Below, piece by piece: positions 1 through 64,000 of a stretch of DNA of 64,000 nucleotides. The notes under the pieces were generated by a model. The model was not told where the DNA came from, made no database searches, and saw nothing but the letters and a program-made list of their open reading frames with translations. The DNA is from Nevskiaceae bacterium (GTDB lineage Bacteria > Pseudomonadota > Gammaproteobacteria > Steroidobacterales > Steroidobacteraceae). Made by a program: the position numbers and the translations under genes. Location: positions 3,752 to 67,751 of the forward strand of contig JBBIKV010000007.1 in NCBI GenBank assembly GCA_037445285.1. The letters are read 5' to 3'. Within the stretch, counting starts at the first letter, position 1; the number at the start of each line of letters is the position of its first letter.

Positions 1-1002
1 CCGCTGCTGCACCGCCTGGGGGTGGCGCCGATCATGGAAGGAAACCTCATCCGGGGGGTCATCACCGAAAGCAAGGCCGGCCGGGAGGCGATCCTGGCCA
101 AGCGGGTGATCGACGCCACCGGGGATGCCGACCTCGCGACCCGGGCGGGCGCACCGGTGCGCAAATCCCCCCGGAACGAGATGATGGCGGTGTCGGTCAT
201 GTTTTCCATGAGCGGCGTCGACAAGCGACGGTTCATCGACGCCGTCAAGGCCGATCCGCAAACCTACGGCGACTGGTCGGGCAACGGCGAATGGGATTAC
301 GAGACCACGGGCAAGGAGGACGCCCTGTTCTCGCCCTTCCTGCGCAAGCCCTTCCAGCAGGCCCTCGCGGCGGGCCTGATCCCGCCCAATTTGAGCACCA
401 TCGCCGGCACCTGGGGTACGGTGACCGATCAGGGCGACCTGACGTACCTGAACCTGGTGCATGTGCCGGAAATCGACGGCACGAACCCCGATGACCTCAC
501 CGTCGGCGAGATGCGCGGGCGGCGCGAGGCAATCCACGCCCTCGAAGCCCTGCGCGGCTTCATGCCCGGCTGCGAGAATGCCAAGCTGCGCAATTTCGGC
601 ATGACCCTCGGCATCCGCGACACCCGCAAGATCGATGCGCTCTACAACCTCACGGGCAATGACGTGAGGGAACAGGGTCGATTCGACGATGCGATCGGCA
701 TCTTTCCAGAATTCATCGACGGCTACGGGATCCTGATCCTGCCGACGACGGGCCGCTACTGGCACCTGCCCTACCGGGCCCTGGTGCCGCGCGGGGTCGG
801 CAACCTGCTGGTCGCCGGCCGCTGCATCGGCGGCGACAAGGTCTCGCATGCCTCCGCGCGCAACATGATGTGCTGCGCGGTGAGCGGCCAGGGCGCCGGC
901 GTCGCCGCGGCGATATCGCTCGAGCGTGACGAGGCCTTCGATCGCCTGGACATCGGCGCCGTGCAGCAGGAGCTCGCGCGCCAGGGCGTCCGCTTCCGGT
1001 GA
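1..1002 (+). CDS. FAD-dependent oxidoreductase, C-terminal part (5' end outside window)
   Basis: Frame 1 is open from base 1. The translation (VIDATGDADLATRAG; LLVAGRCIGGDKVSHASARNMMCCAVSGQGAG) resembles FAD_oxidored-type flavoproteins. Third codon positions are strongly G/C. Confidence 0.7.
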   Translation, partial: PLLHRLGVAPIMEGNLIRGVITESKAGREAILAKRVIDATGDADLATRAGAPVRKSPRNEMMAVSVMFSMSGVDKRRFIDAVKADPQTYGDWSGNGEWDYETTGKEDALFSPFLRKPFQQALAAGLIPPNLSTIAGTWGTVTDQGDLTYLNLVHVPEIDGTNPDDLTVGEMRGRREAIHALEALRGFMPGCENAKLRNFGMTLGIRDTRKIDALYNLTGNDVREQGRFDDAIGIFPEFIDGYGILILPTTGRYWHLPYRALVPRGVGNLLVAGRCIGGDKVSHASARNMMCCAVSGQGAGVAAAISLERDEAFDRLDIGAVQQELARQGVRFR

Positions 1003-1058
1003 TCCCGCACCATGCGGCCATGGTCTCGAAGGGGCCCGTATGGCATGATTCCACGACC

Positions 1059-1898
1059 ATGAACATCACCGTTTCCCGCCTCACCCGCTCCTTGGGCGCC
1101 CTCGTCGAGGGCGTCACTCTGGCCGATGAACTGCCGCAGGCGACCATCGATCGTCTGTCCGAACTGCTGGTCGAACACCAGATCCTGTTCTTCCGCCGCC
1201 AGCCGATCACGCCGCAGCAGCAATGCCGCTTCGCGGCGCGCTTCGGCGACCTGCACGTGCACCCGATTTATCCGGTGCTGCCCGAGCTCCCCGAGATCAT
1301 GGTGATCGACACGCATGAAGGGTTCCTGCCCGACAACGACAACTGGCACACCGACGTCACCTTCACCCAGACGCCGCCGCTCGCGGGCATTCTTGCCGCC
1401 AAGCAACTGCCGAGCGTCGGCGGAGACACCCTGTGGTCGAGCTGCTCGGCCGCGTTCGCCGCGCTGTCCGAGCCGCTGCAGCGATTCCTGTCGGGCCTCA
1501 CCGCCGAGCATTCGGTGGTCAAATCCTTCCCCCCCGGCCGCTGGGGTTCGGATCCGGGGTTCAAGGAGCGTTACGACCGCGCGGTGGCGAAACATCCGCC
1601 CGTGACCCATCCCGTGGTGCGCACACATCCGGTGTCCGGAGCGCAGGGGTTGTTCGTAAACGAAGGGTTCACCACCCGCATCAACGAACTCAGCCCGCGT
1701 GAAAGCGATGCGCTGCTCGCCCTGCTATTCGCCCACTCGGGACGGCCGGATTTCACGATCCGCTGGCATTGGAGCGTCGACGACATCGCGTTCTGGGACA
1801 ACCGCATCACCCAGCATTTCGCGGTCGCGGACTATCTGCCCGAACGGCGCATCATGCACCGCGCCACCGTGATCGGCGATCGTCCCTACTATCGCTAG
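1059..1898 (+). CDS. TauD/TfdA-family Fe(II)/2-oxoglutarate dioxygenase
   Basis: 279 aa counted from the ATG at 1059 (MNITVSRL...); the ORF is also open from a GTG at 999. It has the WHTDVTF His-x-Asp iron motif and overall TauD-like sequence (ITPQQQCRFAARFGDLHVHP). Confidence 0.8.
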   Translation: MNITVSRLTRSLGALVEGVTLADELPQATIDRLSELLVEHQILFFRRQPITPQQQCRFAARFGDLHVHPIYPVLPELPEIMVIDTHEGFLPDNDNWHTDVTFTQTPPLAGILAAKQLPSVGGDTLWSSCSAAFAALSEPLQRFLSGLTAEHSVVKSFPPGRWGSDPGFKERYDRAVAKHPPVTHPVVRTHPVSGAQGLFVNEGFTTRINELSPRESDALLALLFAHSGRPDFTIRWHWSVDDIAFWDNRITQHFAVADYLPERRIMHRATVIGDRPYYR

Positions 1899-1922
1899 CG
1901 GCAGCGGCGGCCGCGGCTCGAC

Positions 1923-4595
1923 GTGACACCGCGCGCCGTGGTGTCGCTGGGGCTGCTATGGGCCGCCCTCGTCTCGCCGAGCCTGGCGGAGCCGGCGCCG
2001 CCGCTGCGCGGCACGCTGCCCAACGGCTTGCGCGTGGTCATCCTGCGCAACGCCCTCGCCCCGGTGGTCACGGTCGAGATGAACATCCTGGCGGGGGGCG
2101 AGGAGAGTCCCGCGGGTTTCCCCGGCCTGGCGCACGCAGAGGAGCACATGGCGTTTCGGGGCTGCAGCGGCATGAGCGCCGGCCAGACCGCCGCCGTCTA
2201 CGCGCAACTCGGCGGCGAAAACAATGCCGATACGCGGCAAAACATCACCCAGTACTTCGCCACCGTCCCTGCCGCGGATCTCGCCGTCGCGCTCGAAGCG
2301 CAGGCGGCCTGTCTGCGCGGCATCGACGACACCCCGGATGAATGGGCCCGGGAACGCGGTGCCATCGAACAGGAGGTGGCGCGCGACCTGTCGAACCCCA
2401 CGTACAAGTTTCTCGACCGGTTGAACCGGGACCTGTTCCGGGGCACTCCTTATGCCCACGACTCCCTCGGCACCCGGAAATCCTTCGACGCCACCACCGG
2501 CAAAATGCTGCGGGACTTCTACGCCACATGGTATTCCCCGAGCCATGCGCTGCTCGTCGTCGTCGGCGACGTCGATCCCGCGGCCTGCATGACGGAGGTC
2601 GAGAAGATGTTCGGCGGCATTCCGTCCCGCCCCGTCCCGCCGCCCCCGGCCATCCACCTGCGGCCGGTGAAATCGGAGCGCTTCACGCTCGCCAGCGACC
2701 TCCCCTACGTCCTCGGGTTCATCGCCTACCGCCTGCCGGGAACGGACTCCGCGGATTATGCGCCGATCCAGGTCCTGGCGGACGTGTTGAGCAGCCGGCG
2801 CGCCGACCTCTATGCCCTGGTCCCGGCAGGCCGGGCGCTGGCCGCGGAATTCGGTCTGACGGAAAATTACCCGCAGGCGAGCGTGGGCTTCGGACTGGTC
2901 GCCCTGCCGGCCGGTGCCGATGCCGCCGCGGCACTCCGCGAGATGCGCGCCATTCTGGCCCGGTATGCGGCCGGAGGGGTTCCCGAAGAACTGGTGGCGG
3001 CCGCGAAGCGCAGCGAGATCGCGGCGGCGGAATTCGAACGCAACTCGATTCCCGGGCTGGCCCATCTCTGGTCGAACGCGCTGGCTGCCGAGGGCCGCAG
3101 TTCACCGGACGATGACATCGACGCGGTGAGGCGCGTCAGTGCCGCCGACGTGAACCGGGTCGCACGGCGCTACTTGACCGAGGCGAACTCGATCACCGCC
3201 ACGCTGGTTCCCGTGCCGACGGGTCAGCCGGTCGCCGCCCGGGGGTACGGCGGTGCGGAGCAGGTGACGACGGCGCCCGCCGAACCGGTGCAGCTTCCGG
3301 CCTGGGCGCAGAAGGGCCTCGCACGGCTCGAGGAGGCGCCGGCCGACGGGCCGGTAACCGACGTGCGGGTGACCGACGTGACCCTGCCCAATGGCCTCCG
3401 GTTGATCGTCAAGACCGATCCGATCAGTCCCACGGTGTCCTTGTTCGGTGCCGTCGAGCACGACGACGACACCCAGACGCCGGCAGGCAAGGAAGGCGTC
3501 GCCGACCTGCTCCGGGGACTGTTCGGCTACGGCACGACGACGCGGGATCGACTCGCCTTCCAGAAGGCGCTGGACGACATCGCGGCCGATGAGACCGCCG
3601 GCTACTCGTTTTCGCTGGGGGTTTTGAAGGAAGATTTCTCACGGGGGGTCGAGTTGCTCGCGGACAACGAACTCCATCCCGCGCTGCCCGAAGGCGTGTT
3701 CGACGTGTTCAAGCAACGCACCTCGAGATTCATCGCCGGCAATCTGACCAGCCCCGAGTACCGGTCGACCCGCGCGCTCGACCTGGCCCTGCTGCCCGCC
3801 GGCGACCCGGCGCTGCGCCAGGCCACTCCCGCGAGCTTGGACGGGGTGACGCTCGGGGACGTGAAGCGGTATCACGCCGCGACGATCCGCCCCGACCTGA
3901 CCACCATCATCGTCATCGGCGACATCTCGCCCGCCGACGCCCGCGGCGTCATCGAGAAATGGTTCGGCGGCTGGCGGTCGACCGGCCCCAAACCGCAAAT
4001 CGATCTGCCCGCCGTTCCCGCCAATGGGCCGGCGGCCGTCACGGTCGCCGATCCCGGCGCGCAGCAGGACACCGTCCTCCTCGCCCAGGAGCTCGACCTC
4101 AACCGCTTCGACCCGGACTACTACCCGCTGGAACTGGGCAACCACGTCCTGGGGGGCGGCTTTTACGCCACCCGTCTCTACCACGATCTGCGGCAGGTCG
4201 CCGGATACGTGTACGACGTGGACGTCGACATCGACGCGGCGAAGACGCGGGCCACGTACACGGTGACCTATGGCTGCGATCCGCAGAACGTCTCGAAAGC
4301 GCGCAATCTGATCCAACGCGACCTCGAGCGGATGCGCGACCAGGAGGTGTCGCCCGACGAATTGCAGCAGGCCAAGGCGTTGCTGCTCCGTCAAATCCCC
4401 CTGGGCGAAGCGAGCCAGGACGCCGTGGCCCGGGGACTGCTGGCGCGGGCACAACTGGCACTGCCGCTCGATGAGCCGTATCGGGCGGCCCGCACGTACC
4501 TCGAACTCGGCGCGGCGGACGTGAAGGCCGCATTTGCGCGGCGGCTGCGGCCGGACGGCTTCGTCGAGATCGTCCGCGGTCCGCCGCCGCGATAG
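1923..4595 (+). CDS. Secreted two-module M16 (pitrilysin/PqqL-like) zinc peptidase
   Basis: 890 aa with a GTG start and an N-terminal signal-like segment (LGLLWAALVSPSLAEP). The HxxEH zinc motif (HAEEH) is in the first module only. The second half repeats the M16 fold. Confidence 0.85.
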   Translation: MTPRAVVSLGLLWAALVSPSLAEPAPPLRGTLPNGLRVVILRNALAPVVTVEMNILAGGEESPAGFPGLAHAEEHMAFRGCSGMSAGQTAAVYAQLGGENNADTRQNITQYFATVPAADLAVALEAQAACLRGIDDTPDEWARERGAIEQEVARDLSNPTYKFLDRLNRDLFRGTPYAHDSLGTRKSFDATTGKMLRDFYATWYSPSHALLVVVGDVDPAACMTEVEKMFGGIPSRPVPPPPAIHLRPVKSERFTLASDLPYVLGFIAYRLPGTDSADYAPIQVLADVLSSRRADLYALVPAGRALAAEFGLTENYPQASVGFGLVALPAGADAAAALREMRAILARYAAGGVPEELVAAAKRSEIAAAEFERNSIPGLAHLWSNALAAEGRSSPDDDIDAVRRVSAADVNRVARRYLTEANSITATLVPVPTGQPVAARGYGGAEQVTTAPAEPVQLPAWAQKGLARLEEAPADGPVTDVRVTDVTLPNGLRLIVKTDPISPTVSLFGAVEHDDDTQTPAGKEGVADLLRGLFGYGTTTRDRLAFQKALDDIAADETAGYSFSLGVLKEDFSRGVELLADNELHPALPEGVFDVFKQRTSRFIAGNLTSPEYRSTRALDLALLPAGDPALRQATPASLDGVTLGDVKRYHAATIRPDLTTIIVIGDISPADARGVIEKWFGGWRSTGPKPQIDLPAVPANGPAAVTVADPGAQQDTVLLAQELDLNRFDPDYYPLELGNHVLGGGFYATRLYHDLRQVAGYVYDVDVDIDAAKTRATYTVTYGCDPQNVSKARNLIQRDLERMRDQEVSPDELQQAKALLLRQIPLGEASQDAVARGLLARAQLALPLDEPYRAARTYLELGAADVKAAFARRLRPDGFVEIVRGPPPR

Positions 4596-4625
4596 CAACG
4601 GCCGGGCGGCATCCTTGCCGGGTCG

Positions 4626-5534
4626 TCAGGCAAGAACCAACGCGGGTCGGACGCACGCCTCGAGCTGGTCGCGCAGCCAGGAGTGCGCCGGATCCTGCTG
4701 ATAACGGGCGTGCCAGATCATGTACATCGACAACTCCGGGCAGGGCACCGGCGGCCGGAAGTGGCCGAGGCCGGTCATGGTGCGTCTCTCGAGCAGTCCG
4801 GGCGCGGTGGCGATCAGCGCGGTGCCGCGGATGAAGGAGGGCAGTGCGCTGAAGCCCGGCACGGTGACCGTGATGCGGCGTTCGAACCCGCCGGCGGCCA
4901 GGTGCTGGTCGAGATCGAGGCTGCGCCGCGGCTCGTACAGCACGGTCGCATGCTCCGCGGCCAGATACTCGGCGCGGTTCCGCGGCGCGTCGCGCACCGA
5001 GGCGTCGAAGAAGCCGCGGTAACGGTCCACGAACAGGCGTTTCTGCATGACGTCCGTTCCATCCGGCGGGCGCGGACTGACGATGAGCTGATGCGCATCG
5101 GCGCGCAGGGTCTCGAGCAGCGGCACCCCGGAGGGAACGATGCGCAGCACCACCCCGGGGGCCTGGGTCCGCAGGCGTTCGGCCAACGCGGGCAGCAGCA
5201 GGTCGCGCTGGAAGTCGTTCGCCGCGATCGTGAAGGTCGTCCGCCACCGCGCGGGATCGAAGCCTGCCGAGCGCGCGAAGCGCTCCAGGTCCCGCAGCAG
5301 GTCCCGTGCCTGCACGCCCAGGGCTTCGGCGCGCGAGGTCGCGACGATGCCGCGGCCGGACTTCACGAACAGCGCATCCCCGGTGATGGCGCGCAGCTTG
5401 TTGAGCAGGTGACTGACCGCCGACTGCGTCACGCCGAGAGTCTGGGCGGCGGCGGTGATGGAACCGCGGTCCAACACCGTCACCAACAGCCGCAGCAGTC
5501 CCGCATCCAGCGCCGACCAATCGATTTTACTCAT
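4626..5534 (-). CDS. LysR-family transcriptional regulator
   Basis: 302 aa. N-terminal wHTH (LRLLVTVLDRGSITAAAQTLGVTQSAVSHLLNKLR) followed by a LysR substrate-binding domain. Divergent from the ligAB-like genes. Confidence 0.9.
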   Translation of the reverse strand: MSKIDWSALDAGLLRLLVTVLDRGSITAAAQTLGVTQSAVSHLLNKLRAITGDALFVKSGRGIVATSRAEALGVQARDLLRDLERFARSAGFDPARWRTTFTIAANDFQRDLLLPALAERLRTQAPGVVLRIVPSGVPLLETLRADAHQLIVSPRPPDGTDVMQKRLFVDRYRGFFDASVRDAPRNRAEYLAAEHATVLYEPRRSLDLDQHLAAGGFERRITVTVPGFSALPSFIRGTALIATAPGLLERRTMTGLGHFRPPVPCPELSMYMIWHARYQQDPAHSWLRDQLEACVRPALVLA

Positions 5535-5544
5535 GTATCAGATG

Positions 5545-5561
5545 ATGAAACATCAGTTCAT
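5545..5561. promoter_or_regulatory. Candidate LysR-type operator (ATGAA-N7-TTCAT inverted repeat)
   Basis: Seen directly: ATGAAacatcagTTCAT in the AT-rich 96-bp divergent region between the LysR start (5534) and the ligA-like start (5631). Confidence 0.3.
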
Positions 5562-5630
5562 TTTTTACAATGCGTCAGGGATAGTGTCGTCGAGCAACGC
5601 ACAGCAAACCGTCAATCATCGGAGACCCAC

Positions 5631-5981
5631 GTGACCCAAGCCGCGCCCAAGATTCCGGGGACGACGCCCTTCGATGGCGACCAGGCCCGCAAAGGCTATC
5701 GTCTGAACAAGATGTGCTACTCGTTCAACGACGCCGCCAATCGCGCCGAATTCCTCGCGAACGAGGACGCCTACATGACCAAGTACGGGCTCAACGACCA
5801 GCAAAAGGCGGCCATCCGCGCCCGCCACGTGCTGAGCCTGATCGCGGCGGGCGGCAACGCCTACTATCTCGCCAAATTCGCCGGCATCTTCGGTCTCGAC
5901 ATGCAGGACATCGGCGCCCAGCAAACCGGCATGACCAAGGCCGAATTCCAGGCCAAGCTGCGCTCGGCCGCGAACCAATAA
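5631..5981 (+). CDS. ligA: Protocatechuate 4,5-dioxygenase alpha-subunit-like protein (LigA family)
   Basis: 116 aa from the GTG at 5631, preceded by GGAGA at 5621-5625. The sequence (GYRLNKMCYSFNDAANRAEFLANEDAYMTKYGLNDQQKAAI) is typical of LigA/PmdA small subunits. It is directly followed by a LigB-like gene. Confidence 0.8.
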   Translation: MTQAAPKIPGTTPFDGDQARKGYRLNKMCYSFNDAANRAEFLANEDAYMTKYGLNDQQKAAIRARHVLSLIAAGGNAYYLAKFAGIFGLDMQDIGAQQTGMTKAEFQAKLRSAANQ

Positions 5982-5991
5982 GGACCGCACC

Positions 5992-6873
5992 ATGGCACAA
6001 ATCATCGGTGGCCTCGCCACGTCGCACATCCCCGCCATCGGCGGCGCCATCCACAAGGGCCTGCAGCAGGACCCGTATTGGAAACCCTTCTTCGACGGCT
6101 TTCCGCCGATCCGCCAATGGCTGGGCCGGGTCAAGCCCGACGTCGTCGTGGTGTTCTACAACGACCATGGTCTGAACTTCTTCCTGGACAAGATGCCCAC
6201 GTTCGCGGTCGGCGCGGCGGAGCAGTACGAGAATGCCGACGAGGGCTGGGGCATCCCGACGCTCGCGCCGTACAAGGGCGACCTCGACCTGTCCTGGCAC
6301 ATCATCAACTCGGTGACGGAAAAGGACTTCGACCTCGTCACCTGCCAGGAGTTGCTCATCGATCACGCCTGCACCCTGCCCCTCAAACTGCTCTGGCCCG
6401 AGAGCGTATGCCCGGTGAGCATCGTGCCGGTGTGCATCAATACCGTGCAGTTTCCGCTGCCCTCCGCCAGGCGCGTCTACGCGTTGGGGAAGGCCGTCGG
6501 CGAGGCCATCCTCAGCTGGAAGAGCGGCAAGAAGGTCGCGGTGCTCGGCACGGGCGGCCTGTCCCATCAGCTGGACGGCGAACGCGCGGGCTTCATCAAC
6601 AAGGACTTCGATCTGCAGTTTCTCGACAGCATGCTGACCAACCCGGAATGGGCCACGCAATTCAGCATCCACGACCTCGTCGAGAAGACCGGCACGCAGG
6701 GAGTCGAGCTGTTGATGTGGCTGGCGATGCGCGCCGCGCTCACCACGAGCAACGCGAGCGTGCGCAAGGTGCACAGCAACTACCACATTCCGATCTCCAA
6801 CACCGCCACCGGCGTGCTCGCGCTCGAAGCCCTGCCGGCGGCGCCCGCGGCCGCCCTCAGTTCGGCGGCCTGA
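5992..6873 (+). CDS. ligB: Class III extradiol dioxygenase beta subunit (LigB family; protocatechuate 4,5-dioxygenase-like)
   Basis: 293 aa. The N-terminus MAQIIGGLATSHIPAIG...VVVVFYNDHGLNFFLDKMPTFAVG matches LigB/PmdB-type catalytic subunits. Confidence 0.85.
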   Translation: MAQIIGGLATSHIPAIGGAIHKGLQQDPYWKPFFDGFPPIRQWLGRVKPDVVVVFYNDHGLNFFLDKMPTFAVGAAEQYENADEGWGIPTLAPYKGDLDLSWHIINSVTEKDFDLVTCQELLIDHACTLPLKLLWPESVCPVSIVPVCINTVQFPLPSARRVYALGKAVGEAILSWKSGKKVAVLGTGGLSHQLDGERAGFINKDFDLQFLDSMLTNPEWATQFSIHDLVEKTGTQGVELLMWLAMRAALTTSNASVRKVHSNYHIPISNTATGVLALEALPAAPAAALSSAA

Positions 6874-6877
6874 CCGC

Positions 6878-7297
6878 TTGAACTCGACCGTTCGCACGGA
6901 ACCCGGCCCGAGTCCCGCGAGGGACCCGAGCCCGTACGACCGGCTCGGCGGCGCACCGGCCCTGCGCCGCATCACCGAGCGATTCTACGACGTCATGAGC
7001 GAGGCGCCGGAGGCCGCCGTGGTGCGCGCCATGCACTCCGGCGACCTCGCGCCGATGCGCCGGAAGCTGTTCGAGTTCATGAGCGGCTGGCTCGGCGGCC
7101 CGAACCTGTATTTCGAGCGCAGCGACCGCAAGTGCATGGGTACCGCGCATGCCCCTTATCGCATCGAGGAAACCGAACGCGACCAGTGGCTGTACTGCAT
7201 GCACCGCGCGCTCGAGGACGAGGGCGTCGAGACCGAACTGCGCGAACGCATCGAATCCGCCCTATTCAGGATGGCGGACATGCTGCGCTCGGCGTAG
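6878..7297 (+). CDS. Truncated (2-on-2) haemoglobin, group II-like
   Basis: 139 aa. A TTG at 6878 is the only start upstream of the conserved YDRLGG opening. ...ITERFYDVM...FMSGWLGGPNLYFE...MGTAHAPYRI... is the typical trHb pattern. The gene begins 4 nt after ligB. Confidence 0.7.
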   Translation: MNSTVRTEPGPSPARDPSPYDRLGGAPALRRITERFYDVMSEAPEAAVVRAMHSGDLAPMRRKLFEFMSGWLGGPNLYFERSDRKCMGTAHAPYRIEETERDQWLYCMHRALEDEGVETELRERIESALFRMADMLRSA

Positions 7298-7342
7298 CCG
7301 CCGCGGTGCGCGGGACGCGCACCGGGACGAATTCACGCCGGC

Positions 7343-7504
7343 TCAATCACGCGTCGTGCAGGGGGGCGGCGTTCCGTCGCGGCACAACACGGGACCCTGA
7401 TCCCGCTTCGCCGCCGCGGGATCGTCCGCATGGGATACCGTGCTGCCCGAAACGCAGCCCGACATGAGACACGCGAGCAGGATGATCGAGGTTGCCAGTT
7501 TCAT
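7343..7504 (-). CDS. Small (53 aa) putative lipoprotein
   Basis: ATG at 7504 preceded by AAGGAAAG. MKLATSIILLACLMSGC contains a lipobox (LMSGC). The mature part is about 36 aa with two further Cys. It lies inside a longer spurious ORF (7343..8014). Confidence 0.6.
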   Translation of the reverse strand: MKLATSIILLACLMSGCVSGSTVSHADDPAAAKRDQGPVLCRDGTPPPCTTRD

Positions 7505-7608
7505 GATCGCTTTCCTTGAGTGAACCGCATCCGGCCATCCGCCTATTATGAGCGAACCCCTGCCGGCCGGGTACCGGTGCGCGCCCCGAAACGACGTCCC
7601 CGAGGCTC

Positions 7609-8766
7609 CTACACCGCCTCCGGCCCGGCCAACGCCCTCGCGATGACGGTCCGCTGGATCTCCGACGAGCCTTCGTAGATCCTCATGATGCGCAGATCGC
7701 GCACGTGGCGTTCGAGCGGCAGCGCGCCGGTGTACCCATACCCGCCGTGAATCTGCAGGGCCCGGTCGGCGACGCGGCCGGCCACCTCGGAGGCAAACAA
7801 CTTGGCCATCGATGCCTCTAGCGAGTGGCGCACTCCGGACGCGCGCTTGCGCGACGCATCCAGCGTGAGAAGGCGCGCGGCACGCAACTCGGTGGCCATG
7901 TCGGCCAACATCCATTGGATGCCTTGGAAGCCGCCGAGCGGCTGGCCGCCCACCCGGCGCTGCCGGGACCATGCGATCGCGGCATCCAGGGCCGACTGCG
8001 CGATTCCCAGGCACATCGCGGCAACCTCGATGCGGCCATTGTCGAGCACTTTCATCGCGGTGCGAAAGCCGCTGCCTTCGGCTCCCACGCGCTGCGCGGC
8101 GGGAACCGTGCAGTCGAAGGACAGTTCGAAGATATGGCCGCCCCGCAGTCCCATGGTTTTCTCAGCGGCCCCGGCGGTGAGCCCCGGCGTGCCCTTGTCG
8201 ATCACGAACGCGCTGATGCCCCGGTGTCCGGCATCCGGGTCGGTCACGGCGAACACGACGATGAAGTCGGCGATCCCGCCGTTGGATATGAAGTGCTTGA
8301 CGCCGCGCAGCCGGTACCCGTCCCCGGTCGCGGTCGCCCGGCAACGCATGTCCGCCGGGTTCGAGCCGGCCAGAGGTTCGGTCAACGCGAAGGCGCCGAG
8401 GCTCGCGCCGCCGGCGGCGGCCGGCAGATACCGGGCCCGCAATTCATCGTCGCCGCCGAGCAGGATCGCGTCGGTGGCGAGAAAGTGTGCCGTGAGCGCC
8501 GAGGCGGTCGAACCGCAGGCGGCCGCAATCGTCTCGACGCAGGCCGACAGCACCGGCGCGGCGAGGTCGGGACCACCCCACCGCGCCGGCAGATTGAGCC
8601 CCATCACCCCGATCTGCGCCAGCGCCGCGAGCTGCTGTCGGGGAAACTCCGCGAGTTCGTCGGTGCGGCGCGCGGACGGGCCGAGGACCTCGCGCGCGAC
8701 GCGCCCTACCGCCTGGACGGCCGCCCGTTCCTCCTCCGTGAAATCCAGATCCTGGGTCGCGGTCAT
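7609..8766 (-). CDS. Acyl-CoA dehydrogenase
   Basis: 385 aa from the ATG at 8766 (ATGA overlap with the upstream gene's stop). ACAD hallmarks are present (GFALTEPLAGSNPADM; IYEGSSEIQRTVIAR). Confidence 0.9.
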   Translation of the reverse strand: MTATQDLDFTEEERAAVQAVGRVAREVLGPSARRTDELAEFPRQQLAALAQIGVMGLNLPARWGGPDLAAPVLSACVETIAAACGSTASALTAHFLATDAILLGGDDELRARYLPAAAGGASLGAFALTEPLAGSNPADMRCRATATGDGYRLRGVKHFISNGGIADFIVVFAVTDPDAGHRGISAFVIDKGTPGLTAGAAEKTMGLRGGHIFELSFDCTVPAAQRVGAEGSGFRTAMKVLDNGRIEVAAMCLGIAQSALDAAIAWSRQRRVGGQPLGGFQGIQWMLADMATELRAARLLTLDASRKRASGVRHSLEASMAKLFASEVAGRVADRALQIHGGYGYTGALPLERHVRDLRIMRIYEGSSEIQRTVIARALAGPEAV

Positions 8767-9932
8767 CCGGACGCCTCCCGGCCCAGCCACCGTCGCAGCA
8801 CGGCCGCTTGGTGTTCGCCCAAGGCCGGCGCGGGACGCTGGCGACCCCGGGCAAGGCCGCCGAAGTGCACCGGCTGTTCCATCGCGGGGATGGCGCCCAG
8901 CGTCGGGTGAACCGTGCTCGACAGGATGCCGCGCTCACGCACGTGCCCGCCGTCGAAGACGTCCGACGGCTCCTCCACGGCCGACGCCGGCACGCCCGCC
9001 TCCTGCAGGATTCCGACCGCCGCCGCCACGGTCAGGGTCCGCAGCCAGGTCTCGATCAGCGGCGTCAACTTCGCCTCGTTCACGGTCCGCAGCCCATCGC
9101 TCGCGAATTCGGGGTCGCTCGCCAGTGCCGGGCGGCCCATGCAGCGCGTCAGGCTCGAAAACTGCCGTTCGTTCAGCACGCATATCACCACGTGGCCGTC
9201 CGCTGCCCGGTAGGCGCCGAAGGGCGTCGACAGGGGATGACGGTTCCCGGTCCGCGACGGAGCGGCGCCGCCGAACATCCACTGAGCGACGGCGGTGGGC
9301 ATCAGCGACACGAGCGAGTCGAACATCCCGATGTCGAGCGCACGGCCCACACCGCTGCGGTGGCGCTCGTACAGGGCGGCGAGGATCGCCCACGAACCGA
9401 ACAGTCCGGCGGCCAGATCGCCGATCGACTCGCCCACCTTCAGCGGTGGCCCCGCCGCATCGCCAGTCATCGCCATCAGGCCCGACAGCGCCTGGGCGAC
9501 CAGGTCGAAGGCCGGCAGATCCCTGCGCGAGCCCTCCTGGCCGAAACCGGAAATGCTGGCATGGATAAGGCGCGGATTGGAGCGCGCCAGATCCGCGTAG
9601 GCGAGCCCCAGCCGCGCGGCGACCCCGGGACGGAAGTTCTCGACGACGACATCGGCGATGTCGGCCAGCCGCCTGGCCGTCGCGAGATCGTCTGGCCGTT
9701 TGAGGTCGAGCACCATGCCCCATTTGTTGCGGTTCACCAGCTGAAAGAGCGCACTCTCGCCGGCCCGGGCCGGACCCACGTGGCGGTATTCATCGCCCTG
9801 CGGCGCCTCGACCTTCACGACCTCCGCGCCAAGATCGGCGAGCAGCGCGGTGCAGTACGGTCCCGACAGCACCCGCGTGAAATCGAGCACACGCACGCCC
9901 GCGAGGGGCCCTTCCCTTGAATCGGTATCCAT
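8763..9932 (-). CDS. Family III CoA-transferase (CaiB/BaiF type)
   Basis: 389 aa. GVRVLDFTRVLSGPYCTALLADLGAEVVKVE is the characteristic N-terminus. Translationally coupled to the ACAD gene. Confidence 0.9.
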   Translation of the reverse strand: MDTDSREGPLAGVRVLDFTRVLSGPYCTALLADLGAEVVKVEAPQGDEYRHVGPARAGESALFQLVNRNKWGMVLDLKRPDDLATARRLADIADVVVENFRPGVAARLGLAYADLARSNPRLIHASISGFGQEGSRRDLPAFDLVAQALSGLMAMTGDAAGPPLKVGESIGDLAAGLFGSWAILAALYERHRSGVGRALDIGMFDSLVSLMPTAVAQWMFGGAAPSRTGNRHPLSTPFGAYRAADGHVVICVLNERQFSSLTRCMGRPALASDPEFASDGLRTVNEAKLTPLIETWLRTLTVAAAVGILQEAGVPASAVEEPSDVFDGGHVRERGILSSTVHPTLGAIPAMEQPVHFGGLARGRQRPAPALGEHQAAVLRRWLGREASG

Positions 9933-10022
9933 GCCGGCATGATGACCGCGTTTTTCTACGTTGCCTAGCGCCTTGACCGCCGCGCCGTGCCGTGCCGCCC
10001 GCCTCGCCCGTCGATCCGGCGC

Positions 10023-11483
10023 CTACCGGTCCGCGTCCGCCGCGACGGCCGCCGTGAAGCATTTGAAGGTGTTGCGGCCGTCGTATTTCGCCTGGTACAT
10101 CGCGAAATCCGCGCATCTCAACAAGGCATCCGCATCCGCGGCATCGTCCGGATAGATCGCCACCCCGATGCTCGCGGAAATCCGCAATTCGTGCTCCCCC
10201 AGCAGGAACGGGGCATCGAGCGCCACCAGGATCTTGTTCGCGCAAGCCACCGCATCCGTCGCGCGCGCCACCCCGGCGAGCACCACGACGAATTCGTCGC
10301 CGCCCTGGCGGCTCACGGTGTCCGAGTTGCGCACGCAGCTCAGCAGGCGGCGCGCGACGCCCTGCAACAGCTTGTCGCCGACGGCGTGCCCCAGGGAGTC
10401 GTTGATGTCCTTGAAGCGGTCCAGATCGACGAACAGCAGCGCCGCGAGCGTGCCGTTGATGCGCGAGTTGTCGATCGCCTGCGCGAGCCGTTCGGAGAAG
10501 AGCGAGCGGTTCGGCAGGTCGGTCAGTACGTCGTGCTGGGCCAGCCGCGCGAGCCTGGTCGACAGTTCGCGCGCGACGGTGACGTCGTGGGCGACCATGA
10601 CGGCGCCGATGACGCCGCCGTTCCGGTCGTGGATCGGCGAGGCCGACACTTCAACGGCCAGATGCGACCCCTCTCGCCGGACGAGAACGCAGGGACTCGT
10701 CAAGGAAACCGTCCGGTCCTCGATGATGGCCTGCGTCGTCGGACAGGGAATGATCCGCCGATCCGTGGCGTCCACGAGGGGGAACACCTCGTCCAGCGGG
10801 GCGCCGGACGCTTCGGCCTGGGCCCATCCGGTCAATCTTTCCGCGACCACGTTGAGGTAGCTCACCCGGCCCCTGAAACTGGTGCTGATCACGGCGTCGC
10901 CGATGGAATTCAGCGTGACCTGAGCGCGCTCCTTCTCCTCGAACAGGGCGTCCGCGTTCACCAGCAGCGACTCGTTGGTGTTCTGCAGGGCCAGTTCGAC
11001 CGCACGGCGGCGCGACACGTCGCGGCAGACCAGGATCGTGCCCGCGGTGCGCCCCGCCTCGTCCTGCATCGGGACGACCCGGCAATCGATAGCGAGCTGC
11101 GCGCCGCGCCGGTCGACCAATGAGAGATGGGCGGCGCGGCCGGGCCGCTCCTCCGCACGTTCGATCTGCTCGAGTGGACGCTCGAGGCGACGGCCGGTCG
11201 CCGGATCCACCAACAGGAATACCTGCGCCAGGGTCTTGCCGACCGCCTCGCCCGCGGGCCAGCCGGTCATCAATTCCGCGGCCGGATTCAGATACACCAC
11301 GCGTGCGGACCGGTCGACCGTGATGACCGCCTCCGCGATGGCCGCCAGTGCCGCCCCATACAGGCGGTGGAGGGAATCGAAACCGGCATCGGTGTCGCAG
11401 AGTGGATCGTTCGTCATAGTCGGGCGTTGCATCGCCGCCGTCGACCGGCAATGTACTCTGTGAGACGGCGCCCGTCGTGTCAA
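10023..11483 (-). CDS. PAS-PAS-GGDEF diguanylate cyclase
   Basis: About 480 aa; the exact start is uncertain (several Met near the N-terminus). Two PAS-like segments precede a GGDEF domain. The active site RQGGDEF is intact and an RxxD I-site (RNSD) lies 5 residues upstream. Confidence 0.85.
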   Translation of the reverse strand: MTRRAPSHRVHCRSTAAMQRPTMTNDPLCDTDAGFDSLHRLYGAALAAIAEAVITVDRSARVVYLNPAAELMTGWPAGEAVGKTLAQVFLLVDPATGRRLERPLEQIERAEERPGRAAHLSLVDRRGAQLAIDCRVVPMQDEAGRTAGTILVCRDVSRRRAVELALQNTNESLLVNADALFEEKERAQVTLNSIGDAVISTSFRGRVSYLNVVAERLTGWAQAEASGAPLDEVFPLVDATDRRIIPCPTTQAIIEDRTVSLTSPCVLVRREGSHLAVEVSASPIHDRNGGVIGAVMVAHDVTVARELSTRLARLAQHDVLTDLPNRSLFSERLAQAIDNSRINGTLAALLFVDLDRFKDINDSLGHAVGDKLLQGVARRLLSCVRNSDTVSRQGGDEFVVVLAGVARATDAVACANKILVALDAPFLLGEHELRISASIGVAIYPDDAADADALLRCADFAMYQAKYDGRNTFKCFTAAVAADADR

Positions 11484-11558
11484 TGCCGCAGGCGGCGCAA
11501 AGGCATAGGAGGATAACGCACGATGACCGCGCCATCGTCCTACACCGCGGGCACGCGC

Positions 11559-12116
11559 CTACGTCGAATGCGCGGTCTGAGGGGCGGCGGAAAGGGACGG
11601 GGATGTCCCGAAGAGGTGGGTCGCCATCAATCCCACGGCCTCGACCACCTGCCGCTCGTCGTTGCTGCGCACCGCCCGGGCGGCGGCCGCACGAATGCGC
11701 GGCAGAGCCGGATGGGTCGGCTGACCGCCCAGGCTCCTGCTGTAGTCGCGAACCGCCGCGGCCGACAGGTCCGCGGCGGCACCGAGACCCATGGCCGGGG
11801 AAAGCACCCTCGCGGAGGCGACGAGTGCGGCGATGCGCCAGGCGCAGGGTTCGCGGATCAAGGCCGCCAACCCGTCGCTGACGGCGCAGACCAGCGGGCC
11901 GACCGCCGCCACCCGGCCGGGCCGTCCATCGATCGCCCTCTGCAGAAGATACACCGTCGCCGTCGCCAGATCGTCGGTGACGCGCGCATCGCCGGCGGGC
12001 GCGCACGTCTGGCCGCGGGACCGCAGGAACGCCTCCAACGGCGCGTGCCGCAAGCGCGCCTCGAGTGCACCGTGCCATCTTGCCGCGACCTTTGCGTTGG
12101 GTATCAGAACAGCCAC
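11559..12116 (-). CDS. Hypothetical protein (Ala/Arg-rich, no recognisable domain)
   Basis: 185 aa with a GTG start. I read the codons by hand and third positions are overwhelmingly G/C, as in neighbouring real genes. The overlapping alternative ORFs are Arg/Gly/Pro-rich junk. Confidence 0.45.
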   Translation of the reverse strand: MAVLIPNAKVAARWHGALEARLRHAPLEAFLRSRGQTCAPAGDARVTDDLATATVYLLQRAIDGRPGRVAAVGPLVCAVSDGLAALIREPCAWRIAALVASARVLSPAMGLGAAADLSAAAVRDYSRSLGGQPTHPALPRIRAAAARAVRSNDERQVVEAVGLMATHLFGTSPSLSAAPQTAHST

Positions 12117-12187
12117 ACCGTCACCGTTTGTCCTCGTTCACCGCGAACTATCGGTAACCCCACCCGTAACTTGAGGGACGGACATCC

Positions 12188-12193
12188 TATAAT
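12188..12193 (+). promoter_or_regulatory. Possible -10 box (TATAAT) upstream of the response-regulator gene
   Basis: Perfect TATAAT 42 nt upstream of the ATG at 12235. No convincing -35 at 16-18 bp spacing. Confidence 0.2.
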
Positions 12194-12234
12194 TCGCGCG
12201 CCGCACCCCTGTCGCCGCTAAGGTCAGCCCAACC

Positions 12235-12894
12235 ATGCGAGTCCTGCTTGTGGAAGATGATGCGATGATCGGTCAAGGTCTGGAGACCGCCCTGCGCCAG
12301 TTGGGGTCGGCGGTCGATTGGATCCGGGACGGAAGGGGCGCCGCCACCGCATTGCGCACGACCGTTTTCGATCTGGTGCTGCTCGACCTGGGGTTGCCGT
12401 CGCGGGACGGCATCAGCGTGCTGCGTGAACTGCGGGAGCGCGGTGACACCACGCCGGTCATCATTCTCACCGCCAGGGACGACGTCTCCGACCGGGTCGC
12501 GGGACTCGACGCCGGCGCCGACGACTATGTCGCCAAACCGTTCGATCTCGACGAACTCAATGCAAGGATGCGCTCCGTGCTGCGCCGCGCGGCGGGCCGC
12601 GGCGATCCTCTGGTTCACCACGGCAATTTGCGTCTCGACCCGGTGACCCATTCCGTCGAACACAAGGGGATGCCGGTGAGCCTGTCGGCCCATGAGTATT
12701 CGGTCCTGGAGGCGCTTCTGCAGCGTCCGGGAGCCGTTTTGTCCCGCGCCCAGTTGGAGGAGCGTCTGTACGGTTGGGATCAGCCGATCGGCAGCAACGC
12801 CATCGAGGTCTACATTCACTCGCTCCGCCGCAAACTGGGGGGCGACGCCATCCGCACCCTGCGCGGCGTCGGCTACTTCGTGCCCAAGACATGA
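12235..12894 (+). CDS. OmpR/PhoB-family response regulator (QseB/PmrA-like)
   Basis: 219 aa. Receiver domain (MRVLLVEDD...DLVLLDLGLP) plus a winged-helix output domain (IEVYIHSLRRKLG...IRTLRGVGY). Confidence 0.9.
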   Translation: MRVLLVEDDAMIGQGLETALRQLGSAVDWIRDGRGAATALRTTVFDLVLLDLGLPSRDGISVLRELRERGDTTPVIILTARDDVSDRVAGLDAGADDYVAKPFDLDELNARMRSVLRRAAGRGDPLVHHGNLRLDPVTHSVEHKGMPVSLSAHEYSVLEALLQRPGAVLSRAQLEERLYGWDQPIGSNAIEVYIHSLRRKLGGDAIRTLRGVGYFVPKT

Positions 12895-14228
12895 AATCCA
12901 TCCGCGCCCGGCTCCTGATCGCCCTCGCCGTGCTGGTGGCGCTCGTCTCGCTGGTGGCGGCGATCGCCACGTATCGACGCGTGTTGAACGAGACGTCCGA
13001 TCTGTTCGATTACCAGCTGCGCCAGATGGCGCTGTCCCTGCGCTCCCAGATCTCGATGTCGCCCCGCGTCGAAGTACCGCCGGACCAGGGGGATTCGGAT
13101 TTCGTCGTGCAGATCTGGGACCCCTTCGGCACCCGGATCTACCTGTCGCGGCCCGGCCTGCCGCTGATCAATCAGGTCGTGCTGGGCTACACCAATCTTT
13201 CCCTGCGCGGCGAGGCTTGGCGCGCGTACGGCCTGCAGACCGCCGACGGCGTCATACAGATCGCCCAGCCGCTGCGCGTGCGAGAGGCGCTGGCGCGGGC
13301 GGCGGCATTGCATGTCGCCGCGCCGCTGATTCTGCTCCTCCCGATCATGATGGCGTTCCTCGCATGGATCGTCGGACGCGGCCTGTCGCCGCTGCGGGAG
13401 CTGACCGCCGAGATCCAGCGCCGCGATGCGCGCAGCCTCACGCCGCTCACCCATGCGAATCTGCCCACCGAGATCATGCCGCTGGTCGGTGAGCTCAACC
13501 GGCTGCTGGCGCGGCTGGAAACCTCCTTCTCCGCGCAGCGCTCCTTCATCGCCGATGCGGCGCATGAATTGCGCTCGCCGCTGACGGCATTGCGGCTGCA
13601 GCTGCAGCTGCTGGATCGCGCTCCCGATCCGGCGGCGCGCCACGAGGCGCGGGAGCGGCTCGGAGCCGCCGTCGAGCGCGCCATCCATCTCGTCGAGCAG
13701 CTCCTCACGCTGGCCCGCAGCGACTACGGAAACGGCGCAGTCCGGCCTGCCGGGGTGCCGCGCACCGGGGCGGCCGGGCACGAGGTGCAGGACCTCGCCG
13801 CCGTTGCCGCCGAGGCGATCGCCGACACCCGCGTGCTGGCGACGGCGCGCAACGTCGACCTCGGTCTCGATGCCGATCCGCATTGCGAGGTGCTGGGCGA
13901 TCACGACGCGCTGCGCGTCCTGGCCCGAAATCTGGTCGACAATGCCGTCCGCTATACCCCCTCGGGCGGCTCCGTCCGGGTGGGCTGCCGGTCGGCCGGG
14001 GAAACCGTGCGGCTGGAGGTCTGCGATACGGGTCCCGGCATCGCTCCGGCCGAGCGGGAGCGGGTCTTCGACCGGTTCTATCGGCAGGCGGCGGTGCAGG
14101 AGAGCGGCACGGGCCTGGGGTTGGCCATCGTCCGATCGATCGCGGCGCGTCACGATGCCCAGGTGGCGCTCGACGAGGCGCCGGGCGGCGGGCTGCGTGC
14201 CACGGTCAGCTTTGCGCGGCGGCCTTAA
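12891..14228 (+). CDS. Sensor histidine kinase (two TM segments, HisKA + HATPase_c)
   Basis: 445 aa from the ATG at 12891 (ATGA overlap with the regulator's stop). H-box ADAAHELRSPLTAL. G-boxes DTGPGI and GTGLGLAIV. Confidence 0.9.
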   Translation: MKSIRARLLIALAVLVALVSLVAAIATYRRVLNETSDLFDYQLRQMALSLRSQISMSPRVEVPPDQGDSDFVVQIWDPFGTRIYLSRPGLPLINQVVLGYTNLSLRGEAWRAYGLQTADGVIQIAQPLRVREALARAAALHVAAPLILLLPIMMAFLAWIVGRGLSPLRELTAEIQRRDARSLTPLTHANLPTEIMPLVGELNRLLARLETSFSAQRSFIADAAHELRSPLTALRLQLQLLDRAPDPAARHEARERLGAAVERAIHLVEQLLTLARSDYGNGAVRPAGVPRTGAAGHEVQDLAAVAAEAIADTRVLATARNVDLGLDADPHCEVLGDHDALRVLARNLVDNAVRYTPSGGSVRVGCRSAGETVRLEVCDTGPGIAPAERERVFDRFYRQAAVQESGTGLGLAIVRSIAARHDAQVALDEAPGGGLRATVSFARRP

Positions 14229-14303
14229 GTCTGGTTTAAGGAAACTTTGAGACTCTGCGGCCTGGAGCAATTGTCACCCCTTTCCAACCGCACGGAGACA
14301 CTC

Positions 14304-15770
14304 ATGCAACTTCGGAAAAAGACCCTGGGCCTCTCGGCCATCGGACTGATCGCCGTCGGCGCCGCCACGGGCCTGTCGGCCCAATCTCTCCTGCACGCCG
14401 CGGAACTGGGGGCCGGCGGACCGGCGGCCGGCGCGCCGGTTGCGGGGCATCCCATACCGCTGATGACGGCGCCTAACTATCGGGCCATCGTCGCCCAGAA
14501 CCAAGCCGCGGTGGTCGGCATCACCACGGTGGCGACGCTGCAAGCCTCGAACCCCGAACCGCCGCAATGGGGGGATCCGAATGCCGGCGACGACAACCCC
14601 TTGTCGCAGTTCTTCCGCGGCATCCCCCTGCCCCGAAATCGCGGGGTCATGCACGGCCAGGGCTCCGGCTTTCTGATATCCGCCGACGGCCTGGTGCTCA
14701 CCAACGCGCACGTCGTCGACGGCGCGAAGGAGGTCACCGTCAAACTCTCGGACCACCGTGAATTCAAGGCCAAGGTGCTGGGTGCGGACCGCAGCAGCGA
14801 CATTGCCGTGCTGAAGATCGCCGCGCACGACCTGCCGACCGTACGGATCGGCAATTCCGATCAGATCGGCGTGGGCGACTACGTGCTCGCCATCGGCGAG
14901 CCCTTCGGCCTGGAGGAAACGGCCACCGCCGGCATCGTCAGCGCCAAGGGCCGCTCGCTCCCCGGGGACGGCTATGTGCCGTTCATTCAAACGGACGCCG
15001 CGGTCAATCCGGGGAATTCCGGCGGGCCCTTGTTCGACGCCGGCGGCGCGGTGGTCGGTATCAACGCCCAGATCTACAGCAATTCGGGGGGATACCAGGG
15101 GGTGTCGTTCGCCATCCCGATCAACCTCGCGGTCCAGGTCAAGGATCAGATCGTCAAGACCGGCAAGGTGGCCCACGCCCGGCTCGGCGTCGAAGTGCAG
15201 ACCCTCGACCAGTCCTTGGCGGACTCGTTCAAGATGGTCGCGCCGAACGGCGCCTTGATCGCGAAGGTCGAGCCCGACAGCGCCGCGGAACGCGCCGGCC
15301 TCAAGGCCGGCGACGTGATTCTCGATTTCAACGGTCAGTCCATCGTCGACGCCGGACAATTGTCGGCGCGGGTCGGTACCGCGACGCCGGGGGACAAGGC
15401 ATCGCTGCGCATATGGCGGGACGGCAAGACCCTGTCGTTGACGGCGACGATCGGGTCGGCGGCCGCGCCGGTGGTGGCCGACGCCGCCGCCGGCGGCTCG
15501 GCGCAGGGCCGATTGGGTCTCGCGGTCCGGCCGTTGAAGCCGGAGGAGCGACGCCAGAGCGGCGTGTCGGGCGGGTTGCTGGTCGAGGACGTTCGCGGCC
15601 ACGCGGCCGACGCCGGCATTCAGCCGGGCGACGTCGTGTTGTCGGTGGACGGCACCCCGGTGCAATCCGTCGAGCAGCTGCGTGAGATGGTGCGGGCGCG
15701 CGACAAGCAGGTGGCGCTGCTGATCCAGCGCGGCGAGAGCCGCCTGTTCGTCCCCGTGACCCTGGGTTGA
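14304..15770 (+). CDS. degP: Periplasmic serine endoprotease, DegP/HtrA/MucD (Do) family
   Basis: 488 aa from the ATG at 14304. Signal peptide, catalytic GNSGGPLF motif and two PDZ-like C-terminal segments. Confidence 0.9.
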   Translation: MQLRKKTLGLSAIGLIAVGAATGLSAQSLLHAAELGAGGPAAGAPVAGHPIPLMTAPNYRAIVAQNQAAVVGITTVATLQASNPEPPQWGDPNAGDDNPLSQFFRGIPLPRNRGVMHGQGSGFLISADGLVLTNAHVVDGAKEVTVKLSDHREFKAKVLGADRSSDIAVLKIAAHDLPTVRIGNSDQIGVGDYVLAIGEPFGLEETATAGIVSAKGRSLPGDGYVPFIQTDAAVNPGNSGGPLFDAGGAVVGINAQIYSNSGGYQGVSFAIPINLAVQVKDQIVKTGKVAHARLGVEVQTLDQSLADSFKMVAPNGALIAKVEPDSAAERAGLKAGDVILDFNGQSIVDAGQLSARVGTATPGDKASLRIWRDGKTLSLTATIGSAAAPVVADAAAGGSAQGRLGLAVRPLKPEERRQSGVSGGLLVEDVRGHAADAGIQPGDVVLSVDGTPVQSVEQLREMVRARDKQVALLIQRGESRLFVPVTLG

Positions 15771-15783
15771 GGCGGCGGGCGGC

Positions 15784-16476
15784 TCAGGCGGCTTCCATTC
15801 CATGCCGCTGCTTGACGTCGGCGACCCGCGGCGATGCCATGAAATCCAGCAGGCCGCGGGCTGAGCGTGGATCCGCACAGCCCGCGGCGATGGCGCCGGA
15901 GAAGACGGTGATGCTCTGCAGGGCCGCGGGCAGCGCTCCCACGACGTCGACGCCCGCACAATTCAACAGTTCGCTGAGCTGTTGGAAGCCGATCTCGGCC
16001 GTGCCGCGGGCCACGAGCGAACCGACGGGAACGCCGGGGGGCGGTACCACGATGCGCGCGCGGATGGCGTCGAGGATGCCCCACCGTTCGAACATCTGCT
16101 CGAGGTACACGCCGCTCGGTCCCGTCGAATAGCTCAGGGAACGCGCGTCCAGCACGGCCTGCTTCAGACCCGCCTCGGAACCGATGTCCGGGCGGCCGCC
16201 GCCGGCCTTCACCGCGACGGCGATGCCGGACCTCGCGAGGTCGACGCGGCTGTCGGGCAGCAGCTTCCGGTCGTTCGACAGCTTGTCGATCGCATTGCTC
16301 GCCAGGATGACGACATCGATCGCCTCGCCCGCCGCGACGCGTTTGGCGACGTCGACTCCGCCGGCAGCTTCAGCCGTGACGGCCTGCGCCGTGAGCGCCT
16401 GGTATTGCGCCGTGAGTTCTGCCACGACGTCGCGCGTGGCCATGGAGGAGATCACTTTGAGGGGCGTGTCGCGCAT
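15784..16476 (-). CDS. ModA-like periplasmic-binding-fold protein lacking a signal peptide
   Basis: 230 aa. The sequence resembles molybdate/anion-binding SBP family proteins. The N-terminus MRDTPLKVISSMATRD has no hydrophobic leader. Confidence 0.6.
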   Translation of the reverse strand: MRDTPLKVISSMATRDVVAELTAQYQALTAQAVTAEAAGGVDVAKRVAAGEAIDVVILASNAIDKLSNDRKLLPDSRVDLARSGIAVAVKAGGGRPDIGSEAGLKQAVLDARSLSYSTGPSGVYLEQMFERWGILDAIRARIVVPPPGVPVGSLVARGTAEIGFQQLSELLNCAGVDVVGALPAALQSITVFSGAIAAGCADPRSARGLLDFMASPRVADVKQRHGMEAA

Positions 16477-16521
16477 GGCCCCACATGGTACATCGCCCGC
16501 GCCGCCTGCGCTCGGGCCCGC

Positions 16522-18033
16522 TCAGACGGCGGAACACAGTGATGCATGGGCGGCCCGCAGTACGCCCTTCTGAACCTTGCCCATCGCGTTGCGCGGCAGC
16601 TCTTCGAGGATGACGATGCGCTTTGGAATCTTGTAGGCCGCCAGGCGTCCCTTCAGGGCGGCGATCAAGGCCGCTTCGGAAATCCGGGCGTCCGGCTTGC
16701 CGACCACCGCGGCCGCGACTCCCTCGCCGAAATCGGCGTGCGGAACGCCGAACACAGCGCTTTCCAACACGCCGGTCAGGACATCCAGCTCGGCCTCCAC
16801 CTCCTTCGGATAGACGTTGTAGCCCCCGCTGATGATGAGATCCTTGGCGCGGCCGACGATGAAGAGGTATCCGTCCGGGTCGATGTACCCGAGATCGCCG
16901 GTCTTGAACCAGCCGTCCTGCGTGAACTCGGCCCGCGTCTTCTGCGGATCGCCCCAGTAGCCGGCAAAGACGTTCGGCCCCTTCACCTCGATCATGCCGA
17001 TCGTCGAGGGCTGATCGTCCGCGGCCGAGACGCGCACGCCGATGCCGGGCAGCGGCGGACCCACAGAGCCGGCGACCCGCGGCCCCGCATGGGGATTCGA
17101 GGTGATCATCAAGGTCTCTGTCATGCCGTAGCGCTCGAGGATGACCTGACCCGTACGCCGCTCGAACTCGCGATGCGTCTCGGCCAGGAGCGGAGCCGAT
17201 CCCGAGACGAACAACCGGACGCCCGACGTCGCGGACCGGTCGAGCCCGGGCTCCAGGAGGAGCCGCGTATAATGCGTCGGCACACCCATGTACACGGTCG
17301 CCTCGGGCAGGCGCACCAGGACCTCCGGTGCGCTGAACTTGGCCATCAGGATGAGCGCGGAACCCGATGCCAGGACGGTGTTGATCGCCGCGAACAATCC
17401 GTGCACGTGGAACAAGGGCAGCGTGTGCAGCAGCACGTCGTCGCGCGTGAACCGCCACGCCTTGGCGAGCACCGCCGCATTGGATGCGAGATTGCCGCGG
17501 GTCAGCACGGCCCCCTTCGACCGTCCGGTCGTGCCGGAGGTGTAGACGATCGCCGCCGGCGCATCCCGGCCCCCTGCGAACGGGGACGCGGCCCGCGCAC
17601 CGCCGCCGGCGACGAGCTGCGGCAGCGATCCCTCGCCGGCCGCACCGAGAGTCAGGACATGGGGAACCCCGCAGCGCAGGGCGAGCGGTGCGAGCGTGTC
17701 CCGATCCGGCGGGCGCACGACGAACAGGCGCGGCCGCGCATCGAGGAGGAAGTGCTCGACCTCATGCGACGTGTTGGCGACGTTGATCGGCACGAACACC
17801 GCACCCATGCGCAGGCAGGCAAGATAGAGCAGCACGGCGTCCGCCGACTTCTCCACCTGAACCGCGACACGGTCGCCGGCGACCACGCCGCTCGATTCCA
17901 GGGCCGAGGCGAAGCGTCCGGTTTCCCGCAGCACGTCCCCGTACGTGAGCGCGAGTCCCGCGGCGCCGCGCAGGAAAATCCGCTGCGGCTGGAGGCTCGC
18001 AGTCCTGTCGATCCAGTCGATGGGGTCGTGCAT
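16522..18033 (-). CDS. AMP-forming acyl-CoA ligase, malonyl-CoA synthetase (MatB)-like
   Basis: 503 aa. AMP-binding motif YTSGTTGRSKGA. The overall sequence resembles MatB-type ligases (LTYGDVLRETGRFASAL; SGGYNVYPKEVE). Confidence 0.8.
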   Translation of the reverse strand: MHDPIDWIDRTASLQPQRIFLRGAAGLALTYGDVLRETGRFASALESSGVVAGDRVAVQVEKSADAVLLYLACLRMGAVFVPINVANTSHEVEHFLLDARPRLFVVRPPDRDTLAPLALRCGVPHVLTLGAAGEGSLPQLVAGGGARAASPFAGGRDAPAAIVYTSGTTGRSKGAVLTRGNLASNAAVLAKAWRFTRDDVLLHTLPLFHVHGLFAAINTVLASGSALILMAKFSAPEVLVRLPEATVYMGVPTHYTRLLLEPGLDRSATSGVRLFVSGSAPLLAETHREFERRTGQVILERYGMTETLMITSNPHAGPRVAGSVGPPLPGIGVRVSAADDQPSTIGMIEVKGPNVFAGYWGDPQKTRAEFTQDGWFKTGDLGYIDPDGYLFIVGRAKDLIISGGYNVYPKEVEAELDVLTGVLESAVFGVPHADFGEGVAAAVVGKPDARISEAALIAALKGRLAAYKIPKRIVILEELPRNAMGKVQKGVLRAAHASLCSAV

Positions 18034-18058
18034 GCGGCCGATGATGCCACAGGAGAGC

Positions 18059-19147
18059 CTACGGGTTTGCGGTCAGACCGGCCCAAATTCGGGACGTGGA
18101 CTCGCCGGCGATGCCCGCCGCCGTGATCGCCTCGAGCCGGTCGTCGCGGGACATCACCGTCTGGGATTCGAGATAGCTGAGGGTGCCGAGCAGTTCGCCG
18201 ACGTGCAGCGCCACGGTCAGCGGCTCCGCCGGCGAATTCTCGAGCGCCCCCGCCAGCCGGGCGGAGGTCTGCCATTCCAACGCAATGCGCCTCGACATCT
18301 GCGGGGCGAGCGATCCGATGAGCTCCACGCAGAGCGCGCCGTTCGGCGCGAAATGAGGATTCCGCGCAAAGACGTCCAGCGCGGCGCCGTACACGACGAG
18401 CGGCCCGAGCGCACTCAAGAGCACCACCAGCTGCGCCTCGAACCGGTCCTGCGGCTGGGTCTCCATCGCGTACAGCTCCGCCGCGCGGGCCGCACGCTCG
18501 GTGCGCTCCCAGAGCATCCGCGGAAGGCGGGGAAAATTCCGGCGCGTGGCGCGGAACGCCGGCAGCATCAGCGCCGCGGCCAGCATGCCGCGCAGCGCAT
18601 CCACGCCGCACACGACGATGGCACGCTGAATCGTCTCGATGGGCGTGGGCGACAGGCGGTAGCGGCTCGAATTCGCCAGCCGCAGCACGTCGGCCGTCAG
18701 CACCGGATCGTGCGCGATCATCCGCGACATCTTCTCCGAGCGGACGGCCGGATCGTCCACCGCCTGCAGGAGCTGCGGCAACAGGGCGGGCCGTCGCGGA
18801 AAATACTTCGGGTCGACCGTGTCGACCAGGAGCATCGCCTCGATGTTGTTGCGCACGCGCGCGGTCACCGCCGCCGGGCATTGCACCTGCAGCGGCGCCG
18901 TGAACGCGAGCTTCCACAGACGCTCCGCGGCGAGACGGTTGGCCAGCTGGATCACGCTCGCATCGAAGGTGAACGGCGCCGCCGCGGATGACGGCTCGGC
19001 CGCCGCGGCCGGAGCCGGCGGCGGCCGCATCGCTTCAGGCGTCCAGGCGTTGTCGGGCACGGCGGCGCCGGCGGGCGCCGCGCGACGGTGCATCAGCCAA
19101 GCGCCCAATGCCAGGATGCTCGCGGCCAACAGGACAATTGCAAGCAT
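18059..19147 (-). CDS. Membrane-anchored HDOD-domain protein
   Basis: 362 aa from the ATG at 19147, which has GGAGAGG 9 nt upstream; the ORF is also open from 19165. One N-terminal hydrophobic helix (MLAIVLLAASILALGAWLM), a Pro/Ala linker, then HDOD-like sequence (HDPVLTADVLRLANSSRYR). Confidence 0.7.
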   Translation of the reverse strand: MLAIVLLAASILALGAWLMHRRAAPAGAAVPDNAWTPEAMRPPPAPAAAAEPSSAAAPFTFDASVIQLANRLAAERLWKLAFTAPLQVQCPAAVTARVRNNIEAMLLVDTVDPKYFPRRPALLPQLLQAVDDPAVRSEKMSRMIAHDPVLTADVLRLANSSRYRLSPTPIETIQRAIVVCGVDALRGMLAAALMLPAFRATRRNFPRLPRMLWERTERAARAAELYAMETQPQDRFEAQLVVLLSALGPLVVYGAALDVFARNPHFAPNGALCVELIGSLAPQMSRRIALEWQTSARLAGALENSPAEPLTVALHVGELLGTLSYLESQTVMSRDDRLEAITAAGIAGESTSRIWAGLTANP

Positions 19148-19168
19148 TCGACGACGCCTCTCCATGCG

Positions 19169-19184
19169 CAGTGGTGCGCCACTG
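19169..19184. other. GC-rich stem-loop (CAGTGG-tgcg-CCACTG)
   Basis: Perfect 6-bp inverted repeat with a 4-nt loop, between the pghP-like stop (19244) and the HDOD gene start. No T-tract follows on the minus strand. Confidence 0.25.
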
Positions 19185-19243
19185 GTCCCGACCCGGAATG
19201 GCGCCGTGCGTAGCCCAGGGAATCGGCCTGACCCCGCTTTTCT

Positions 19244-19828
19244 TTAGCGCGCGGGACCGAGCTGCACGCCGACATCCGCCAGTGCGCGGCGGGCGGCGCC
19301 CGCGATCCGCTCGCGATGCCTGGACACCCGCAGATCGTGCGTGATTTCCAGCTGTGCCCCGCGGCCCCGCGCCCCGCGATTGCAGATGTTGAGGGGGTGC
19401 CTTCCGGGATATTTGTGGCCGTCGCGCACCACCTCGAAGCCGGCGGCCGCCAGGCGCTCGCCGAGCGCCTCGACGAGTTCCATGTCCAGTCCCCCGAGGA
19501 AGATCTGCGACGCTCCCAGGCAGCCGTGAACGCTGAGCACCCTGTCGTGGCGCGCCGCCATCGCAAGGCAGTCCGGGTGGTCGAACCGGTGGCTGGTGAT
19601 GTGCAGGTCGCGATTGCGGCCGTACGGCTTCATGCCCTCGAAACAGAACAGGCTGTGTTCGACGCCCGCGATGAGGTCCGCGATCTCGGAGGTGCCGACC
19701 TCGATCAGTCCGCCGTGCGGCGCGACGACGATCACGGCGGCGCCGGCCCGCTCCGCCACCCTGACGGCGAAATCCTCGCCCTGCGCCTCGTGGAGCGCCA
19801 GGTCGGCAAATGAGGCGTACTTCGTCAC
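19244..19828 (-). CDS. Poly-gamma-glutamate hydrolase family (PghP-like, former DUF867) zinc hydrolase
   Basis: 194 aa with a GTG start in a GTGA overlap with the upstream stop. VVAPHGGLIEVGTSEIA matches the family's metal-binding N-terminal motif. Confidence 0.75.
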   Translation of the reverse strand: MTKYASFADLALHEAQGEDFAVRVAERAGAAVIVVAPHGGLIEVGTSEIADLIAGVEHSLFCFEGMKPYGRNRDLHITSHRFDHPDCLAMAARHDRVLSVHGCLGASQIFLGGLDMELVEALGERLAAAGFEVVRDGHKYPGRHPLNICNRGARGRGAQLEITHDLRVSRHRERIAGAARRALADVGVQLGPAR

Positions 19829-21126
19829 AGGCCCAACGCATCCAGCGCGCGATAGGCCAGCACGGAGGGCGCCAGAAACCAGGGGACGCCGCCATAGTAA
19901 GGCCGCGAGGGGAAAGGCAGGTCGTCAAGGGCGGTTCGGCCCTCCGCGAGGCCCATCATCTGCTGTCCGATCCGCCGTCCGAAGTGGGGGGCGAGCGGCA
20001 CGCCCTGCCCGCAGTACCCCATGCAATAATATATTCCGTCCTGCCGGCCGAGATGCGGCAGGCTGTCGAACGTGTAGGCAACCCAGCCCGCCCAGGCGTG
20101 GGCGATGCGCACGCCGGCGAGCTGCGGAAACACCCCGGCCAGCATTCGGCGCAATCTCGGGACGCAGGCGAGCGGATCCTTCTCGGCCAGCGCCGCCCGG
20201 CCCCCGAAGATGAGGCGTTCGCCGTCGGGAGAGGGCCTGTAATAGACGATGACCCGGCGCGAATCGACGATGTTGCGGGCCTGCGGAATCAGCTCGCGGA
20301 CCCTGTCCACCCCCAGCGGCTCGGTGGCGATCTGGTAGCTGCCGATCGGAATCACACGGCGGCGGTGCCAGGGAGACAGAGGGCCCGAATAGCCGTTGGT
20401 CGCGATCAACACCTTGCGCGCGCGGATCGCACCGCGCGGCGTCAGCACCTGAAACCCGTCGCCGTCCGGCTGCAGCGCCTGCACCGGGCAATGATCCAGA
20501 ACCGATACGCCGGCCTCCGTCGCGCGCGCCAGCAGGGCGGTCAGCAGACGCATCGGGTCGACCGACCCATCGTCGTGGTAGACGCAGCCGCCATGGTAGG
20601 CGTCGCTCGCGATCTCCCGATGCTGGTCGGCACGCCGAACCACCGAGATGCGCTGTTCGAGGCCCGGGGGCTGATGTTCCGCTTCGCGCGCCATGGCGGC
20701 GAAGTGCCGCGGGGTATGCGCCCCGAAGAAGCAGCCGTGGGGTCGCCAATCGCAGTCGAAGCCCTGAGTCGTCGCCAGCGAACGCAGATACTCCAAGGCC
20801 TCCCGGCCTTCGAGGCAGATCGCCATGGCCCTTTCCCTGCCATGACGGGCCGTCAGCGCGGCCAGGGAAGGCTTGATGCTGTAGGCCACCTGGCCGCCGT
20901 TGCGGCCGGAACACCCGGCGCCGAGCGCACCGGCCTCCAACACCCACGTGCTCGCACCGGCGGCCGCGGTCTCGCGTGCAGCCGAGAGCCCGGTATATCC
21001 CGCGCCCACGATCAGGACGTCGACCGCCGGGGGCGGCGCGGCGCGGATACGTTCCTCCACCCGGCCGGATTCCTGCCAGTACGGCGTCGTCGAGACGCCC
21101 ATGTCAGTAGTGAGGAGGCCGCTCAT
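19825..21126 (-). CDS. DAO-family FAD-dependent oxidoreductase (gamma-glutamyl-amine/D-amino-acid oxidase-like)
   Basis: 433 aa; an alternative start is at 21102. Dinucleotide fold VLIVGAGYTGLSAARE. DadA/PuuB-like sequence throughout. Confidence 0.8.
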   Translation of the reverse strand: MSGLLTTDMGVSTTPYWQESGRVEERIRAAPPPAVDVLIVGAGYTGLSAARETAAAGASTWVLEAGALGAGCSGRNGGQVAYSIKPSLAALTARHGRERAMAICLEGREALEYLRSLATTQGFDCDWRPHGCFFGAHTPRHFAAMAREAEHQPPGLEQRISVVRRADQHREIASDAYHGGCVYHDDGSVDPMRLLTALLARATEAGVSVLDHCPVQALQPDGDGFQVLTPRGAIRARKVLIATNGYSGPLSPWHRRRVIPIGSYQIATEPLGVDRVRELIPQARNIVDSRRVIVYYRPSPDGERLIFGGRAALAEKDPLACVPRLRRMLAGVFPQLAGVRIAHAWAGWVAYTFDSLPHLGRQDGIYYCMGYCGQGVPLAPHFGRRIGQQMMGLAEGRTALDDLPFPSRPYYGGVPWFLAPSVLAYRALDALGL

Positions 21127-21313
21127 CGTCGGCCGACCGCTGCCGCTCGTCGGAGTGCGCGCTTTCCAGGCGTTCCGACAGCCGCTCGAGCCGCACGCCG
21201 AGCGCGCGGATCTCCAGTTGCTGCCGGAAGACGACGTCGCTCAGCTCCGTGTTCGCCCGTTCCAGGAATGAGATCTTCGTTTGTATCCGTTCCAATGTCT
21301 CGTCGTCCATCAT
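21104..21313 (-). CDS. slyX: SlyX-family coiled-coil protein
   Basis: 69 aa. The pattern LERIQTKISFLERANTELSDVVFRQQLEI is typical of SlyX. Confidence 0.8.
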   Translation of the reverse strand: MMDDETLERIQTKISFLERANTELSDVVFRQQLEIRALGVRLERLSERLESAHSDERQRSADDERPPHY

Positions 21314-21314
21314 C

Positions 21315-22856
21315 TCAAGTCCCGCAATATGTGTGCAGCACGCGCTCGTCGGAGCGCGGCGGCTTCATGTAGCCGGCGAACGCCGGCAACTCCTCGTAAG
21401 GTCGCGACAACGCCTGCGACAGTTCCTCGAATGGTCCGAAATCCCCCTGTTCCACCGCCGCCGCGATGACCGCCTCGAGTCGATGATTGCGGGGAATGAC
21501 GGCCGGGTTGACCAGCCGCATGAAGGCGGCGTGGTCGCTGCCGGGTTGCGGCTCGCGCGCCATCCGCGACCGCCAGCGTCGCGCCCATTGCAGGTACGGG
21601 GACGGATCGTCGAACGAGGCGGCGACCGCGGGATCGCCGGCCTCGCTCTCGGCGGCGGCGCACAGCCGGCGGAACGTCAGCGTGAAGTCCGCGTGACCGC
21701 CCTGCATCGCGTCGAGCAGGTCCTGGATCAGTCCCGGATCACCCTCCTCTTCCAGGAAGAGTCCGAGCTTCCTGCGCATCGCGGCCAGCCGGCAGGCATC
21801 GAATTCCGTGGAAAACGCGGTGACCGCCTCCGTGGCCAGTTCGATCGCGCGGTCCGCGGACGCGTCGATCAACGGCAGCAGCGTCTCGGCCAGCCGCGCC
21901 AGGTTCCACTGGCCCGCAGCCGGCTGATTCGCGTAGGCGTAGCGGCCCCGGTGGTCGATGGAACTGAACACCGTCGCGGGATCGTACGCATCCATGAACG
22001 CGCACGGACCGAAATCGATGGTCTCGCCCGACACCGCCATGTTGTCGGTGTTCATCACGCCGTGAATGAACCCGACGCTCATCCAGGCGCCGATGAGCGA
22101 CGCCTGCGCCCGCACGACCGCCCGCAGCAGTTCGAGGTAGGGGTTGGCGGCCGTGCCCGCCTCCGGGTAATGCCGCTCGATGACGTGATCCGCCAGGATC
22201 CGCACCGCTGCGTCGTCGCCGCGCGCCGCGAAATATTGGAACGTGCCCACGCGCACGTGGCTGGCGGCGACGCGCGTCACGATCGCGCCCGGCAGCCGCC
22301 GCTCCCGGAACACCTCCTCGCCGGTGGCGACAGCCGCCAGGGCCCGCGTCGATGCAATGCCGAGCGCGTGCATCGCCTCGCTGACCAGGTATTCGCGCAG
22401 CACCGGCCCGAGGGCCGCACGGCCATCGCCGCCGCGGGAATACGCCGTGCGACCCGCCCCCTTCAGCTGAACCTCGCGGCGCCGGCCCGAGCGGTCGCAA
22501 ACGTCCCCGAGCAGGATGGCGCGCCCGTCGCCGAGTTGCGGCACGAATTGTCCGAATTGATGCCCCGCATACGCCATCGCGAGCGGATGCGACCCGGGCA
22601 CGATCCGGTTGCCGGAAAAAATGGCCGCCAGCGCCTCGGGGGTGAGTCCGTCGACCGACAGCTGAAGCTCGGCCGCCAGCGCGGCGTTCCATTTGATGAG
22701 GCGCGCCTCAGCCACCGGCGTCGGGGTGGTGGGGGTGAAGAACCGCGGCGGCAGCGCGGCATAACCGCCGGCAGACAGTCCGGTGGGCGGCATGACCGCG
22801 GCGGCGGCCGTCGCCGGGCCGGCCAACGCAAGGCCGGTTGGATCGGGGGATGACAT
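21315..22856 (-). CDS. selO: Protein adenylyltransferase SelO (YdiU/UPF0061)
   Basis: 513 aa. The conserved AMAYAGHQFGQFVPQLGDGRAILLG block and the pseudokinase-like core (GVMNTDNMAVSGETIDFGPCAFMD) are present. Confidence 0.9.
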   Translation of the reverse strand: MSSPDPTGLALAGPATAAAAVMPPTGLSAGGYAALPPRFFTPTTPTPVAEARLIKWNAALAAELQLSVDGLTPEALAAIFSGNRIVPGSHPLAMAYAGHQFGQFVPQLGDGRAILLGDVCDRSGRRREVQLKGAGRTAYSRGGDGRAALGPVLREYLVSEAMHALGIASTRALAAVATGEEVFRERRLPGAIVTRVAASHVRVGTFQYFAARGDDAAVRILADHVIERHYPEAGTAANPYLELLRAVVRAQASLIGAWMSVGFIHGVMNTDNMAVSGETIDFGPCAFMDAYDPATVFSSIDHRGRYAYANQPAAGQWNLARLAETLLPLIDASADRAIELATEAVTAFSTEFDACRLAAMRRKLGLFLEEEGDPGLIQDLLDAMQGGHADFTLTFRRLCAAAESEAGDPAVAASFDDPSPYLQWARRWRSRMAREPQPGSDHAAFMRLVNPAVIPRNHRLEAVIAAAVEQGDFGPFEELSQALSRPYEELPAFAGYMKPPRSDERVLHTYCGT

Positions 22857-22901
22857 CCCCCCATGTTAACAGCGATCGATCGCAAGCCGGGGGCGGCGCG
22901 C

Positions 22902-24521
22902 TCAGCGTCCACCGGGGACGCGGGGGATGATGCCGGGGACGACGTACTGCTCGATGATGACGATCGCGACCAGCATCAAGGTCAGAACGACGCTGTGCAC
23001 GAACGTGCGCGCCAGGATGGCGCCCTCCTGTCCCTTGAGATTCGTCACCGACACGCCGGTCGCGATGTTCTGCGGCGAGATCATCTTGGCCAGCACCCCT
23101 CCAGAGGAATTGGTCGCGGCGAACAGCAGCGGGTCGAGGTGCAGTTGCCGGGCGGCGACCACCTGCAGGTTGCCGAACAGCGCATTGCCCGACGTGTCGC
23201 TGCCGGACAGGAACACGGCCATCCAGCCCAGGAAGGGCGAAAACAGAACGAAGGCGCGGCCGGTCGATGCCACCGCGAGGCCCAGGGTGTAGGCGAGACC
23301 CGCGTAGTTCATCACGTAGGCGAGTGCGACGACGAGCATGACCGTGACCACCGCCAGCCAGATCTGCCGCAGGGTCCGGGCGGCACACCGCAGCAATTCG
23401 GCGGGCGGCAGGCCGACGGCGAGCGCGGTCAGGAGGGCGGCGCACAAGATGGCGGTGCCCGTGGCCAGCGGTTGGAACACCCACACCGCCGCATAGGGCT
23501 TGTCGTGATACAGCGTGATCGCCACCACGTTGTCGAGCCCGGGCCAGGAAATGTTCCGCTGGCCGAACGAGGCGACGTTGAACGAGTTCCAGAGGATGAC
23601 GGTGACCGACACGATCAGCCAGGGCAGCCACCCCTGCCACGATCCTCCGCGGCGCAACGCCGCCGCTTCCGGCCGCGGCCCCATCACCTCGAACTCGGCC
23701 ACGACGGCCGGCCGCCACACCTGCAGGAACGACACGGTGGCGAACAGCGACCCGAGCGCCGCGAGCACGTCGGTGAGGGTGTAGTCCAGATAATTCGAGG
23801 TGACGAACTGCGTCAGTCCAAAACTGACGCCGGCCACCGTCAGCACCGGCCACAGCGCGCGCACCGAGCGCCAGCCGCCGTAGAGCGCGATGACGTAGAA
23901 CGGCAGGATCATCGCCATCAGCGGCAGCTGCCGGCCGATCATTGCGGCGAGCGCCGCTGCGGGCAATCCGGTCACGGCGCTCAACACGGTCACCGGCACG
24001 CCGAGCGCGCCGAAGGCCACCGGCGTGGTGTCGAAGATCAATACGAACACCAGCGCATCGAGCGGCGCGAACCCCACCATGATGAGCAGCGAGCCGGTGA
24101 TCGCCACCGGCGCCCCGAATCCGGCGATCCCCTCCAGCAGCGCACCGAAACAGAAACCGATCACGATGAGGATCACGCGGCGGTCGTTCGGCAGGTGCGT
24201 CAGGACCCAGACGCGGAACGCCTCGAATCGCCCGGAGGCGACGGCGATGTGGTACAGCCACAGGGCATTGACGACGATCCACATCACCGGCCAGAGGGCG
24301 AACACCGCCCCGTCGAGCGCGGCGGCGCACGCCGCGCGCACCGGCATCGCCCAGAGGGTGACCGAGACGGTGAATGCCGCCGCCAATCCGGCGAGGGCCG
24401 CCTGCCATGCCGGTCTCTTGAGGATGCCGAGCATCACGAGCAGAACGGCGAGCGGCAACAGCGCCACCAATGCGGAGAGGCCGAGGCTGCCCTGCACCGG
24501 CGTCAATGGTTGATGAAACAT
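22902..24521 (-). CDS. lctP: L-lactate permease family transporter (LctP/LldP)
   Basis: 539 aa, polytopic membrane protein with LctP-like sequence throughout (PVTVLSAVTGLPAAAL; SGSDTSGNALFGNLQ). Confidence 0.85.
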   Translation of the reverse strand: MFHQPLTPVQGSLGLSALVALLPLAVLLVMLGILKRPAWQAALAGLAAAFTVSVTLWAMPVRAACAAALDGAVFALWPVMWIVVNALWLYHIAVASGRFEAFRVWVLTHLPNDRRVILIVIGFCFGALLEGIAGFGAPVAITGSLLIMVGFAPLDALVFVLIFDTTPVAFGALGVPVTVLSAVTGLPAAALAAMIGRQLPLMAMILPFYVIALYGGWRSVRALWPVLTVAGVSFGLTQFVTSNYLDYTLTDVLAALGSLFATVSFLQVWRPAVVAEFEVMGPRPEAAALRRGGSWQGWLPWLIVSVTVILWNSFNVASFGQRNISWPGLDNVVAITLYHDKPYAAVWVFQPLATGTAILCAALLTALAVGLPPAELLRCAARTLRQIWLAVVTVMLVVALAYVMNYAGLAYTLGLAVASTGRAFVLFSPFLGWMAVFLSGSDTSGNALFGNLQVVAARQLHLDPLLFAATNSSGGVLAKMISPQNIATGVSVTNLKGQEGAILARTFVHSVVLTLMLVAIVIIEQYVVPGIIPRVPGGR

Positions 24522-24561
24522 GGCTCCCTTGATGATGCGCGAAGGTCCGGCGCCGCGACGC

Positions 24562-25566
24562 CTACGCCCCCGGCGTAGCGCCGGCAGCCGTCTGCAGATC
24601 CCTTACCATGTAGTCCACCGCGTGATTCCACGCGTTGTCGCTGTCGCCGCGAAAATCGAACGACTTTCGCGCCGTGATCTGCCCGGTCTTCACGTCGTGA
24701 ATCTCGTACGTCAGGGTGAGGATCAGGCCGCTCACGCGGTTCACCCAGGCGACCAGGACGAGATCGGCATTCAATCGCCGGCCGATGTCCAGATCGCAGC
24801 CGTTGCAGTCGTGCAGATAGGCCTGCTGGGACTCGAGCCGGGCGATGAGGTCCGCCGCGGGCCGCGCATCCACGAGCGTGTACAAACCGGTCCTTCCGAG
24901 ATCGTCCCGCAGGCGCGCACTTTCGCTCACGAGCCGCGCCGCATGCTCCGCGGTGAATTCGGGGCCGCCGAGGTCCCCCGTCAACTCGATGTCGAGAACG
25001 ACGAGCGTCGGCGAGACGGGTGACTGCGGTTCGACCACCTGCGTCGGCAGCCCGGCCGCGCTCCACCCCTCGATGCCATCCGCAAACCACGATACGCGGC
25101 GGTAACCATAGCCGATGGCGCGCTTCGCGGCGTTCCAGCTCAGCCAGCACCGCTCATGGCAATACACGACCAGCGGCGTGCCGGCGTCGCCCGCCGTCGC
25201 CCGCCGCAGGCGGTCGCGATAGAAGGCGTCCATCGCGGGAGTCAGCACGCCCTCACCGGTTCCCGGCAGCCATTGCGCGCCGGGCAGCGCCCGATGCGCG
25301 AGGGGCAGCCACGGCGCCCCGGGTGCGAGCCCGGCGGGCTTCAGCGGCCGGCTCGACACGTCGATGATGACCGCTCCGCCCCGGCGGATCAGCGCCTCGA
25401 CGTCCCTGGCGTGCACGACGCGCCCGCCGTGGAGGCTGGCAGGGACCGGCGCCTTCGGATCGCCCTGCCAGATCCCCGGCGGTTCGCTCGCGGCGGTCGC
25501 GCAGCCCCACAGCATCATCCACGGGAGCATCCACGGCAGGCGCCGTGCGCTAACCCGTCGGTACAT
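24562..25566 (-). CDS. Exported rhodanese-like C-x3-CW protein fused to a C-terminal domain of unknown function
   Basis: 334 aa from the ATG at 25566; the ORF is also open from 25590. Leader MYRRVSARRLPWMLPWMMLWGCATAAS. The rhodanese-like half carries VVYCHERCWLSWNAAKRA. From memory this resembles the 'PQQ-dependent catabolism-associated CXXCW motif protein' family. The ~150-aa C-terminal half (LVVLDIELTGDLGGPEF...NGCDLDIG...) is DUF3280-like, also from memory. Confidence 0.6.
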   Translation of the reverse strand: MYRRVSARRLPWMLPWMMLWGCATAASEPPGIWQGDPKAPVPASLHGGRVVHARDVEALIRRGGAVIIDVSSRPLKPAGLAPGAPWLPLAHRALPGAQWLPGTGEGVLTPAMDAFYRDRLRRATAGDAGTPLVVYCHERCWLSWNAAKRAIGYGYRRVSWFADGIEGWSAAGLPTQVVEPQSPVSPTLVVLDIELTGDLGGPEFTAEHAARLVSESARLRDDLGRTGLYTLVDARPAADLIARLESQQAYLHDCNGCDLDIGRRLNADLVLVAWVNRVSGLILTLTYEIHDVKTGQITARKSFDFRGDSDNAWNHAVDYMVRDLQTAAGATPGA

Positions 25567-26365
25567 CGAAGCTCTGTCCGAAGCTGGCATCCTTCGTGTC
25601 GCGCACCAGCACCTTGAGCTGTCCCTTCGCGGGTGGGGTGAAATCGAAGCCGATCACCGGATCCGCGCTCAGCGAAATGTCCGAATCCAGGTGCATCACC
25701 TGCACGCCGTCGTAGCTCACATCGACGTTGCGGATGAACATCGCCGGCGTATACAAGCGCGTCATCTGGTCCATTTGCATGCCGTTGAAATTCGGATGCC
25801 GGATCATCAACTGCGCCTCCAGGGTGCGGCCGGCGACGAAGGGCTGCAGGAGCCGCAGCTTGATGTGGCCGATGTCCTGCAGCGCCTGTTGCGTGTCGGC
25901 GCCCGACGGCGCGGAACAGCCGCCGGCCGCCTTGACGAACCGGGCGGCCGCGAAGAGCTGCCCGTCAGCGGTCTCCGCGACCGCATGGATGTAGGTGTAC
26001 GCGTTGACCCGCACGCGCAGCTTGAGCGAGCGGGCGTCCCCCAGCGGTCCGAAGGTGAAATGCCCGGCGAGCGGCCCCGGATTGTTGTCGATGACCAGAT
26101 ACACGCCCTTGATGGGCTTGTCGCCCTTGATCTTGAGGTTGACCGGCACCAACGCGGCGTCGAGCGCCCGCTCCGGCGCCTCGATCTCGATCCATCCGCG
26201 GCCGTCCTGAACCGGACGGCCCTCGAACAGGGCATGCTGCAATTCCACCCATCGGGCGGCCCTGCCGGCCTCCTCGTCATCCGGCGCCGACGCGGCCTGT
26301 CCCGCGCCCGCCCACAGTCCGATCACCAGCACCGCCGGCGCCCATATTCCGCGCATCATTCCCAT
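25550..26365 (-). CDS. Exported SoxYZ-like fused carrier protein ('quinoprotein dehydrogenase-associated SoxYZ-like carrier' type)
   Basis: 271 aa from the ATG at 26365, overlapping the upstream stop by 10 nt. Signal peptide MGMMRGIWAPAVLVIGLWAGAGQAASA. The SoxY-like half ends in AAGGCSAPSG (single Cys150, codon 25916..25918). It is followed by a SoxZ-like half (LMIRHPNFNGMQMDQ). Confidence 0.7.
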   Translation of the reverse strand: MGMMRGIWAPAVLVIGLWAGAGQAASAPDDEEAGRAARWVELQHALFEGRPVQDGRGWIEIEAPERALDAALVPVNLKIKGDKPIKGVYLVIDNNPGPLAGHFTFGPLGDARSLKLRVRVNAYTYIHAVAETADGQLFAAARFVKAAGGCSAPSGADTQQALQDIGHIKLRLLQPFVAGRTLEAQLMIRHPNFNGMQMDQMTRLYTPAMFIRNVDVSYDGVQVMHLDSDISLSADPVIGFDFTPPAKGQLKVLVRDTKDASFGQSFDVPTG

Positions 26366-27288
26366 TCGACCTCCTTGAACGCCTGTGTGACGTTGTGGCC
26401 GTGATAATCGTCGAACAACTTCCACCGGGGCCGTTCGGACCGGGCGACCGTGGCGACCGCGGCGCCGATGTCCATGCCGCGCTTCACCGCGGCGCGGGTC
26501 TCCCGCAGGAGCACGTCGAGATAACGCTCGAGGTCCGCCGCCCCCGCGGGCCAGTTTACGCTCACCGGGCCGTGCCCGGGTACTGCGCGCGCCGCCCCGA
26601 TGGACTTCAATCCCGCAAGCGCCTTCTGCCATCCCGTGAGGCGCCCGTCCAGCGAGGGAATCCGTTCGACGAACAGCAGATCGGCCGGCAGCAGCGTGCC
26701 GCTGCGCGGATCGAAGGCGCTGAGATCGCAATCCGAATGCGCGACGTCGTGCGCCTCGAGCAGCACCACTCGGTCGCCGAGATCGATTCGATCCCGATCG
26801 GCGACCAGCCGGGTCGGCATGACGAGCGGACCGGGCTTGCCCGCACCGAGAATCCCCTCCAATCTCGTCCGATAGTACTCCCCGCGCTGCGCCAGGGCGT
26901 TCGGCAGTCGTGCGTGGCCGATGAATTGCGGCGCATCGCGCACGAAGGCGCCGGCGCCGAACACGTGGTCCGGATGCACGTGCGACATCAGCACGTGGCT
27001 GATCGGCAACCGCGTCACTTCGGTGATGCGCCGGCGCAACCGCTCGCCGTCGTCCAGGCTGCCGCCGGTGTCGAGCACTGCGACCGAGTCGCGCCCGACG
27101 ATGAAGCCGATGTTCGCGATCGCGCCGCCGTTCGCGCGGCTGGCGTCTTCATCGATGCCGCGGCGGATATGGATGCCCGGCGCGACTTCCCGGGTGTCGA
27201 GCGCCGCGTGCCGAGCGCGGCCGCGCGCCGGCAGCGCCGCCGCGCACAGCGCAGCGGCCGCCGCCGCCAATGCGCGGCGCCGCGACAC
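26356..27288 (-). CDS. Exported metallo-beta-lactamase-fold zinc hydrolase ('quinoprotein relay system zinc metallohydrolase'-like)
   Basis: 310 aa from the GTG at 27288. Tat-like leader VSRRRALAAAAAALCAAALPARG. MBL motif SHVHPDHVFG. The 638-aa ORF in the track runs on upstream, out of frame through the GntR gene. Confidence 0.7.
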   Translation of the reverse strand: MSRRRALAAAAAALCAAALPARGRARHAALDTREVAPGIHIRRGIDEDASRANGGAIANIGFIVGRDSVAVLDTGGSLDDGERLRRRITEVTRLPISHVLMSHVHPDHVFGAGAFVRDAPQFIGHARLPNALAQRGEYYRTRLEGILGAGKPGPLVMPTRLVADRDRIDLGDRVVLLEAHDVAHSDCDLSAFDPRSGTLLPADLLFVERIPSLDGRLTGWQKALAGLKSIGAARAVPGHGPVSVNWPAGAADLERYLDVLLRETRAAVKRGMDIGAAVATVARSERPRWKLFDDYHGHNVTQAFKEVEWE

Positions 27289-27323
27289 GGACGGCGGAGG
27301 CGCCGCGGGCGGCGGCCGCGCGT

Positions 27324-28079
27324 TCAGATCGCGAGCCTGCGGATGTAGTCGTGCCGCTTCTTGGTCGATCTGCCGCCGACCTCGAGCGCCTCGGGCTCGG
27401 TGGCGGCCAGCAGATCCTCGATCACCCGCGCGAGATGATCGCGCATCGCATTGCGCGCGGCTTTCGGGTCGTGTTTGCGCAGCGCCACCAGGATGCGGCG
27501 ATGTTCGCTCACACGCGGCTGCACGCCGACGTGCCGCGCACGCTCGAGCATGAAGACGCAGAGCGGCGACTTGTGCCGCATGTCGAGCAGGTCCTCGATG
27601 ACGGTGGCGATCGCCGTGTTGCGGGTCGCCCGCGCGATCGCGATGTGGAACCGCCGGTCGGCGGTCCAGTCCTGTTGCCTGCGCGCGTTTTCGTCCACCA
27701 TCTCGGCGACGATCCGCTCGAGTTCGTCCAGGGTTTCGTCGGTGATCGTCGTCGCCGCCAGCGCCGCCGCTTCGCCCTCGAACAGGCGCCGGGCTTCCGT
27801 CAGCTCGAACGCACCGATGTCCAGGTCGCCGCCGCCCGCATGGGCGGGCGGATGATCGGTCACGTAGATGCCGGACCCATGGCGCGTCTCGGCCAGACCG
27901 CGAATCTCGAGGGCGATCATCGCCTCGCGAATGGTGGGACGGCTGACCTTGAACGCGGCGGCCAGGTCGCGCTCCGACGGCAGACGGTCGCCCGGCTTGT
28001 GCTTGCCCGACGCAATGGACTCCATGATCGTGCTCGCGACCTGCTGGTAGAGCTTGCGGGTATCGGACGTCACGGTCAT
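27324..28079 (-). CDS. GntR-family regulator, FadR subfamily (FCD domain; LldR/PdhR-like)
   Basis: 251 aa from the ATG at 28079. The wHTH PGDRLPSERDLAAAFKVSRPTIREAMIALEIRGL is followed by an all-helical FCD-type C-terminal domain. Confidence 0.85.
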   Translation of the reverse strand: MTVTSDTRKLYQQVASTIMESIASGKHKPGDRLPSERDLAAAFKVSRPTIREAMIALEIRGLAETRHGSGIYVTDHPPAHAGGGDLDIGAFELTEARRLFEGEAAALAATTITDETLDELERIVAEMVDENARRQQDWTADRRFHIAIARATRNTAIATVIEDLLDMRHKSPLCVFMLERARHVGVQPRVSEHRRILVALRKHDPKAARNAMRDHLARVIEDLLAATEPEALEVGGRSTKKRHDYIRRLAI

Positions 28080-28108
28080 CCGCCGAATCTTGACCGCTTC
28101 GCCATCGG

Positions 28109-29209
28109 ATGGCAACGTGCGGCATGCACCCACGCACCGCAGCGCGACTCGACACCAGCCTTGAATTGCTGCTCGAACGCACGCCCGCGAACGGGACCCC
28201 CCGGGTGCTCGCCACGCTCGTGGCCGCGGCGGGCTCCACGTACCGCAAACCCGGCGCGCGAATGCTCATCATGGCCGACGGCAGCTACTGCGGCTTGTTG
28301 AGCGGGGGGTGTCTCGAGGCGGACCTCGGCCTGCACGCCCGCGGCGTGCTCGAGAGCGGGGTGCCGCGGACCGTTGAATACGACATGCGGGGCCCGGACG
28401 ACATCCTGTTCGGCATCGGCGCGGGCTGCGAGGGGGCGATGCGGGTGTTGCTCGAACCCGCAGGTCCCGGGACGGTGGCTGCCGCGGCCCTGGCCGACGC
28501 CGGCCGGACGACCCGCCAAGGACGCGCCACGGCGCTCGTGGCGGTGCATGAATCGAGCGACCTGGAACTCGGTACCTACCCTGGGGCGGCCTTGCCGCCG
28601 GGGGAACTGGCGACGGCGGCGCAGGGTGCGTTGACGGAACGCAGGTCGCAGGCATTCGACCGCGAATTCGCGGGGCGGCGCACCCGCGCATACCTGCACT
28701 ACCTGCCCCCGCCGCCCCATCTGCTGATCTGCGGCGCCGGACCGGACGCCCAGCCGGTGGCCGCGACGGCGCTGGCTCTCGGCTGGCGCGTGTCGATCGT
28801 CGACCACCGACCCGCCTACGCCGTCGCGGCGCGCTTTCCCGGGGCATGCGTGGTGCGGGCCGACGCGCGGCAGCTGCGCACCGCGATCGAGTTGGACGGC
28901 TGCCACGCCGCGGTCGTCATGAGCCATCACCTGCCCTCGGACGTGGCCTATCTCAGCGAATTGTCCGGGGCGGGGCTGCCAGAATATGTCGGACTGCTCG
29001 GTCCCGCCGCCCGCCGGCAACGCATCGCGGACGAGTTGGGGGCTGTGGCGGCCGGACTGCGGTCGCGGCTCCACAGCCCGGTGGGTATGGACATCGGCGC
29101 GGTCACACCGGAGGGGATCGCAGTGGCGATCGTCTGCCAGATTCATGCCCACCTGGCACGGCGCGAAGCGGTCCCGGCCCGCGGCTTGCCGGCATCGTGC
29201 ACGCCGTGA
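28109..29209 (+). CDS. XdhC/CoxI-family molybdo-enzyme maturation factor
   Basis: 366 aa. N-terminal XdhC_CoxI segment (LATLVAAAGSTYRKPGARMLIMADGSYCGLLSGGCLE) and a Rossmann-like XdhC_C segment (HLLICGAGPDAQPVA). Confidence 0.8.
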   Translation: MATCGMHPRTAARLDTSLELLLERTPANGTPRVLATLVAAAGSTYRKPGARMLIMADGSYCGLLSGGCLEADLGLHARGVLESGVPRTVEYDMRGPDDILFGIGAGCEGAMRVLLEPAGPGTVAAAALADAGRTTRQGRATALVAVHESSDLELGTYPGAALPPGELATAAQGALTERRSQAFDREFAGRRTRAYLHYLPPPPHLLICGAGPDAQPVAATALALGWRVSIVDHRPAYAVAARFPGACVVRADARQLRTAIELDGCHAAVVMSHHLPSDVAYLSELSGAGLPEYVGLLGPAARRQRIADELGAVAAGLRSRLHSPVGMDIGAVTPEGIAVAIVCQIHAHLARREAVPARGLPASCTP

Positions 29210-29278
29210 CGCCGGTGAATGGCCCGAGCGGCCCGGCTGGAGTAGACTTGATCCCCTGACGGGATGCGCGCAGCCCAT

Positions 29279-29306
29279 CGAATAACAAGTAGCGAATAAC
29301 AAGTAC
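29279..29306. repeat. Perfect tandem direct repeat, 2 x 14 bp (CGAATAACAAGTA+G/C); candidate regulator site
   Basis: Seen directly: CGAATAACAAGTA at 29279..29291 and again at 29293..29305, in an AT-rich patch 55 nt upstream of the lipase gene ATG (29361). Confidence 0.5.
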
Positions 29307-29360
29307 AGGCACTCGCGGGACATCCCCCTCGTCTTGGCTGCAGCGACAAGGGAGTTCGAC

Positions 29361-30956
29361 ATGATTAAGCTTTTAAGGCCTCTGGGTCTCGTGCTCGCGG
29401 CCGCCTTGGCGGCGGCCTGCGGGTCCGCGGGTTCCCAAACCTCGGCCGTGGCGAGTTCCACCGCGCCGGGTACGCCCGCATTGGATCCGCCGTTCCGCAT
29501 CGCGTCCCTGGATGCCGCCACGTTCAAGGCGAGCCTCGGCGCCGCGAGCGCGGGCGCGCAGCTCCTGACCCTGACGGGCGCTCCGGTCTGCGGCGTCGAC
29601 TTTTACTACCTCAAGTTCTGGACCACGGGCGGGGCCAAGGAGTCCACCGAGTCCTCGGGCGCGCTGATGGTGCCGACGGGAGGCACCGGGTGTTCCGGCC
29701 CGCGGCCCATCGTGCTCTACGCGCACGGCACGAACACGAACAAGGCGCTGAACATCGCGGACATCACCGACACCACCAACAGCGAGGGGGCGCTGATCGC
29801 GGCCACGTTCGCCGCCCAGGGCTACATCGTGGTCGCGCCCAACTATGCGGGCTACGACATCTCCACCCTCGGCTATCATCCCTTCCTGAACGCCGCGCAG
29901 CAGTCGGGCGAGATGATGGACATGTTGGCGGCGGCGCGCACCGCGCTGCCAAAGACGTTTTCCTCGGCCACGACCGACGGCGGAAAACTGTTCGTGACGG
30001 GCTACTCGGAAGGCGGTCATGTCGCCATGGCGACGCAACGCGCGCTGCAGGCCGCGGGCGCCGCCGTGACGGCGGCGGCGCCGATGTCGGGACCGTATGC
30101 CATGGAAGCCTTCGGGGATGCGATCATCTTCGGCGGGGTCAACGTGGGGTCGACCGTGTTCGTGCCCCTGATCGCCACGAGCTATCAGCGCGCCTATGGG
30201 AACCTGTATGCGGCGACGACCGACCTCTATTCGTCGGCCTACGCCACCGGCATCGAGACGTTGCTGCCCAGCGTGACGCCCATCGCCACCATCTTCACCA
30301 ACGGCCAGCTGCCCCTGTCGGCCCTGTTCGACAGTTCGACGCCGGCCGTCGCGATCCCGGGCCAGGCCGCCCTGTCCGCGGCGCTGACGGCGGCGCTCGC
30401 CGTGCCCAGCAATCCGGCGGATCCGCGGACACCGTTGTTCGCGGCGGGTTTCGGCAATCCCTATCTCATCAACAACGCCTACCGCGTGAGCTATGCGGTG
30501 GATGCCGCCACCAATCCGGACGGCGCCTTCCCCACGCCGCAGCCGGGGGTGGCGCTGGCCGCCGCGGCGCCGACGCAGCCCCTGCGTCTGGCGTTGTACA
30601 AGAACGACCTGCGCAACGGCGGCTGGGCGCCGAAATCCCCGACGCTGTTGTGCGGCGGCGATGCGGACCCCACGGTGTACTTCAGCGTCAACACCGGCAC
30701 CATGGCCGCCTTCTGGGGCGCTCTGCCCGCGGGACTGGTGACGGTGCTGGACGTGAACGCGTCCCCCGCGGGACCGTTTGCCGCGATCCAAACGGGTTTC
30801 GCTCAAAGCCAGGCGCAGCTGCTCGCCTACCTTCAAAGTCCGGCCGGAGGCGGGCTGTCGCTCGCCGCGGCCGAACAACAGTTGGTGCTGGGATATCACT
30901 CGGCCGTCGCACCGTTCTGCGCCGTGGCGGCCCGGTCGTTCTTCAGTCAGTTCTAG
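29361..30956 (+). CDS. Secreted alpha/beta-hydrolase lipoprotein (lipase/esterase-like)
   Basis: 531 aa from the ATG at 29361, with AAGGGAG 7 nt upstream. Lipobox LAAAC. Nucleophile elbow GYSEGG (G-x-S-x-G). Confidence 0.7.
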   Translation: MIKLLRPLGLVLAAALAAACGSAGSQTSAVASSTAPGTPALDPPFRIASLDAATFKASLGAASAGAQLLTLTGAPVCGVDFYYLKFWTTGGAKESTESSGALMVPTGGTGCSGPRPIVLYAHGTNTNKALNIADITDTTNSEGALIAATFAAQGYIVVAPNYAGYDISTLGYHPFLNAAQQSGEMMDMLAAARTALPKTFSSATTDGGKLFVTGYSEGGHVAMATQRALQAAGAAVTAAAPMSGPYAMEAFGDAIIFGGVNVGSTVFVPLIATSYQRAYGNLYAATTDLYSSAYATGIETLLPSVTPIATIFTNGQLPLSALFDSSTPAVAIPGQAALSAALTAALAVPSNPADPRTPLFAAGFGNPYLINNAYRVSYAVDAATNPDGAFPTPQPGVALAAAAPTQPLRLALYKNDLRNGGWAPKSPTLLCGGDADPTVYFSVNTGTMAAFWGALPAGLVTVLDVNASPAGPFAAIQTGFAQSQAQLLAYLQSPAGGGLSLAAAEQQLVLGYHSAVAPFCAVAARSFFSQF

Positions 30957-30971
30957 GGGGGGTCTGCCATC

Positions 30972-31670
30972 ATGAACAACAATAAATCCTTATTGATCGC
31001 CGCCGCGATGGCCGCCTCGTGCTGCGCCGGATCGGCGTCGGCCGACGACGCGGTCTGGAACAACAGCTTTCGCCTGGGATCCTACAGCGTTTTCTATCAC
31101 ACCAAGGCCGACGACCTGGCCGGGCCGTACGTGCCCGCCGGCGTCAATTTCAAAGCCAAGGATCTCGAGACCCTGTACGTCGGCTACGTCCGCCGGCTGT
31201 CCTCCGCATTCGACGTGGAACTCGCGCTGGGCTACCCGCCGCTGAGCAAGGTCGAGGGCAAGGGGCCGGCCACGGTGGGCTCGGTGCCCTACAACGGCCA
31301 GGTCATCTCCACGGCACGCTGGCTGTCGCCCACGGTGCTGCTCGAATACAGGTTCCTGGGCGAGAGTTCGAAGTGGCAGCCGTACATCGGCGCGGGAGTC
31401 AATTACACGGCATTTTACGACCGCGTATCGACCGCACAGGGGAACGCCGCCAGCGGCGGTCCCACCAAACTCTCGCTCACCGCCTCGGTGGGGCCTGCCG
31501 CCACCGTCGGTCTCGCGTACCACATCAGCAGCCGCTGGCTCGTGAACGCGTCCTATTCCATTTCGCGGGTGAACTCGGACATCAAGACCGACACGGCCGG
31601 GGTGGTCCGTACGAGCACCCTGCACTTCGGACCCCAGGCGCTGGTCGTGTCCGGAGGCTATTCCTTCTGA
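30972..31670 (+). CDS. ompW: OmpW-family outer-membrane beta-barrel protein
   Basis: 232 aa. Signal peptide ending SASA-DD. OmpW-like strand pattern with a C-terminal aromatic residue (...VVSGGYSF). Starts 15 nt after the lipase gene. Confidence 0.8.
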   Translation: MNNNKSLLIAAAMAASCCAGSASADDAVWNNSFRLGSYSVFYHTKADDLAGPYVPAGVNFKAKDLETLYVGYVRRLSSAFDVELALGYPPLSKVEGKGPATVGSVPYNGQVISTARWLSPTVLLEYRFLGESSKWQPYIGAGVNYTAFYDRVSTAQGNAASGGPTKLSLTASVGPAATVGLAYHISSRWLVNASYSISRVNSDIKTDTAGVVRTSTLHFGPQALVVSGGYSF

Positions 31671-31709
31671 GGCCGGGCGGGACGCCGGCTTGGTAATCCC
31701 AGCAGACCG

Positions 31710-32624
31710 ATGACAGCACCCCCCACCTATCGGTCGGGCTCGGCGTCCGTCGAGGCGCAGGGCCAGGCGGCATCCCCCGAGGAGCGTGCGGCGGCGCTCG
31801 AATTCCTGCAGCGCCTGGCGGCGGAGATTTCCAAGGGCGAGGTGGACCTGCCCTGCTTCCCCAACGTGGTGGTGCGCATCAGCGAGACCCTCATGGCGCC
31901 GGACACCACGCCGGAACAGGTGGTCACGGTGGTCGGGGCGGAGCCGCGCCTGGCGGCGCGCATACTGCAGACCGCCAATTCCGCCGCGTTCAATCCGGCC
32001 GGTAAGCCCGTGACGGAACTGCGCTCCGCCATCACCCGGGTCGGCCAACGCCTGTTGCAGAGCATCGCCATTTCTTACGCGATCCAGCAGATGCAGCATG
32101 AAGAGTCGCTGAAATCCATCACCCAGTCCCTCATGGAACTCTGGGATAGAAGCATCGCGGTGGCCTCGATCAGCCAGTTGGTCGCGGAACGCACCAAGGT
32201 CCATACCGACGTGGCATTCCTGACGGGCCTGTTGCACGGCATCGGCAGCCTCTACATCATGGCGCGTGCGGTGGGTCAATCGGCCGGCCTCGAGAACCGG
32301 CAATCGTGGATCGATCTGCTCAGCGGCTGGCAGGCACCCATCGGCAAGGCCATTCTGGAGAACTGGGGATTTTCCGAGGAGATGTGCGAGGCGGTCGCCG
32401 ATCAGCGCGACCACCTGCGCCGGTGGAAACACGACGCCACGCTCACGGACGTGCTCATCGTCAGCCTGGTCCTGGCGGACGCCCTGCAGGCGCCCGAACC
32501 CCGGGAGGTCGTCATGGACGGCATCAACGCCTTCGCGAGCGTCGGATTGAACGCAACCGACTGCCAGGCCACCCTGGTCAGGGCGGAGCGGCGCATCGCC
32601 GTGGTGCATGCAGCCCTGAAATAG
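31710..32624 (+). CDS. HDOD-domain signalling protein (soluble)
   Basis: 304 aa. HDOD-like sequence (LPCFPNVVVRISETLMAPDTTPEQVVTVVGAEPRLAARILQTANSAAF). Confidence 0.8.
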   Translation: MTAPPTYRSGSASVEAQGQAASPEERAAALEFLQRLAAEISKGEVDLPCFPNVVVRISETLMAPDTTPEQVVTVVGAEPRLAARILQTANSAAFNPAGKPVTELRSAITRVGQRLLQSIAISYAIQQMQHEESLKSITQSLMELWDRSIAVASISQLVAERTKVHTDVAFLTGLLHGIGSLYIMARAVGQSAGLENRQSWIDLLSGWQAPIGKAILENWGFSEEMCEAVADQRDHLRRWKHDATLTDVLIVSLVLADALQAPEPREVVMDGINAFASVGLNATDCQATLVRAERRIAVVHAALK

Positions 32625-32724
32625 GAAGCCGGCATGAAGGCGGGCGCGCCGCGGACCGGCGCAAAATCGTTGTGCTAACCTGGCACGATGCACCGCCGGC
32701 CCGCCGGTCTCGAAGGGAGAATTC

Positions 32725-33789
32725 ATGAGGTACTTCGCCGCATTCTTGTTCGTCGTCGCCCTGACTGTGGGCGGGGGCCCGGTCCACGCCGACGACAAGA
32801 AGCTGCGCATCCTCAGCTGGGCGGATTACGTCCCCGCCGATCTCATCGCCGCCTTCGAGAAGGAAACCGGCTACGACGTCGAGGTCACCCTCTCGAACAA
32901 CGAAGAGATGATCTCGAAGCTGCGCGCCACGGGTGGCGCGGGATACGATCTCGCCCAGCCGTCGCAGGACCGCATCGCCTCGGCGCAGCGCGAATTCGGC
33001 ATCTACAAACCGATCGACCTGCACCGGGTCAAGACCGGTGAATTCCAGCCGGCGCTCCTCGACGTCGTGAAACGCAATACGACGCTCGACGGAAAACAGT
33101 ACGGGCTTCCGTATTTGTGGGGCACGGACGGCCTGGTCGCCAACGTCAAGCGGGCGAACGTGGCGGACTACGGCGATCTGTGCAAACCGGAACTCAAAGG
33201 CAGGACGGCGATCCGTCTGCGGCGGCCGACGCTCATGGCGTTCGCCTTCGCAGCCGGCAAGAACCCCTTCGCCCTCTACGGCGATCCGAAGGCCTATGCC
33301 GCCCTCATGGATCAGATCGGCGCCACGCTGATCGCGTGCAAGCCGAACTTCAAGTTCTTCTACGACAACAAGGACCAGCTGCTCAACGGCATCCGCTCCG
33401 GCGAAGTCGTCGCGGCGATGATGTGGGATACGGGGGGATGGACGCTCAACCGCGACAATCCCGACATCCAGTTCATCGTGCCGCGCTCCGGAGCGCTGGG
33501 TTGGCTCGACACGTTCGCGCTGCCGGCGCGCGGGCGCAACGACGCCGCCGCGTATGCCTGGATCAATTTCACGATGCGGCCGGAGAATGCGGCCAGGGTC
33601 ATCAAGTCGGTCGGCAATTTTTCGGCGGCCCGCGACACGGCGCCTTTCGTCGATCCGCGCCTCAAGGCGCAGTTCACGGCCGCGTTTCCGGAGTCCGCCC
33701 TGAAGGGCATTCACTGGTATCCGGCGATCCCGGTGGGCCTCGAGGAAATCGAAGGCAGGGTGCTGGACCGGGTGAAGGCCGCCAATTGA
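32725..33789 (+). CDS. ABC transporter periplasmic substrate-binding protein, PotD/PotF (polyamine) type
   Basis: 354 aa. Signal peptide MRYFAAFLFVVALTVGGGPVHA. PotD/F-like sequence (LRILSWADYVP...). Confidence 0.8.
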   Translation: MRYFAAFLFVVALTVGGGPVHADDKKLRILSWADYVPADLIAAFEKETGYDVEVTLSNNEEMISKLRATGGAGYDLAQPSQDRIASAQREFGIYKPIDLHRVKTGEFQPALLDVVKRNTTLDGKQYGLPYLWGTDGLVANVKRANVADYGDLCKPELKGRTAIRLRRPTLMAFAFAAGKNPFALYGDPKAYAALMDQIGATLIACKPNFKFFYDNKDQLLNGIRSGEVVAAMMWDTGGWTLNRDNPDIQFIVPRSGALGWLDTFALPARGRNDAAAYAWINFTMRPENAARVIKSVGNFSAARDTAPFVDPRLKAQFTAAFPESALKGIHWYPAIPVGLEEIEGRVLDRVKAAN

Positions 33790-34919
33790 GCGCGGCCGAT
33801 CTCGTGGCGGACGCGCTCTACAAGCGCTTCGGCGGGCATGCCGCCGTCGATGCGCTGTCGTTCGCCGTCGAGCGCGGCAGTTTCTTCTCCATCCTCGGCC
33901 CCTCGGGCTGCGGCAAGACCACGCTGCTGCGCATGATTGCGGGCTTCATCGCGCCGGACAGCGGCGACATCGCGATCGGCGGCCGCAGCATGCGCGACGT
34001 GGCCCCAAACCGCCGGCCCGTCAACATGGTCTTTCAGCAGCTGGCCCTGTTCCCGATGATGTCGGTCGGCGAGAACGTGGCCTTCGGTCTGGCGCGACGG
34101 GGCGTCGCGCGTCCCGAGCGCGCGCGTCGCGCCGCGGCCATGCTCGAGCGCGTCGGACTCGCCGGCGCCGCCGGCAAGCGGGTCGACGAGCTGTCGGGAG
34201 GACAACGTCAGCGGGTGGCGATCGCCCGAAGCCTGGTGCTCGAGCCGACGCTGCTGCTGCTCGACGAGCCGCTCGGGGCCCTCGACCTCAAACTGCGCGA
34301 ACACATGAAGATCGAGCTCAAACAATTGCAGGCGGCGTTCGGCACGACCTTCGTCTACATCACGCACGATCAATCGGAAGCGCTGGTGTTGTCCGACCAT
34401 GTCGGCGTGATGAACCACGGGCGGTTCGAACAGCTGGGTACTCCGCAGGACCTGTACTACCGCCCGCAGACGCCGTTCGTCGCGGGATTCGTCGGCGCCA
34501 ACAACCGCATCGTCGGACGGGTCACCCGCGCGGAAGGCGGTTCCGCGGCCGGTGCGCCCGTCGAAATCACCACCGCGGACGGCTGGGTCATCCGCGCACG
34601 GAGCCACGGGGCGATGACGGTCGGCGACCCGGTCGAGGGATTCGTGAGGCCGGAGGTGGCGAGTCTCGGACGGACGCCCGAGGAGTTGCCGGCCGGTCAA
34701 CCCGCCCACTCGGGCCAGGTGGAGAGCCTGCTGTTCGACGGCGCCAATTCCGCGGTGCTCCTCCAGGAGCGGGCAACCCACCGCGAATTTCGCATCGCGT
34801 TGCCGCAAACCGGAAGGTTCTCGGATCTCAAGCCCGGAGAGGCGGTGCACTTCAGCTTCGATCCCGATCGCGCGGTGTGTTTTCCGGCACGGCCCGGAGC
34901 GGCGGGACAGGATGCCTGA
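33786..34919 (+). CDS. ABC transporter ATP-binding protein (PotA-like)
   Basis: About 377 aa. Start is the TTG at 33786 or the GTG at 33804. Walker A GPSGCGKTT, signature LSGGQRQRVAIAR, Walker B LLLLDEP. Confidence 0.9.
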   Translation: MSAADLVADALYKRFGGHAAVDALSFAVERGSFFSILGPSGCGKTTLLRMIAGFIAPDSGDIAIGGRSMRDVAPNRRPVNMVFQQLALFPMMSVGENVAFGLARRGVARPERARRAAAMLERVGLAGAAGKRVDELSGGQRQRVAIARSLVLEPTLLLLDEPLGALDLKLREHMKIELKQLQAAFGTTFVYITHDQSEALVLSDHVGVMNHGRFEQLGTPQDLYYRPQTPFVAGFVGANNRIVGRVTRAEGGSAAGAPVEITTADGWVIRARSHGAMTVGDPVEGFVRPEVASLGRTPEELPAGQPAHSGQVESLLFDGANSAVLLQERATHREFRIALPQTGRFSDLKPGEAVHFSFDPDRAVCFPARPGAAGQDA

Positions 34920-35796
34920 CCCAGGGACCCGGGCGCGCTGGACCGCGCGGCTGAATCTCGGCCTGTTGCTGGCGCCCGCCCTGCTCTGGCTCGGCGCCCT
35001 GATCGTCCTGCCGCACGTCGATCTGGCGGTGCTGTCCTTCCGCGAGCGCATCGGCCCCCGCCAATACGCCGCAAGCCTGGCGCAATATCGGACGTTCTTC
35101 TCCGAACCGTTGTACTGGCGGGTCTTTCTGCGCACGGCGGTGATGTCGGTGATCGCCACCTCGATGACCCTGGTGCTCGCCTTCCCCATCGCCTGGACGA
35201 TCGCCAAACTCACGCGCGGCCGGGCGGGTTCCCTGTTGTTCATCCTGTGCCTGATACCCTTTTGGATCAGCGAGACGGTGCGCACCCTGGGGTGGATGAT
35301 CCTGCTGCGCGAGTCCGGCGTCCTGCCCTCGCTGCTCACGGCGCTGGGCATCACCACCGTTCCCGTCGAATTGCTCTACCACGACGCCACGATCCTGGTG
35401 GGACTGGTGTACACCTCGCTGTTGTTCATGTTGATACCGCTGATATCCAGCCTGGAGAGCCTCGACGATGCGCTGATCGAGGCGGCCTACGACCTGGGTG
35501 CCGGCGGCCCGGCGGTACTGCGCACCATCGTGATCCCGCATGCGGCGCCGGGCATCACGGCGGGCTGCATCATCGTCTTCATGCTCACCCTCGGCAATTA
35601 TCTGACGCCGACCCTGCTCGGCGGCAAAAACTCTCAGTGGTTCACCGAGCAGATCTACACCCAGTTCATCACGCGCTTCAACTGGGAACAGGGCGCCGCG
35701 TTCGGCTTCCTGCTGCTGGTGTTGTCCACCGCGATGGTCGTCGCGGGTCTGCGCCTCACCGGCCAGCGCTTCGGTGACGTGATGCGCCGCGCATGA
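34912..35796 (+). CDS. ABC transporter permease (PotB-like)
   Basis: 294 aa, six hydrophobic segments, EAA loop (EAAYDLGAGGPAVLRTIVIP). 8-nt overlap with the ATPase gene. Confidence 0.9.
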   Translation: MPDPGTRARWTARLNLGLLLAPALLWLGALIVLPHVDLAVLSFRERIGPRQYAASLAQYRTFFSEPLYWRVFLRTAVMSVIATSMTLVLAFPIAWTIAKLTRGRAGSLLFILCLIPFWISETVRTLGWMILLRESGVLPSLLTALGITTVPVELLYHDATILVGLVYTSLLFMLIPLISSLESLDDALIEAAYDLGAGGPAVLRTIVIPHAAPGITAGCIIVFMLTLGNYLTPTLLGGKNSQWFTEQIYTQFITRFNWEQGAAFGFLLLVLSTAMVVAGLRLTGQRFGDVMRRA

Positions 35797-36668
35797 TCCC
35801 CTCCCTGCCCCGGCCCGCATGGCTGCGCGCCGTGACGGCGGCTTACGTGATCGCCTTCCTGGCGTTCCTGTTCCTGCCGCTCGTGGTCGTGGGCGTCTTC
35901 GCGTTCAACGACGCCGCCTATCCGGCGCCTCCCTGGCGCGGATTCACCCTGGACTGGTTCTTTGGCAGTGCATCGCACGGGCGTACCGGGCTGTTCGCGG
36001 ACGCCGAGCTGCTCACGAGCATGGGGACCAGCTGCCTGGTGGCCGCCTGGGTCACGCTCCTGTCGGTGCTGCTGGGAACCTTCAATGCGTTTCTGCTCGA
36101 GCGCGGGCGCTTTCCCGGCAGACAGACGCTGTCGGTCCTGATGCTCGCGCCGCTGGTCATCCCCGGGGTGATTCTCGGCATTTCGATCCTCGCCTTCGCG
36201 AGCCGCATCGCCGAATTCGCCGACGACACGTTCGGATTGGAGCTCGATTTTCTGCGGCCGGGCCTGCCCCTCGTCGTGCTCGGCCAATTCTCGTTCATCG
36301 CGACCATCGCCACGCTCACCATCGGCGCGCGCTTGCGGCGCTTCGATCCCACGTTGGAGGAGGCGGCATTGAACCTCGGCGCATCCCGGGCGGCGGCGTT
36401 TCGCACCATCCTCCTGCCGTATCTGCGCCCGTCCCTGCTGGGCTCGGCGGCCATCGCGTTCCTGATGTCCTTCGAGGATTTCAACACCACCTTGATGCTG
36501 GTCGGGGCGGATCCGCCGTTGACCGTCATGATGTATGGGCGGATGCGCGAGGGCGCGACGCCGGTGCTGAACGCCGTCAGCCTGTTTCTCATGATCGCCT
36601 CCGCCCTACTCGCGCTCCTCCTCATGCGCCGCGGCCCGACCCGGACCCAGCCCGGGGACCCGCCATGA
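35793..36668 (+). CDS. ABC transporter permease (PotC-like)
   Basis: 291 aa, EAA loop (EAALNLGASRAAAFRTILLPY). 4-nt overlap with the preceding permease gene. Confidence 0.9.
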   Translation: MIPSLPRPAWLRAVTAAYVIAFLAFLFLPLVVVGVFAFNDAAYPAPPWRGFTLDWFFGSASHGRTGLFADAELLTSMGTSCLVAAWVTLLSVLLGTFNAFLLERGRFPGRQTLSVLMLAPLVIPGVILGISILAFASRIAEFADDTFGLELDFLRPGLPLVVLGQFSFIATIATLTIGARLRRFDPTLEEAALNLGASRAAAFRTILLPYLRPSLLGSAAIAFLMSFEDFNTTLMLVGADPPLTVMMYGRMREGATPVLNAVSLFLMIASALLALLLMRRGPTRTQPGDPP

Positions 36669-36672
36669 ATCC

Positions 36673-37167
36673 GTGATTCGGGTCACCTACCTCGAACAGA
36701 CCGAACCGGGGCCGCCGCCGGGCCCGCACCGGGGCAGCGAGCGCATCGAGGTCGAGCGCCCGTCCGGCGATGCCTACCTCGCGCTCTACCGGCGCGTCGG
36801 CGGACCGCTCGGGTGGGATCAGCGCACGATGATGTCACGGACCCACCTCGAGTCGCTGTTGAGCGGCGAACACCTCAGGATCTACCTGCTGCGGGACGCG
36901 GCGGGCGCGGCGCTCGGCCTCTGCGAATTCGACCGCAGCGCGTTTCCGCAGATCGAGCTCAAGAATTTCGGGCTGGTGCCCGAGGTGCAGGGACGAGGTC
37001 TCGGCCCGTGGCTGCTCGCCATGGCGCTGCAAGGCGAATGGCGGTCGAACCCGGACCGCATCTGGCTGCACACGGATGAGTGGGATCATCCGGCCGCCCT
37101 GCTCGTGTACCAAAAGGCGGGCTTCCGGGTGTTCGACGTGCGCGACGAACCGGCCGCGGGACTCTAA
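36673..37167 (+). CDS. GNAT-family N-acetyltransferase
   Basis: 164 aa with a GTG start 4 nt after the permease stop. Acetyl-CoA motif VQGRGLGPWLL. Confidence 0.75.
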   Translation: MIRVTYLEQTEPGPPPGPHRGSERIEVERPSGDAYLALYRRVGGPLGWDQRTMMSRTHLESLLSGEHLRIYLLRDAAGAALGLCEFDRSAFPQIELKNFGLVPEVQGRGLGPWLLAMALQGEWRSNPDRIWLHTDEWDHPAALLVYQKAGFRVFDVRDEPAAGL

Positions 37168-37901
37168 ACTCCGCCGGCCGGATCCGGCCGGCCGCCCGGC
37201 CAGAACAGGCCCGGAAGATCGGCCAGCGTGTCGATCAGCGCATCGCATTCGAGGGTGCGGGGATCCCGCCCTTCGTTGTAGCCGTACGGCACGCAGAGGA
37301 CGGGCATCTGCGCCGCGCGGGCGGCGAGCACGTCGTTGATCGAGTCGCCCACCATGAGGGCCTGTGACGGCGGGGTCGACAGGGACTCGCAGGCGAACAA
37401 CAAGGGCTGAGGATCGGGCTTGCGGCGTTCGCAGGTGTCGCCGCCGACGAGGACGCCCACCCATTGCATGAGATGCAGCCGATGCAGCAGCGCCGCGGCA
37501 AAACGCCGGTGTTTGTTCGTGACGACGGCGAGCCGCATCTGCGCCGCATGGAGGCGCTGCAGGGTGTCGACCACTCCCGGGTAGGGCAGCGCATCGGATT
37601 CGCCACGCTCCTCCAAATCGCCGTAGTGATGGAAGAAGCGCTCGAGCAGGACCGACTGATCGGCAGGACTCAACTCACGGCCGCGGGAGGCCGCCGCACG
37701 CTGGATGAGCACCGGAGACCCCCGGCCCACCATCCGGGCGACGTCGCCCACGGCGAAGGGCGCCCAGCCGTGCTCGCCGAGCGCACGATTGAGCGCGCGG
37801 GCGATATCCGCGGCGGTATCCAACAGGGTTCCATCCAAATCGAACAGCACGGCCCGAAGCGGCCGCCCGCGCCAGGCAGCCGCCGGTTGCGTCGTTGTCA
37901 T
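37164..37901 (-). CDS. gph: Phosphoglycolate phosphatase (HAD superfamily)
   Basis: 245 aa from the ATG at 37901. HAD motif I VLFDLDGTLLDT. Gph-like sequence (PYPGVVDTLQRL...VVTNK...MVGDSINDVLAARAA). Confidence 0.8.
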   Translation of the reverse strand: MTTTQPAAAWRGRPLRAVLFDLDGTLLDTAADIARALNRALGEHGWAPFAVGDVARMVGRGSPVLIQRAAASRGRELSPADQSVLLERFFHHYGDLEERGESDALPYPGVVDTLQRLHAAQMRLAVVTNKHRRFAAALLHRLHLMQWVGVLVGGDTCERRKPDPQPLLFACESLSTPPSQALMVGDSINDVLAARAAQMPVLCVPYGYNEGRDPRTLECDALIDTLADLPGLFWPGGRPDPAGGV

Positions 37902-37926
37902 CCCCGCACGATGCCAGCAATGCCCG

Positions 37927-38310
37927 CTAATTGTCGAGCGACAAAATCCAGCGCACCAGTTGGCGGGCCTGCACCTTCGTGATGGCCACCGCATTCGGCG
38001 GCATCGCAAGGCCGCTCACCTTGCCCTTCCAATGGCTGGAGTAGGGGTTCGATCCGTTCATCACCGTGGCGGTCAGCACCTGCCGCGCGTTCTTCTGACC
38101 CTTGTACTTGGCCGCCACGTCCTGCCACGCCGGGCCCACCGGTTTGGCGGCCGCGTCGGCCGACGCGCCGGATTTGACCGAATGACACGTGAGGCACCCA
38201 CCGTGGGTGGCGAGGGCGATCATTGCCGGGTTGTCGACGGGTGCCGACTGCGCGACGCCGAGCGACGCGAGCGCCAGTAGGACCGTCACCGCGAACTTCA
38301 TGCTATGCAT
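37927..38310 (-). CDS. Periplasmic monohaem cytochrome c (c551/c8-like)
   Basis: 127 aa. Signal peptide, CLTCH haem motif, GPAWQDVAAKYKG and MPPN (Met ligand) blocks typical of c551-type cytochromes. Confidence 0.8.
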   Translation of the reverse strand: MHSMKFAVTVLLALASLGVAQSAPVDNPAMIALATHGGCLTCHSVKSGASADAAAKPVGPAWQDVAAKYKGQKNARQVLTATVMNGSNPYSSHWKGKVSGLAMPPNAVAITKVQARQLVRWILSLDN

Positions 38311-38416
38311 TTCTGGGGTCTTGCCTTGGATGGGGTTTAAGGCCGCTCGGGCCGGTGCGGGGAATATGCATGACCCCGGGCCCGAATCATCTACGTAATT
38401 ACCGCAGCGTACGGAT

Positions 38417-39211
38417 TCAACCCAGGGTCACGCTCACCGGACAATGGTCGCTGCCCGTGACTTCCGGATGAATCGCCGCGGCCTTGACGGCGTCCCGCAG
38501 CCCCGAGGACACCAGGAAGTAATCGATCCTCCAACCGATGTTGCGGGCCCGCGAGTTGGCGAAATGGCTCCACCAGGAATAGTGGCCGTTGCCCTGGGTG
38601 AACAGCCGGAAGGTGTCGATGAAGCCGGCATCGAGAAGATGCTGGAATCCGCTGCGCTCCTCGTCCGTGAAGCCCTTCTTGCCGCGGTTGGACTTCGGGT
38701 TCGCCAGATCCATCTCCGTATGCGCGACGTTGAGATCACCGCACAGGATGACGGGCTTTTTCGCCTGAAGCTGCACGCAATAGGCCAGAAATGCGGGATC
38801 CCAATGCTTGAAACGCAACGCCAGCCGGCTCAGATCCTCCTTGGCGTTGGGCGTGTAGACCGTCACGACGTAATATTTCGCGTACTCCGCCGTGATCACC
38901 CGGCCCTCCTCCGCGCTGTCGCGCTGCAATTCGTCCGCAAAACTGAAGCGCGCGGCGAAATCCCCCGGAAATCCGTTGATGACCGCGACGGGTTCCTGCT
39001 TCGAGAATATCGCCGTGCCCGAATAGCCCTTCTTGACCGCAGAATTCCAATATTCGTGGTAGTCGGGCAGATCGATCTCGACCTGCCCGCGCTCGGCCTT
39101 GGTCTCCTGCAGGCACAGGATGTCCGGCTGATGCGCTTCGAGAAACGACAGGAACAGCCCCTTGCGGTGGACGGCACGAATGCCGTTCACGTTCCACGAA
39201 TAGATTTTCAT
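38417..39211 (-). CDS. xthA: Exodeoxyribonuclease III
   Basis: 264 aa. MKIYSWNVNGIRA...ILCLQETK...SDHCPV hallmarks of the ExoIII/APE family. Confidence 0.9.
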   Translation of the reverse strand: MKIYSWNVNGIRAVHRKGLFLSFLEAHQPDILCLQETKAERGQVEIDLPDYHEYWNSAVKKGYSGTAIFSKQEPVAVINGFPGDFAARFSFADELQRDSAEEGRVITAEYAKYYVVTVYTPNAKEDLSRLALRFKHWDPAFLAYCVQLQAKKPVILCGDLNVAHTEMDLANPKSNRGKKGFTDEERSGFQHLLDAGFIDTFRLFTQGNGHYSWWSHFANSRARNIGWRIDYFLVSSGLRDAVKAAAIHPEVTGSDHCPVSVTLG

Positions 39212-39293
39212 GTCGGCGAAGATACCCGGTTGCAGGTCTCCAAGGAATGCGCCGATGGCAATTCACGCCGCGGGCGGCCGTTGCGCGCCTCGC

Positions 39294-39587
39294 TCACGCC
39301 CGGATTCCATGAAACGGCGCGCTGCCGAACAGGTGCTTCGCACTGCCCTGGATGCGGTCGGCATCGATGGTCGCGGTGAACTTGAAGCTCAGTCGCATGG
39401 GCTTCGTGATTTTCGCCGACCATTCGAGCCGGTTGCCCTCGATCCTGCCGTTGCCGATGACGGCGAAATGCTCGCCGTCCGACAGCGACCCCGAGAGCTT
39501 CTCCCCGTCGACGACCAGATCCAGCACGCCCGTCTTGTCCCCCATCGGCGTCTTGATCGTGACATTCCATTTACCCTGCGCAGACAT
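39294..39587 (-). CDS. Conserved-looking small beta-rich protein of unknown function
   Basis: 97 aa. Internally two-fold pattern (GKWNVTIKTPMGDKTGVLDL...; LEWSAKITKPMRLSFKFTATI...). Starts 3 nt after the LysR gene stop. Confidence 0.6.
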   Translation of the reverse strand: MSAQGKWNVTIKTPMGDKTGVLDLVVDGEKLSGSLSDGEHFAVIGNGRIEGNRLEWSAKITKPMRLSFKFTATIDADRIQGSAKHLFGSAPFHGIRA

Positions 39588-39590
39588 GAC

Positions 39591-40544
39591 TCACCTCCTT
39601 GGTGCACGCGCCGGCTCGACCGGACGCGCCTTGTCGGACAACAGCGCGCGCAGCCTCCCGTCCGCGAAATCCACGAACGCCGCCACCGCGGCGGGGATTT
39701 GTTCGCGGCTGGGAAGCACGATATTGAAATCGGAGCCATGCCGGCGATGGTCGGGCAGGACGTGCACGAGGCGGCCGGCGCACAGATCGGCATGCGTGAG
39801 CATCGAGGGCAGCAGCGCCACACCCAGTCCCGCGAGGCAGCTCTGCAGCAGGATGCGCGAACTGTTGGCGTTGAACCGCCCCGCGACCTTCACCGACTCC
39901 TCCCCCCGCGGCCCGGTCAGCGTCCAGACCGCCCCGCGCTGCCGGCTGGAGATCGTCAAACAATCGTGAGCCTCGAGATCCTGCAGGCACTGCGGCGCAG
40001 CTCGCGCGGCCAAATAGCCGGGACTCGCCACCAGATCGAAATGCACCGGCGTGATGTGGCGGAATGCGGTGGCCGCATCCGGGGCAGCCCCGCCGCGAAA
40101 GGCGACGTCGATGCCCTCCTCGATCAAGTCGGCGCGCGCGTCGCTCAGGACGAAATCGAGCTGCACCCGCGGATGCCGGACCAAAAACTCGGTCACCCAC
40201 TGCATACGGAACAGGTCGAGAAAATCCTCGGGCGCCGCAACGCGCACGCACCCACTGGGATCGCGGCTGCCGTCGACCAGGTTGCGGCCGGCTTCCAGCA
40301 CGCCGTCGACCGCATCGGCGCAGCGATCGAAAAATGCCTGCCCTGGGGCGGTCAGCGTGAGTTTGCGGGTCGATCGCTGCATCAGGCGGGTACCCAGCGA
40401 CGCCTCCAGCTTGCGGATGCGGCGGCTCAAGGTATTGGGCGGCACGTTCAGGCGGCGCGCCGCCTCGACGAAACTGCGTGCCCTCACCACCTGCACGAAC
40501 ATGCGTACCTCATTGAGATCCAACACCTGACTTCTCTCATTCAT
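39591..40544 (-). CDS. LysR-family transcriptional regulator
   Basis: 317 aa. The wHTH LNEVRMFVQVVRARSFVEAARRLNVPPNTLSRRIRKLE plus a LysR effector domain. Divergent from wrbA. Confidence 0.9.
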   Translation of the reverse strand: MNERSQVLDLNEVRMFVQVVRARSFVEAARRLNVPPNTLSRRIRKLEASLGTRLMQRSTRKLTLTAPGQAFFDRCADAVDGVLEAGRNLVDGSRDPSGCVRVAAPEDFLDLFRMQWVTEFLVRHPRVQLDFVLSDARADLIEEGIDVAFRGGAAPDAATAFRHITPVHFDLVASPGYLAARAAPQCLQDLEAHDCLTISSRQRGAVWTLTGPRGEESVKVAGRFNANSSRILLQSCLAGLGVALLPSMLTHADLCAGRLVHVLPDHRRHGSDFNIVLPSREQIPAAVAAFVDFADGRLRALLSDKARPVEPARAPRR

Positions 40545-40637
40545 GGCATGGTTTGATCCGATTATGCCATCTAGTCATAGAATCATCCGCCGCCTATGCT
40601 GAGCATCGATTCGACCCACTGACAATCGGAGGCTCCT

Positions 40638-41240
40638 GTGGCGAAAGTGCTGGTTTTGTATTACTCATCCTACGGCCATCTCGAGACCATGGCGAACGCC
40701 GTCGCGGAGGGCGCCCGAGCGGCCGGCGCCGCCGTGGACGTGAAGCGAGTACCCGAAACGGCACCGCCGGAGGTCGCCAAAGCGGCGCACTTCAAGCTGG
40801 ACCAGGCGGCTCCGGTCGCCGCCATCGATGATCTGGCGGGCTATGACGCCGTCATCATCGGCTGTCCGACACGCTTCGGGCGCATGGCATCGCAAATGGC
40901 GGCCTTTCTCGATCAGGCCGGCGGATTGTGGATGCGTGGCGCCCTGAACGGCAAGGTGGGCGGCGCCTTCACTTCGACTGCGACGCAGCATGGCGGCCAG
41001 GAAGTCACCCTTTTCTCGATCATCACCAATCTGCTGCATTTCGGCATGACCGTCGTCGGATTGCCGTACAGCCATCAGGGACAAATGACCCTGGATGAAA
41101 TCGTGGGCGGAAGCCCCTACGGGGCGACCACGATCGCGGGAGGCACGGGACAGCGCCAGCCGAGCGCAATCGACCTGGCGGGCGCCAGACATCAGGGTAT
41201 GTTGATCGCCCAGACCGCCGCGAAGCTGACGGCCCGGTGA
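40638..41240 (+). CDS. wrbA: NAD(P)H:quinone oxidoreductase WrbA (flavodoxin-like)
   Basis: 200 aa with a GTG start and GGAGG 5 nt upstream. [26 protein letters not shown] is the canonical WrbA N-terminus. Confidence 0.9.
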
Positions 41241-41241
41241 T

Positions 41242-41622
41242 TCAGCCCCTCCCGGTCTCGAGATGGGAGAGGACTTGGCGGGCAAAGGTTCCGACGTCGA
41301 TCGGCTTCGAAACGTAACCGTCGCAGCCGGCGTCGCGCATTTTTTGCTCGTCCCCCTGCATGGCATAGGCGGTGAACGCCAGCACCACGATGTGCCGGGT
41401 CATGGCGTCGGACTTGATCCTCCGGGTGAGCTCGAGGCCGTTCATGCCGGGCATCTGGATGTCCATCAGGATGAGGTCCGGGTGGAACGACTGGATGCGC
41501 AACAGCGCTGCGGCGGCATCCGGCGCGGACTCGATCAGACACCCGTCGGTGCCGATGACGAATTTCACGAGTTCGACGTTGAGAACGTTGTCGTCCACCA
41601 CCAGGATGCGCGGGATGGTCAA
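41242..41622 (-). CDS. Stand-alone CheY-like receiver protein
   Basis: 126 aa. ILVVDDN...DLILMDIQMPGMNGLE...AFTAYAM...KPI receiver signature. No output domain. Confidence 0.9.
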   Translation of the reverse strand: MTIPRILVVDDNVLNVELVKFVIGTDGCLIESAPDAAAALLRIQSFHPDLILMDIQMPGMNGLELTRRIKSDAMTRHIVVLAFTAYAMQGDEQKMRDAGCDGYVSKPIDVGTFARQVLSHLETGRG

Positions 41623-41688
41623 GCGGAACCGGGACCGGGGAACGAGAATCTCATGTTGCCGAGCAGCTTTAGCCGCGTCACGTGCGCC

Positions 41689-43218
41689 TCACGGAGCGCC
41701 CGGCACATTTGCCTTCTGAGCGGCCGGCTGGGTGCAGGTGTGAGGCTGGCGGGGACACGCGCCGCTGCGCGGGCAGATGACGCTCGCGGGGGAATCGAGC
41801 GCATCGGCAATCCACGAAATATTGAGGACCTGGGAGGCGGAACGGATGCTGGCTGCGGCGGCGGGCGGAATCCCGCCGTCTCCCCCGCCGGCGCGGCAGG
41901 AATCGGCGACCGCCGCGACCACACCCTCGCCGTCGAAACCCTGGGCCTCCAAGGCCGGCAGCAGATCGACTCCCACGGACAGCACGTGAAGTTCGTCGAG
42001 GGCGTCGCGGGTGAGCAGCGAGTGACAGCAATACAGCCGTGCGCGCTTGCCGTCCTGCATCACCGAGATTTGCGATTTCGGCTTCTGCACGAGCGGCGGC
42101 GAGGGCGGCGGGTCGCGCAACAGCCTGAAGACGGCCCAACGCGGACAGGGATCGGACACCAGACTCATGTTGCCCCACGGCAGCGGGATGCCGTTGCCGC
42201 GATACACGGCACGCAGATAGCCGGGTGGGTAGGCGTCGAAGAAATGCCAGTGGCGGTACGGTGAGACCGCGGTCATGCGGCGCATGACGAGCGCGGGCGT
42301 GACGCCGAGCTTGCGGCCGGCGGAGACGCTGTGCGCCTCGCGAATCAAGAAGCGCCGGAAGGGGATGCGCGGACAGAGCAGCGCACCGGCGAAAAAACTG
42401 CACTCGAAATCGCGCCAGGCGTACAGCACGTCCTGCGCCCCCATTCCCGCGGTGGATTGCGAGGCATCGCCGTCCCCGGAATGCATGGCGCTGTGCGGCG
42501 AGATCGCGCCGTCGCCGTTGTGCAGCACCTTGTGGCCGATGAAGAACGCGAGTTCGTACTTCAAGCGCTCCTCCTGATGGCGCAGGCGCTGGTTGACCAA
42601 CACCGTCCCCGGCGCCTCGAAACGCGAACGAATCAATGCAGCGCCCTTAGACCTGGCGCCCGCCGCGTCGCCGTTGAACCAGCGGATCTGCAATCCATGG
42701 CGGGTACAGATCGCCATCAGGGCATCCAGCGTCAGGGGCATCTCCCGGCCACCACACTCCTCGGCCGCCCGCTCGATGTCCGGAAAGCTGTTGTGACGGG
42801 TCTCCTGCCATACGCGGATCAGCAGCTGCGCGAACTGCCGACCGGTGGTGCCGGTCTGCGACAGCAGTTCGGGCAGCGCATTCTGCATCAGCTCATGCGA
42901 GAACAGGAACGCAGGCTCCAGCGGCATCGCCTCCAGCCCCCCCCGGTCACGCTGCGCGGGCGCCACTTCCAGTTCGGTGTTCTCGTCCAGGAACCAGCGG
43001 GATTCCTTGCCGAAGATCCCCGCCAGCATGTCGAGCATCTGCGCCGACGGCATGCGCTTGCCGGTCTCGACCATGCTCAGATAGGACACCGAGGGAGCCC
43101 CTTCGGCGTCGATTTGCACGCAGCGCGCCGACAGTTCGTCCAGGGTGAACCCATTGCGCTTGCGCAGGCTGCGCAGCTTCGCACCCAAGAAATGCCCCTG
43201 GCGAATCAGTCCCGCCAC
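41689..43218 (-). CDS. XRE-HTH regulator with large C-terminal domain (RamB / short-chain fatty acyl-CoA regulator ScfR-like)
   Basis: 509 aa with a GTG start. N-terminal Cro/C1 HTH (LGAKLRSLRKRNGFTLDELSARC...YLSMVETGKRMPS) and a long C-terminal region resembling the DUF955/DUF2083 architecture of RamB-type regulators (from memory). Divergent from aceK. Confidence 0.65.
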   Translation of the reverse strand: MAGLIRQGHFLGAKLRSLRKRNGFTLDELSARCVQIDAEGAPSVSYLSMVETGKRMPSAQMLDMLAGIFGKESRWFLDENTELEVAPAQRDRGGLEAMPLEPAFLFSHELMQNALPELLSQTGTTGRQFAQLLIRVWQETRHNSFPDIERAAEECGGREMPLTLDALMAICTRHGLQIRWFNGDAAGARSKGAALIRSRFEAPGTVLVNQRLRHQEERLKYELAFFIGHKVLHNGDGAISPHSAMHSGDGDASQSTAGMGAQDVLYAWRDFECSFFAGALLCPRIPFRRFLIREAHSVSAGRKLGVTPALVMRRMTAVSPYRHWHFFDAYPPGYLRAVYRGNGIPLPWGNMSLVSDPCPRWAVFRLLRDPPPSPPLVQKPKSQISVMQDGKRARLYCCHSLLTRDALDELHVLSVGVDLLPALEAQGFDGEGVVAAVADSCRAGGGDGGIPPAAAASIRSASQVLNISWIADALDSPASVICPRSGACPRQPHTCTQPAAQKANVPGAP

Positions 43219-43270
43219 TCGAGCCCCCCCGGATGGTCCAGAAGATCATGTGACGTCATGCGATGATCCA

Positions 43271-43307
43271 TGTGAAATTCACATTGTGAAATTTCTATTG
43301 TGTAAAT
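43271..43307. repeat. Three direct repeats TGTG(A/T)AAAT at 14-bp spacing, the first also forming TGTGA-aat-TCACA; candidate operator
   Basis: Seen directly at 43271, 43285 and 43299, in the only AT-rich stretch of the 172-bp divergent region between the regulator (start 43218) and aceK (start 43391). Confidence 0.5.
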
Positions 43308-43390
43308 ACTCCCGTCAAACACTTTAGTCTCGTACCCCATCGCGATGCAAGTCCGCTCGAGCCGCGGCGCGGAACTGGCGGGGGTGCGGA

Positions 43391-45106
43391 ATGATCCTTC
43401 AGGAAAACGATACCGAATCGACCAAGGCGCGCGCGGCCCAGATCGCCGAGCACTTTCGTTCCTACAACGAAGAATTTGGACGCATCACGCGGCGGGCGGC
43501 CCTCAATTTCCTGGCCGAGGACTGGCAGTCGGCGCAGCGCGACGCGGTCGCCCGCATCGAACTCTACGACCAGCGGGTCACCCGTTGCGTGGTGGAGATC
43601 GGCACCGAACTGCTCGACCGGCGCACGGACGTCGCCCTCTGGTCGGACATGAAACGCGCCTACGACATGCTGGTGGCGAGGCGGCCGGACAGCGACTTCT
43701 ACCGGACCTTCTTCAACTCCGTGAGCCGCGAACTGTTCGGCACGGTCGGCGTGAACACGGAGGTCGAGTTCTGCGCGACCAACGTCGGACGGGCCTCGGG
43801 CTCGGTGCCGATCCGCGTCTACCGGATCGGCTCATCGCTCCCCGCCGCGGTTCGCGAAATCCTCGCCGATCTGCCGTTCGGTGCGGCGATGAACGATCAG
43901 GACGCGGCGGTCCATCGCATCAGCGCCGAGATCGGACGTTACTTCGAATCCGGCCGGCAAAGCGGTGCACCGGAGTCCATCGAATTGATCGAGCCGGTGT
44001 TCTACCGCGGCATGCACGCGTTCGCGGTGGGCCGCATCATCGGCGACAGCTCCATCACTCCGCTCGTGATGGCGTTCTCCAACTCGGACCAGGGCGTGCG
44101 GGTGGATGCGGTCATGCTGTCCCGGGCGGAGGTCGGCTCGCTGTTCGGCTACGCACGCTCCTACTTCCACGTCGACCTGCCGGTGGTCAGCGCGGCCATC
44201 ACGCTGCTGCGCTCGTTCATGCCCCGCAAGTCCATCGATGAACTGTACACGGTGCTGGGACGCGCCAAACAGGGCAAGACCGAGCGCTATTTCGCCCTCC
44301 AACGGCACCTCAACACCTCCATCGACAGCTTCGTGCACGCCCCCGGCGACCGCGGCCTGGTGATGATCGTCTTCACGCTGCCCTCCCACGATCTGGTGTT
44401 CAAGGTCATCCGCGACCATTTCGGCGCGCCGAAGACCAGCACCCGCGAAGAGGTGATCGAGCGCTACCAATTCGTGTTCCGCCACGACCGCGCGGGACGC
44501 CTGGTGGATGCCCAGGAATTCAAACGCCTGCGCCTGCCGCGCGCGCGCTTCATGCCAGCCCTCCTCGAGGAACTGCTCTCCGGCGCCAGCCGGAGCTGCC
44601 GGATCGAGGGCGATGACCTGATCGTCGAACACTGCTACATCGAACGGCGCCTCAGGCCCCTCAATCTGTTCCTGCGCGAGGCGGAACCGGCGGCGGCGGA
44701 GGCCGCGATCATCGACTACGGCAATGCGCTGCGCGATCTCGCGGCCAGCAACGTGTTCCCCGGCGATTTGCTGCTCAAGAACTTCGGTGTCACCAGCCAC
44801 CGGCGGGTGATCTTCTACGATTACGACGAGCTGTGTCTCGTGACGGACTGCGTGTTCCGCGATTTGCCGCAGGCCCGCAGCGAGGAGGAGGAGAACAGCG
44901 CGGAGCCGTGGTTCCACTGCGGCCCGCACGACGTGTTTCCGGAGCAATGGCTGCCGTTCCTGTCGATTCCGCCCGCCCTGCGCGAGGTCTTCGTGCGCCA
45001 CCACGGCGAGCTGTTGACGGCGGCCTGGTGGCGGTCACAGCCGGCGCATTCCGCCGACGCGCACCGCTTCATCCTGCCCGCCGCGCTCGCCGCCCCGGCC
45101 GCCTAG
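43391..45106 (+). CDS. aceK: Bifunctional isocitrate dehydrogenase kinase/phosphatase
   Basis: 571 aa with AceK-like sequence throughout (FRSYNEEFGRITRRA...; NVFPGDLLLKNFGVTSHRRVIFYDYDEL; DVFPEQW). Confidence 0.9.
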   Translation: MILQENDTESTKARAAQIAEHFRSYNEEFGRITRRAALNFLAEDWQSAQRDAVARIELYDQRVTRCVVEIGTELLDRRTDVALWSDMKRAYDMLVARRPDSDFYRTFFNSVSRELFGTVGVNTEVEFCATNVGRASGSVPIRVYRIGSSLPAAVREILADLPFGAAMNDQDAAVHRISAEIGRYFESGRQSGAPESIELIEPVFYRGMHAFAVGRIIGDSSITPLVMAFSNSDQGVRVDAVMLSRAEVGSLFGYARSYFHVDLPVVSAAITLLRSFMPRKSIDELYTVLGRAKQGKTERYFALQRHLNTSIDSFVHAPGDRGLVMIVFTLPSHDLVFKVIRDHFGAPKTSTREEVIERYQFVFRHDRAGRLVDAQEFKRLRLPRARFMPALLEELLSGASRSCRIEGDDLIVEHCYIERRLRPLNLFLREAEPAAAEAAIIDYGNALRDLAASNVFPGDLLLKNFGVTSHRRVIFYDYDELCLVTDCVFRDLPQARSEEEENSAEPWFHCGPHDVFPEQWLPFLSIPPALREVFVRHHGELLTAAWWRSQPAHSADAHRFILPAALAAPAA

Positions 45107-47280
45107 GCGGCGTCCGGCGGCCGGGTGTTCGGCTGGCGCTCGTGGCTCAGCACCACGAACGAACGCGGTGCCATGTCGACGATCCGGTTGCGCTTGACGA
45201 TCTCCACCTCGAGCGGCAGGTCGGGGCGGGCGGTGTCGAAGGCGATCTTCCAGCCCGAATGGTACAGCTGGTAGGAGATGCGGAACGCGACCGCCTCGTG
45301 ATGGGCGTTCAACAGCAAAAGAAAGTCCTTGTCACGGACGCCGCGGCCGTCGCGGCTGCGGATTTCCGGCGCCATGCCGTTCAGGAACATGCCGAGCGTC
45401 CGCATCCACCCGCCGTCCTCCCAATCGCTCGCCTCCATGCGCTTGCCGTCCGCCCGATACCAGACGATGTTCTTGTCGGGATGCACGGCATCGGGATCGT
45501 CGTGGTAGAAGGTGTAGCGATGCAGATTCGGGTGCTGTTGGCGGTACCGGATGACGCGCTGCGCGAAGCCGAGAAACTCCCGCGCCCTCGCATCCAGGTC
45601 CCAGGGATACCAGGACAGTTCGGAATCCTGGGCATAGCCGTTGTTGTTGCCGTTCTGGGAGCGGCTGAGCTCGTCGCCGCCGGAAATCATGGGCGTTCCT
45701 TGCGCCAGCATCAGCGCGCACCATAGATTGCGCTTCTGGCGCTCCCGCAGTTCGATGATCTTCGGATCGTCGGTGGGGCCCTCGACGCCGCAGTTCCAGG
45801 TGTTGTTGTCGTCCGCCCCGTCGCGGTTCGATTCACCGTTGGCCTCGTTGTGCTTCTGTTCGTAGCTGACGAGATCCTGCAGCGTGAAGCCATCGTGAGC
45901 GGTGACGAAATTGATGCTGGCCGAGGGCGGCCTGCGGGCGGCCTCGTACAGATCCGCACTGCCCGCCAGCCGCGTCGCGATCTCCGAGTGCAGACCCATG
46001 TCGCCCTTCCAGTACTTGCGCACGGCATCCCGGTACCGCCCGTTCCATTCCATCCATCCGGGCGGGAAATTGCCCACCTGGTACCCGCCGTCGCCCAGGT
46101 CCCAGGGCTCGGCGATCAGCTTCACCGCCGCCAGCGTCGGGTCCTGGTAGATCGTGTCGAAGAACGCGCCCTGCCGGTCGAAGTCCTTCTGTTCCCGGGC
46201 CAGCGCGGAGGCAAGGTCGAAGCGGAAGCCGTCGACGTGCATCTCCGTGACCCAATACCGCAGGCTGTCCATCAACAGCTGCAGCGACTGCGGATGCATC
46301 ATGTTCAACGTGTTGCCGCAGCCGGTGAAGTCCATGTAGTGGCGTGGATCGCCGGGAACCACGCGGTAGTAGGCCAAATTGTCGATCCCGCGCAAGCTCA
46401 AGGTCGGTCCGTCCTGGTTGCCCTCGGCGGTGTGGTTGTAGACCACGTCCAGGATGACCTCGATGTCCGCGGCATGCAGGTCCTTGACCATCTGCTTGAA
46501 TTCGCGGACGACGTCGCCGGGCGCAACGTGCCGGCCCGCATACCGCGGTTCCGGGGCGAAGAATCCCAGCGTGTTGTATCCCCAGTAATTGCGCAGCCCC
46601 AACTCGGCGAGATGCCGGTCATCCAGGAAATATTGCACCGGCAGCAGCTCGATGGCGGTGACGCCGAGCTCCCGCAGATGGCGTATCACCGGAGCCGACG
46701 CGATCCCCGCGTAGGTCCCGCGCAGCTCTTCTGGGACGTCGGGATGGCGCATCGTCAGTCCGCGGACGTGCGCCTCGTAGATCAGGGTCTCCTGCGCGGG
46801 GTGGACGGGGCGCACCTCACCCGACCAATCGAAGGCGGAATCGATCACCGCACCGAGCGGTGCGAACGGCGCGCTGTCGCGCTCGTCGAAGGCCAGATCG
46901 CCGTCGGGTTGGCCCACACGATACCCGAACAGTTCGTCGGCCCATTCGAGGCCCCGGCCGATCGCCCGGGCGTAGGGGTCGAGCAGCAGCTTGTTCGGGT
47001 TGAAGCGCAGCCCCCGCTGCGGCTCGTAGGGCCCGTGCACCCGGTATCCGTACAGCCGGCCGGGCATAACGTCCGGCAAATAGACGTGCCAGATGCCGTT
47101 GGTGCGCTCCCGGATGCGCACGCGCTCCTCGTTCAGGCCCTGCCCGTCGAACAGGCACAGCTCGACGCACTCCGCGCTCTCCGCGAACAGGGAAAAATTC
47201 ACGCCCCGGCCGTCCCAGGTGGCGCCGCGCGGGAAGGGGGAACCGGCGGCCGGCGGCGGATCTAGAGCGTCCATTTCCAT
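45103..47280 (-). CDS. glgX: Glycogen debranching enzyme GlgX
   Basis: 725 aa. N-terminus [22 protein letters not shown]13 catalytic blocks ([13 protein letters not shown]; GFRFDLAS; EPWD). 4-nt convergent overlap with aceK. Confidence 0.9.
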
Positions 47281-49630
47281 TCCCTGATTTCCGGCATGTC
47301 CTCGCCGAACTTGTCGATGTAGCGCCTGTGCTCGATGAGCTTGTCCTTGAGCTGCTGTTTGAGGTAGACGCCCCGGCTGCCGGTCTGCGGCAGGCGGTCG
47401 ACGGCGTCCATCACGAGGTGGAAGCGGTCGAGATCGTTCATCACGGTCATGTCGAAGGCGGTGGTGATCGTGCCCTCCTCCTTGTAGCCCCGAACGTGGA
47501 AATTACCATGGTTGCGGCGGCGGTAGGTCAGCCTGTGGATCAGCCAAGGGTACGCGTGAAAGGCAAAAATCACGGGCTTGTCGAGCGTGAACAGCGAGTC
47601 GAAGTCCTCGTCGTTCAACCCGTGCGGGTGCTCGGAGTCGGGCTGCAGCTTCATCAAGTCGACCACGTTGACCACACGCACCCGGAGCTCGGGCAGGTGC
47701 TGCCGCAGAATGGAGACGGCAGCCAGCGTTTCGAGGGTCGGCACATCGCCGGCACAGGCCATGACCACGTCGGGATCGCCCCGTTGATCGTTGCTCGCCC
47801 ATTGCCAGATGCCGATGCCCTCGGCACAGTGGGCCACCGCGGCGTCCATCGACAGCCACTGCGGCGCCGGATGCTTGCCCGCGATCACCACGTTGACGTA
47901 GTGGCGGCTGCGCAGGCAATGATCCACGACGGACAACAGGCAGTTGCCGTCGGGGGGCAGGTACACGCGAACCACCTCGGCCTTCTTGTTGACCACGTGG
48001 TCGATGAACCCCGGATCTTGGTGCGTGAATCCATTGTGATCCTGGCGCCACACATGCGAACTCAGCAGATAGTTGAGCGATGCGATCTTGACGCGCCACG
48101 GCAGCCCGGCCGTGACCTTCAGCCATTTGGCGTGCTGATTGAACATCGAATCGACGATGTGGATGAACGCCTCGTAACAGTTGAACAAACCGTGGCGGCC
48201 GGTCAGCAGATATCCCTCCAACCAGCCTTCGCATTGATGCTCGCTCAGCATCTCGAGCACCTGGCCCGCGCGTGCCAGATATTGGTCGTTTACGGCCGTG
48301 GCGCCCTCCCACTGCCGGTCGGTCGCCTCGAACACCGCCTCCAGACCGTTCGAGATGGTCTCGTCCGGCCCGAAGATCCGGAAATTCCGCGGTGCCGCAT
48401 TCAATCTGACGACGTCGCGCAGAAACGGCGCGAGGACCCGCGTATCACCGATTCCCTGGCTGCCCGGCACGGGCACGCGGACGGCATACTCGGTGAAGTC
48501 CGGAAGCCGCAGATCGCGCAGCAGCCTGCCGCCGTTGGCATTGGGATTGGCGCCCATGCGCCTGTCGCCCGACGGCGCGAGCGCCGCCAACTCCGGGCGC
48601 AGCCGGCCCGCGGAATCGAACAACTCCTGCGGGCGGTAGCTCTGCAGCCACGCCTCCAATTGGGCCAGGTGGGCGGGATTCTTCGCCGGATCCGGGATGG
48701 GGACCTGGTGCGCCCGAAACGTGCCCTCGTTCGGCACGCCGTCGACGCTCTTCGGTCCGGTCCAGCCCTTCGGAGAGCCGAACACGACCATCGGCCAGCG
48801 CGGACGCTCAGCATTGCCGCCCGTGCGCGCCTCCTTCTGGATGCGGCGACGACCGCATCCAGCGTCGATGCCATGAGCTCATGCATCGTGTCGGGGTCGT
48901 CGCCGACGACGTAATGCGGCGTCCAGCCGTAGCCGCGCAGCAGTTGGTCCAATTCTTCCCGCGAAATCCGCGCCAGCACGGTCGGATTCGCGATCTTGTA
49001 CCCATTCAGATGCAGGATCGGCAGCACCGCCCCGTCGGTCGCGGGGTTCAGGAATTTGTTCGAATGCCATGACGTGGCGAGCGGCCCGGTTTCCGCCTCG
49101 CCGTCGCCGATCACGCACGCCACGCAGAGCGCCGGATTGTCGAACACCGCGCCGAACGCATGACTCAGCGAATAACCGAGCTCGCCGCCCTCGTGGATCG
49201 ATCCGGGGCACTCCGCGGAGGCGTGGCTGGGAATTCCCCCCGGAAACGAGAACTGGGTGAACAGGCGCCGCAGTCCCGCTTCGTCCCGGCTCACGTTGGG
49301 ATACACCTCGCTATAGGTGCCCTCGAGGTACGTGCCGGCGACGACGGCCGGGCCGCCGTGTCCGGGGCCGGACATGTAAATCATGTCCAGGTCGAATTTG
49401 CGGATGACCCGGTTGAGATGGGTGTACAGGAAGTTCTGGCCCGGTGTCGTACCCCAATGACCCAACAGCATGCGCTTGACGTGGCCGGGAGCCAGCGGCT
49501 CCTTGAGGAGCGGGTTGTCGCACAGATAGATCTGGCCCACGGACAGATAGTTGGCCGCCCGCCAGTAGGCGTCGGTGTTGCGCAGGGATAGAAGGTCCAA
49601 TGTCCTGCCGGATGGATTCGTTTGCATCAT
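47262..49630 (-). pseudogene. xfp: Phosphoketolase (Xfp) interrupted by a single frameshift near 48842-48844
   Basis: Two overlapping ORFs (48401..49630 and 47262..48791) together give a ~789-aa phosphoketolase ([11 protein letters not shown]; [14 protein letters not shown]; PKGWTGPK...FRAHQVP). Homology runs ...STLDAVVA in one frame and continues [27 protein letters not shown] in the next. This is consistent with a missing base at GTC GCC GC^ATC CAG. Confidence 0.8.
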
Positions 49631-49633
49631 TGC

Positions 49634-50848
49634 TCAGTCGTTCCTCGCCGTGTGCCAGTTCAACATGCGCAGCGTCTCGGCCGCGATCACGGACTCCTCG
49701 TCGGTGCGGATCACGCGCACGACGACTCCGGCCCCCGCCGCCGAGACGACCGCCGCGCTGCGCGCATTGCGGTCGCCGTCCAATCCGACTCCTAGAAATT
49801 CCAGCCCCTCGCAGATCCTTGCCCGCACCGCCACGGCGTTCTCGCCGATGCCGCCGCTGAACACGAGCGTGTCGATGCCACCCAGCGCCGCGGCAAAGGC
49901 ACCGATCCACTTCCTCGCCTGATAGCAGAACAATTCCACCGCTTCCGCCGCGCGCACATCATCGGCGGCCCGCGCCATCAGATCGCGCAGGTCGGAACTG
50001 GTCTCCGACACCCCGAGCAGACCGGATTCCTGCGTGACCATGCGCTGGTAGGACGCGGCGTCCATCGATTCGCTGGACGCCAGAAAGCTCAGGATCCCGG
50101 GATCCAGATCGCCGGATCGCGTGCTCATCACCAGCCCCGCGGCCGGCGTGAAACCCATGCTGGTGTCGATGCATCGGCCGTCAAGCACCGCCGCGAGACT
50201 GGCGCCGTTGCCGAGATGCGCGAGGATCACTCGGCCGCGCGCGGCCCCGACGCCGCAGCGGGCGAGTTCCGCCATCAGAAAGGTGTAAGACAGACCGTGG
50301 AACCCGTAGCGCCGCACGCCCTGGGATTCGTAACGGCGCGGAATGGGCAGAATGGTCGCCACGCGGGGCATGCCCCGATGAAACGCGGTGTCGAAACAGG
50401 CCACCTGCGGGAGCGTCGGCCGCACGCGGCCGACGGCTTCGATCAATTCGATCTCCCGCGGAAGGTGTTCCGGATCAAAGGCGGTGATCCGGCGCAATTC
50501 CGCCACGAGATCCGGGGTGATCCGCTCGGGCGCCGAGTGGTCCATGCCGTGCACGATGCGGTGACCGACGGCCTCGACGGCGTCGAACAGCGGCTGCCGC
50601 CCCAGCCAGTCCATCAGGAATGCGGCCGCCGAGCGGTGATCTGCCGCCTCCAAGGCGACCGTCCCGCGCGGCCCGCCGCCACGCCGCACCTCGGCAAATG
50701 TCATGACGGTCCCGCTCACGCCGATGCGGTCGACCTTGCCCTCGAGCAGCTTCCCCGACCCATCGCCCGCATCCGAGGCAACGCGCGCGGCGTAAATCGC
50801 GAAACGAATGCTCGACGAGCCGCCGTTCAAGGTGAGTACATTGGGCAT
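49634..50848 (-). CDS. ackA: Acetate kinase
   Basis: 404 aa. VLTLNGGSSSIRFAIY N-terminal motif and ASKHA-fold sequence. Its stop is 3 nt before the xfp start. Confidence 0.9.
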   Translation of the reverse strand: MPNVLTLNGGSSSIRFAIYAARVASDAGDGSGKLLEGKVDRIGVSGTVMTFAEVRRGGGPRGTVALEAADHRSAAAFLMDWLGRQPLFDAVEAVGHRIVHGMDHSAPERITPDLVAELRRITAFDPEHLPREIELIEAVGRVRPTLPQVACFDTAFHRGMPRVATILPIPRRYESQGVRRYGFHGLSYTFLMAELARCGVGAARGRVILAHLGNGASLAAVLDGRCIDTSMGFTPAAGLVMSTRSGDLDPGILSFLASSESMDAASYQRMVTQESGLLGVSETSSDLRDLMARAADDVRAAEAVELFCYQARKWIGAFAAALGGIDTLVFSGGIGENAVAVRARICEGLEFLGVGLDGDRNARSAAVVSAAGAGVVVRVIRTDEESVIAAETLRMLNWHTARND

Positions 50849-51024
50849 GCGGCGAGTCTGCCACAGTGTTCGTTACAACGAGCGGATCAGGTCCGTGTCA
50901 AAATCCCGAGGTGCCTGTAGGACAAACACTTACGTACGAGCCCGATTGCGCGGGCACCCCGGGCCGCACACACTGATCCGTCAATCACGAGCGGGCGCGT
51001 CTGCGTCGTCGCCAAGGAAACCGC

Positions 51025-51429
51025 ATGTTGCACTATCATTCCGTGGTTTGGATCGATCATCTGAAGGCCACCACCTGGCGGTTCACGTCGACCGAAGCCG
51101 AGAGCACCGTCGTCCACGCCCACGATCGTCACGAGAAGATCCACAATCGCAAGAGCACGCATGGCGGCCACAAGCATGCGGGAGATCCGAAGTTCTTCGA
51201 GGAGGTCGCCCAGGCCCTCGAAGGCACCCACGAAATCCTCATCATGGGACCCGCCCACACCAAACAGGAATTCGCGGACTTCCTTCGCGAGAAGCGTGCG
51301 TCCCTCGCGAAGGGGGTCGTGGCCGTGGAAAACGCCGATCATCCGACCGACGCGCAGGTGCTTGGATATGCGAGACGTCATTTCCAGGCCCTCGATCGGA
51401 TGTTCGCCCCGGAAGCGCCCACCGCTTGA
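51025..51429 (+). CDS. Conserved hypothetical protein, His-rich N-terminal half
   Basis: 134 aa with AAGGAAA 4 nt upstream of the ATG. MLHYHSVVWIDHLKATTWRF...HDRHEKIHNRKSTHGGHKHAGD...ILIMGPAHTKQEF. It resembles proteins I recall being labelled 'translational machinery protein' in beta-proteobacteria, without experimental basis. Confidence 0.55.
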   Translation: MLHYHSVVWIDHLKATTWRFTSTEAESTVVHAHDRHEKIHNRKSTHGGHKHAGDPKFFEEVAQALEGTHEILIMGPAHTKQEFADFLREKRASLAKGVVAVENADHPTDAQVLGYARRHFQALDRMFAPEAPTA

Positions 51430-51447
51430 GGCCCCGGCGCCGCGGAC

Positions 51448-52386
51448 TCAATGGCCCCGGTGCAGGGCGACGAACCAGGCCGCGCCCAGGATGAACACGG
51501 CGAGGGACCCGGCGGCCCACTGCGGGCGCAGGCGGCGGCCGCGCGGCACACCGCCGCGGGCGAACAGCCACCCCAGCAGGACTCCGGCGAGAAATCCCAG
51601 CAAGTGGCCCAATACATCGACGTGTTCGTTGCCGGCGCCGAGCAGGGCCAGCAGACAGAATCCCGCGAACAACGGTCCCCAGCGGTAGAGCCGGCGGTCG
51701 GATCGTTGGCTCAGTTGTCCCCAACCGAATCCCGCGAGCATGCCGAGCGCCGCGAACACCGCGGTCGACGCGCCCACCGCGCGATGCCCGGCCGGCGACA
51801 CCAGCATGTCCACATAGTTGGCCGCGGCGCCGGCAATCACGATGCCGAGCCACGCGACGCCGGGGCCGAACATCCGGCCGGCGAGGATCCCGACGCCGGC
51901 GCCGAACAACAGGTTGCCGAGCAGGTGCTCCTGATCCAGGTGCAGCGTGAGCGCCGTGACGGCGCGCCACCCTTCGGCGGCGGCACCCGCGTGCGACCAC
52001 AGCGCACCGGCCGCGAACCAGTCCGTGTCGAACGCCGCGATACCCGCGCAGTACGCCACGCCGATCAGCACCGCGGCATACAGTGCCGCGCCGATCCGGC
52101 TCCCGCCGAAGGGGACGATGGCGGGAGGAGGGTCGCGCCTGGCGCCGCGCTCGGAGCGGTAGCGGTTCAGTTCGTCCGTGGCGAGGTCGGCCACGGCGGG
52201 TTGCACCCGGAGCCGCCATTCGGCGCCGGAATCGATGCGTTCGTGGGGCACGGCCCTGGCGTCCAGCACCAGGCTGAACTCGAAACACTCGGCCCGCGAG
52301 CCCCGAAAAACCGTCACCGCCGCGTCGGCGTCGCCAAGACCCGGTGCAAAGTATTCATGTTCCACGACTGGCCCCCATGGGGCCAT
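51448..52386 (-). CDS. Rhomboid-family intramembrane serine protease with cytoplasmic N-terminal extension
   Basis: 312 aa with six hydrophobic helices. HLLGNLLF and catalytic GASTAVFAALG (GxSxxxF) motifs, plus a later HLLGFLAG His. Confidence 0.8.
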   Translation of the reverse strand: MAPWGPVVEHEYFAPGLGDADAAVTVFRGSRAECFEFSLVLDARAVPHERIDSGAEWRLRVQPAVADLATDELNRYRSERGARRDPPPAIVPFGGSRIGAALYAAVLIGVAYCAGIAAFDTDWFAAGALWSHAGAAAEGWRAVTALTLHLDQEHLLGNLLFGAGVGILAGRMFGPGVAWLGIVIAGAAANYVDMLVSPAGHRAVGASTAVFAALGMLAGFGWGQLSQRSDRRLYRWGPLFAGFCLLALLGAGNEHVDVLGHLLGFLAGVLLGWLFARGGVPRGRRLRPQWAAGSLAVFILGAAWFVALHRGH

Positions 52387-52444
52387 GTCGCCGACAAATC
52401 AACCCGACATCCCGGGGCTCCCCGACAGGTTGCGGGCCGCCGCC

Positions 52445-53056
52445 TCACGTCGCGCGGGGCTGCTCGGTGAGCATTTGGTAGATCCTGAGCACCTTCGGCA
52501 CGTAGGCCATGGTTTCCCGAAACGGCGGTATCCGGCCGCCGTTTCGATCCACGGCCTCCTCGCCCGCGTTGTAGGCCGCCAGCGCCAGCCTCACGTCGTG
52601 ACCGAAGCGATTCATCAGGAATTTGAGATACTGCGCGCCCGCATGCACGTTTTCCCGTGGATCGTAGAGGTTGAAAACGCCGAAGCGCGAAGCGGTCGCG
52701 GGCATGAGTTGCATCAAGCCGACGGCGCCGCGCTTCGATACCGCGCGCGAATTGAACCCGGACTCGACGACGATCACCGCACGCAGCAGATTCGGCGGCA
52801 CGGCGCTCGACACGGCGGCCGTTTCGATGATCGAATCGTACTGGGCGGCCCGCGCCAGGAGATGCGGATCGTAATGCTCGCCGCTTTCGGTCAAGTCCCG
52901 CGGCGACAGCACCAGCAGCCGGTAGCGGTTGTCGTCCGGCATGTCGGTGAAATGCCGGACCCCGTCGGCGTCCACGTAGCCGTAGATGCGGGCATGCGCT
53001 CCGGCGCAGGGCGGCAGCGCCAGCGCTGCAATCAAGATCGCGGATTCGAGTCGCAT
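52445..53056 (-). CDS. Lytic transglycosylase (SLT domain) with DUF4124-like N-terminal segment
   Basis: 203 aa from the ATG at 53056, with AAGGAAG upstream. Signal peptide. YGYVDADGVRHFTD, then catalytic VESGFN...GLMQLMP. Confidence 0.8.
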   Translation of the reverse strand: MRLESAILIAALALPPCAGAHARIYGYVDADGVRHFTDMPDDNRYRLLVLSPRDLTESGEHYDPHLLARAAQYDSIIETAAVSSAVPPNLLRAVIVVESGFNSRAVSKRGAVGLMQLMPATASRFGVFNLYDPRENVHAGAQYLKFLMNRFGHDVRLALAAYNAGEEAVDRNGGRIPPFRETMAYVPKVLRIYQMLTEQPRAT

Positions 53057-53231
53057 GGCTGGAGTCTTCCTTGCAGGCAAGCCTAGCGCGAAGCACCCGT
53101 CATCCGATGGGACCTGGATCACTCATTTCGGGACCCCGCAATTGTGTCTCGCGTCGCGGCGCCGGGGGCCCGCAGGCGTTAGGTTAAAGATCGGGCCGGC
53201 GCTGCCGACTCCTGTCCCCATCAATCACGGA

Positions 53232-54584
53232 ATGAACCGCGAGCTCGTGTCCGACAACGATTGGAAGCAAAAATATCGCGATTCGCTTCTGGAAATGGAA
53301 GCCGGAGAGCGGCGCTGGCGCCAGATCGAACAGGCGCTGCGCCGGCTGGTGGGACGCCTGTGCGCCGCCGGCATGGGGGTCGATCCGCAGCTCGATGACG
53401 AACTGGTCGCGCTCGCCGCGGCCAACCGCCGCAATGCCGACGCGTCGGAACTGGAACTGTTGGCCGCATCGCTGACCAGCGCCGTGGTCGCGGTCGATGC
53501 GGTATCGCCGGTCCCGATGGCGGGAGCGGCCGCCGGGATGCGCTGGCAATCGACGAGTACGGCGGCGGCCAAGGTGCTGCAACATCTCCGTTCGGTGGGC
53601 ATTCAGGACGCGGTCTGCGAGGAGCTCATCGCCCTCCTGTCCCGCGTCGGGAGCGACGCCGAACTCGCCCGCATCCTCGAGCGGATGGCGGAGTTGATTT
53701 CGGCGCACGGCGAAGCGCTGGCCCGCGAGCGCCTGCAGGCGGCGGCGGTCCTGGCGGACGTCACCAAACGTCTCGAGGAAATGGCAGGCTTCCTGACCGA
53801 ATCGGGCGACGAGGCCCGATCCCGGTTTGCCGACACGGCCTCGGTGAACGACACCGTCATGTCCCAGGTGCGGGAACTCACCGCCGAGGTGCACAGCGCC
53901 ACCGAACTGCGCGTGCTGCAATCCACTGTGTGCGCGCGCCTCGAAACGGTGTCGAGACAGGTGCTGGATTTCCGCTCGCGGGAAGAGAGCCGGCTCATGG
54001 AACACACCGGGCGCGCCGAGCGCATGCGGGCCCGCATCGCGGATCTGGAACGGGAAACCCAGGATCTGCACTCGAAGCTGGACAAGGAAAAGCACGGCGC
54101 GCGGCTCGATCCGCTCACCCGCCTGGCGAATCGAAAATCGTTCGACGAGCGCTTCGCCCAGGAGGTGCTGCGACGCTCCCAGGACGACCAATGCGTCACG
54201 CTGCTGCTGTGGGATCTGGACAACTTCAAGTTCATCAACGACACCTACGGTCATCGTGCCGGGGACCGGGTTCTGCAAAGCGTCGCCAACTGCTTCATGT
54301 CCGGTCTGCGGGCGGAGGACTTCGTGGCGCGCATCGGCGGGGAGGAGTTCGTCGTGCTCCTGACCGGCCTGCCGTTCGAGCGCGCGGCGCGCATCGCCGA
54401 CGAGTTGCGTGTCGGCGTGTCCGCGCTGCGATTCCACTTCCGGGGCACGCCCGTGAAGGTCACGGTGTCCTGTGGGCTCACCGAACTGCGGCCGGGGGAC
54501 GCCGGCGGCGCGGCCTTCGACCGGGCGGACGCCGCCCTCTACCGGGCAAAAAACGCCGGCAAAAACCTCTGTATTGCCGCCTAG
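53232..54584 (+). CDS. Diguanylate cyclase with long coiled-coil N-terminal region
   Basis: 450 aa from the ATG at 53232. About 270 aa of helical, Ala/Leu/Glu/Arg-rich sequence, then a GGDEF domain with RIGGEEF and an RxxD I-site (RAED) 5 residues upstream. Confidence 0.85.
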   Translation: MNRELVSDNDWKQKYRDSLLEMEAGERRWRQIEQALRRLVGRLCAAGMGVDPQLDDELVALAAANRRNADASELELLAASLTSAVVAVDAVSPVPMAGAAAGMRWQSTSTAAAKVLQHLRSVGIQDAVCEELIALLSRVGSDAELARILERMAELISAHGEALARERLQAAAVLADVTKRLEEMAGFLTESGDEARSRFADTASVNDTVMSQVRELTAEVHSATELRVLQSTVCARLETVSRQVLDFRSREESRLMEHTGRAERMRARIADLERETQDLHSKLDKEKHGARLDPLTRLANRKSFDERFAQEVLRRSQDDQCVTLLLWDLDNFKFINDTYGHRAGDRVLQSVANCFMSGLRAEDFVARIGGEEFVVLLTGLPFERAARIADELRVGVSALRFHFRGTPVKVTVSCGLTELRPGDAGGAAFDRADAALYRAKNAGKNLCIAA

Positions 54585-54779
54585 CCGTCTCGCCGCCGCC
54601 CCTGCGTCGGGCACCTCGGGTAACAAATATTTAACCTGCCTGGGCCGACTTCAACACGGATTTTTCCGGGCTCACCCCATAAAATCTTTCGGTGATTGGA
54701 TCGCTCGGCACCGTCGGCAAATAGATGGGGGCGTCAATATTTTTGTGCGTTGCAGCAACGAGGCGTTACCGAAAATCCC

Positions 54780-56378
54780 ATGCCCAGCCCGAAACCCGTC
54801 CTGCGCGAAGCGCTGACCGAACCCGCCATTGCGCTGCCCTTGGACGATGTCCCGGCCGCCGAGCGTCATCATTCGCTGGATGCGCGCGCGTGGCTCATGA
54901 CGGTCGCGCTGTTCCTGGTGCCCCTGGTAACGTATTGGCCGGCCACGTTCCATGACTATGGCCTGCGCGACGACTACTCGAATTTGCGCGAGGCTCACGA
55001 GGAGCCCGGCGTGGTGGTCCAGTTCTGCGCCTCGCACGCCCGGCCGATATATGGGTGGCTGCTGCAGGCCACCTACGGTCAGACATCCAGCGTGCAGAAT
55101 CTTCAGTGGATGCGTCTCCTGGCCTCGATGCTGCTCGGCGCCATCTCGCTGGTGATGTTCCGGGGACTGCGCACCCTTGGGTGGTCCTTCAACACCAGCC
55201 TGTGCTTCGCCATTCTCCTGGCACTGGTGCCCTCGGCGCAGGTCATCGCCGGCTGGGCGGTCGGCTGGCCCTACGCCGCCACCGCACTGCTCGCCGTCGG
55301 CGGCTTCTACACCGTGGAGGGGGCTCTGGCGGTCGGGCTCAGCGCCGGCCCGGGGCGCGCCACCGGCCAATGGATGCTGGCGCTGGGCCTCATGGTGGTG
55401 AGCGCGCTCATCTACCAGCCGAGCGCCCTCTTCTACGTCGTGCCGCTGGCGGGTGCGCTGATCGCGCAACGACGGCGCAGTGCCCGACAAACCGTGCGCT
55501 GGCTCGGCGTGCACCTGGGCTTCGTCGTCGCAGCCCTCGGTCTCGCGTACTGCACCATGACCTCGTTGTACGCCGGCGGAGTCTTCGTCAAGTCCGGCCG
55601 GGTCGCCTTCGAACACCACTGGGGCGAGAAAGTCGCCTGGTTTCTGCGGGAAACCCTGCCGAATGCCCTCAGCCTGTTCGTGTTGAACGACAATAACCTG
55701 CGCGACCACGGCCTGTATCTGGCCTGCGCGGGCCTGGTAGGTGCCATCCTGCTGGGCGGGCTCATCGCCGAGTGGCGACGCCACGGCCGCAGCCGCGGCC
55801 TGATTTGGGCCGCCGGCCTGTTCGGACTGCCGGTCTTCGCGCTGGGAGTGAGCCTGGTCGCATCGGAACGCTACGCCACCTACCGCACCATCCTGGCGAT
55901 GACGGCGGTACTCCTGTGCTTCCTGGTCGCCTCCGTGCATGCGCTCACCGAACACTGGGGCGTTTCCCGCCGCAAGCTGCTGGGGACCGCCGCCGTGGTC
56001 GCGGCCTTTTTCGCGGCCCAACATCACGTCTACGCGCTGATCGCGGTCCCACAGGGCAACGAGTGGCAGCTCATCCTGTCCGGGGCGCGGCGCGTCCACC
56101 TCAACGCGCCGGCCCGGCCGCGCATCTTCGCCATCGCCTCCTCGCCGGCCGACGTGTCGACCGCGACGATCTACCACGATGAGTTCGGTTCGCTGTCCTC
56201 GAATTCCGAGTGGGTGCCGAAGGAGATGTTCAAGCGCGCGATGCACGACCTGCACCCGGACGTGCCCAATCTCGATTCACGCTACGAGTTCTCGGAGGGC
56301 TACAAGCTCCCCGCGGGCCGTCATTACGACGTGATCATCGACATGCACCGGCTGCGGCACTACTACACCGACAATTGA
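54780..56378 (+). CDS. Polytopic membrane protein, GT-C-like (glucosyltransferase-domain family)
   Basis: 532 aa from the ATG at 54780. At least 9 hydrophobic segments. An acidic GLRDDYS motif follows the first helix, as in GT-C-fold transferases. The family assignment is tentative. Confidence 0.5.
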   Translation: MPSPKPVLREALTEPAIALPLDDVPAAERHHSLDARAWLMTVALFLVPLVTYWPATFHDYGLRDDYSNLREAHEEPGVVVQFCASHARPIYGWLLQATYGQTSSVQNLQWMRLLASMLLGAISLVMFRGLRTLGWSFNTSLCFAILLALVPSAQVIAGWAVGWPYAATALLAVGGFYTVEGALAVGLSAGPGRATGQWMLALGLMVVSALIYQPSALFYVVPLAGALIAQRRRSARQTVRWLGVHLGFVVAALGLAYCTMTSLYAGGVFVKSGRVAFEHHWGEKVAWFLRETLPNALSLFVLNDNNLRDHGLYLACAGLVGAILLGGLIAEWRRHGRSRGLIWAAGLFGLPVFALGVSLVASERYATYRTILAMTAVLLCFLVASVHALTEHWGVSRRKLLGTAAVVAAFFAAQHHVYALIAVPQGNEWQLILSGARRVHLNAPARPRIFAIASSPADVSTATIYHDEFGSLSSNSEWVPKEMFKRAMHDLHPDVPNLDSRYEFSEGYKLPAGRHYDVIIDMHRLRHYYTDN

Positions 56379-56382
56379 AGCC

Positions 56383-56404
56383 GGCGCCGGGCGGGGCCGG
56401 CGCC
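56383..56404. terminator. GC-rich hairpin between convergent genes (possible bidirectional terminator)
   Basis: GGCGCCGG-gcgggg-CCGGCGCC, a perfect 8-bp stem, lies 5 nt after the stop at 56378 and 33 nt from the receptor stop at 56437. There is no clear U-tract on either strand. Confidence 0.3.
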
Positions 56405-56436
56405 CGATGCCGGTCCCGACCGCCGGCCCGGCCGGT

Positions 56437-58881
56437 TCAGAATCTCTGCCCGAACTTGACGCCGAATATCCGCGGCTTGATCGGATAGACCCGGTAGTTC
56501 TGGTAGCAATAATTATTGCCGCACTCGCCATACCGGTTGAGCTGACCCCTCTCGTCGAACGCATTTTCGATGTACATCTCGGCGGTCCAGTTGTTCAGGG
56601 CCGTTCCCACCGAGAAATCCGCGCTGGTGAAGGCCGGCGTCTGCCCCATGATCGCCTCGACGCCGGCCTCCAAGGCGGAATTGGCCGCGCTCTGGTGCAG
56701 CACCGAGGCCTGGGCGAAGCTCTTGTAAGCACCCACGTCGAATCCGTAGCGTGCCGTCAGATTGCCCTTGAACGAGGGCGTCACCGGCAGACGGCTGCCG
56801 CTCGGCGCATCGGCGGCGCCCGCGCAGCTCGGCAGCAACTGCCCGTAATTGGGCGACGTCTTGTCCTTGTTCTCGCCGCAGAAGTCCGTGGTGGTCTTCG
56901 CGTCGACGTAGGTCCCTGAGGCGGACAATTCCAATCGTTCGAGGGCGAGCCAGGTGACGTCGGACTCGATGCCCTTCACCGTCGCATTGCCGACGTTGAA
57001 AATGTCCGTGATTCCGTTCGGGCCCGTCACGCCAAGCTGCACGCCCTTCCATTTCTCATAGAAAACGGCGCCGTTGAACCTGACCCGGTGATCGAACCAA
57101 CCCGTCTTCCAGCCCAGCTCGTAATTGCTCAGGGTGTCCGAGCTGTACGGACCCAGTCCCACGCGGCGGTTGTTCCCGCCCGGCCGGAATCCGGTTGAAT
57201 AGGTCGCGTACACCATGCGATCGGTATCGACCTGGTAGGTCAGGTTCACGCGGTGCGTCTGTCCCGCCTCGCGGATGCCCTTGTCGGTGTTCACGCACGG
57301 CAGATTGGCGCCCACGGCCGGGGCGTTGAAGCAGGAGCTTTCGCCGCTCCCATGGGAGAAGTTGTCGCCGTTGTTGAGGTCCACATAGTTGTTGTTGAAG
57401 CCGAAGAAGCCGTTCAATGTGTTCCGGGCAACGAACCCGCGAATGCCGCCGCTCAGCTTCAACCGGCTGGTGAGGTCGAAAGTCGCGTCGCCGAACACCG
57501 CATAGTCGCGGTCTACCCGTTCCTGCTGGGTGAGATACAGGGTGTTCGTCTGCCCCGTGACCGAAAAATCGTACGCCGGCGTGTTGCCGAGCCCCTGCAG
57601 AATGTACTGGTCGCGGATGTTGTCGGTCTGGCGCTGGTAGAACGCGCCCAGCGTGTATCGGAACCGGTCGGTCACCGGCGAACTGACGCGCAGTTCGTGC
57701 GTCATCTTCGTGTAACGATCGGTCTGCAATTCCGACTGCGTGGGATCGATGAGATTGCCCGCGTTGTTGCGGAAGCGCGAATACCCGTAATAATCGTAGG
57801 CCACCGAATATTCGGAATAATCGGAGGCGATCCGGGTGCTGCGCTCGAAGTAGCCGCCGGAGTAGACGATGTCGAAATTGCTGATCTTGCCCTCGACCGT
57901 CAGCGCGGTCTGGTACCAATGATCGTCGGTCGACGCCGGAACGAAGTCGGTCACCTTGAGATCACCGACCGCGGGATCGAACCCGAAGGTGCCGTTGGTC
58001 GTCTGATGCTGGTACAGCACCATGGGCGTGACCGTCCAATTGTCGTTCAGATCGATCTTGAGCGCGGCGCGACCGCCGTAGGTGTCGACGGGATTGAAGT
58101 CGTTCTTGGCGACGGCCGCGTTGTTGATCGTCAGGGGCTGGTCGGGATAGAGCGCCGGATTAGTCGACGTGCGTGTGTACGTGCGGCTGGCGGGAACGTT
58201 GCTGATGTAGCCGCCGTCGTGCTCGTAGTACCCCACGAGCCGAACGGCGGCGTTGTCCGCAAGCGGGATGTTGACGAAACCCTCGAACTCACCCCCGCCG
58301 GCCCCGGAGCCGTACTTGTCGCCCTTGACGTCGTAGCCGGCGGAAAATTTCGTGGGATCCGGCTTGTTGGTAATCACGCGCAACGTGCCCGACAGCGAAC
58401 TGGCGCCATAGAGCGTGCCTTGCGGACCGGCCAGCGCTTCGACCCGTTCGATGTTGTACACATGCAGATCGACGGAGTTGCCGAGCGCGGTGACGGGAGT
58501 CTCGTCCAGATACAGTCCCGTCGCTGACGCCGAACCCGCATGCAGCCCGTCGCCGCCGCTGGCGATGCCGCGGAAATACAGCTGTGCCTGGCCGGGACCC
58601 AAGGACTGGAAGCTGACGCTCGGCAGGAATTTCGCGTAGTCGTCGAAACTCGAGACCTGCAGCTCCTCCAGTTTCGCTCCTCCGAGCACCTGCATGCTGA
58701 TCGGCACCTTCTGCAGATCCTCCGAGCGCTTCTGGGCCGTGACCACCACTTCGTCCAGGGTGTTGGCGTCCGGCTGGTCGGCGCCCACGCAGGGGCCGGC
58801 CGCGAGCATCGCGGACGCCAGGGGCATGCCGGCCCATCGCGCGCGCAGGCGCATCAGCTTCCTCTTTCGGCTTCGAGTCAT
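56437..58881 (-). CDS. TonB-dependent outer-membrane receptor
   Basis: 814 aa. Signal peptide, plug region (LDEVVVTAQKRSEDLQKVPISMQVL), long beta-barrel and terminal ...KFGQRF. Confidence 0.9.
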   Translation of the reverse strand: MTRSRKRKLMRLRARWAGMPLASAMLAAGPCVGADQPDANTLDEVVVTAQKRSEDLQKVPISMQVLGGAKLEELQVSSFDDYAKFLPSVSFQSLGPGQAQLYFRGIASGGDGLHAGSASATGLYLDETPVTALGNSVDLHVYNIERVEALAGPQGTLYGASSLSGTLRVITNKPDPTKFSAGYDVKGDKYGSGAGGGEFEGFVNIPLADNAAVRLVGYYEHDGGYISNVPASRTYTRTSTNPALYPDQPLTINNAAVAKNDFNPVDTYGGRAALKIDLNDNWTVTPMVLYQHQTTNGTFGFDPAVGDLKVTDFVPASTDDHWYQTALTVEGKISNFDIVYSGGYFERSTRIASDYSEYSVAYDYYGYSRFRNNAGNLIDPTQSELQTDRYTKMTHELRVSSPVTDRFRYTLGAFYQRQTDNIRDQYILQGLGNTPAYDFSVTGQTNTLYLTQQERVDRDYAVFGDATFDLTSRLKLSGGIRGFVARNTLNGFFGFNNNYVDLNNGDNFSHGSGESSCFNAPAVGANLPCVNTDKGIREAGQTHRVNLTYQVDTDRMVYATYSTGFRPGGNNRRVGLGPYSSDTLSNYELGWKTGWFDHRVRFNGAVFYEKWKGVQLGVTGPNGITDIFNVGNATVKGIESDVTWLALERLELSASGTYVDAKTTTDFCGENKDKTSPNYGQLLPSCAGAADAPSGSRLPVTPSFKGNLTARYGFDVGAYKSFAQASVLHQSAANSALEAGVEAIMGQTPAFTSADFSVGTALNNWTAEMYIENAFDERGQLNRYGECGNNYCYQNYRVYPIKPRIFGVKFGQRF

Positions 58882-58898
58882 CGCTGCATCCCCAATTT

Positions 58899-58928
58899 AT
58901 TATCGAGATCGTCCAGCCCGGAGTGTAA
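58899..58928 (-). promoter_or_regulatory. Candidate sigma70 promoter of the TonB-dependent receptor gene
   Basis: On the minus strand: TTACAC (58928..58923), 18 bp, GATAAT (58904..58899). GGGGA lies 8 nt before the ATG at 58881. Confidence 0.35.
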
Positions 58929-58933
58929 GCTGT

Positions 58934-58953
58934 AATTGTACGATCATACAATT
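58934..58953. promoter_or_regulatory. Perfect palindrome AATTGTA-N6-TACAATT; candidate operator
   Basis: Seen directly. It abuts the candidate -35 of the receptor promoter and ends at the stop codon of the sulfotransferase gene (58954). Confidence 0.45.
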
Positions 58954-60972
58954 TCAAATCGACGAAGCGCCCGGGTACTCCGTCAGCACCGGTCCCAAGG
59001 CCTGCTTCAACGGATCCAGCCAGGGCTCGAAACTGCGCCAGTGCTCCAATCCCCCGCGGAAGATCGGCTGCCTGACCTGTTGCGCGCTGGCGGTCCTGAC
59101 CGCGCGGCTGTTTTCGTAGAAACGCAGGCAGCCCGGCTCGAAGGCCAACCCACAGTAGGCAAGCAGCCGCACGGTCTCGGCCTCCGTATCCTCGATCATC
59201 CGCTCGTAGAACACCCGATGGACCGCTCCCGGCAGCGCATCATCGAAGTGTTGCATCAAATCGACGTAATCGCGGTAATAACGTCCCAACTCCTCGAGGC
59301 TGTACGTGTAGTGCTGGCCCTTGGCGAAATGCTGTTTGAATCCGGAGAAGCACGAGGCCATCGGATGACGGCGCGCGTCCACGATCCTGGCTTTCGGCAG
59401 CATCAGGCGGATCAGCCCTATGTGCATGAAATTGTTCGGCATCTTGTCGATGAAGAAGGGCCGGTCGGTTTTGCGCTGGATGCGCGTGCGTTCCAGGTAC
59501 TCCTCGCCGAGAGCCCGGCAGTCCCCGGCGCTCAGTCCGGCGAGCGCCTCGGGGTAGTTCGACTCCTCCGTCTTGAACTTCCTTCCGCTCAGCCGTCGCG
59601 CCAGGGCGATGACGTCGGGCAGTTCCATGGTGCCCTCCACCGCCGAGTGACTCGAGAGTATCTGTTCTATCAGCGTCGAACCCGCCCGCGGCAGCCCGAC
59701 GATGAAAATCGGATCCTGCGCCGGCAGCCCATGGCCCGTGCGCTCGGCAAAGAACTGCCGCGTCAGCAGCGCCTTGGAGCGTCGGACATGCTGCGACGTC
59801 TCAGCGGCATCGTAGTCGAGGCCCGCGCGCCGGCGCCGGTTGCCCGACGCATAGCACGCGAAGGACTCCTCGAAGCGGCCCGCATCTTCGAACGCCTTCC
59901 CCAGGGCGAATTCGAAATGCAACAGGTCCTCGTCTCTCGACCCGGCACGGGTCGATTGCGCCTGCATCGCGGTCATTTCTTCGGCGGTAAAGCGGAAGGT
60001 CTTCAGATTGGCGAGACTCCAATAAGCCTCACCGAACTGCGGCGCCAGTTCGATGCACCGGCGATAGGCGGCGATGGCTTCGGTTTCGCGGCCCGCCGTT
60101 GCCAGGGCATGGCCGTAGCTCATCCATATCGCCGGCTGCCGCGGATCGGATTCGAGCACATCCGCATAGATCTCGATCGACTCCCGGTATTCGCCGATCC
60201 GAGCCAATACGACCGCCTTCAAGTTCCGGTGGCCCGTGTTGCGTGGATCTCGTTGCGCCAGCAGTTCGATCTGCTTCAATGCCGCGGCGGGCTTGTTTTG
60301 GCGGTGTAGCACGATGGCATAGTTGTGCCGCGCACCGTCGAAACTCGGCGCCAACTCCAGACAGCGGATCAGCAGATTTTCCGCATCCTGGTAGCGACCG
60401 ATGCGCCCGGCCACCTCGGCGAGCATGCGGATCGCCGCCACATCGGTCGGATGCCGCTTCAAGTGCTCCTTGAGCAGCCGCTCCGCCCGCGGGATGTCGT
60501 TCCCGCACAATGCCGCCGCCGCCGCCATCAGGCGCGGATCCTTGGTCGACGACTTGATGTGCTGTGCGTAGGCGCGATCCGCTCCGGCACGATCTCCGAG
60601 CATGGTCAGTTGATCGCCGATCGCACGCCAAACGTCCGGCAGGTCGGGCTTCAACGCGACCGCCCGCTGCAGTACGGCGACGGCCGGTTCGTGGCGTCCG
60701 GAATCGGCGAAGGCCAGGCCGAGTTCGACGTGCGCGGCGGCCGAGTGCGGTTGCAGGGCGACGAGCCGCTGCAGCGGCTCGATGGCTCCCGTGGAGTTCC
60801 CGGCGGCCCGCCGCGCCGCCCCGAGGATCAGGATGCCCAACGGATGATCGGGAGCCACCTTCAGGATCTCGACCGCCTGCGCCTCGGCGAGGCTGGCATC
60901 ACCCTCGAGGAGCCGACCCGCATGCGTCAGAGCCTCCTCGATCGTGCCGGCCGGATCACGCGCCGGAGTCAT
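58954..60972 (-). CDS. TPR-repeat protein fused to a PAPS-type sulfotransferase domain
   Basis: 672 aa. The N-terminal ~370 aa are TPR-like repeats. The C-terminal domain has a 5'-PSB-like loop (IFIVGLPRAGSTLIEQILSSH) and ARRHPMASCFS, typical of Sulfotransfer_3-type enzymes. Confidence 0.8.
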   Translation of the reverse strand: MTPARDPAGTIEEALTHAGRLLEGDASLAEAQAVEILKVAPDHPLGILILGAARRAAGNSTGAIEPLQRLVALQPHSAAAHVELGLAFADSGRHEPAVAVLQRAVALKPDLPDVWRAIGDQLTMLGDRAGADRAYAQHIKSSTKDPRLMAAAAALCGNDIPRAERLLKEHLKRHPTDVAAIRMLAEVAGRIGRYQDAENLLIRCLELAPSFDGARHNYAIVLHRQNKPAAALKQIELLAQRDPRNTGHRNLKAVVLARIGEYRESIEIYADVLESDPRQPAIWMSYGHALATAGRETEAIAAYRRCIELAPQFGEAYWSLANLKTFRFTAEEMTAMQAQSTRAGSRDEDLLHFEFALGKAFEDAGRFEESFACYASGNRRRRAGLDYDAAETSQHVRRSKALLTRQFFAERTGHGLPAQDPIFIVGLPRAGSTLIEQILSSHSAVEGTMELPDVIALARRLSGRKFKTEESNYPEALAGLSAGDCRALGEEYLERTRIQRKTDRPFFIDKMPNNFMHIGLIRLMLPKARIVDARRHPMASCFSGFKQHFAKGQHYTYSLEELGRYYRDYVDLMQHFDDALPGAVHRVFYERMIEDTEAETVRLLAYCGLAFEPGCLRFYENSRAVRTASAQQVRQPIFRGGLEHWRSFEPWLDPLKQALGPVLTEYPGASSI

Positions 60973-60996
60973 CGGCCGCCTCGCGAGCGTGCCACC

Positions 60997-62259
60997 CTAC
61001 AGACCGAGTCGGTCGGCGATCCGTCCGCGCAGGATGGCGGCGCGCACCGCCAGCGGCCACCACGAGTGCAGGCCGATCGGTTCGATGGTCGTGATCGGCA
61101 TCGGGAATGAAGCGCCGGGATCGAGTATGCGTTGCGCAAGCTGCGCCCCCATCGTGGTCGCCATTGCGACACCGCGGCCATTGTAACCCAGGCACGCCAA
61201 CAGCCCCGTCGCCGGCTCGTGCACGTGCGGATACTGGTCCCGCGTCATCGCGAGACGCCCGCCCCAGGCGTGGGTCCACGCCACCTCGCGCAGTCCCGGC
61301 CAGAGCGCGCGGGCATAGTCCCGCAAGTGGCGTATCGCCGCGGGATCGGAGATTTCGCGAAGCGGTCCCCGCCCTCCGATCAACAGCCTCCCGGCGGCAT
61401 CGATGCGGTAATAGACGGTGATGGCGCCGATCTCGTACAGCACGGCGCGAGCGGGCATGACCGCGCGCGCGAGCGGCGCCGGCAACGCCGCGGTGGCGGC
61501 GATGGCGCCGAACAAGGGCACGACGCTGCGCCGCAACTCCGGCCACAGATCGTCGGTGTAGCCGTTGGTGGCAAGCACGACGTGCGGCGCCGTGACCGTG
61601 CCGGCTCCCGTGCCGACGGCCCAGCCTGAGCCCGCGCGCTTCAGGCTCGAGGCGCGGGTCCCGCCGTGAATCCTGGCGCCCGCACGCCGGGCGGCGAGCG
61701 CCAGTCCCCGGGCAAAGCTCAGTGGATTCAAATCGCCGCCGCGGCGATCCCACATTGCCGCCGCGTAATGCGCGGTGCCGGTCATCCGCGACAGATCCGC
61801 ACCCTCCAGTACCTCGACGGGAGCGCCGCGCCGGCGCCATTGTTCGGCCGTGACGCGCAGGCGCGCCACCTGCCTGGCGCGCACGGCGGCGCGCAACGTC
61901 CCCCCGCGACGGGCCTCACAGGAAATGCCGAGGCGTTCGACGAGGTCGAACACGAAGGCCGGCGCATTGCCCGACAGCGCATTCATGCGTTCGCCCAGGT
62001 CCCGGCCGAACTCCCTCTCGATCGAGTCGGGGTCGGCCTTCAATCCCGGATTGACCTGCCCGCCGTTGCGGCCCGATGCGCCCCACCCCGGTGCTTCGGC
62101 TTCGAGGAGCACGGTGGCCGCACCCCGCTCGGCGAGGTGCAGCGCGGTCGACAGTCCGGTGAATCCGCCCCCGACCACCACGACGTCGGCGCGCGCGTCG
62201 CCATCGAGCGGCGGCGCGGCTACGGGCGGCGGCGCCGTTTCCTCATAGACATTCGGCAC
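60997..62259 (-). CDS. DAO-family FAD-dependent oxidoreductase
   Basis: 420 aa from the GTG at 62259, 4 nt after the upstream stop; the ORF is also open to 62334. VVVVGGGFTGLSTALHLAERGA dinucleotide fold. Confidence 0.8.
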   Translation of the reverse strand: MPNVYEETAPPPVAAPPLDGDARADVVVVGGGFTGLSTALHLAERGAATVLLEAEAPGWGASGRNGGQVNPGLKADPDSIEREFGRDLGERMNALSGNAPAFVFDLVERLGISCEARRGGTLRAAVRARQVARLRVTAEQWRRRGAPVEVLEGADLSRMTGTAHYAAAMWDRRGGDLNPLSFARGLALAARRAGARIHGGTRASSLKRAGSGWAVGTGAGTVTAPHVVLATNGYTDDLWPELRRSVVPLFGAIAATAALPAPLARAVMPARAVLYEIGAITVYYRIDAAGRLLIGGRGPLREISDPAAIRHLRDYARALWPGLREVAWTHAWGGRLAMTRDQYPHVHEPATGLLACLGYNGRGVAMATTMGAQLAQRILDPGASFPMPITTIEPIGLHSWWPLAVRAAILRGRIADRLGL

Positions 62260-62263
62260 GGCG

Positions 62264-64000
62264 CTATTCCATGTCCTGGAAGACGGCCCGCGCTCTCGAC
62301 AACCGCTCAAGCACCGCCTGCTTCTCGGCCGCATCGTTCCAGCCGGGATGGGCGGCGGTCGTTTCGGTCACGCGATCGATCCAGGCCGCGAAATAGCGCG
62401 CATCGCCGGGCGAACGCGGCGCCCGGCCCGCGATCGTGACGTAGATCGGGCTGGTGGTCGCGTACACGTAGTTGTCGAGCACGGGATGATGCGCACCGTC
62501 GGTCGAGGCCCTCGCCAGGCACCAACCGCTTTGCGCCAGGGCGATGCTGCCGGTGAATTCCCCGTGATCGATGGGTTGGCGTGAGGTGAAGGATTTGACG
62601 ACCCGGCCGTTGCAGACGATTTCAAGGTGGTCGACCGCGACGATCGAGCGCAGCCGCACCGAATACCGCATCCGCGGCCGCGCGGCCCCGTAGTGCAGTT
62701 CGTCGCCGAGCGTGACGCCATCGAGCGTGAATCCCAGGAGAGGCCCGTTGGTCGCGAAACTGCGTCCATGCTTCAGCGCGTCCAACCACTGCGCTTGGTC
62801 GAGCCCTTCCCCGGGAACCCGGGCATACACGCGATTCATGCCGACCGGTCCGCGCAGCGACGCGAAATCGGCCATGGCGTCGGTGCCGCCCGCCGCCGGA
62901 ATGCGAAATCCCAGATTCAGCAATTGATACCACACCCTCGCCGTCGCGCGGTGGTCGCTGAAGCCGAGGATCTCCATGTAGTCGACCTTGCCCAGCGCCA
63001 CGTCGACCGGCAGCTCGCTGGTCAGCACCTCGTGCGGCCTGGCCAGCGGTTCGGGGTAATCGTCGAAGGGATGCACATACCCCACCAACGCCCCGCGCGC
63101 GTGCGCGATGTCCGCCACGTCCGCGTTCATGGGGTACAGGCTCGACGCCGCCGTGTTGGGATAGCCCGCATACCCCGGAAGGATCACCCCGCCCGCAAGA
63201 TCCAGCAATCCCAGATGTCCCCAATAGCTGGTGTGAAACTCCTGGCCATGCACCACCAGCGCGTCCGGCCGCGAGGCCGGATCCTGCCGGACGCCGTCGT
63301 AGGCGATGTCGGGGAAGCGCTGTTCCTTGTTGACGATCAGCGAGTTCACGATGCCGAGGTTCTCCGCCTGCGCCTGCAGGACGAGATGCGCCGGAGTGTT
63401 CCGATAGGCGCCCCCGTAATTCATGTGCACGTGGACGTCCGCGCTCACCCAATGACCCGGGGCGGGTACGGTCCAGGTTCCTTCGCCGAGGTCGACGGCG
63501 ACATCGACGGTTTGTCCGGCGGGGACCATGACGCGGCGCTGCTCGAACCGGCGTTCGAACCCATGCAGAATCTCGATGCTCGTCGCACCCGCCGGCACCT
63601 CGAGCGACTCGGTGCCGCGGGCGTGGAAATAATGGCTCTCGAAGGCGCGCTCGTGGCGGTCGAATCCGTCGTCGGCGTGAATCCACTCGCCGACGGGCGC
63701 GTGGAACCGTCCCGCCGCATCGGTGATGCTGACCCGTGCCGACGCCGGCCGTCCTGCCGCATCCTCGATCCGCAGGTTCAGGTGCCCCATGGGCAGCAGA
63801 TGCTGCCGGTCGGCGATCTCGAGCGGCGTGACGTCGCCGCCGGGGACCCGTTCGATGTCGATGCGGGTGTCGCCGTCCTGGTTCGAGATGAACGCCACGC
63901 GGCTGCCGTCCGGAGACCAGCGCGCACCGGTCTGGTCCCAATCGCCATAGGCGAGGGGAAAGGCATCGCCGCCGGCGGACGGCATGACCCAGAGATTGTG
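62264..64000 (-). CDS. TolB-like beta-propeller fused to PHP-type (CehA/McbA-family) metallohydrolase; 5' end outside window
   Basis: The frame is open to the window edge (...HNLWVMPSAGGDAF...WSPDGSRVAFISNQDG, TolB-type blades). The C-terminal part has VSADVHVHMNYGG and later His/Asp blocks resembling CehA/McbA PHP hydrolases (from memory). Confidence 0.65.
   Translation of the reverse strand, partial: HNLWVMPSAGGDAFPLAYGDWDQTGARWSPDGSRVAFISNQDGDTRIDIERVPGGDVTPLEIADRQHLLPMGHLNLRIEDAAGRPASARVSITDAAGRFHAPVGEWIHADDGFDRHERAFESHYFHARGTESLEVPAGATSIEILHGFERRFEQRRVMVPAGQTVDVAVDLGEGTWTVPAPGHWVSADVHVHMNYGGAYRNTPAHLVLQAQAENLGIVNSLIVNKEQRFPDIAYDGVRQDPASRPDALVVHGQEFHTSYWGHLGLLDLAGGVILPGYAGYPNTAASSLYPMNADVADIAHARGALVGYVHPFDDYPEPLARPHEVLTSELPVDVALGKVDYMEILGFSDHRATARVWYQLLNLGFRIPAAGGTDAMADFASLRGPVGMNRVYARVPGEGLDQAQWLDALKHGRSFATNGPLLGFTLDGVTLGDELHYGAARPRMRYSVRLRSIVAVDHLEIVCNGRVVKSFTSRQPIDHGEFTGSIALAQSGWCLARASTDGAHHPVLDNYVYATTSPIYVTIAGRAPRSPGDARYFAAWIDRVTETTAAHPGWNDAAEKQAVLERLSRARAVFQDME

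Follow-up and report, generated by a model that had tools for sequence, protein, structure and literature searches.

The families of the quinoprotein relay are already known as an accessory system, and they occur in ped, xox and mxa clusters across many methylotrophs and pseudomonads. A biochemical function is not known for any of them (2026 review, PMC12997753). P. putida KT2440 (PP_2666, PP_2677 and PP_2678) and M. extorquens (META1p1703-1705) carry the same three families (TIGR04558/TIGR04559, TIGR04557 and TIGR03865) as the three central genes of the locus described here, which lies in a 64-kb stretch of DNA that was analysed as a whole and is called the window below (Table 1). The locus shares with the canonical quinoprotein relay loci the invariant cysteine motifs, the metal site and the periplasmic targeting. 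However, its genes are contiguous and overlapping, whereas the canonical ones are spread over a ped or xox cluster; it has the catalytic type 2 MBL only and lacks the type 1 partner, in which the metal motif is degenerate at canonical loci; and its rhodanese is fused to a DUF3280 domain. What is new is thus a self-contained, detached operon with a rhodanese-DUF3280 fusion. In our preferred reading, to which we give a probability of about 0.6, the three central genes encode an intact, exported cysteine relay of three proteins that forms a quinoprotein-detached clade of its own, and the LctP permease is tied to the DUF3280-containing gene, the trio being dispensable for this pairing.

Table 1. 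Features of the locus, with positions counted from the first nucleotide of the window
Feature	Position	Strand	Remarks
GntR regulator gene	27324-28079	minus	FadR-subfamily, GntR HTH and FCD domain
MBL hydrolase gene	26356-27288	minus	GTG start; metallo-beta-lactamase (MBL) fold with Tat signal; 'quinoprotein relay system zinc metallohydrolase 2'
SoxY+SoxZ fused carrier gene	25550-26365	minus	ATG at 26365
Cys150 codon TGT	25916-25918	minus	predicted adduct-carrying cysteine, within AAGGCSAPSG
Rhodanese::DUF3280 fusion gene (third central gene)	24562-25566	minus	ATG at 25566; 334 aa
Rhodanese-like domain	25027-25500	minus	residues ~23-180; TIGR03865
YCHERCW, C136-x3-C140-W141	25144-25161	minus	rhodanese loop
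DUF3280 domain	24598-25008	minus	residues 187-323; PF11684
C254-NG-C257 (CxxC of DUF3280)	24796-24807	minus	
LctP-family permease gene	22902-24521	minus	

The gene coordinates, the two overlaps, Cys150 and the C-x3-CW motif that had been proposed in a sequence-only reading of this DNA were all recovered by direct reading of the sequence. The stop of the GntR gene and the start of the MBL gene are 35 nt apart, the MBL stop and the carrier ATG overlap by 10 nt (26356-26365), the carrier stop and the ATG of the fusion gene overlap by 17 nt (25550-25566), and 40 nt separate the fusion gene from LctP. The five genes are co-directional as had been described, but the block does not end with them: SelO follows 45 nt past LctP, and the co-directional run goes on for ~11 genes. 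All three ORFs of the trio are intact, with coding-type GC3, and every conserved motif and overlapping start is kept. Scans for promoters and terminators found nothing beyond chance level, and Rfam gave no match in the window. An exact-sequence look-up of the LctP of the window in public assemblies returned nothing, and when the 5-kb region was compared with plasmids by megablast, the only match was a chance one of 33 nt.

The families that had been proposed for the three central proteins turned out to be right, as their HMM scores pass the NCBI curated cut-offs, and the extra domain of the third protein is DUF3280. The MBL protein scores 355.2 bits against TIGR04559 (cut-off 280) and stays below the type 1 model TIGR04558 (164.5 bits, cut-off 300). 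Its binuclear metal motif (HxHxDH, His, Asp, His) is complete, with HVHPDH and, farther along, the His, Asp and His ligands, and HVHPDH, AHSD, ADLLF and PGHG are conserved in 18/18 type 2 sequences compared. The closest solved relative is 8D2Z (2.6e-20) and the second is glyoxalase II YcbL (2XF4, 2.9e-5); a literature search on 8D2Z and SoxH found nothing usable. The proposed export signals are also borne out by the N-termini of the three central proteins, with a twin arginine in the MBL protein (MSRRRALAAAAAALCAAALPARG), which is present in its relatives as well, and export signals in the remaining two (MGMMRGIWAPAVLVIGLWAGAGQAAS; MYRRVSARRLPWMLPWMMLWGCATAAS). The idea of a thiol-based, exported and intact module is supported.

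The carrier scores 256.6 bits against TIGR04557 (cut-off 140) and consists of a SoxY domain (residues 45-150) and a SoxZ domain (residues 178-265) in Pfam. Its motif FVKA[AS]GGC[ST]AP is invariant in 20/20 homologues, and in the alignment with Paracoccus SoxY (2OX5/2OXG) Cys150 falls on the cysteine of the C-terminal GGCGG. The locus thus shares with Sox thiosulfate oxidation the SoxY and SoxZ folds, a cysteine at the adduct position and a SoxH-like periplasmic MBL. The differences are that SoxY and SoxZ are fused, so that the cysteine lies in an internal loop, and that the carrier fails the models of true SoxY (TIGR04488, 57.8, cut-off 125) and true SoxZ (TIGR04490, 53.2, cut-off 76).

The rhodanese part of the third protein scores 169.7 bits against TIGR03865 (PQQ-dependent catabolism-associated CXXCW motif protein; cut-off 128.05, residues 23-180), and its fold matches rhodaneses. 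The motif of this family is actually C-x3-C-W, which was found in 94/101 family representatives and in 16/16 locus sequences compared. The DUF3280 part scores 123.5 bits against PF11684 (gathering threshold 30.1, E 1e-35), and a CxxC is present in 45/45 DUF3280 representatives. Because of this CxxC, we considered a thioredoxin-like fold for DUF3280 but rejected it, as the fold search gives LpoB/TolB-N-like folds. The predicted fold (pLDDT 87.9) resembles those of periplasmic docking or scaffold domains, namely the C-terminal domain of LpoB, the N-terminal domain of TolB, PelC and GNA1162 (Foldseek E ~4e-6, TM to target at most 0.65, on the predicted model), whereas DUF3280 has no detectable sequence similarity to them and bears its invariant CxxC just ahead of a helix. 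The LpoB, TolB, PelC and GNA1162 domains are not known to bear such a CxxC. Both halves of the protein were found in 1 of the best 150 representatives from a library of 1.84 billion proteins, and the fusion is limited to one 50%-identity cluster and to one Steroidobacteraceae-like lineage. The canonical PQQ cluster of Roseomonas has DUF3280 as a gene of its own, adjoining SoxYZ. Such a lineage-specific fusion can be taken as a Rosetta stone, which adds DUF3280 with its universal CxxC as a fourth player and lends weight to the view that the relay runs from cysteine to cysteine.

The relay of our preferred reading comprises a binuclear-zinc MBL of type 2, a carrier that resembles SoxYZ and has a single reactive cysteine, and a rhodanese with the C-x3-CW motif, together with DUF3280 as a CxxC-bearing periplasmic domain of predicted LpoB/TolB-N-like docking fold; in the clade, the trio forms a compact overlapping operon away from PQQ dehydrogenase genes. 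The families, motifs, export signals, clade structure, synteny and pattern of losses are results of this analysis; because the biochemical function of these families is not established, all chemical steps are drawn by homology from SoxY and rhodanese. Cys150 of the carrier, at the position of the SoxY sulfur adduct, would hold a covalent sulfur-linked group; the rhodanese loop with its two cysteines and the DUF3280 CxxC would load, transfer or reduce this group; and the zinc hydrolase would cleave it from the carrier and regenerate the thiol. The GntR regulator and LctP belong to a lineage-specific operon and synteny block, in which LctP probably shares a transcript with the DUF3280-containing gene and is bound in evolution to this gene, not to the trio.

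No PQQ dehydrogenase, cognate cytochrome or pqq gene had been noticed in the window, and all searches agree with this. Pfam scans of the ~60 called ORFs across the 64-kb window gave no PQQ domain, pqq gene or cytochrome c, tblastn of the window with PQQ-ADH, its cytochrome c and the XoxJ-type binding protein found nothing, and neither did a pattern search for PqqA-like peptides. We also examined orthologous loci for an adjacent PQQ dehydrogenase. Among the 15 related long loci, which have flanks of 5 kb or more on either side, none has a PQQ-ADH match within 5-10 kb, and no pqq or cytochrome c gene was found in them; the trio is physically detached from quinoprotein genes as had been suggested. 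At the level of the neighbourhood (the 64-kb window and the 15 long loci), these genes are therefore not found next to a PQQ-dependent alcohol/methanol dehydrogenase, and this detachment is a property of the clade and not an accident of the window. The contiguous orphan trios cluster together as a clade of their own in the NJ trees of both the carrier and the MBL (quick trees of 20 sequences, midpoint-rooted, without support values), separate from the canonical loci; its members are Steroidobacteraceae-like MAGs, two Rhizobiaceae plasmids and other MAGs. A clade of compact operons far from quinoprotein genes offers a simpler genetic setting in which to ask what the relay does. A literature search on PQQ or xoxF in Steroidobacter found nothing usable.

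The proposed tie of the trio to hydroxy-acid uptake, and with it the linkage to GntR and LctP in orthologues, held in part. LctP lies directly downstream of the fusion gene in 23/28 relatives, with reading frames that often touch or overlap, whereas GntR is mostly separated from the trio and is absent in L013. The link between the trio and LctP is a real operon arrangement but not an obligatory one, as the two were lost independently. The trio occurs without LctP in L001, L030 and L047, LctP occurs without the trio in L022, L052, L055, L059 and L061, and L024 has neither. Moreover, relatives have lost the trio through in-frame deletions with no fewer than three different junctions, and the in-frame deletion chimeras P0124, P0169 and P0128 keep DUF3280 alone. 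It is thus the DUF3280 domain, not the trio, with which LctP stays. Outside the lineage, the orphan trios of Neorhizobium, S. mexicanum and L005/L006 have neither LctP nor GntR as a neighbour. The pattern of independent loss warns against reading the adjacency of the lactate permease as functional coupling to the whole trio, and the synteny may partly reflect common descent because most related loci come from one lineage.

It is quite possible, at somewhat short of even odds, that the trio is not autonomous but is the usual accessory set, acting in trans for a PQQ-dependent alcohol dehydrogenase (XoxF/ExaF type) elsewhere in the genome, with only the location of the genes changed. The TIGR families were defined through their association with PQQ dehydrogenases, which canonical loci in Azoarcus, Caballeronia, Roseomonas, Phyllobacterium and Salipiger confirm, and in P. 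putida the rhodanese gene PP_2666 already lies about ten genes from PP_2677 and PP_2678. On a more distant contig, whose fusion gene is 56% identical, a PQQ dehydrogenase is encoded 8.4 kb from that gene, and at L078, a paralogous DUF3280 locus, a gene resembling PQQ dehydrogenases lies at a distance of ~8 kb. The catalytic motifs also do not differ between the orphan and canonical clades, which favours a function that has stayed the same and could still depend on a quinoprotein. These points have to be weighed against the lack of PQQ-ADH in the window and near the 15 long loci, the separation of the orphan clade in both trees, and the changes next to the MBL active site that are the clade's own (AH..H[ST]DCD, compared with W..HTDND at canonical loci). 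A further point is that the orphan trios of Neorhizobium and S. mexicanum are plasmid-borne; canonical SoxYZ-like carriers and XoxF genes are found on the large replicons of many other Sinorhizobium strains. A reduced Sox-type system for periplasmic oxidation or detoxification of inorganic sulfur (thiosulfate, sulfide or polysulfide), unrelated to quinoproteins, is unlikely: although sox clusters contain counterparts of SoxY, SoxZ, the SoxH-like MBL and the rhodanese, and the carrier cysteine is at the SoxY position, the carrier falls under the cut-offs for true SoxY and SoxZ, its cysteine is in an inter-domain loop and not on a free C-terminal arm, and Pfam scans of the window gave no SoxXA, SoxB, SoxCD or cytochrome c domain.

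A strong coupling to hydroxy acids, for example one in which the MBL frees a 2-hydroxy acid from a carrier thioester in the manner of glyoxalase II, LctP imports it and GntR senses it, would fit the frequent position of LctP next to the fusion gene, the lack of a detected terminator and the glyoxalase II structure second among the solved relatives of the MBL. We consider it quite unlikely in view of the independent losses, the chimeras that retain DUF3280 alone, the orphan trios of other taxa with neither neighbour and the absence of a glyoxalase I-like gene; in addition, the GntR protein is not specifically LldR-like, and LctP belongs to the broad family (444 bits against TIGR00795, cut-off 341) but scores below the equivalog cut-offs of LldP (409.9, cut-off 918) and GlcA (366.8, cut-off 1121), so its substrate is not assignable. 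We also consider it very unlikely that the trio is a relic on its way out of the lineage, one that now does little or nothing and stands where it does by historical accident. The repeated trio losses could mean that it is marginal in the lineage, and the MBL of L014 has an internal deletion; yet the trio of the window is intact in all the respects given above, and 36 of the recovered loci carry the fusion gene. Still more speculative, and in our view a long shot, is a quinoprotein-independent orphan clade in which the carrier cysteine would hold an organic acyl or hemithioacetal adduct, the zinc hydrolase would free a 2-hydroxy acid, and the CxxC-bearing DUF3280 would dock the relay to LctP for direct import. 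If this were true, the orphan relay would be the periplasmic counterpart of the glyoxalase pathway, with the adduct carried on a protein, and the same chemistry at canonical loci would remove the aldehydes that PQQ dehydrogenases produce.

Similar to lldPRD-type lactate operons, the locus holds a FadR-type GntR regulator and an LctP-family permease in one co-directional block, but it has no lactate dehydrogenase gene, unrelated exported proteins lie between regulator and permease, and both of these are below the LldR/LldP equivalog cut-offs. The regulator has been taken for an LldR-like member of the FadR type; the FadR type is correct in a generic sense (GntR 5.5e-22 and FCD 1.6e-23 in Pfam), whereas the LldR assignment is not, as the score against LldR (NF007741) is 98 with a cut-off of 311, and ExuR (153.7), UxuR and NanR score higher, all far under their own cut-offs. 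GntR orthologues of 80-88% identity occupy the same position in most relatives, where a methyltransferase, with or without a GGDEF-EAL gene, lies between GntR and the trio. In L001 and L003, GntR and MBL are separated by a 3-kb insert that was considered as a possible PQQ dehydrogenase; this was ruled out because the insert encodes a PAS-GGDEF-EAL protein and a methyltransferase. L002 was likewise rejected as a locus with GntR directly before MBL, since tblastn found a methyltransferase between them, and the window is so far the sole locus in which GntR is immediately upstream of MBL. At the other end of the block, a 4-nt overlap of the fusion gene with LctP in L015 probably reflects an over-extended LctP start, because the alignment starts 21 nt later.

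The sequence-only reading had described five co-directional genes on the minus strand, and reading that strand bears this out (table below). The overlaps that it claimed are present in the sequence, with 10 nt common to the MBL stop and the carrier ATG (26356-26365) and 17 nt common to the carrier stop and the ATG of the rhodanese::DUF3280 fusion gene (25550-25566), as are the carrier Cys150 (TGT at 25918-25916, within AAGGCSAPSG) and the Cys pair of the third protein (C136-HER-C140-W141). To judge from their sequence, the trio genes are tightly translationally coupled. The export signals claimed for the three proteins fit N-termini that resemble such signals, and the twin arginine of the MBL recurs in relatives; all three are thus predicted to be exported, and the MBL to have an intact zinc site. 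The co-directional run extends past LctP to some 11 genes altogether, among them SelO, 45 nt on, and a DAO-type oxidoreductase after it. In simple scans of the region, no promoter or terminator candidate exceeded chance expectation. TTGCCA-N18-AAGATT is conserved at the same position in nine loci (the window, L001-L004, L011, L015, L022 and L024), ending only ~7-9 nt upstream of the GntR ATG; it is possibly a promoter for a nearly leaderless gntR mRNA, or GntR's own operator.

Features of the window with coordinates and family matches
Feature	Coordinates	Strand	Remarks
GntR regulator	27324-28079	minus	sequence read
MBL-fold gene	26356-27288	minus	GTG start, 35 nt past GntR stop; TIGR04559 (metallohydrolase type 2), 355 bits vs cut-off 280
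Carrier (SoxY+SoxZ fusion)	25550-26365	minus	sequence read; TIGR04557 (SoxYZ-like carrier), 257 bits vs cut-off 140
Rhodanese::DUF3280 fusion gene	24562-25566	minus	334 aa; residues 23-180 TIGR03865, 170 bits vs cut-off 128; residues 187-323 PF11684 (DUF3280), 1e-35
LctP permease	22902-24521	minus	40-nt gap after fusion gene; TIGR00795 (LctP), 444 bits vs cut-off 341
Region of TTGCCA-N18-AAGATT	28080-28125		
Split phosphoketolase (XFP)	47262-49630	minus	two overlapping ORFs
XFP first ORF	48401-49630	minus	XFP_N positions 7-258
XFP second ORF	47262-48791	minus	XFP_N 275-363 + XFP + XFP_C
Acetate kinase gene	49634-50830		directly upstream of split phosphoketolase
LigA + LigB (extradiol ring-cleavage dioxygenase), then truncated-globin gene	5631-7297		
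LysR regulator	4626-5534		divergent from LigA/LigB genes
TPR + sulfotransferase protein	58954-60972	minus	~670 aa
Long ORF	39210-40556		448 aa; no Pfam match at E<=1e-4
Long ORF	54840-56378		512 aa; no Pfam match at E<=1e-4

The families named in that reading were all right, each above its curated cut-off, and the trio families are not new: NCBI's models give them their correct names. The carrier falls short of both the 'true' SoxY and SoxZ models; its Cys150 falls exactly on the GGCGG cysteine when aligned with Paracoccus SoxY, and lies at the SoxY adduct position. The regulator had been called LldR-like, but it is a generic FadR-type GntR protein, for which the ExuR, UxuR and NanR models outscore LldR, all of them far under cut-off. 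No substrate can be assigned to the permease, whose scores fall short of the equivalog cut-offs for both LldP and GlcA.

The statement that the window holds no PQQ dehydrogenase, cognate cytochrome or pqq gene agrees with our searches: in Pfam scans of its ~60 called ORFs, the 64-kb window showed neither PQQ repeat proteins nor pqq genes nor any cytochrome c; tblastn with three Azoarcus KH32C proteins (the PQQ-ADH, the cytochrome c that goes with it and the XoxJ-type binding protein) gave no match in the window, and neither a PqqA-like peptide pattern nor any Rfam match was found there. The canonical plasmids compared (Azoarcus KH32C, Caballeronia, Roseomonas, Phyllobacterium and Salipiger) carry a methanol/ethanol-family PQQ dehydrogenase, its cytochrome c and a XoxJ-type binding protein within a few kb of MBL2-SoxYZ, and three of them (Roseomonas, Phyllobacterium and Salipiger) also a CxxxCW rhodanese nearby. 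On plasmids of Neorhizobium petrolearium and Sinorhizobium mexicanum the MBL2-SoxYZ-rhodanese trio is contiguous, with no PQQ-ADH within 10 kb. The nearest relatives are Steroidobacteraceae and other gammaproteobacterial MAGs (carrier identity 73-76%), and related sequences also occur on many soil-metagenome contigs. In quick NJ trees, one of the carrier and one of the MBL, a single clade separate from the PQQ-linked proteins unites all contiguous orphan trios, namely those of the window and its relatives, of the MAGs L005 and L006 and of both Rhizobiaceae plasmids. This clade, apparently detached from quinoprotein genes, is recognised here and counted as new.

Canonical loci also differ from the window in having an additional type 1 MBL ('metallohydrolase 1') with a degenerate metal motif, whereas the window has the catalytic type 2 only. 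In metallohydrolase 1 (L010 10754-11707; L018 ~10876-11706) HQAPEF or HGLPEF replaces HxHxDH and the third His is absent; it is probably not catalytic. Beside the third metal histidine of the type 2 MBL, the orphan clade reads AH..H[ST]DCD, as against W..HTDND. Orphan-clade MBLs share a Cys two residues past this histidine (AH[ST]DCDLS, residues ~185-197 of the window's MBL), where PQQ-linked MBLs carry N, H or T, possibly a change of the active site peculiar to the clade.

It is also evident that the third gene joins two families. A full-library search with the fusion protein gave 2174 matches at E<=1e-3. Of their best 150 representatives, one alone (P0105) matched both halves, the remainder being rhodanese-only or DUF3280-only; the fusion, reported here as new, is therefore lineage-specific. 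The Roseomonas PQQ cluster encodes the two halves apart, DUF3280 next to SoxYZ and the rhodanese beside the gene of the XoxJ-type binding protein, so that the fusion unites proteins that occur together in one canonical cluster. A CxxC is invariant in DUF3280 (45/45 representatives and the Roseomonas protein; C254-NG-C257 in the window). The AlphaFold model (pLDDT 87.9) places its first Cys in a loop just ahead of a helix and its second as the first residue of that helix. Foldseek matches of the rhodanese half are rhodaneses, and those of the DUF3280 half are domains that serve in the periplasm for docking or as scaffolds (LpoB C-domain, TolB N-domain, PelC and GNA1162). The predicted fold and the CxxC shared by the whole family are also new here; the fusion protein combines a two-cysteine rhodanese loop with a putative docking-type domain that bears the CxxC. 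With Cys150, CxxxCW and CxxC, every component of the system therefore has conserved cysteines: one, two and two.

Six rhodanese proteins of 438-470 aa (P0252, P0267, P0271, P0279, P0285 and P0332) have the CxxxCW domain as their C-terminal third; the N-terminal part might be the XoxJ-type binding protein, whose gene precedes the rhodanese in canonical loci. A second group of DUF3280 paralogues (L023, L058, L060 and L063-L104), which stand alone and share 64-70% identity with the domain in the window, occurs in unrelated contexts, e.g. behind a LysR regulator in L023. In one of these loci, L078, a PQQ-dehydrogenase-like gene (32% identity to XoxF) lies ~8 kb off.

Within the lineage, the block consists of XdhC and, divergently, GntR, (GGDEF-EAL), (methyltransferase), MBL, SoxYZ, Rho::DUF3280, LctP, (ABC, PRC, MFS, others) and SelO, where bracketed members vary among relatives; the block is at its most compact in the window. 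Among 36 loci with the fusion gene, 28 have at least 400 nt downstream, and LctP comes next in 23 of these. The fusion-gene and LctP alignments often touch. Only LctP is absent in L001, L030 and L047, where an ABC gene comes next, and L013 is without GntR. In at least five loci (L022, L052, L055, L059 and L061) MBL, SoxYZ and the rhodanese domain are gone and DUF3280-LctP is retained, with overlapping reading frames in such trio-less loci and a GntR or methyltransferase gene upstream in four of the five; L024 has lost both trio and LctP. Moreover, three in-frame deletion chimeras join DUF3280 to the N-terminus of MBL (P0124), to SoxYZ residues 31-74 (P0169) or to the N-terminus of the methyltransferase (P0128); these are losses rather than insertions, and took place on several occasions. 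In L014 and on the P0117 contig, SoxYZ and the fusion gene lie in another context without LctP. L014 has a Rieske oxygenase upstream and a creatininase downstream; its MBL (5237-5910) lacks an internal stretch (~residues 104-187) and appears in the gene calls as two small ORFs, with SoxYZ and the fusion gene intact. Orphan trios outside the lineage had no LctP or GntR neighbours. The proposed link of the trio to LctP thus holds as adjacency and fails as a constant association, since the two are lost separately and DUF3280 stays with LctP. Gene order indicates that, in this lineage, LctP is an operon partner of the gene with the DUF3280 domain, that the trio is unnecessary for this pairing, and that neither gene depends on the other. 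This pattern of independent loss, new here, limits the interpretation of LctP.

SoxY carries sulfur species covalently on its cysteine and rhodaneses transfer persulfides, and it is from these established roles that adduct and relay chemistry is inferred. Carrier Cys150 would bear a sulfur-linked adduct, which the rhodanese and CxxC cysteines would load, pass on or reduce and which the MBL would hydrolyse off. We give a probability of roughly 0.6 to the overall description of an exported three-protein cysteine relay that forms its own clade and has a fused DUF3280. The relay could still serve a quinoprotein encoded elsewhere, which we consider somewhat less probable than even. The catalytic motifs are the same in the orphan and canonical clades (FVKA[AS]GGC[ST]AP in the carrier, [FY]CxxxCWxSWNA in the rhodanese and the full HxHxDH/H/D/H site in the MBL), and the P0117 contig, which starts just upstream of the fusion gene, carries a creatininase and a PQQ dehydrogenase 8.4 kb off. 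The P. putida counterparts PP_2666, PP_2677 and PP_2678 have no demonstrated function according to a 2026 ped-cluster review, which offers as hypotheses that they maintain disulfides or cofactors of lanthanide-dependent ADHs, or shield PQQ from sulfur nucleophiles (PMC12997753). The structural part of the cysteine-relay description and service to a distant quinoprotein are not mutually exclusive. That a protein-borne, glyoxalase-like pathway in the periplasm supplies LctP is unlikely, but would be important if true.

Elsewhere in the window, the phosphoketolase is divided between two overlapping ORFs, and a frameshift is therefore indicated, either a pseudogene or a sequencing error. The LigA/LigB module looks like ordinary aromatic catabolism, unconnected with the trio. 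An architecture resembling that of the window's TPR + sulfotransferase protein is found in L023 (12407-14422), near the paralogous DUF3280 gene.
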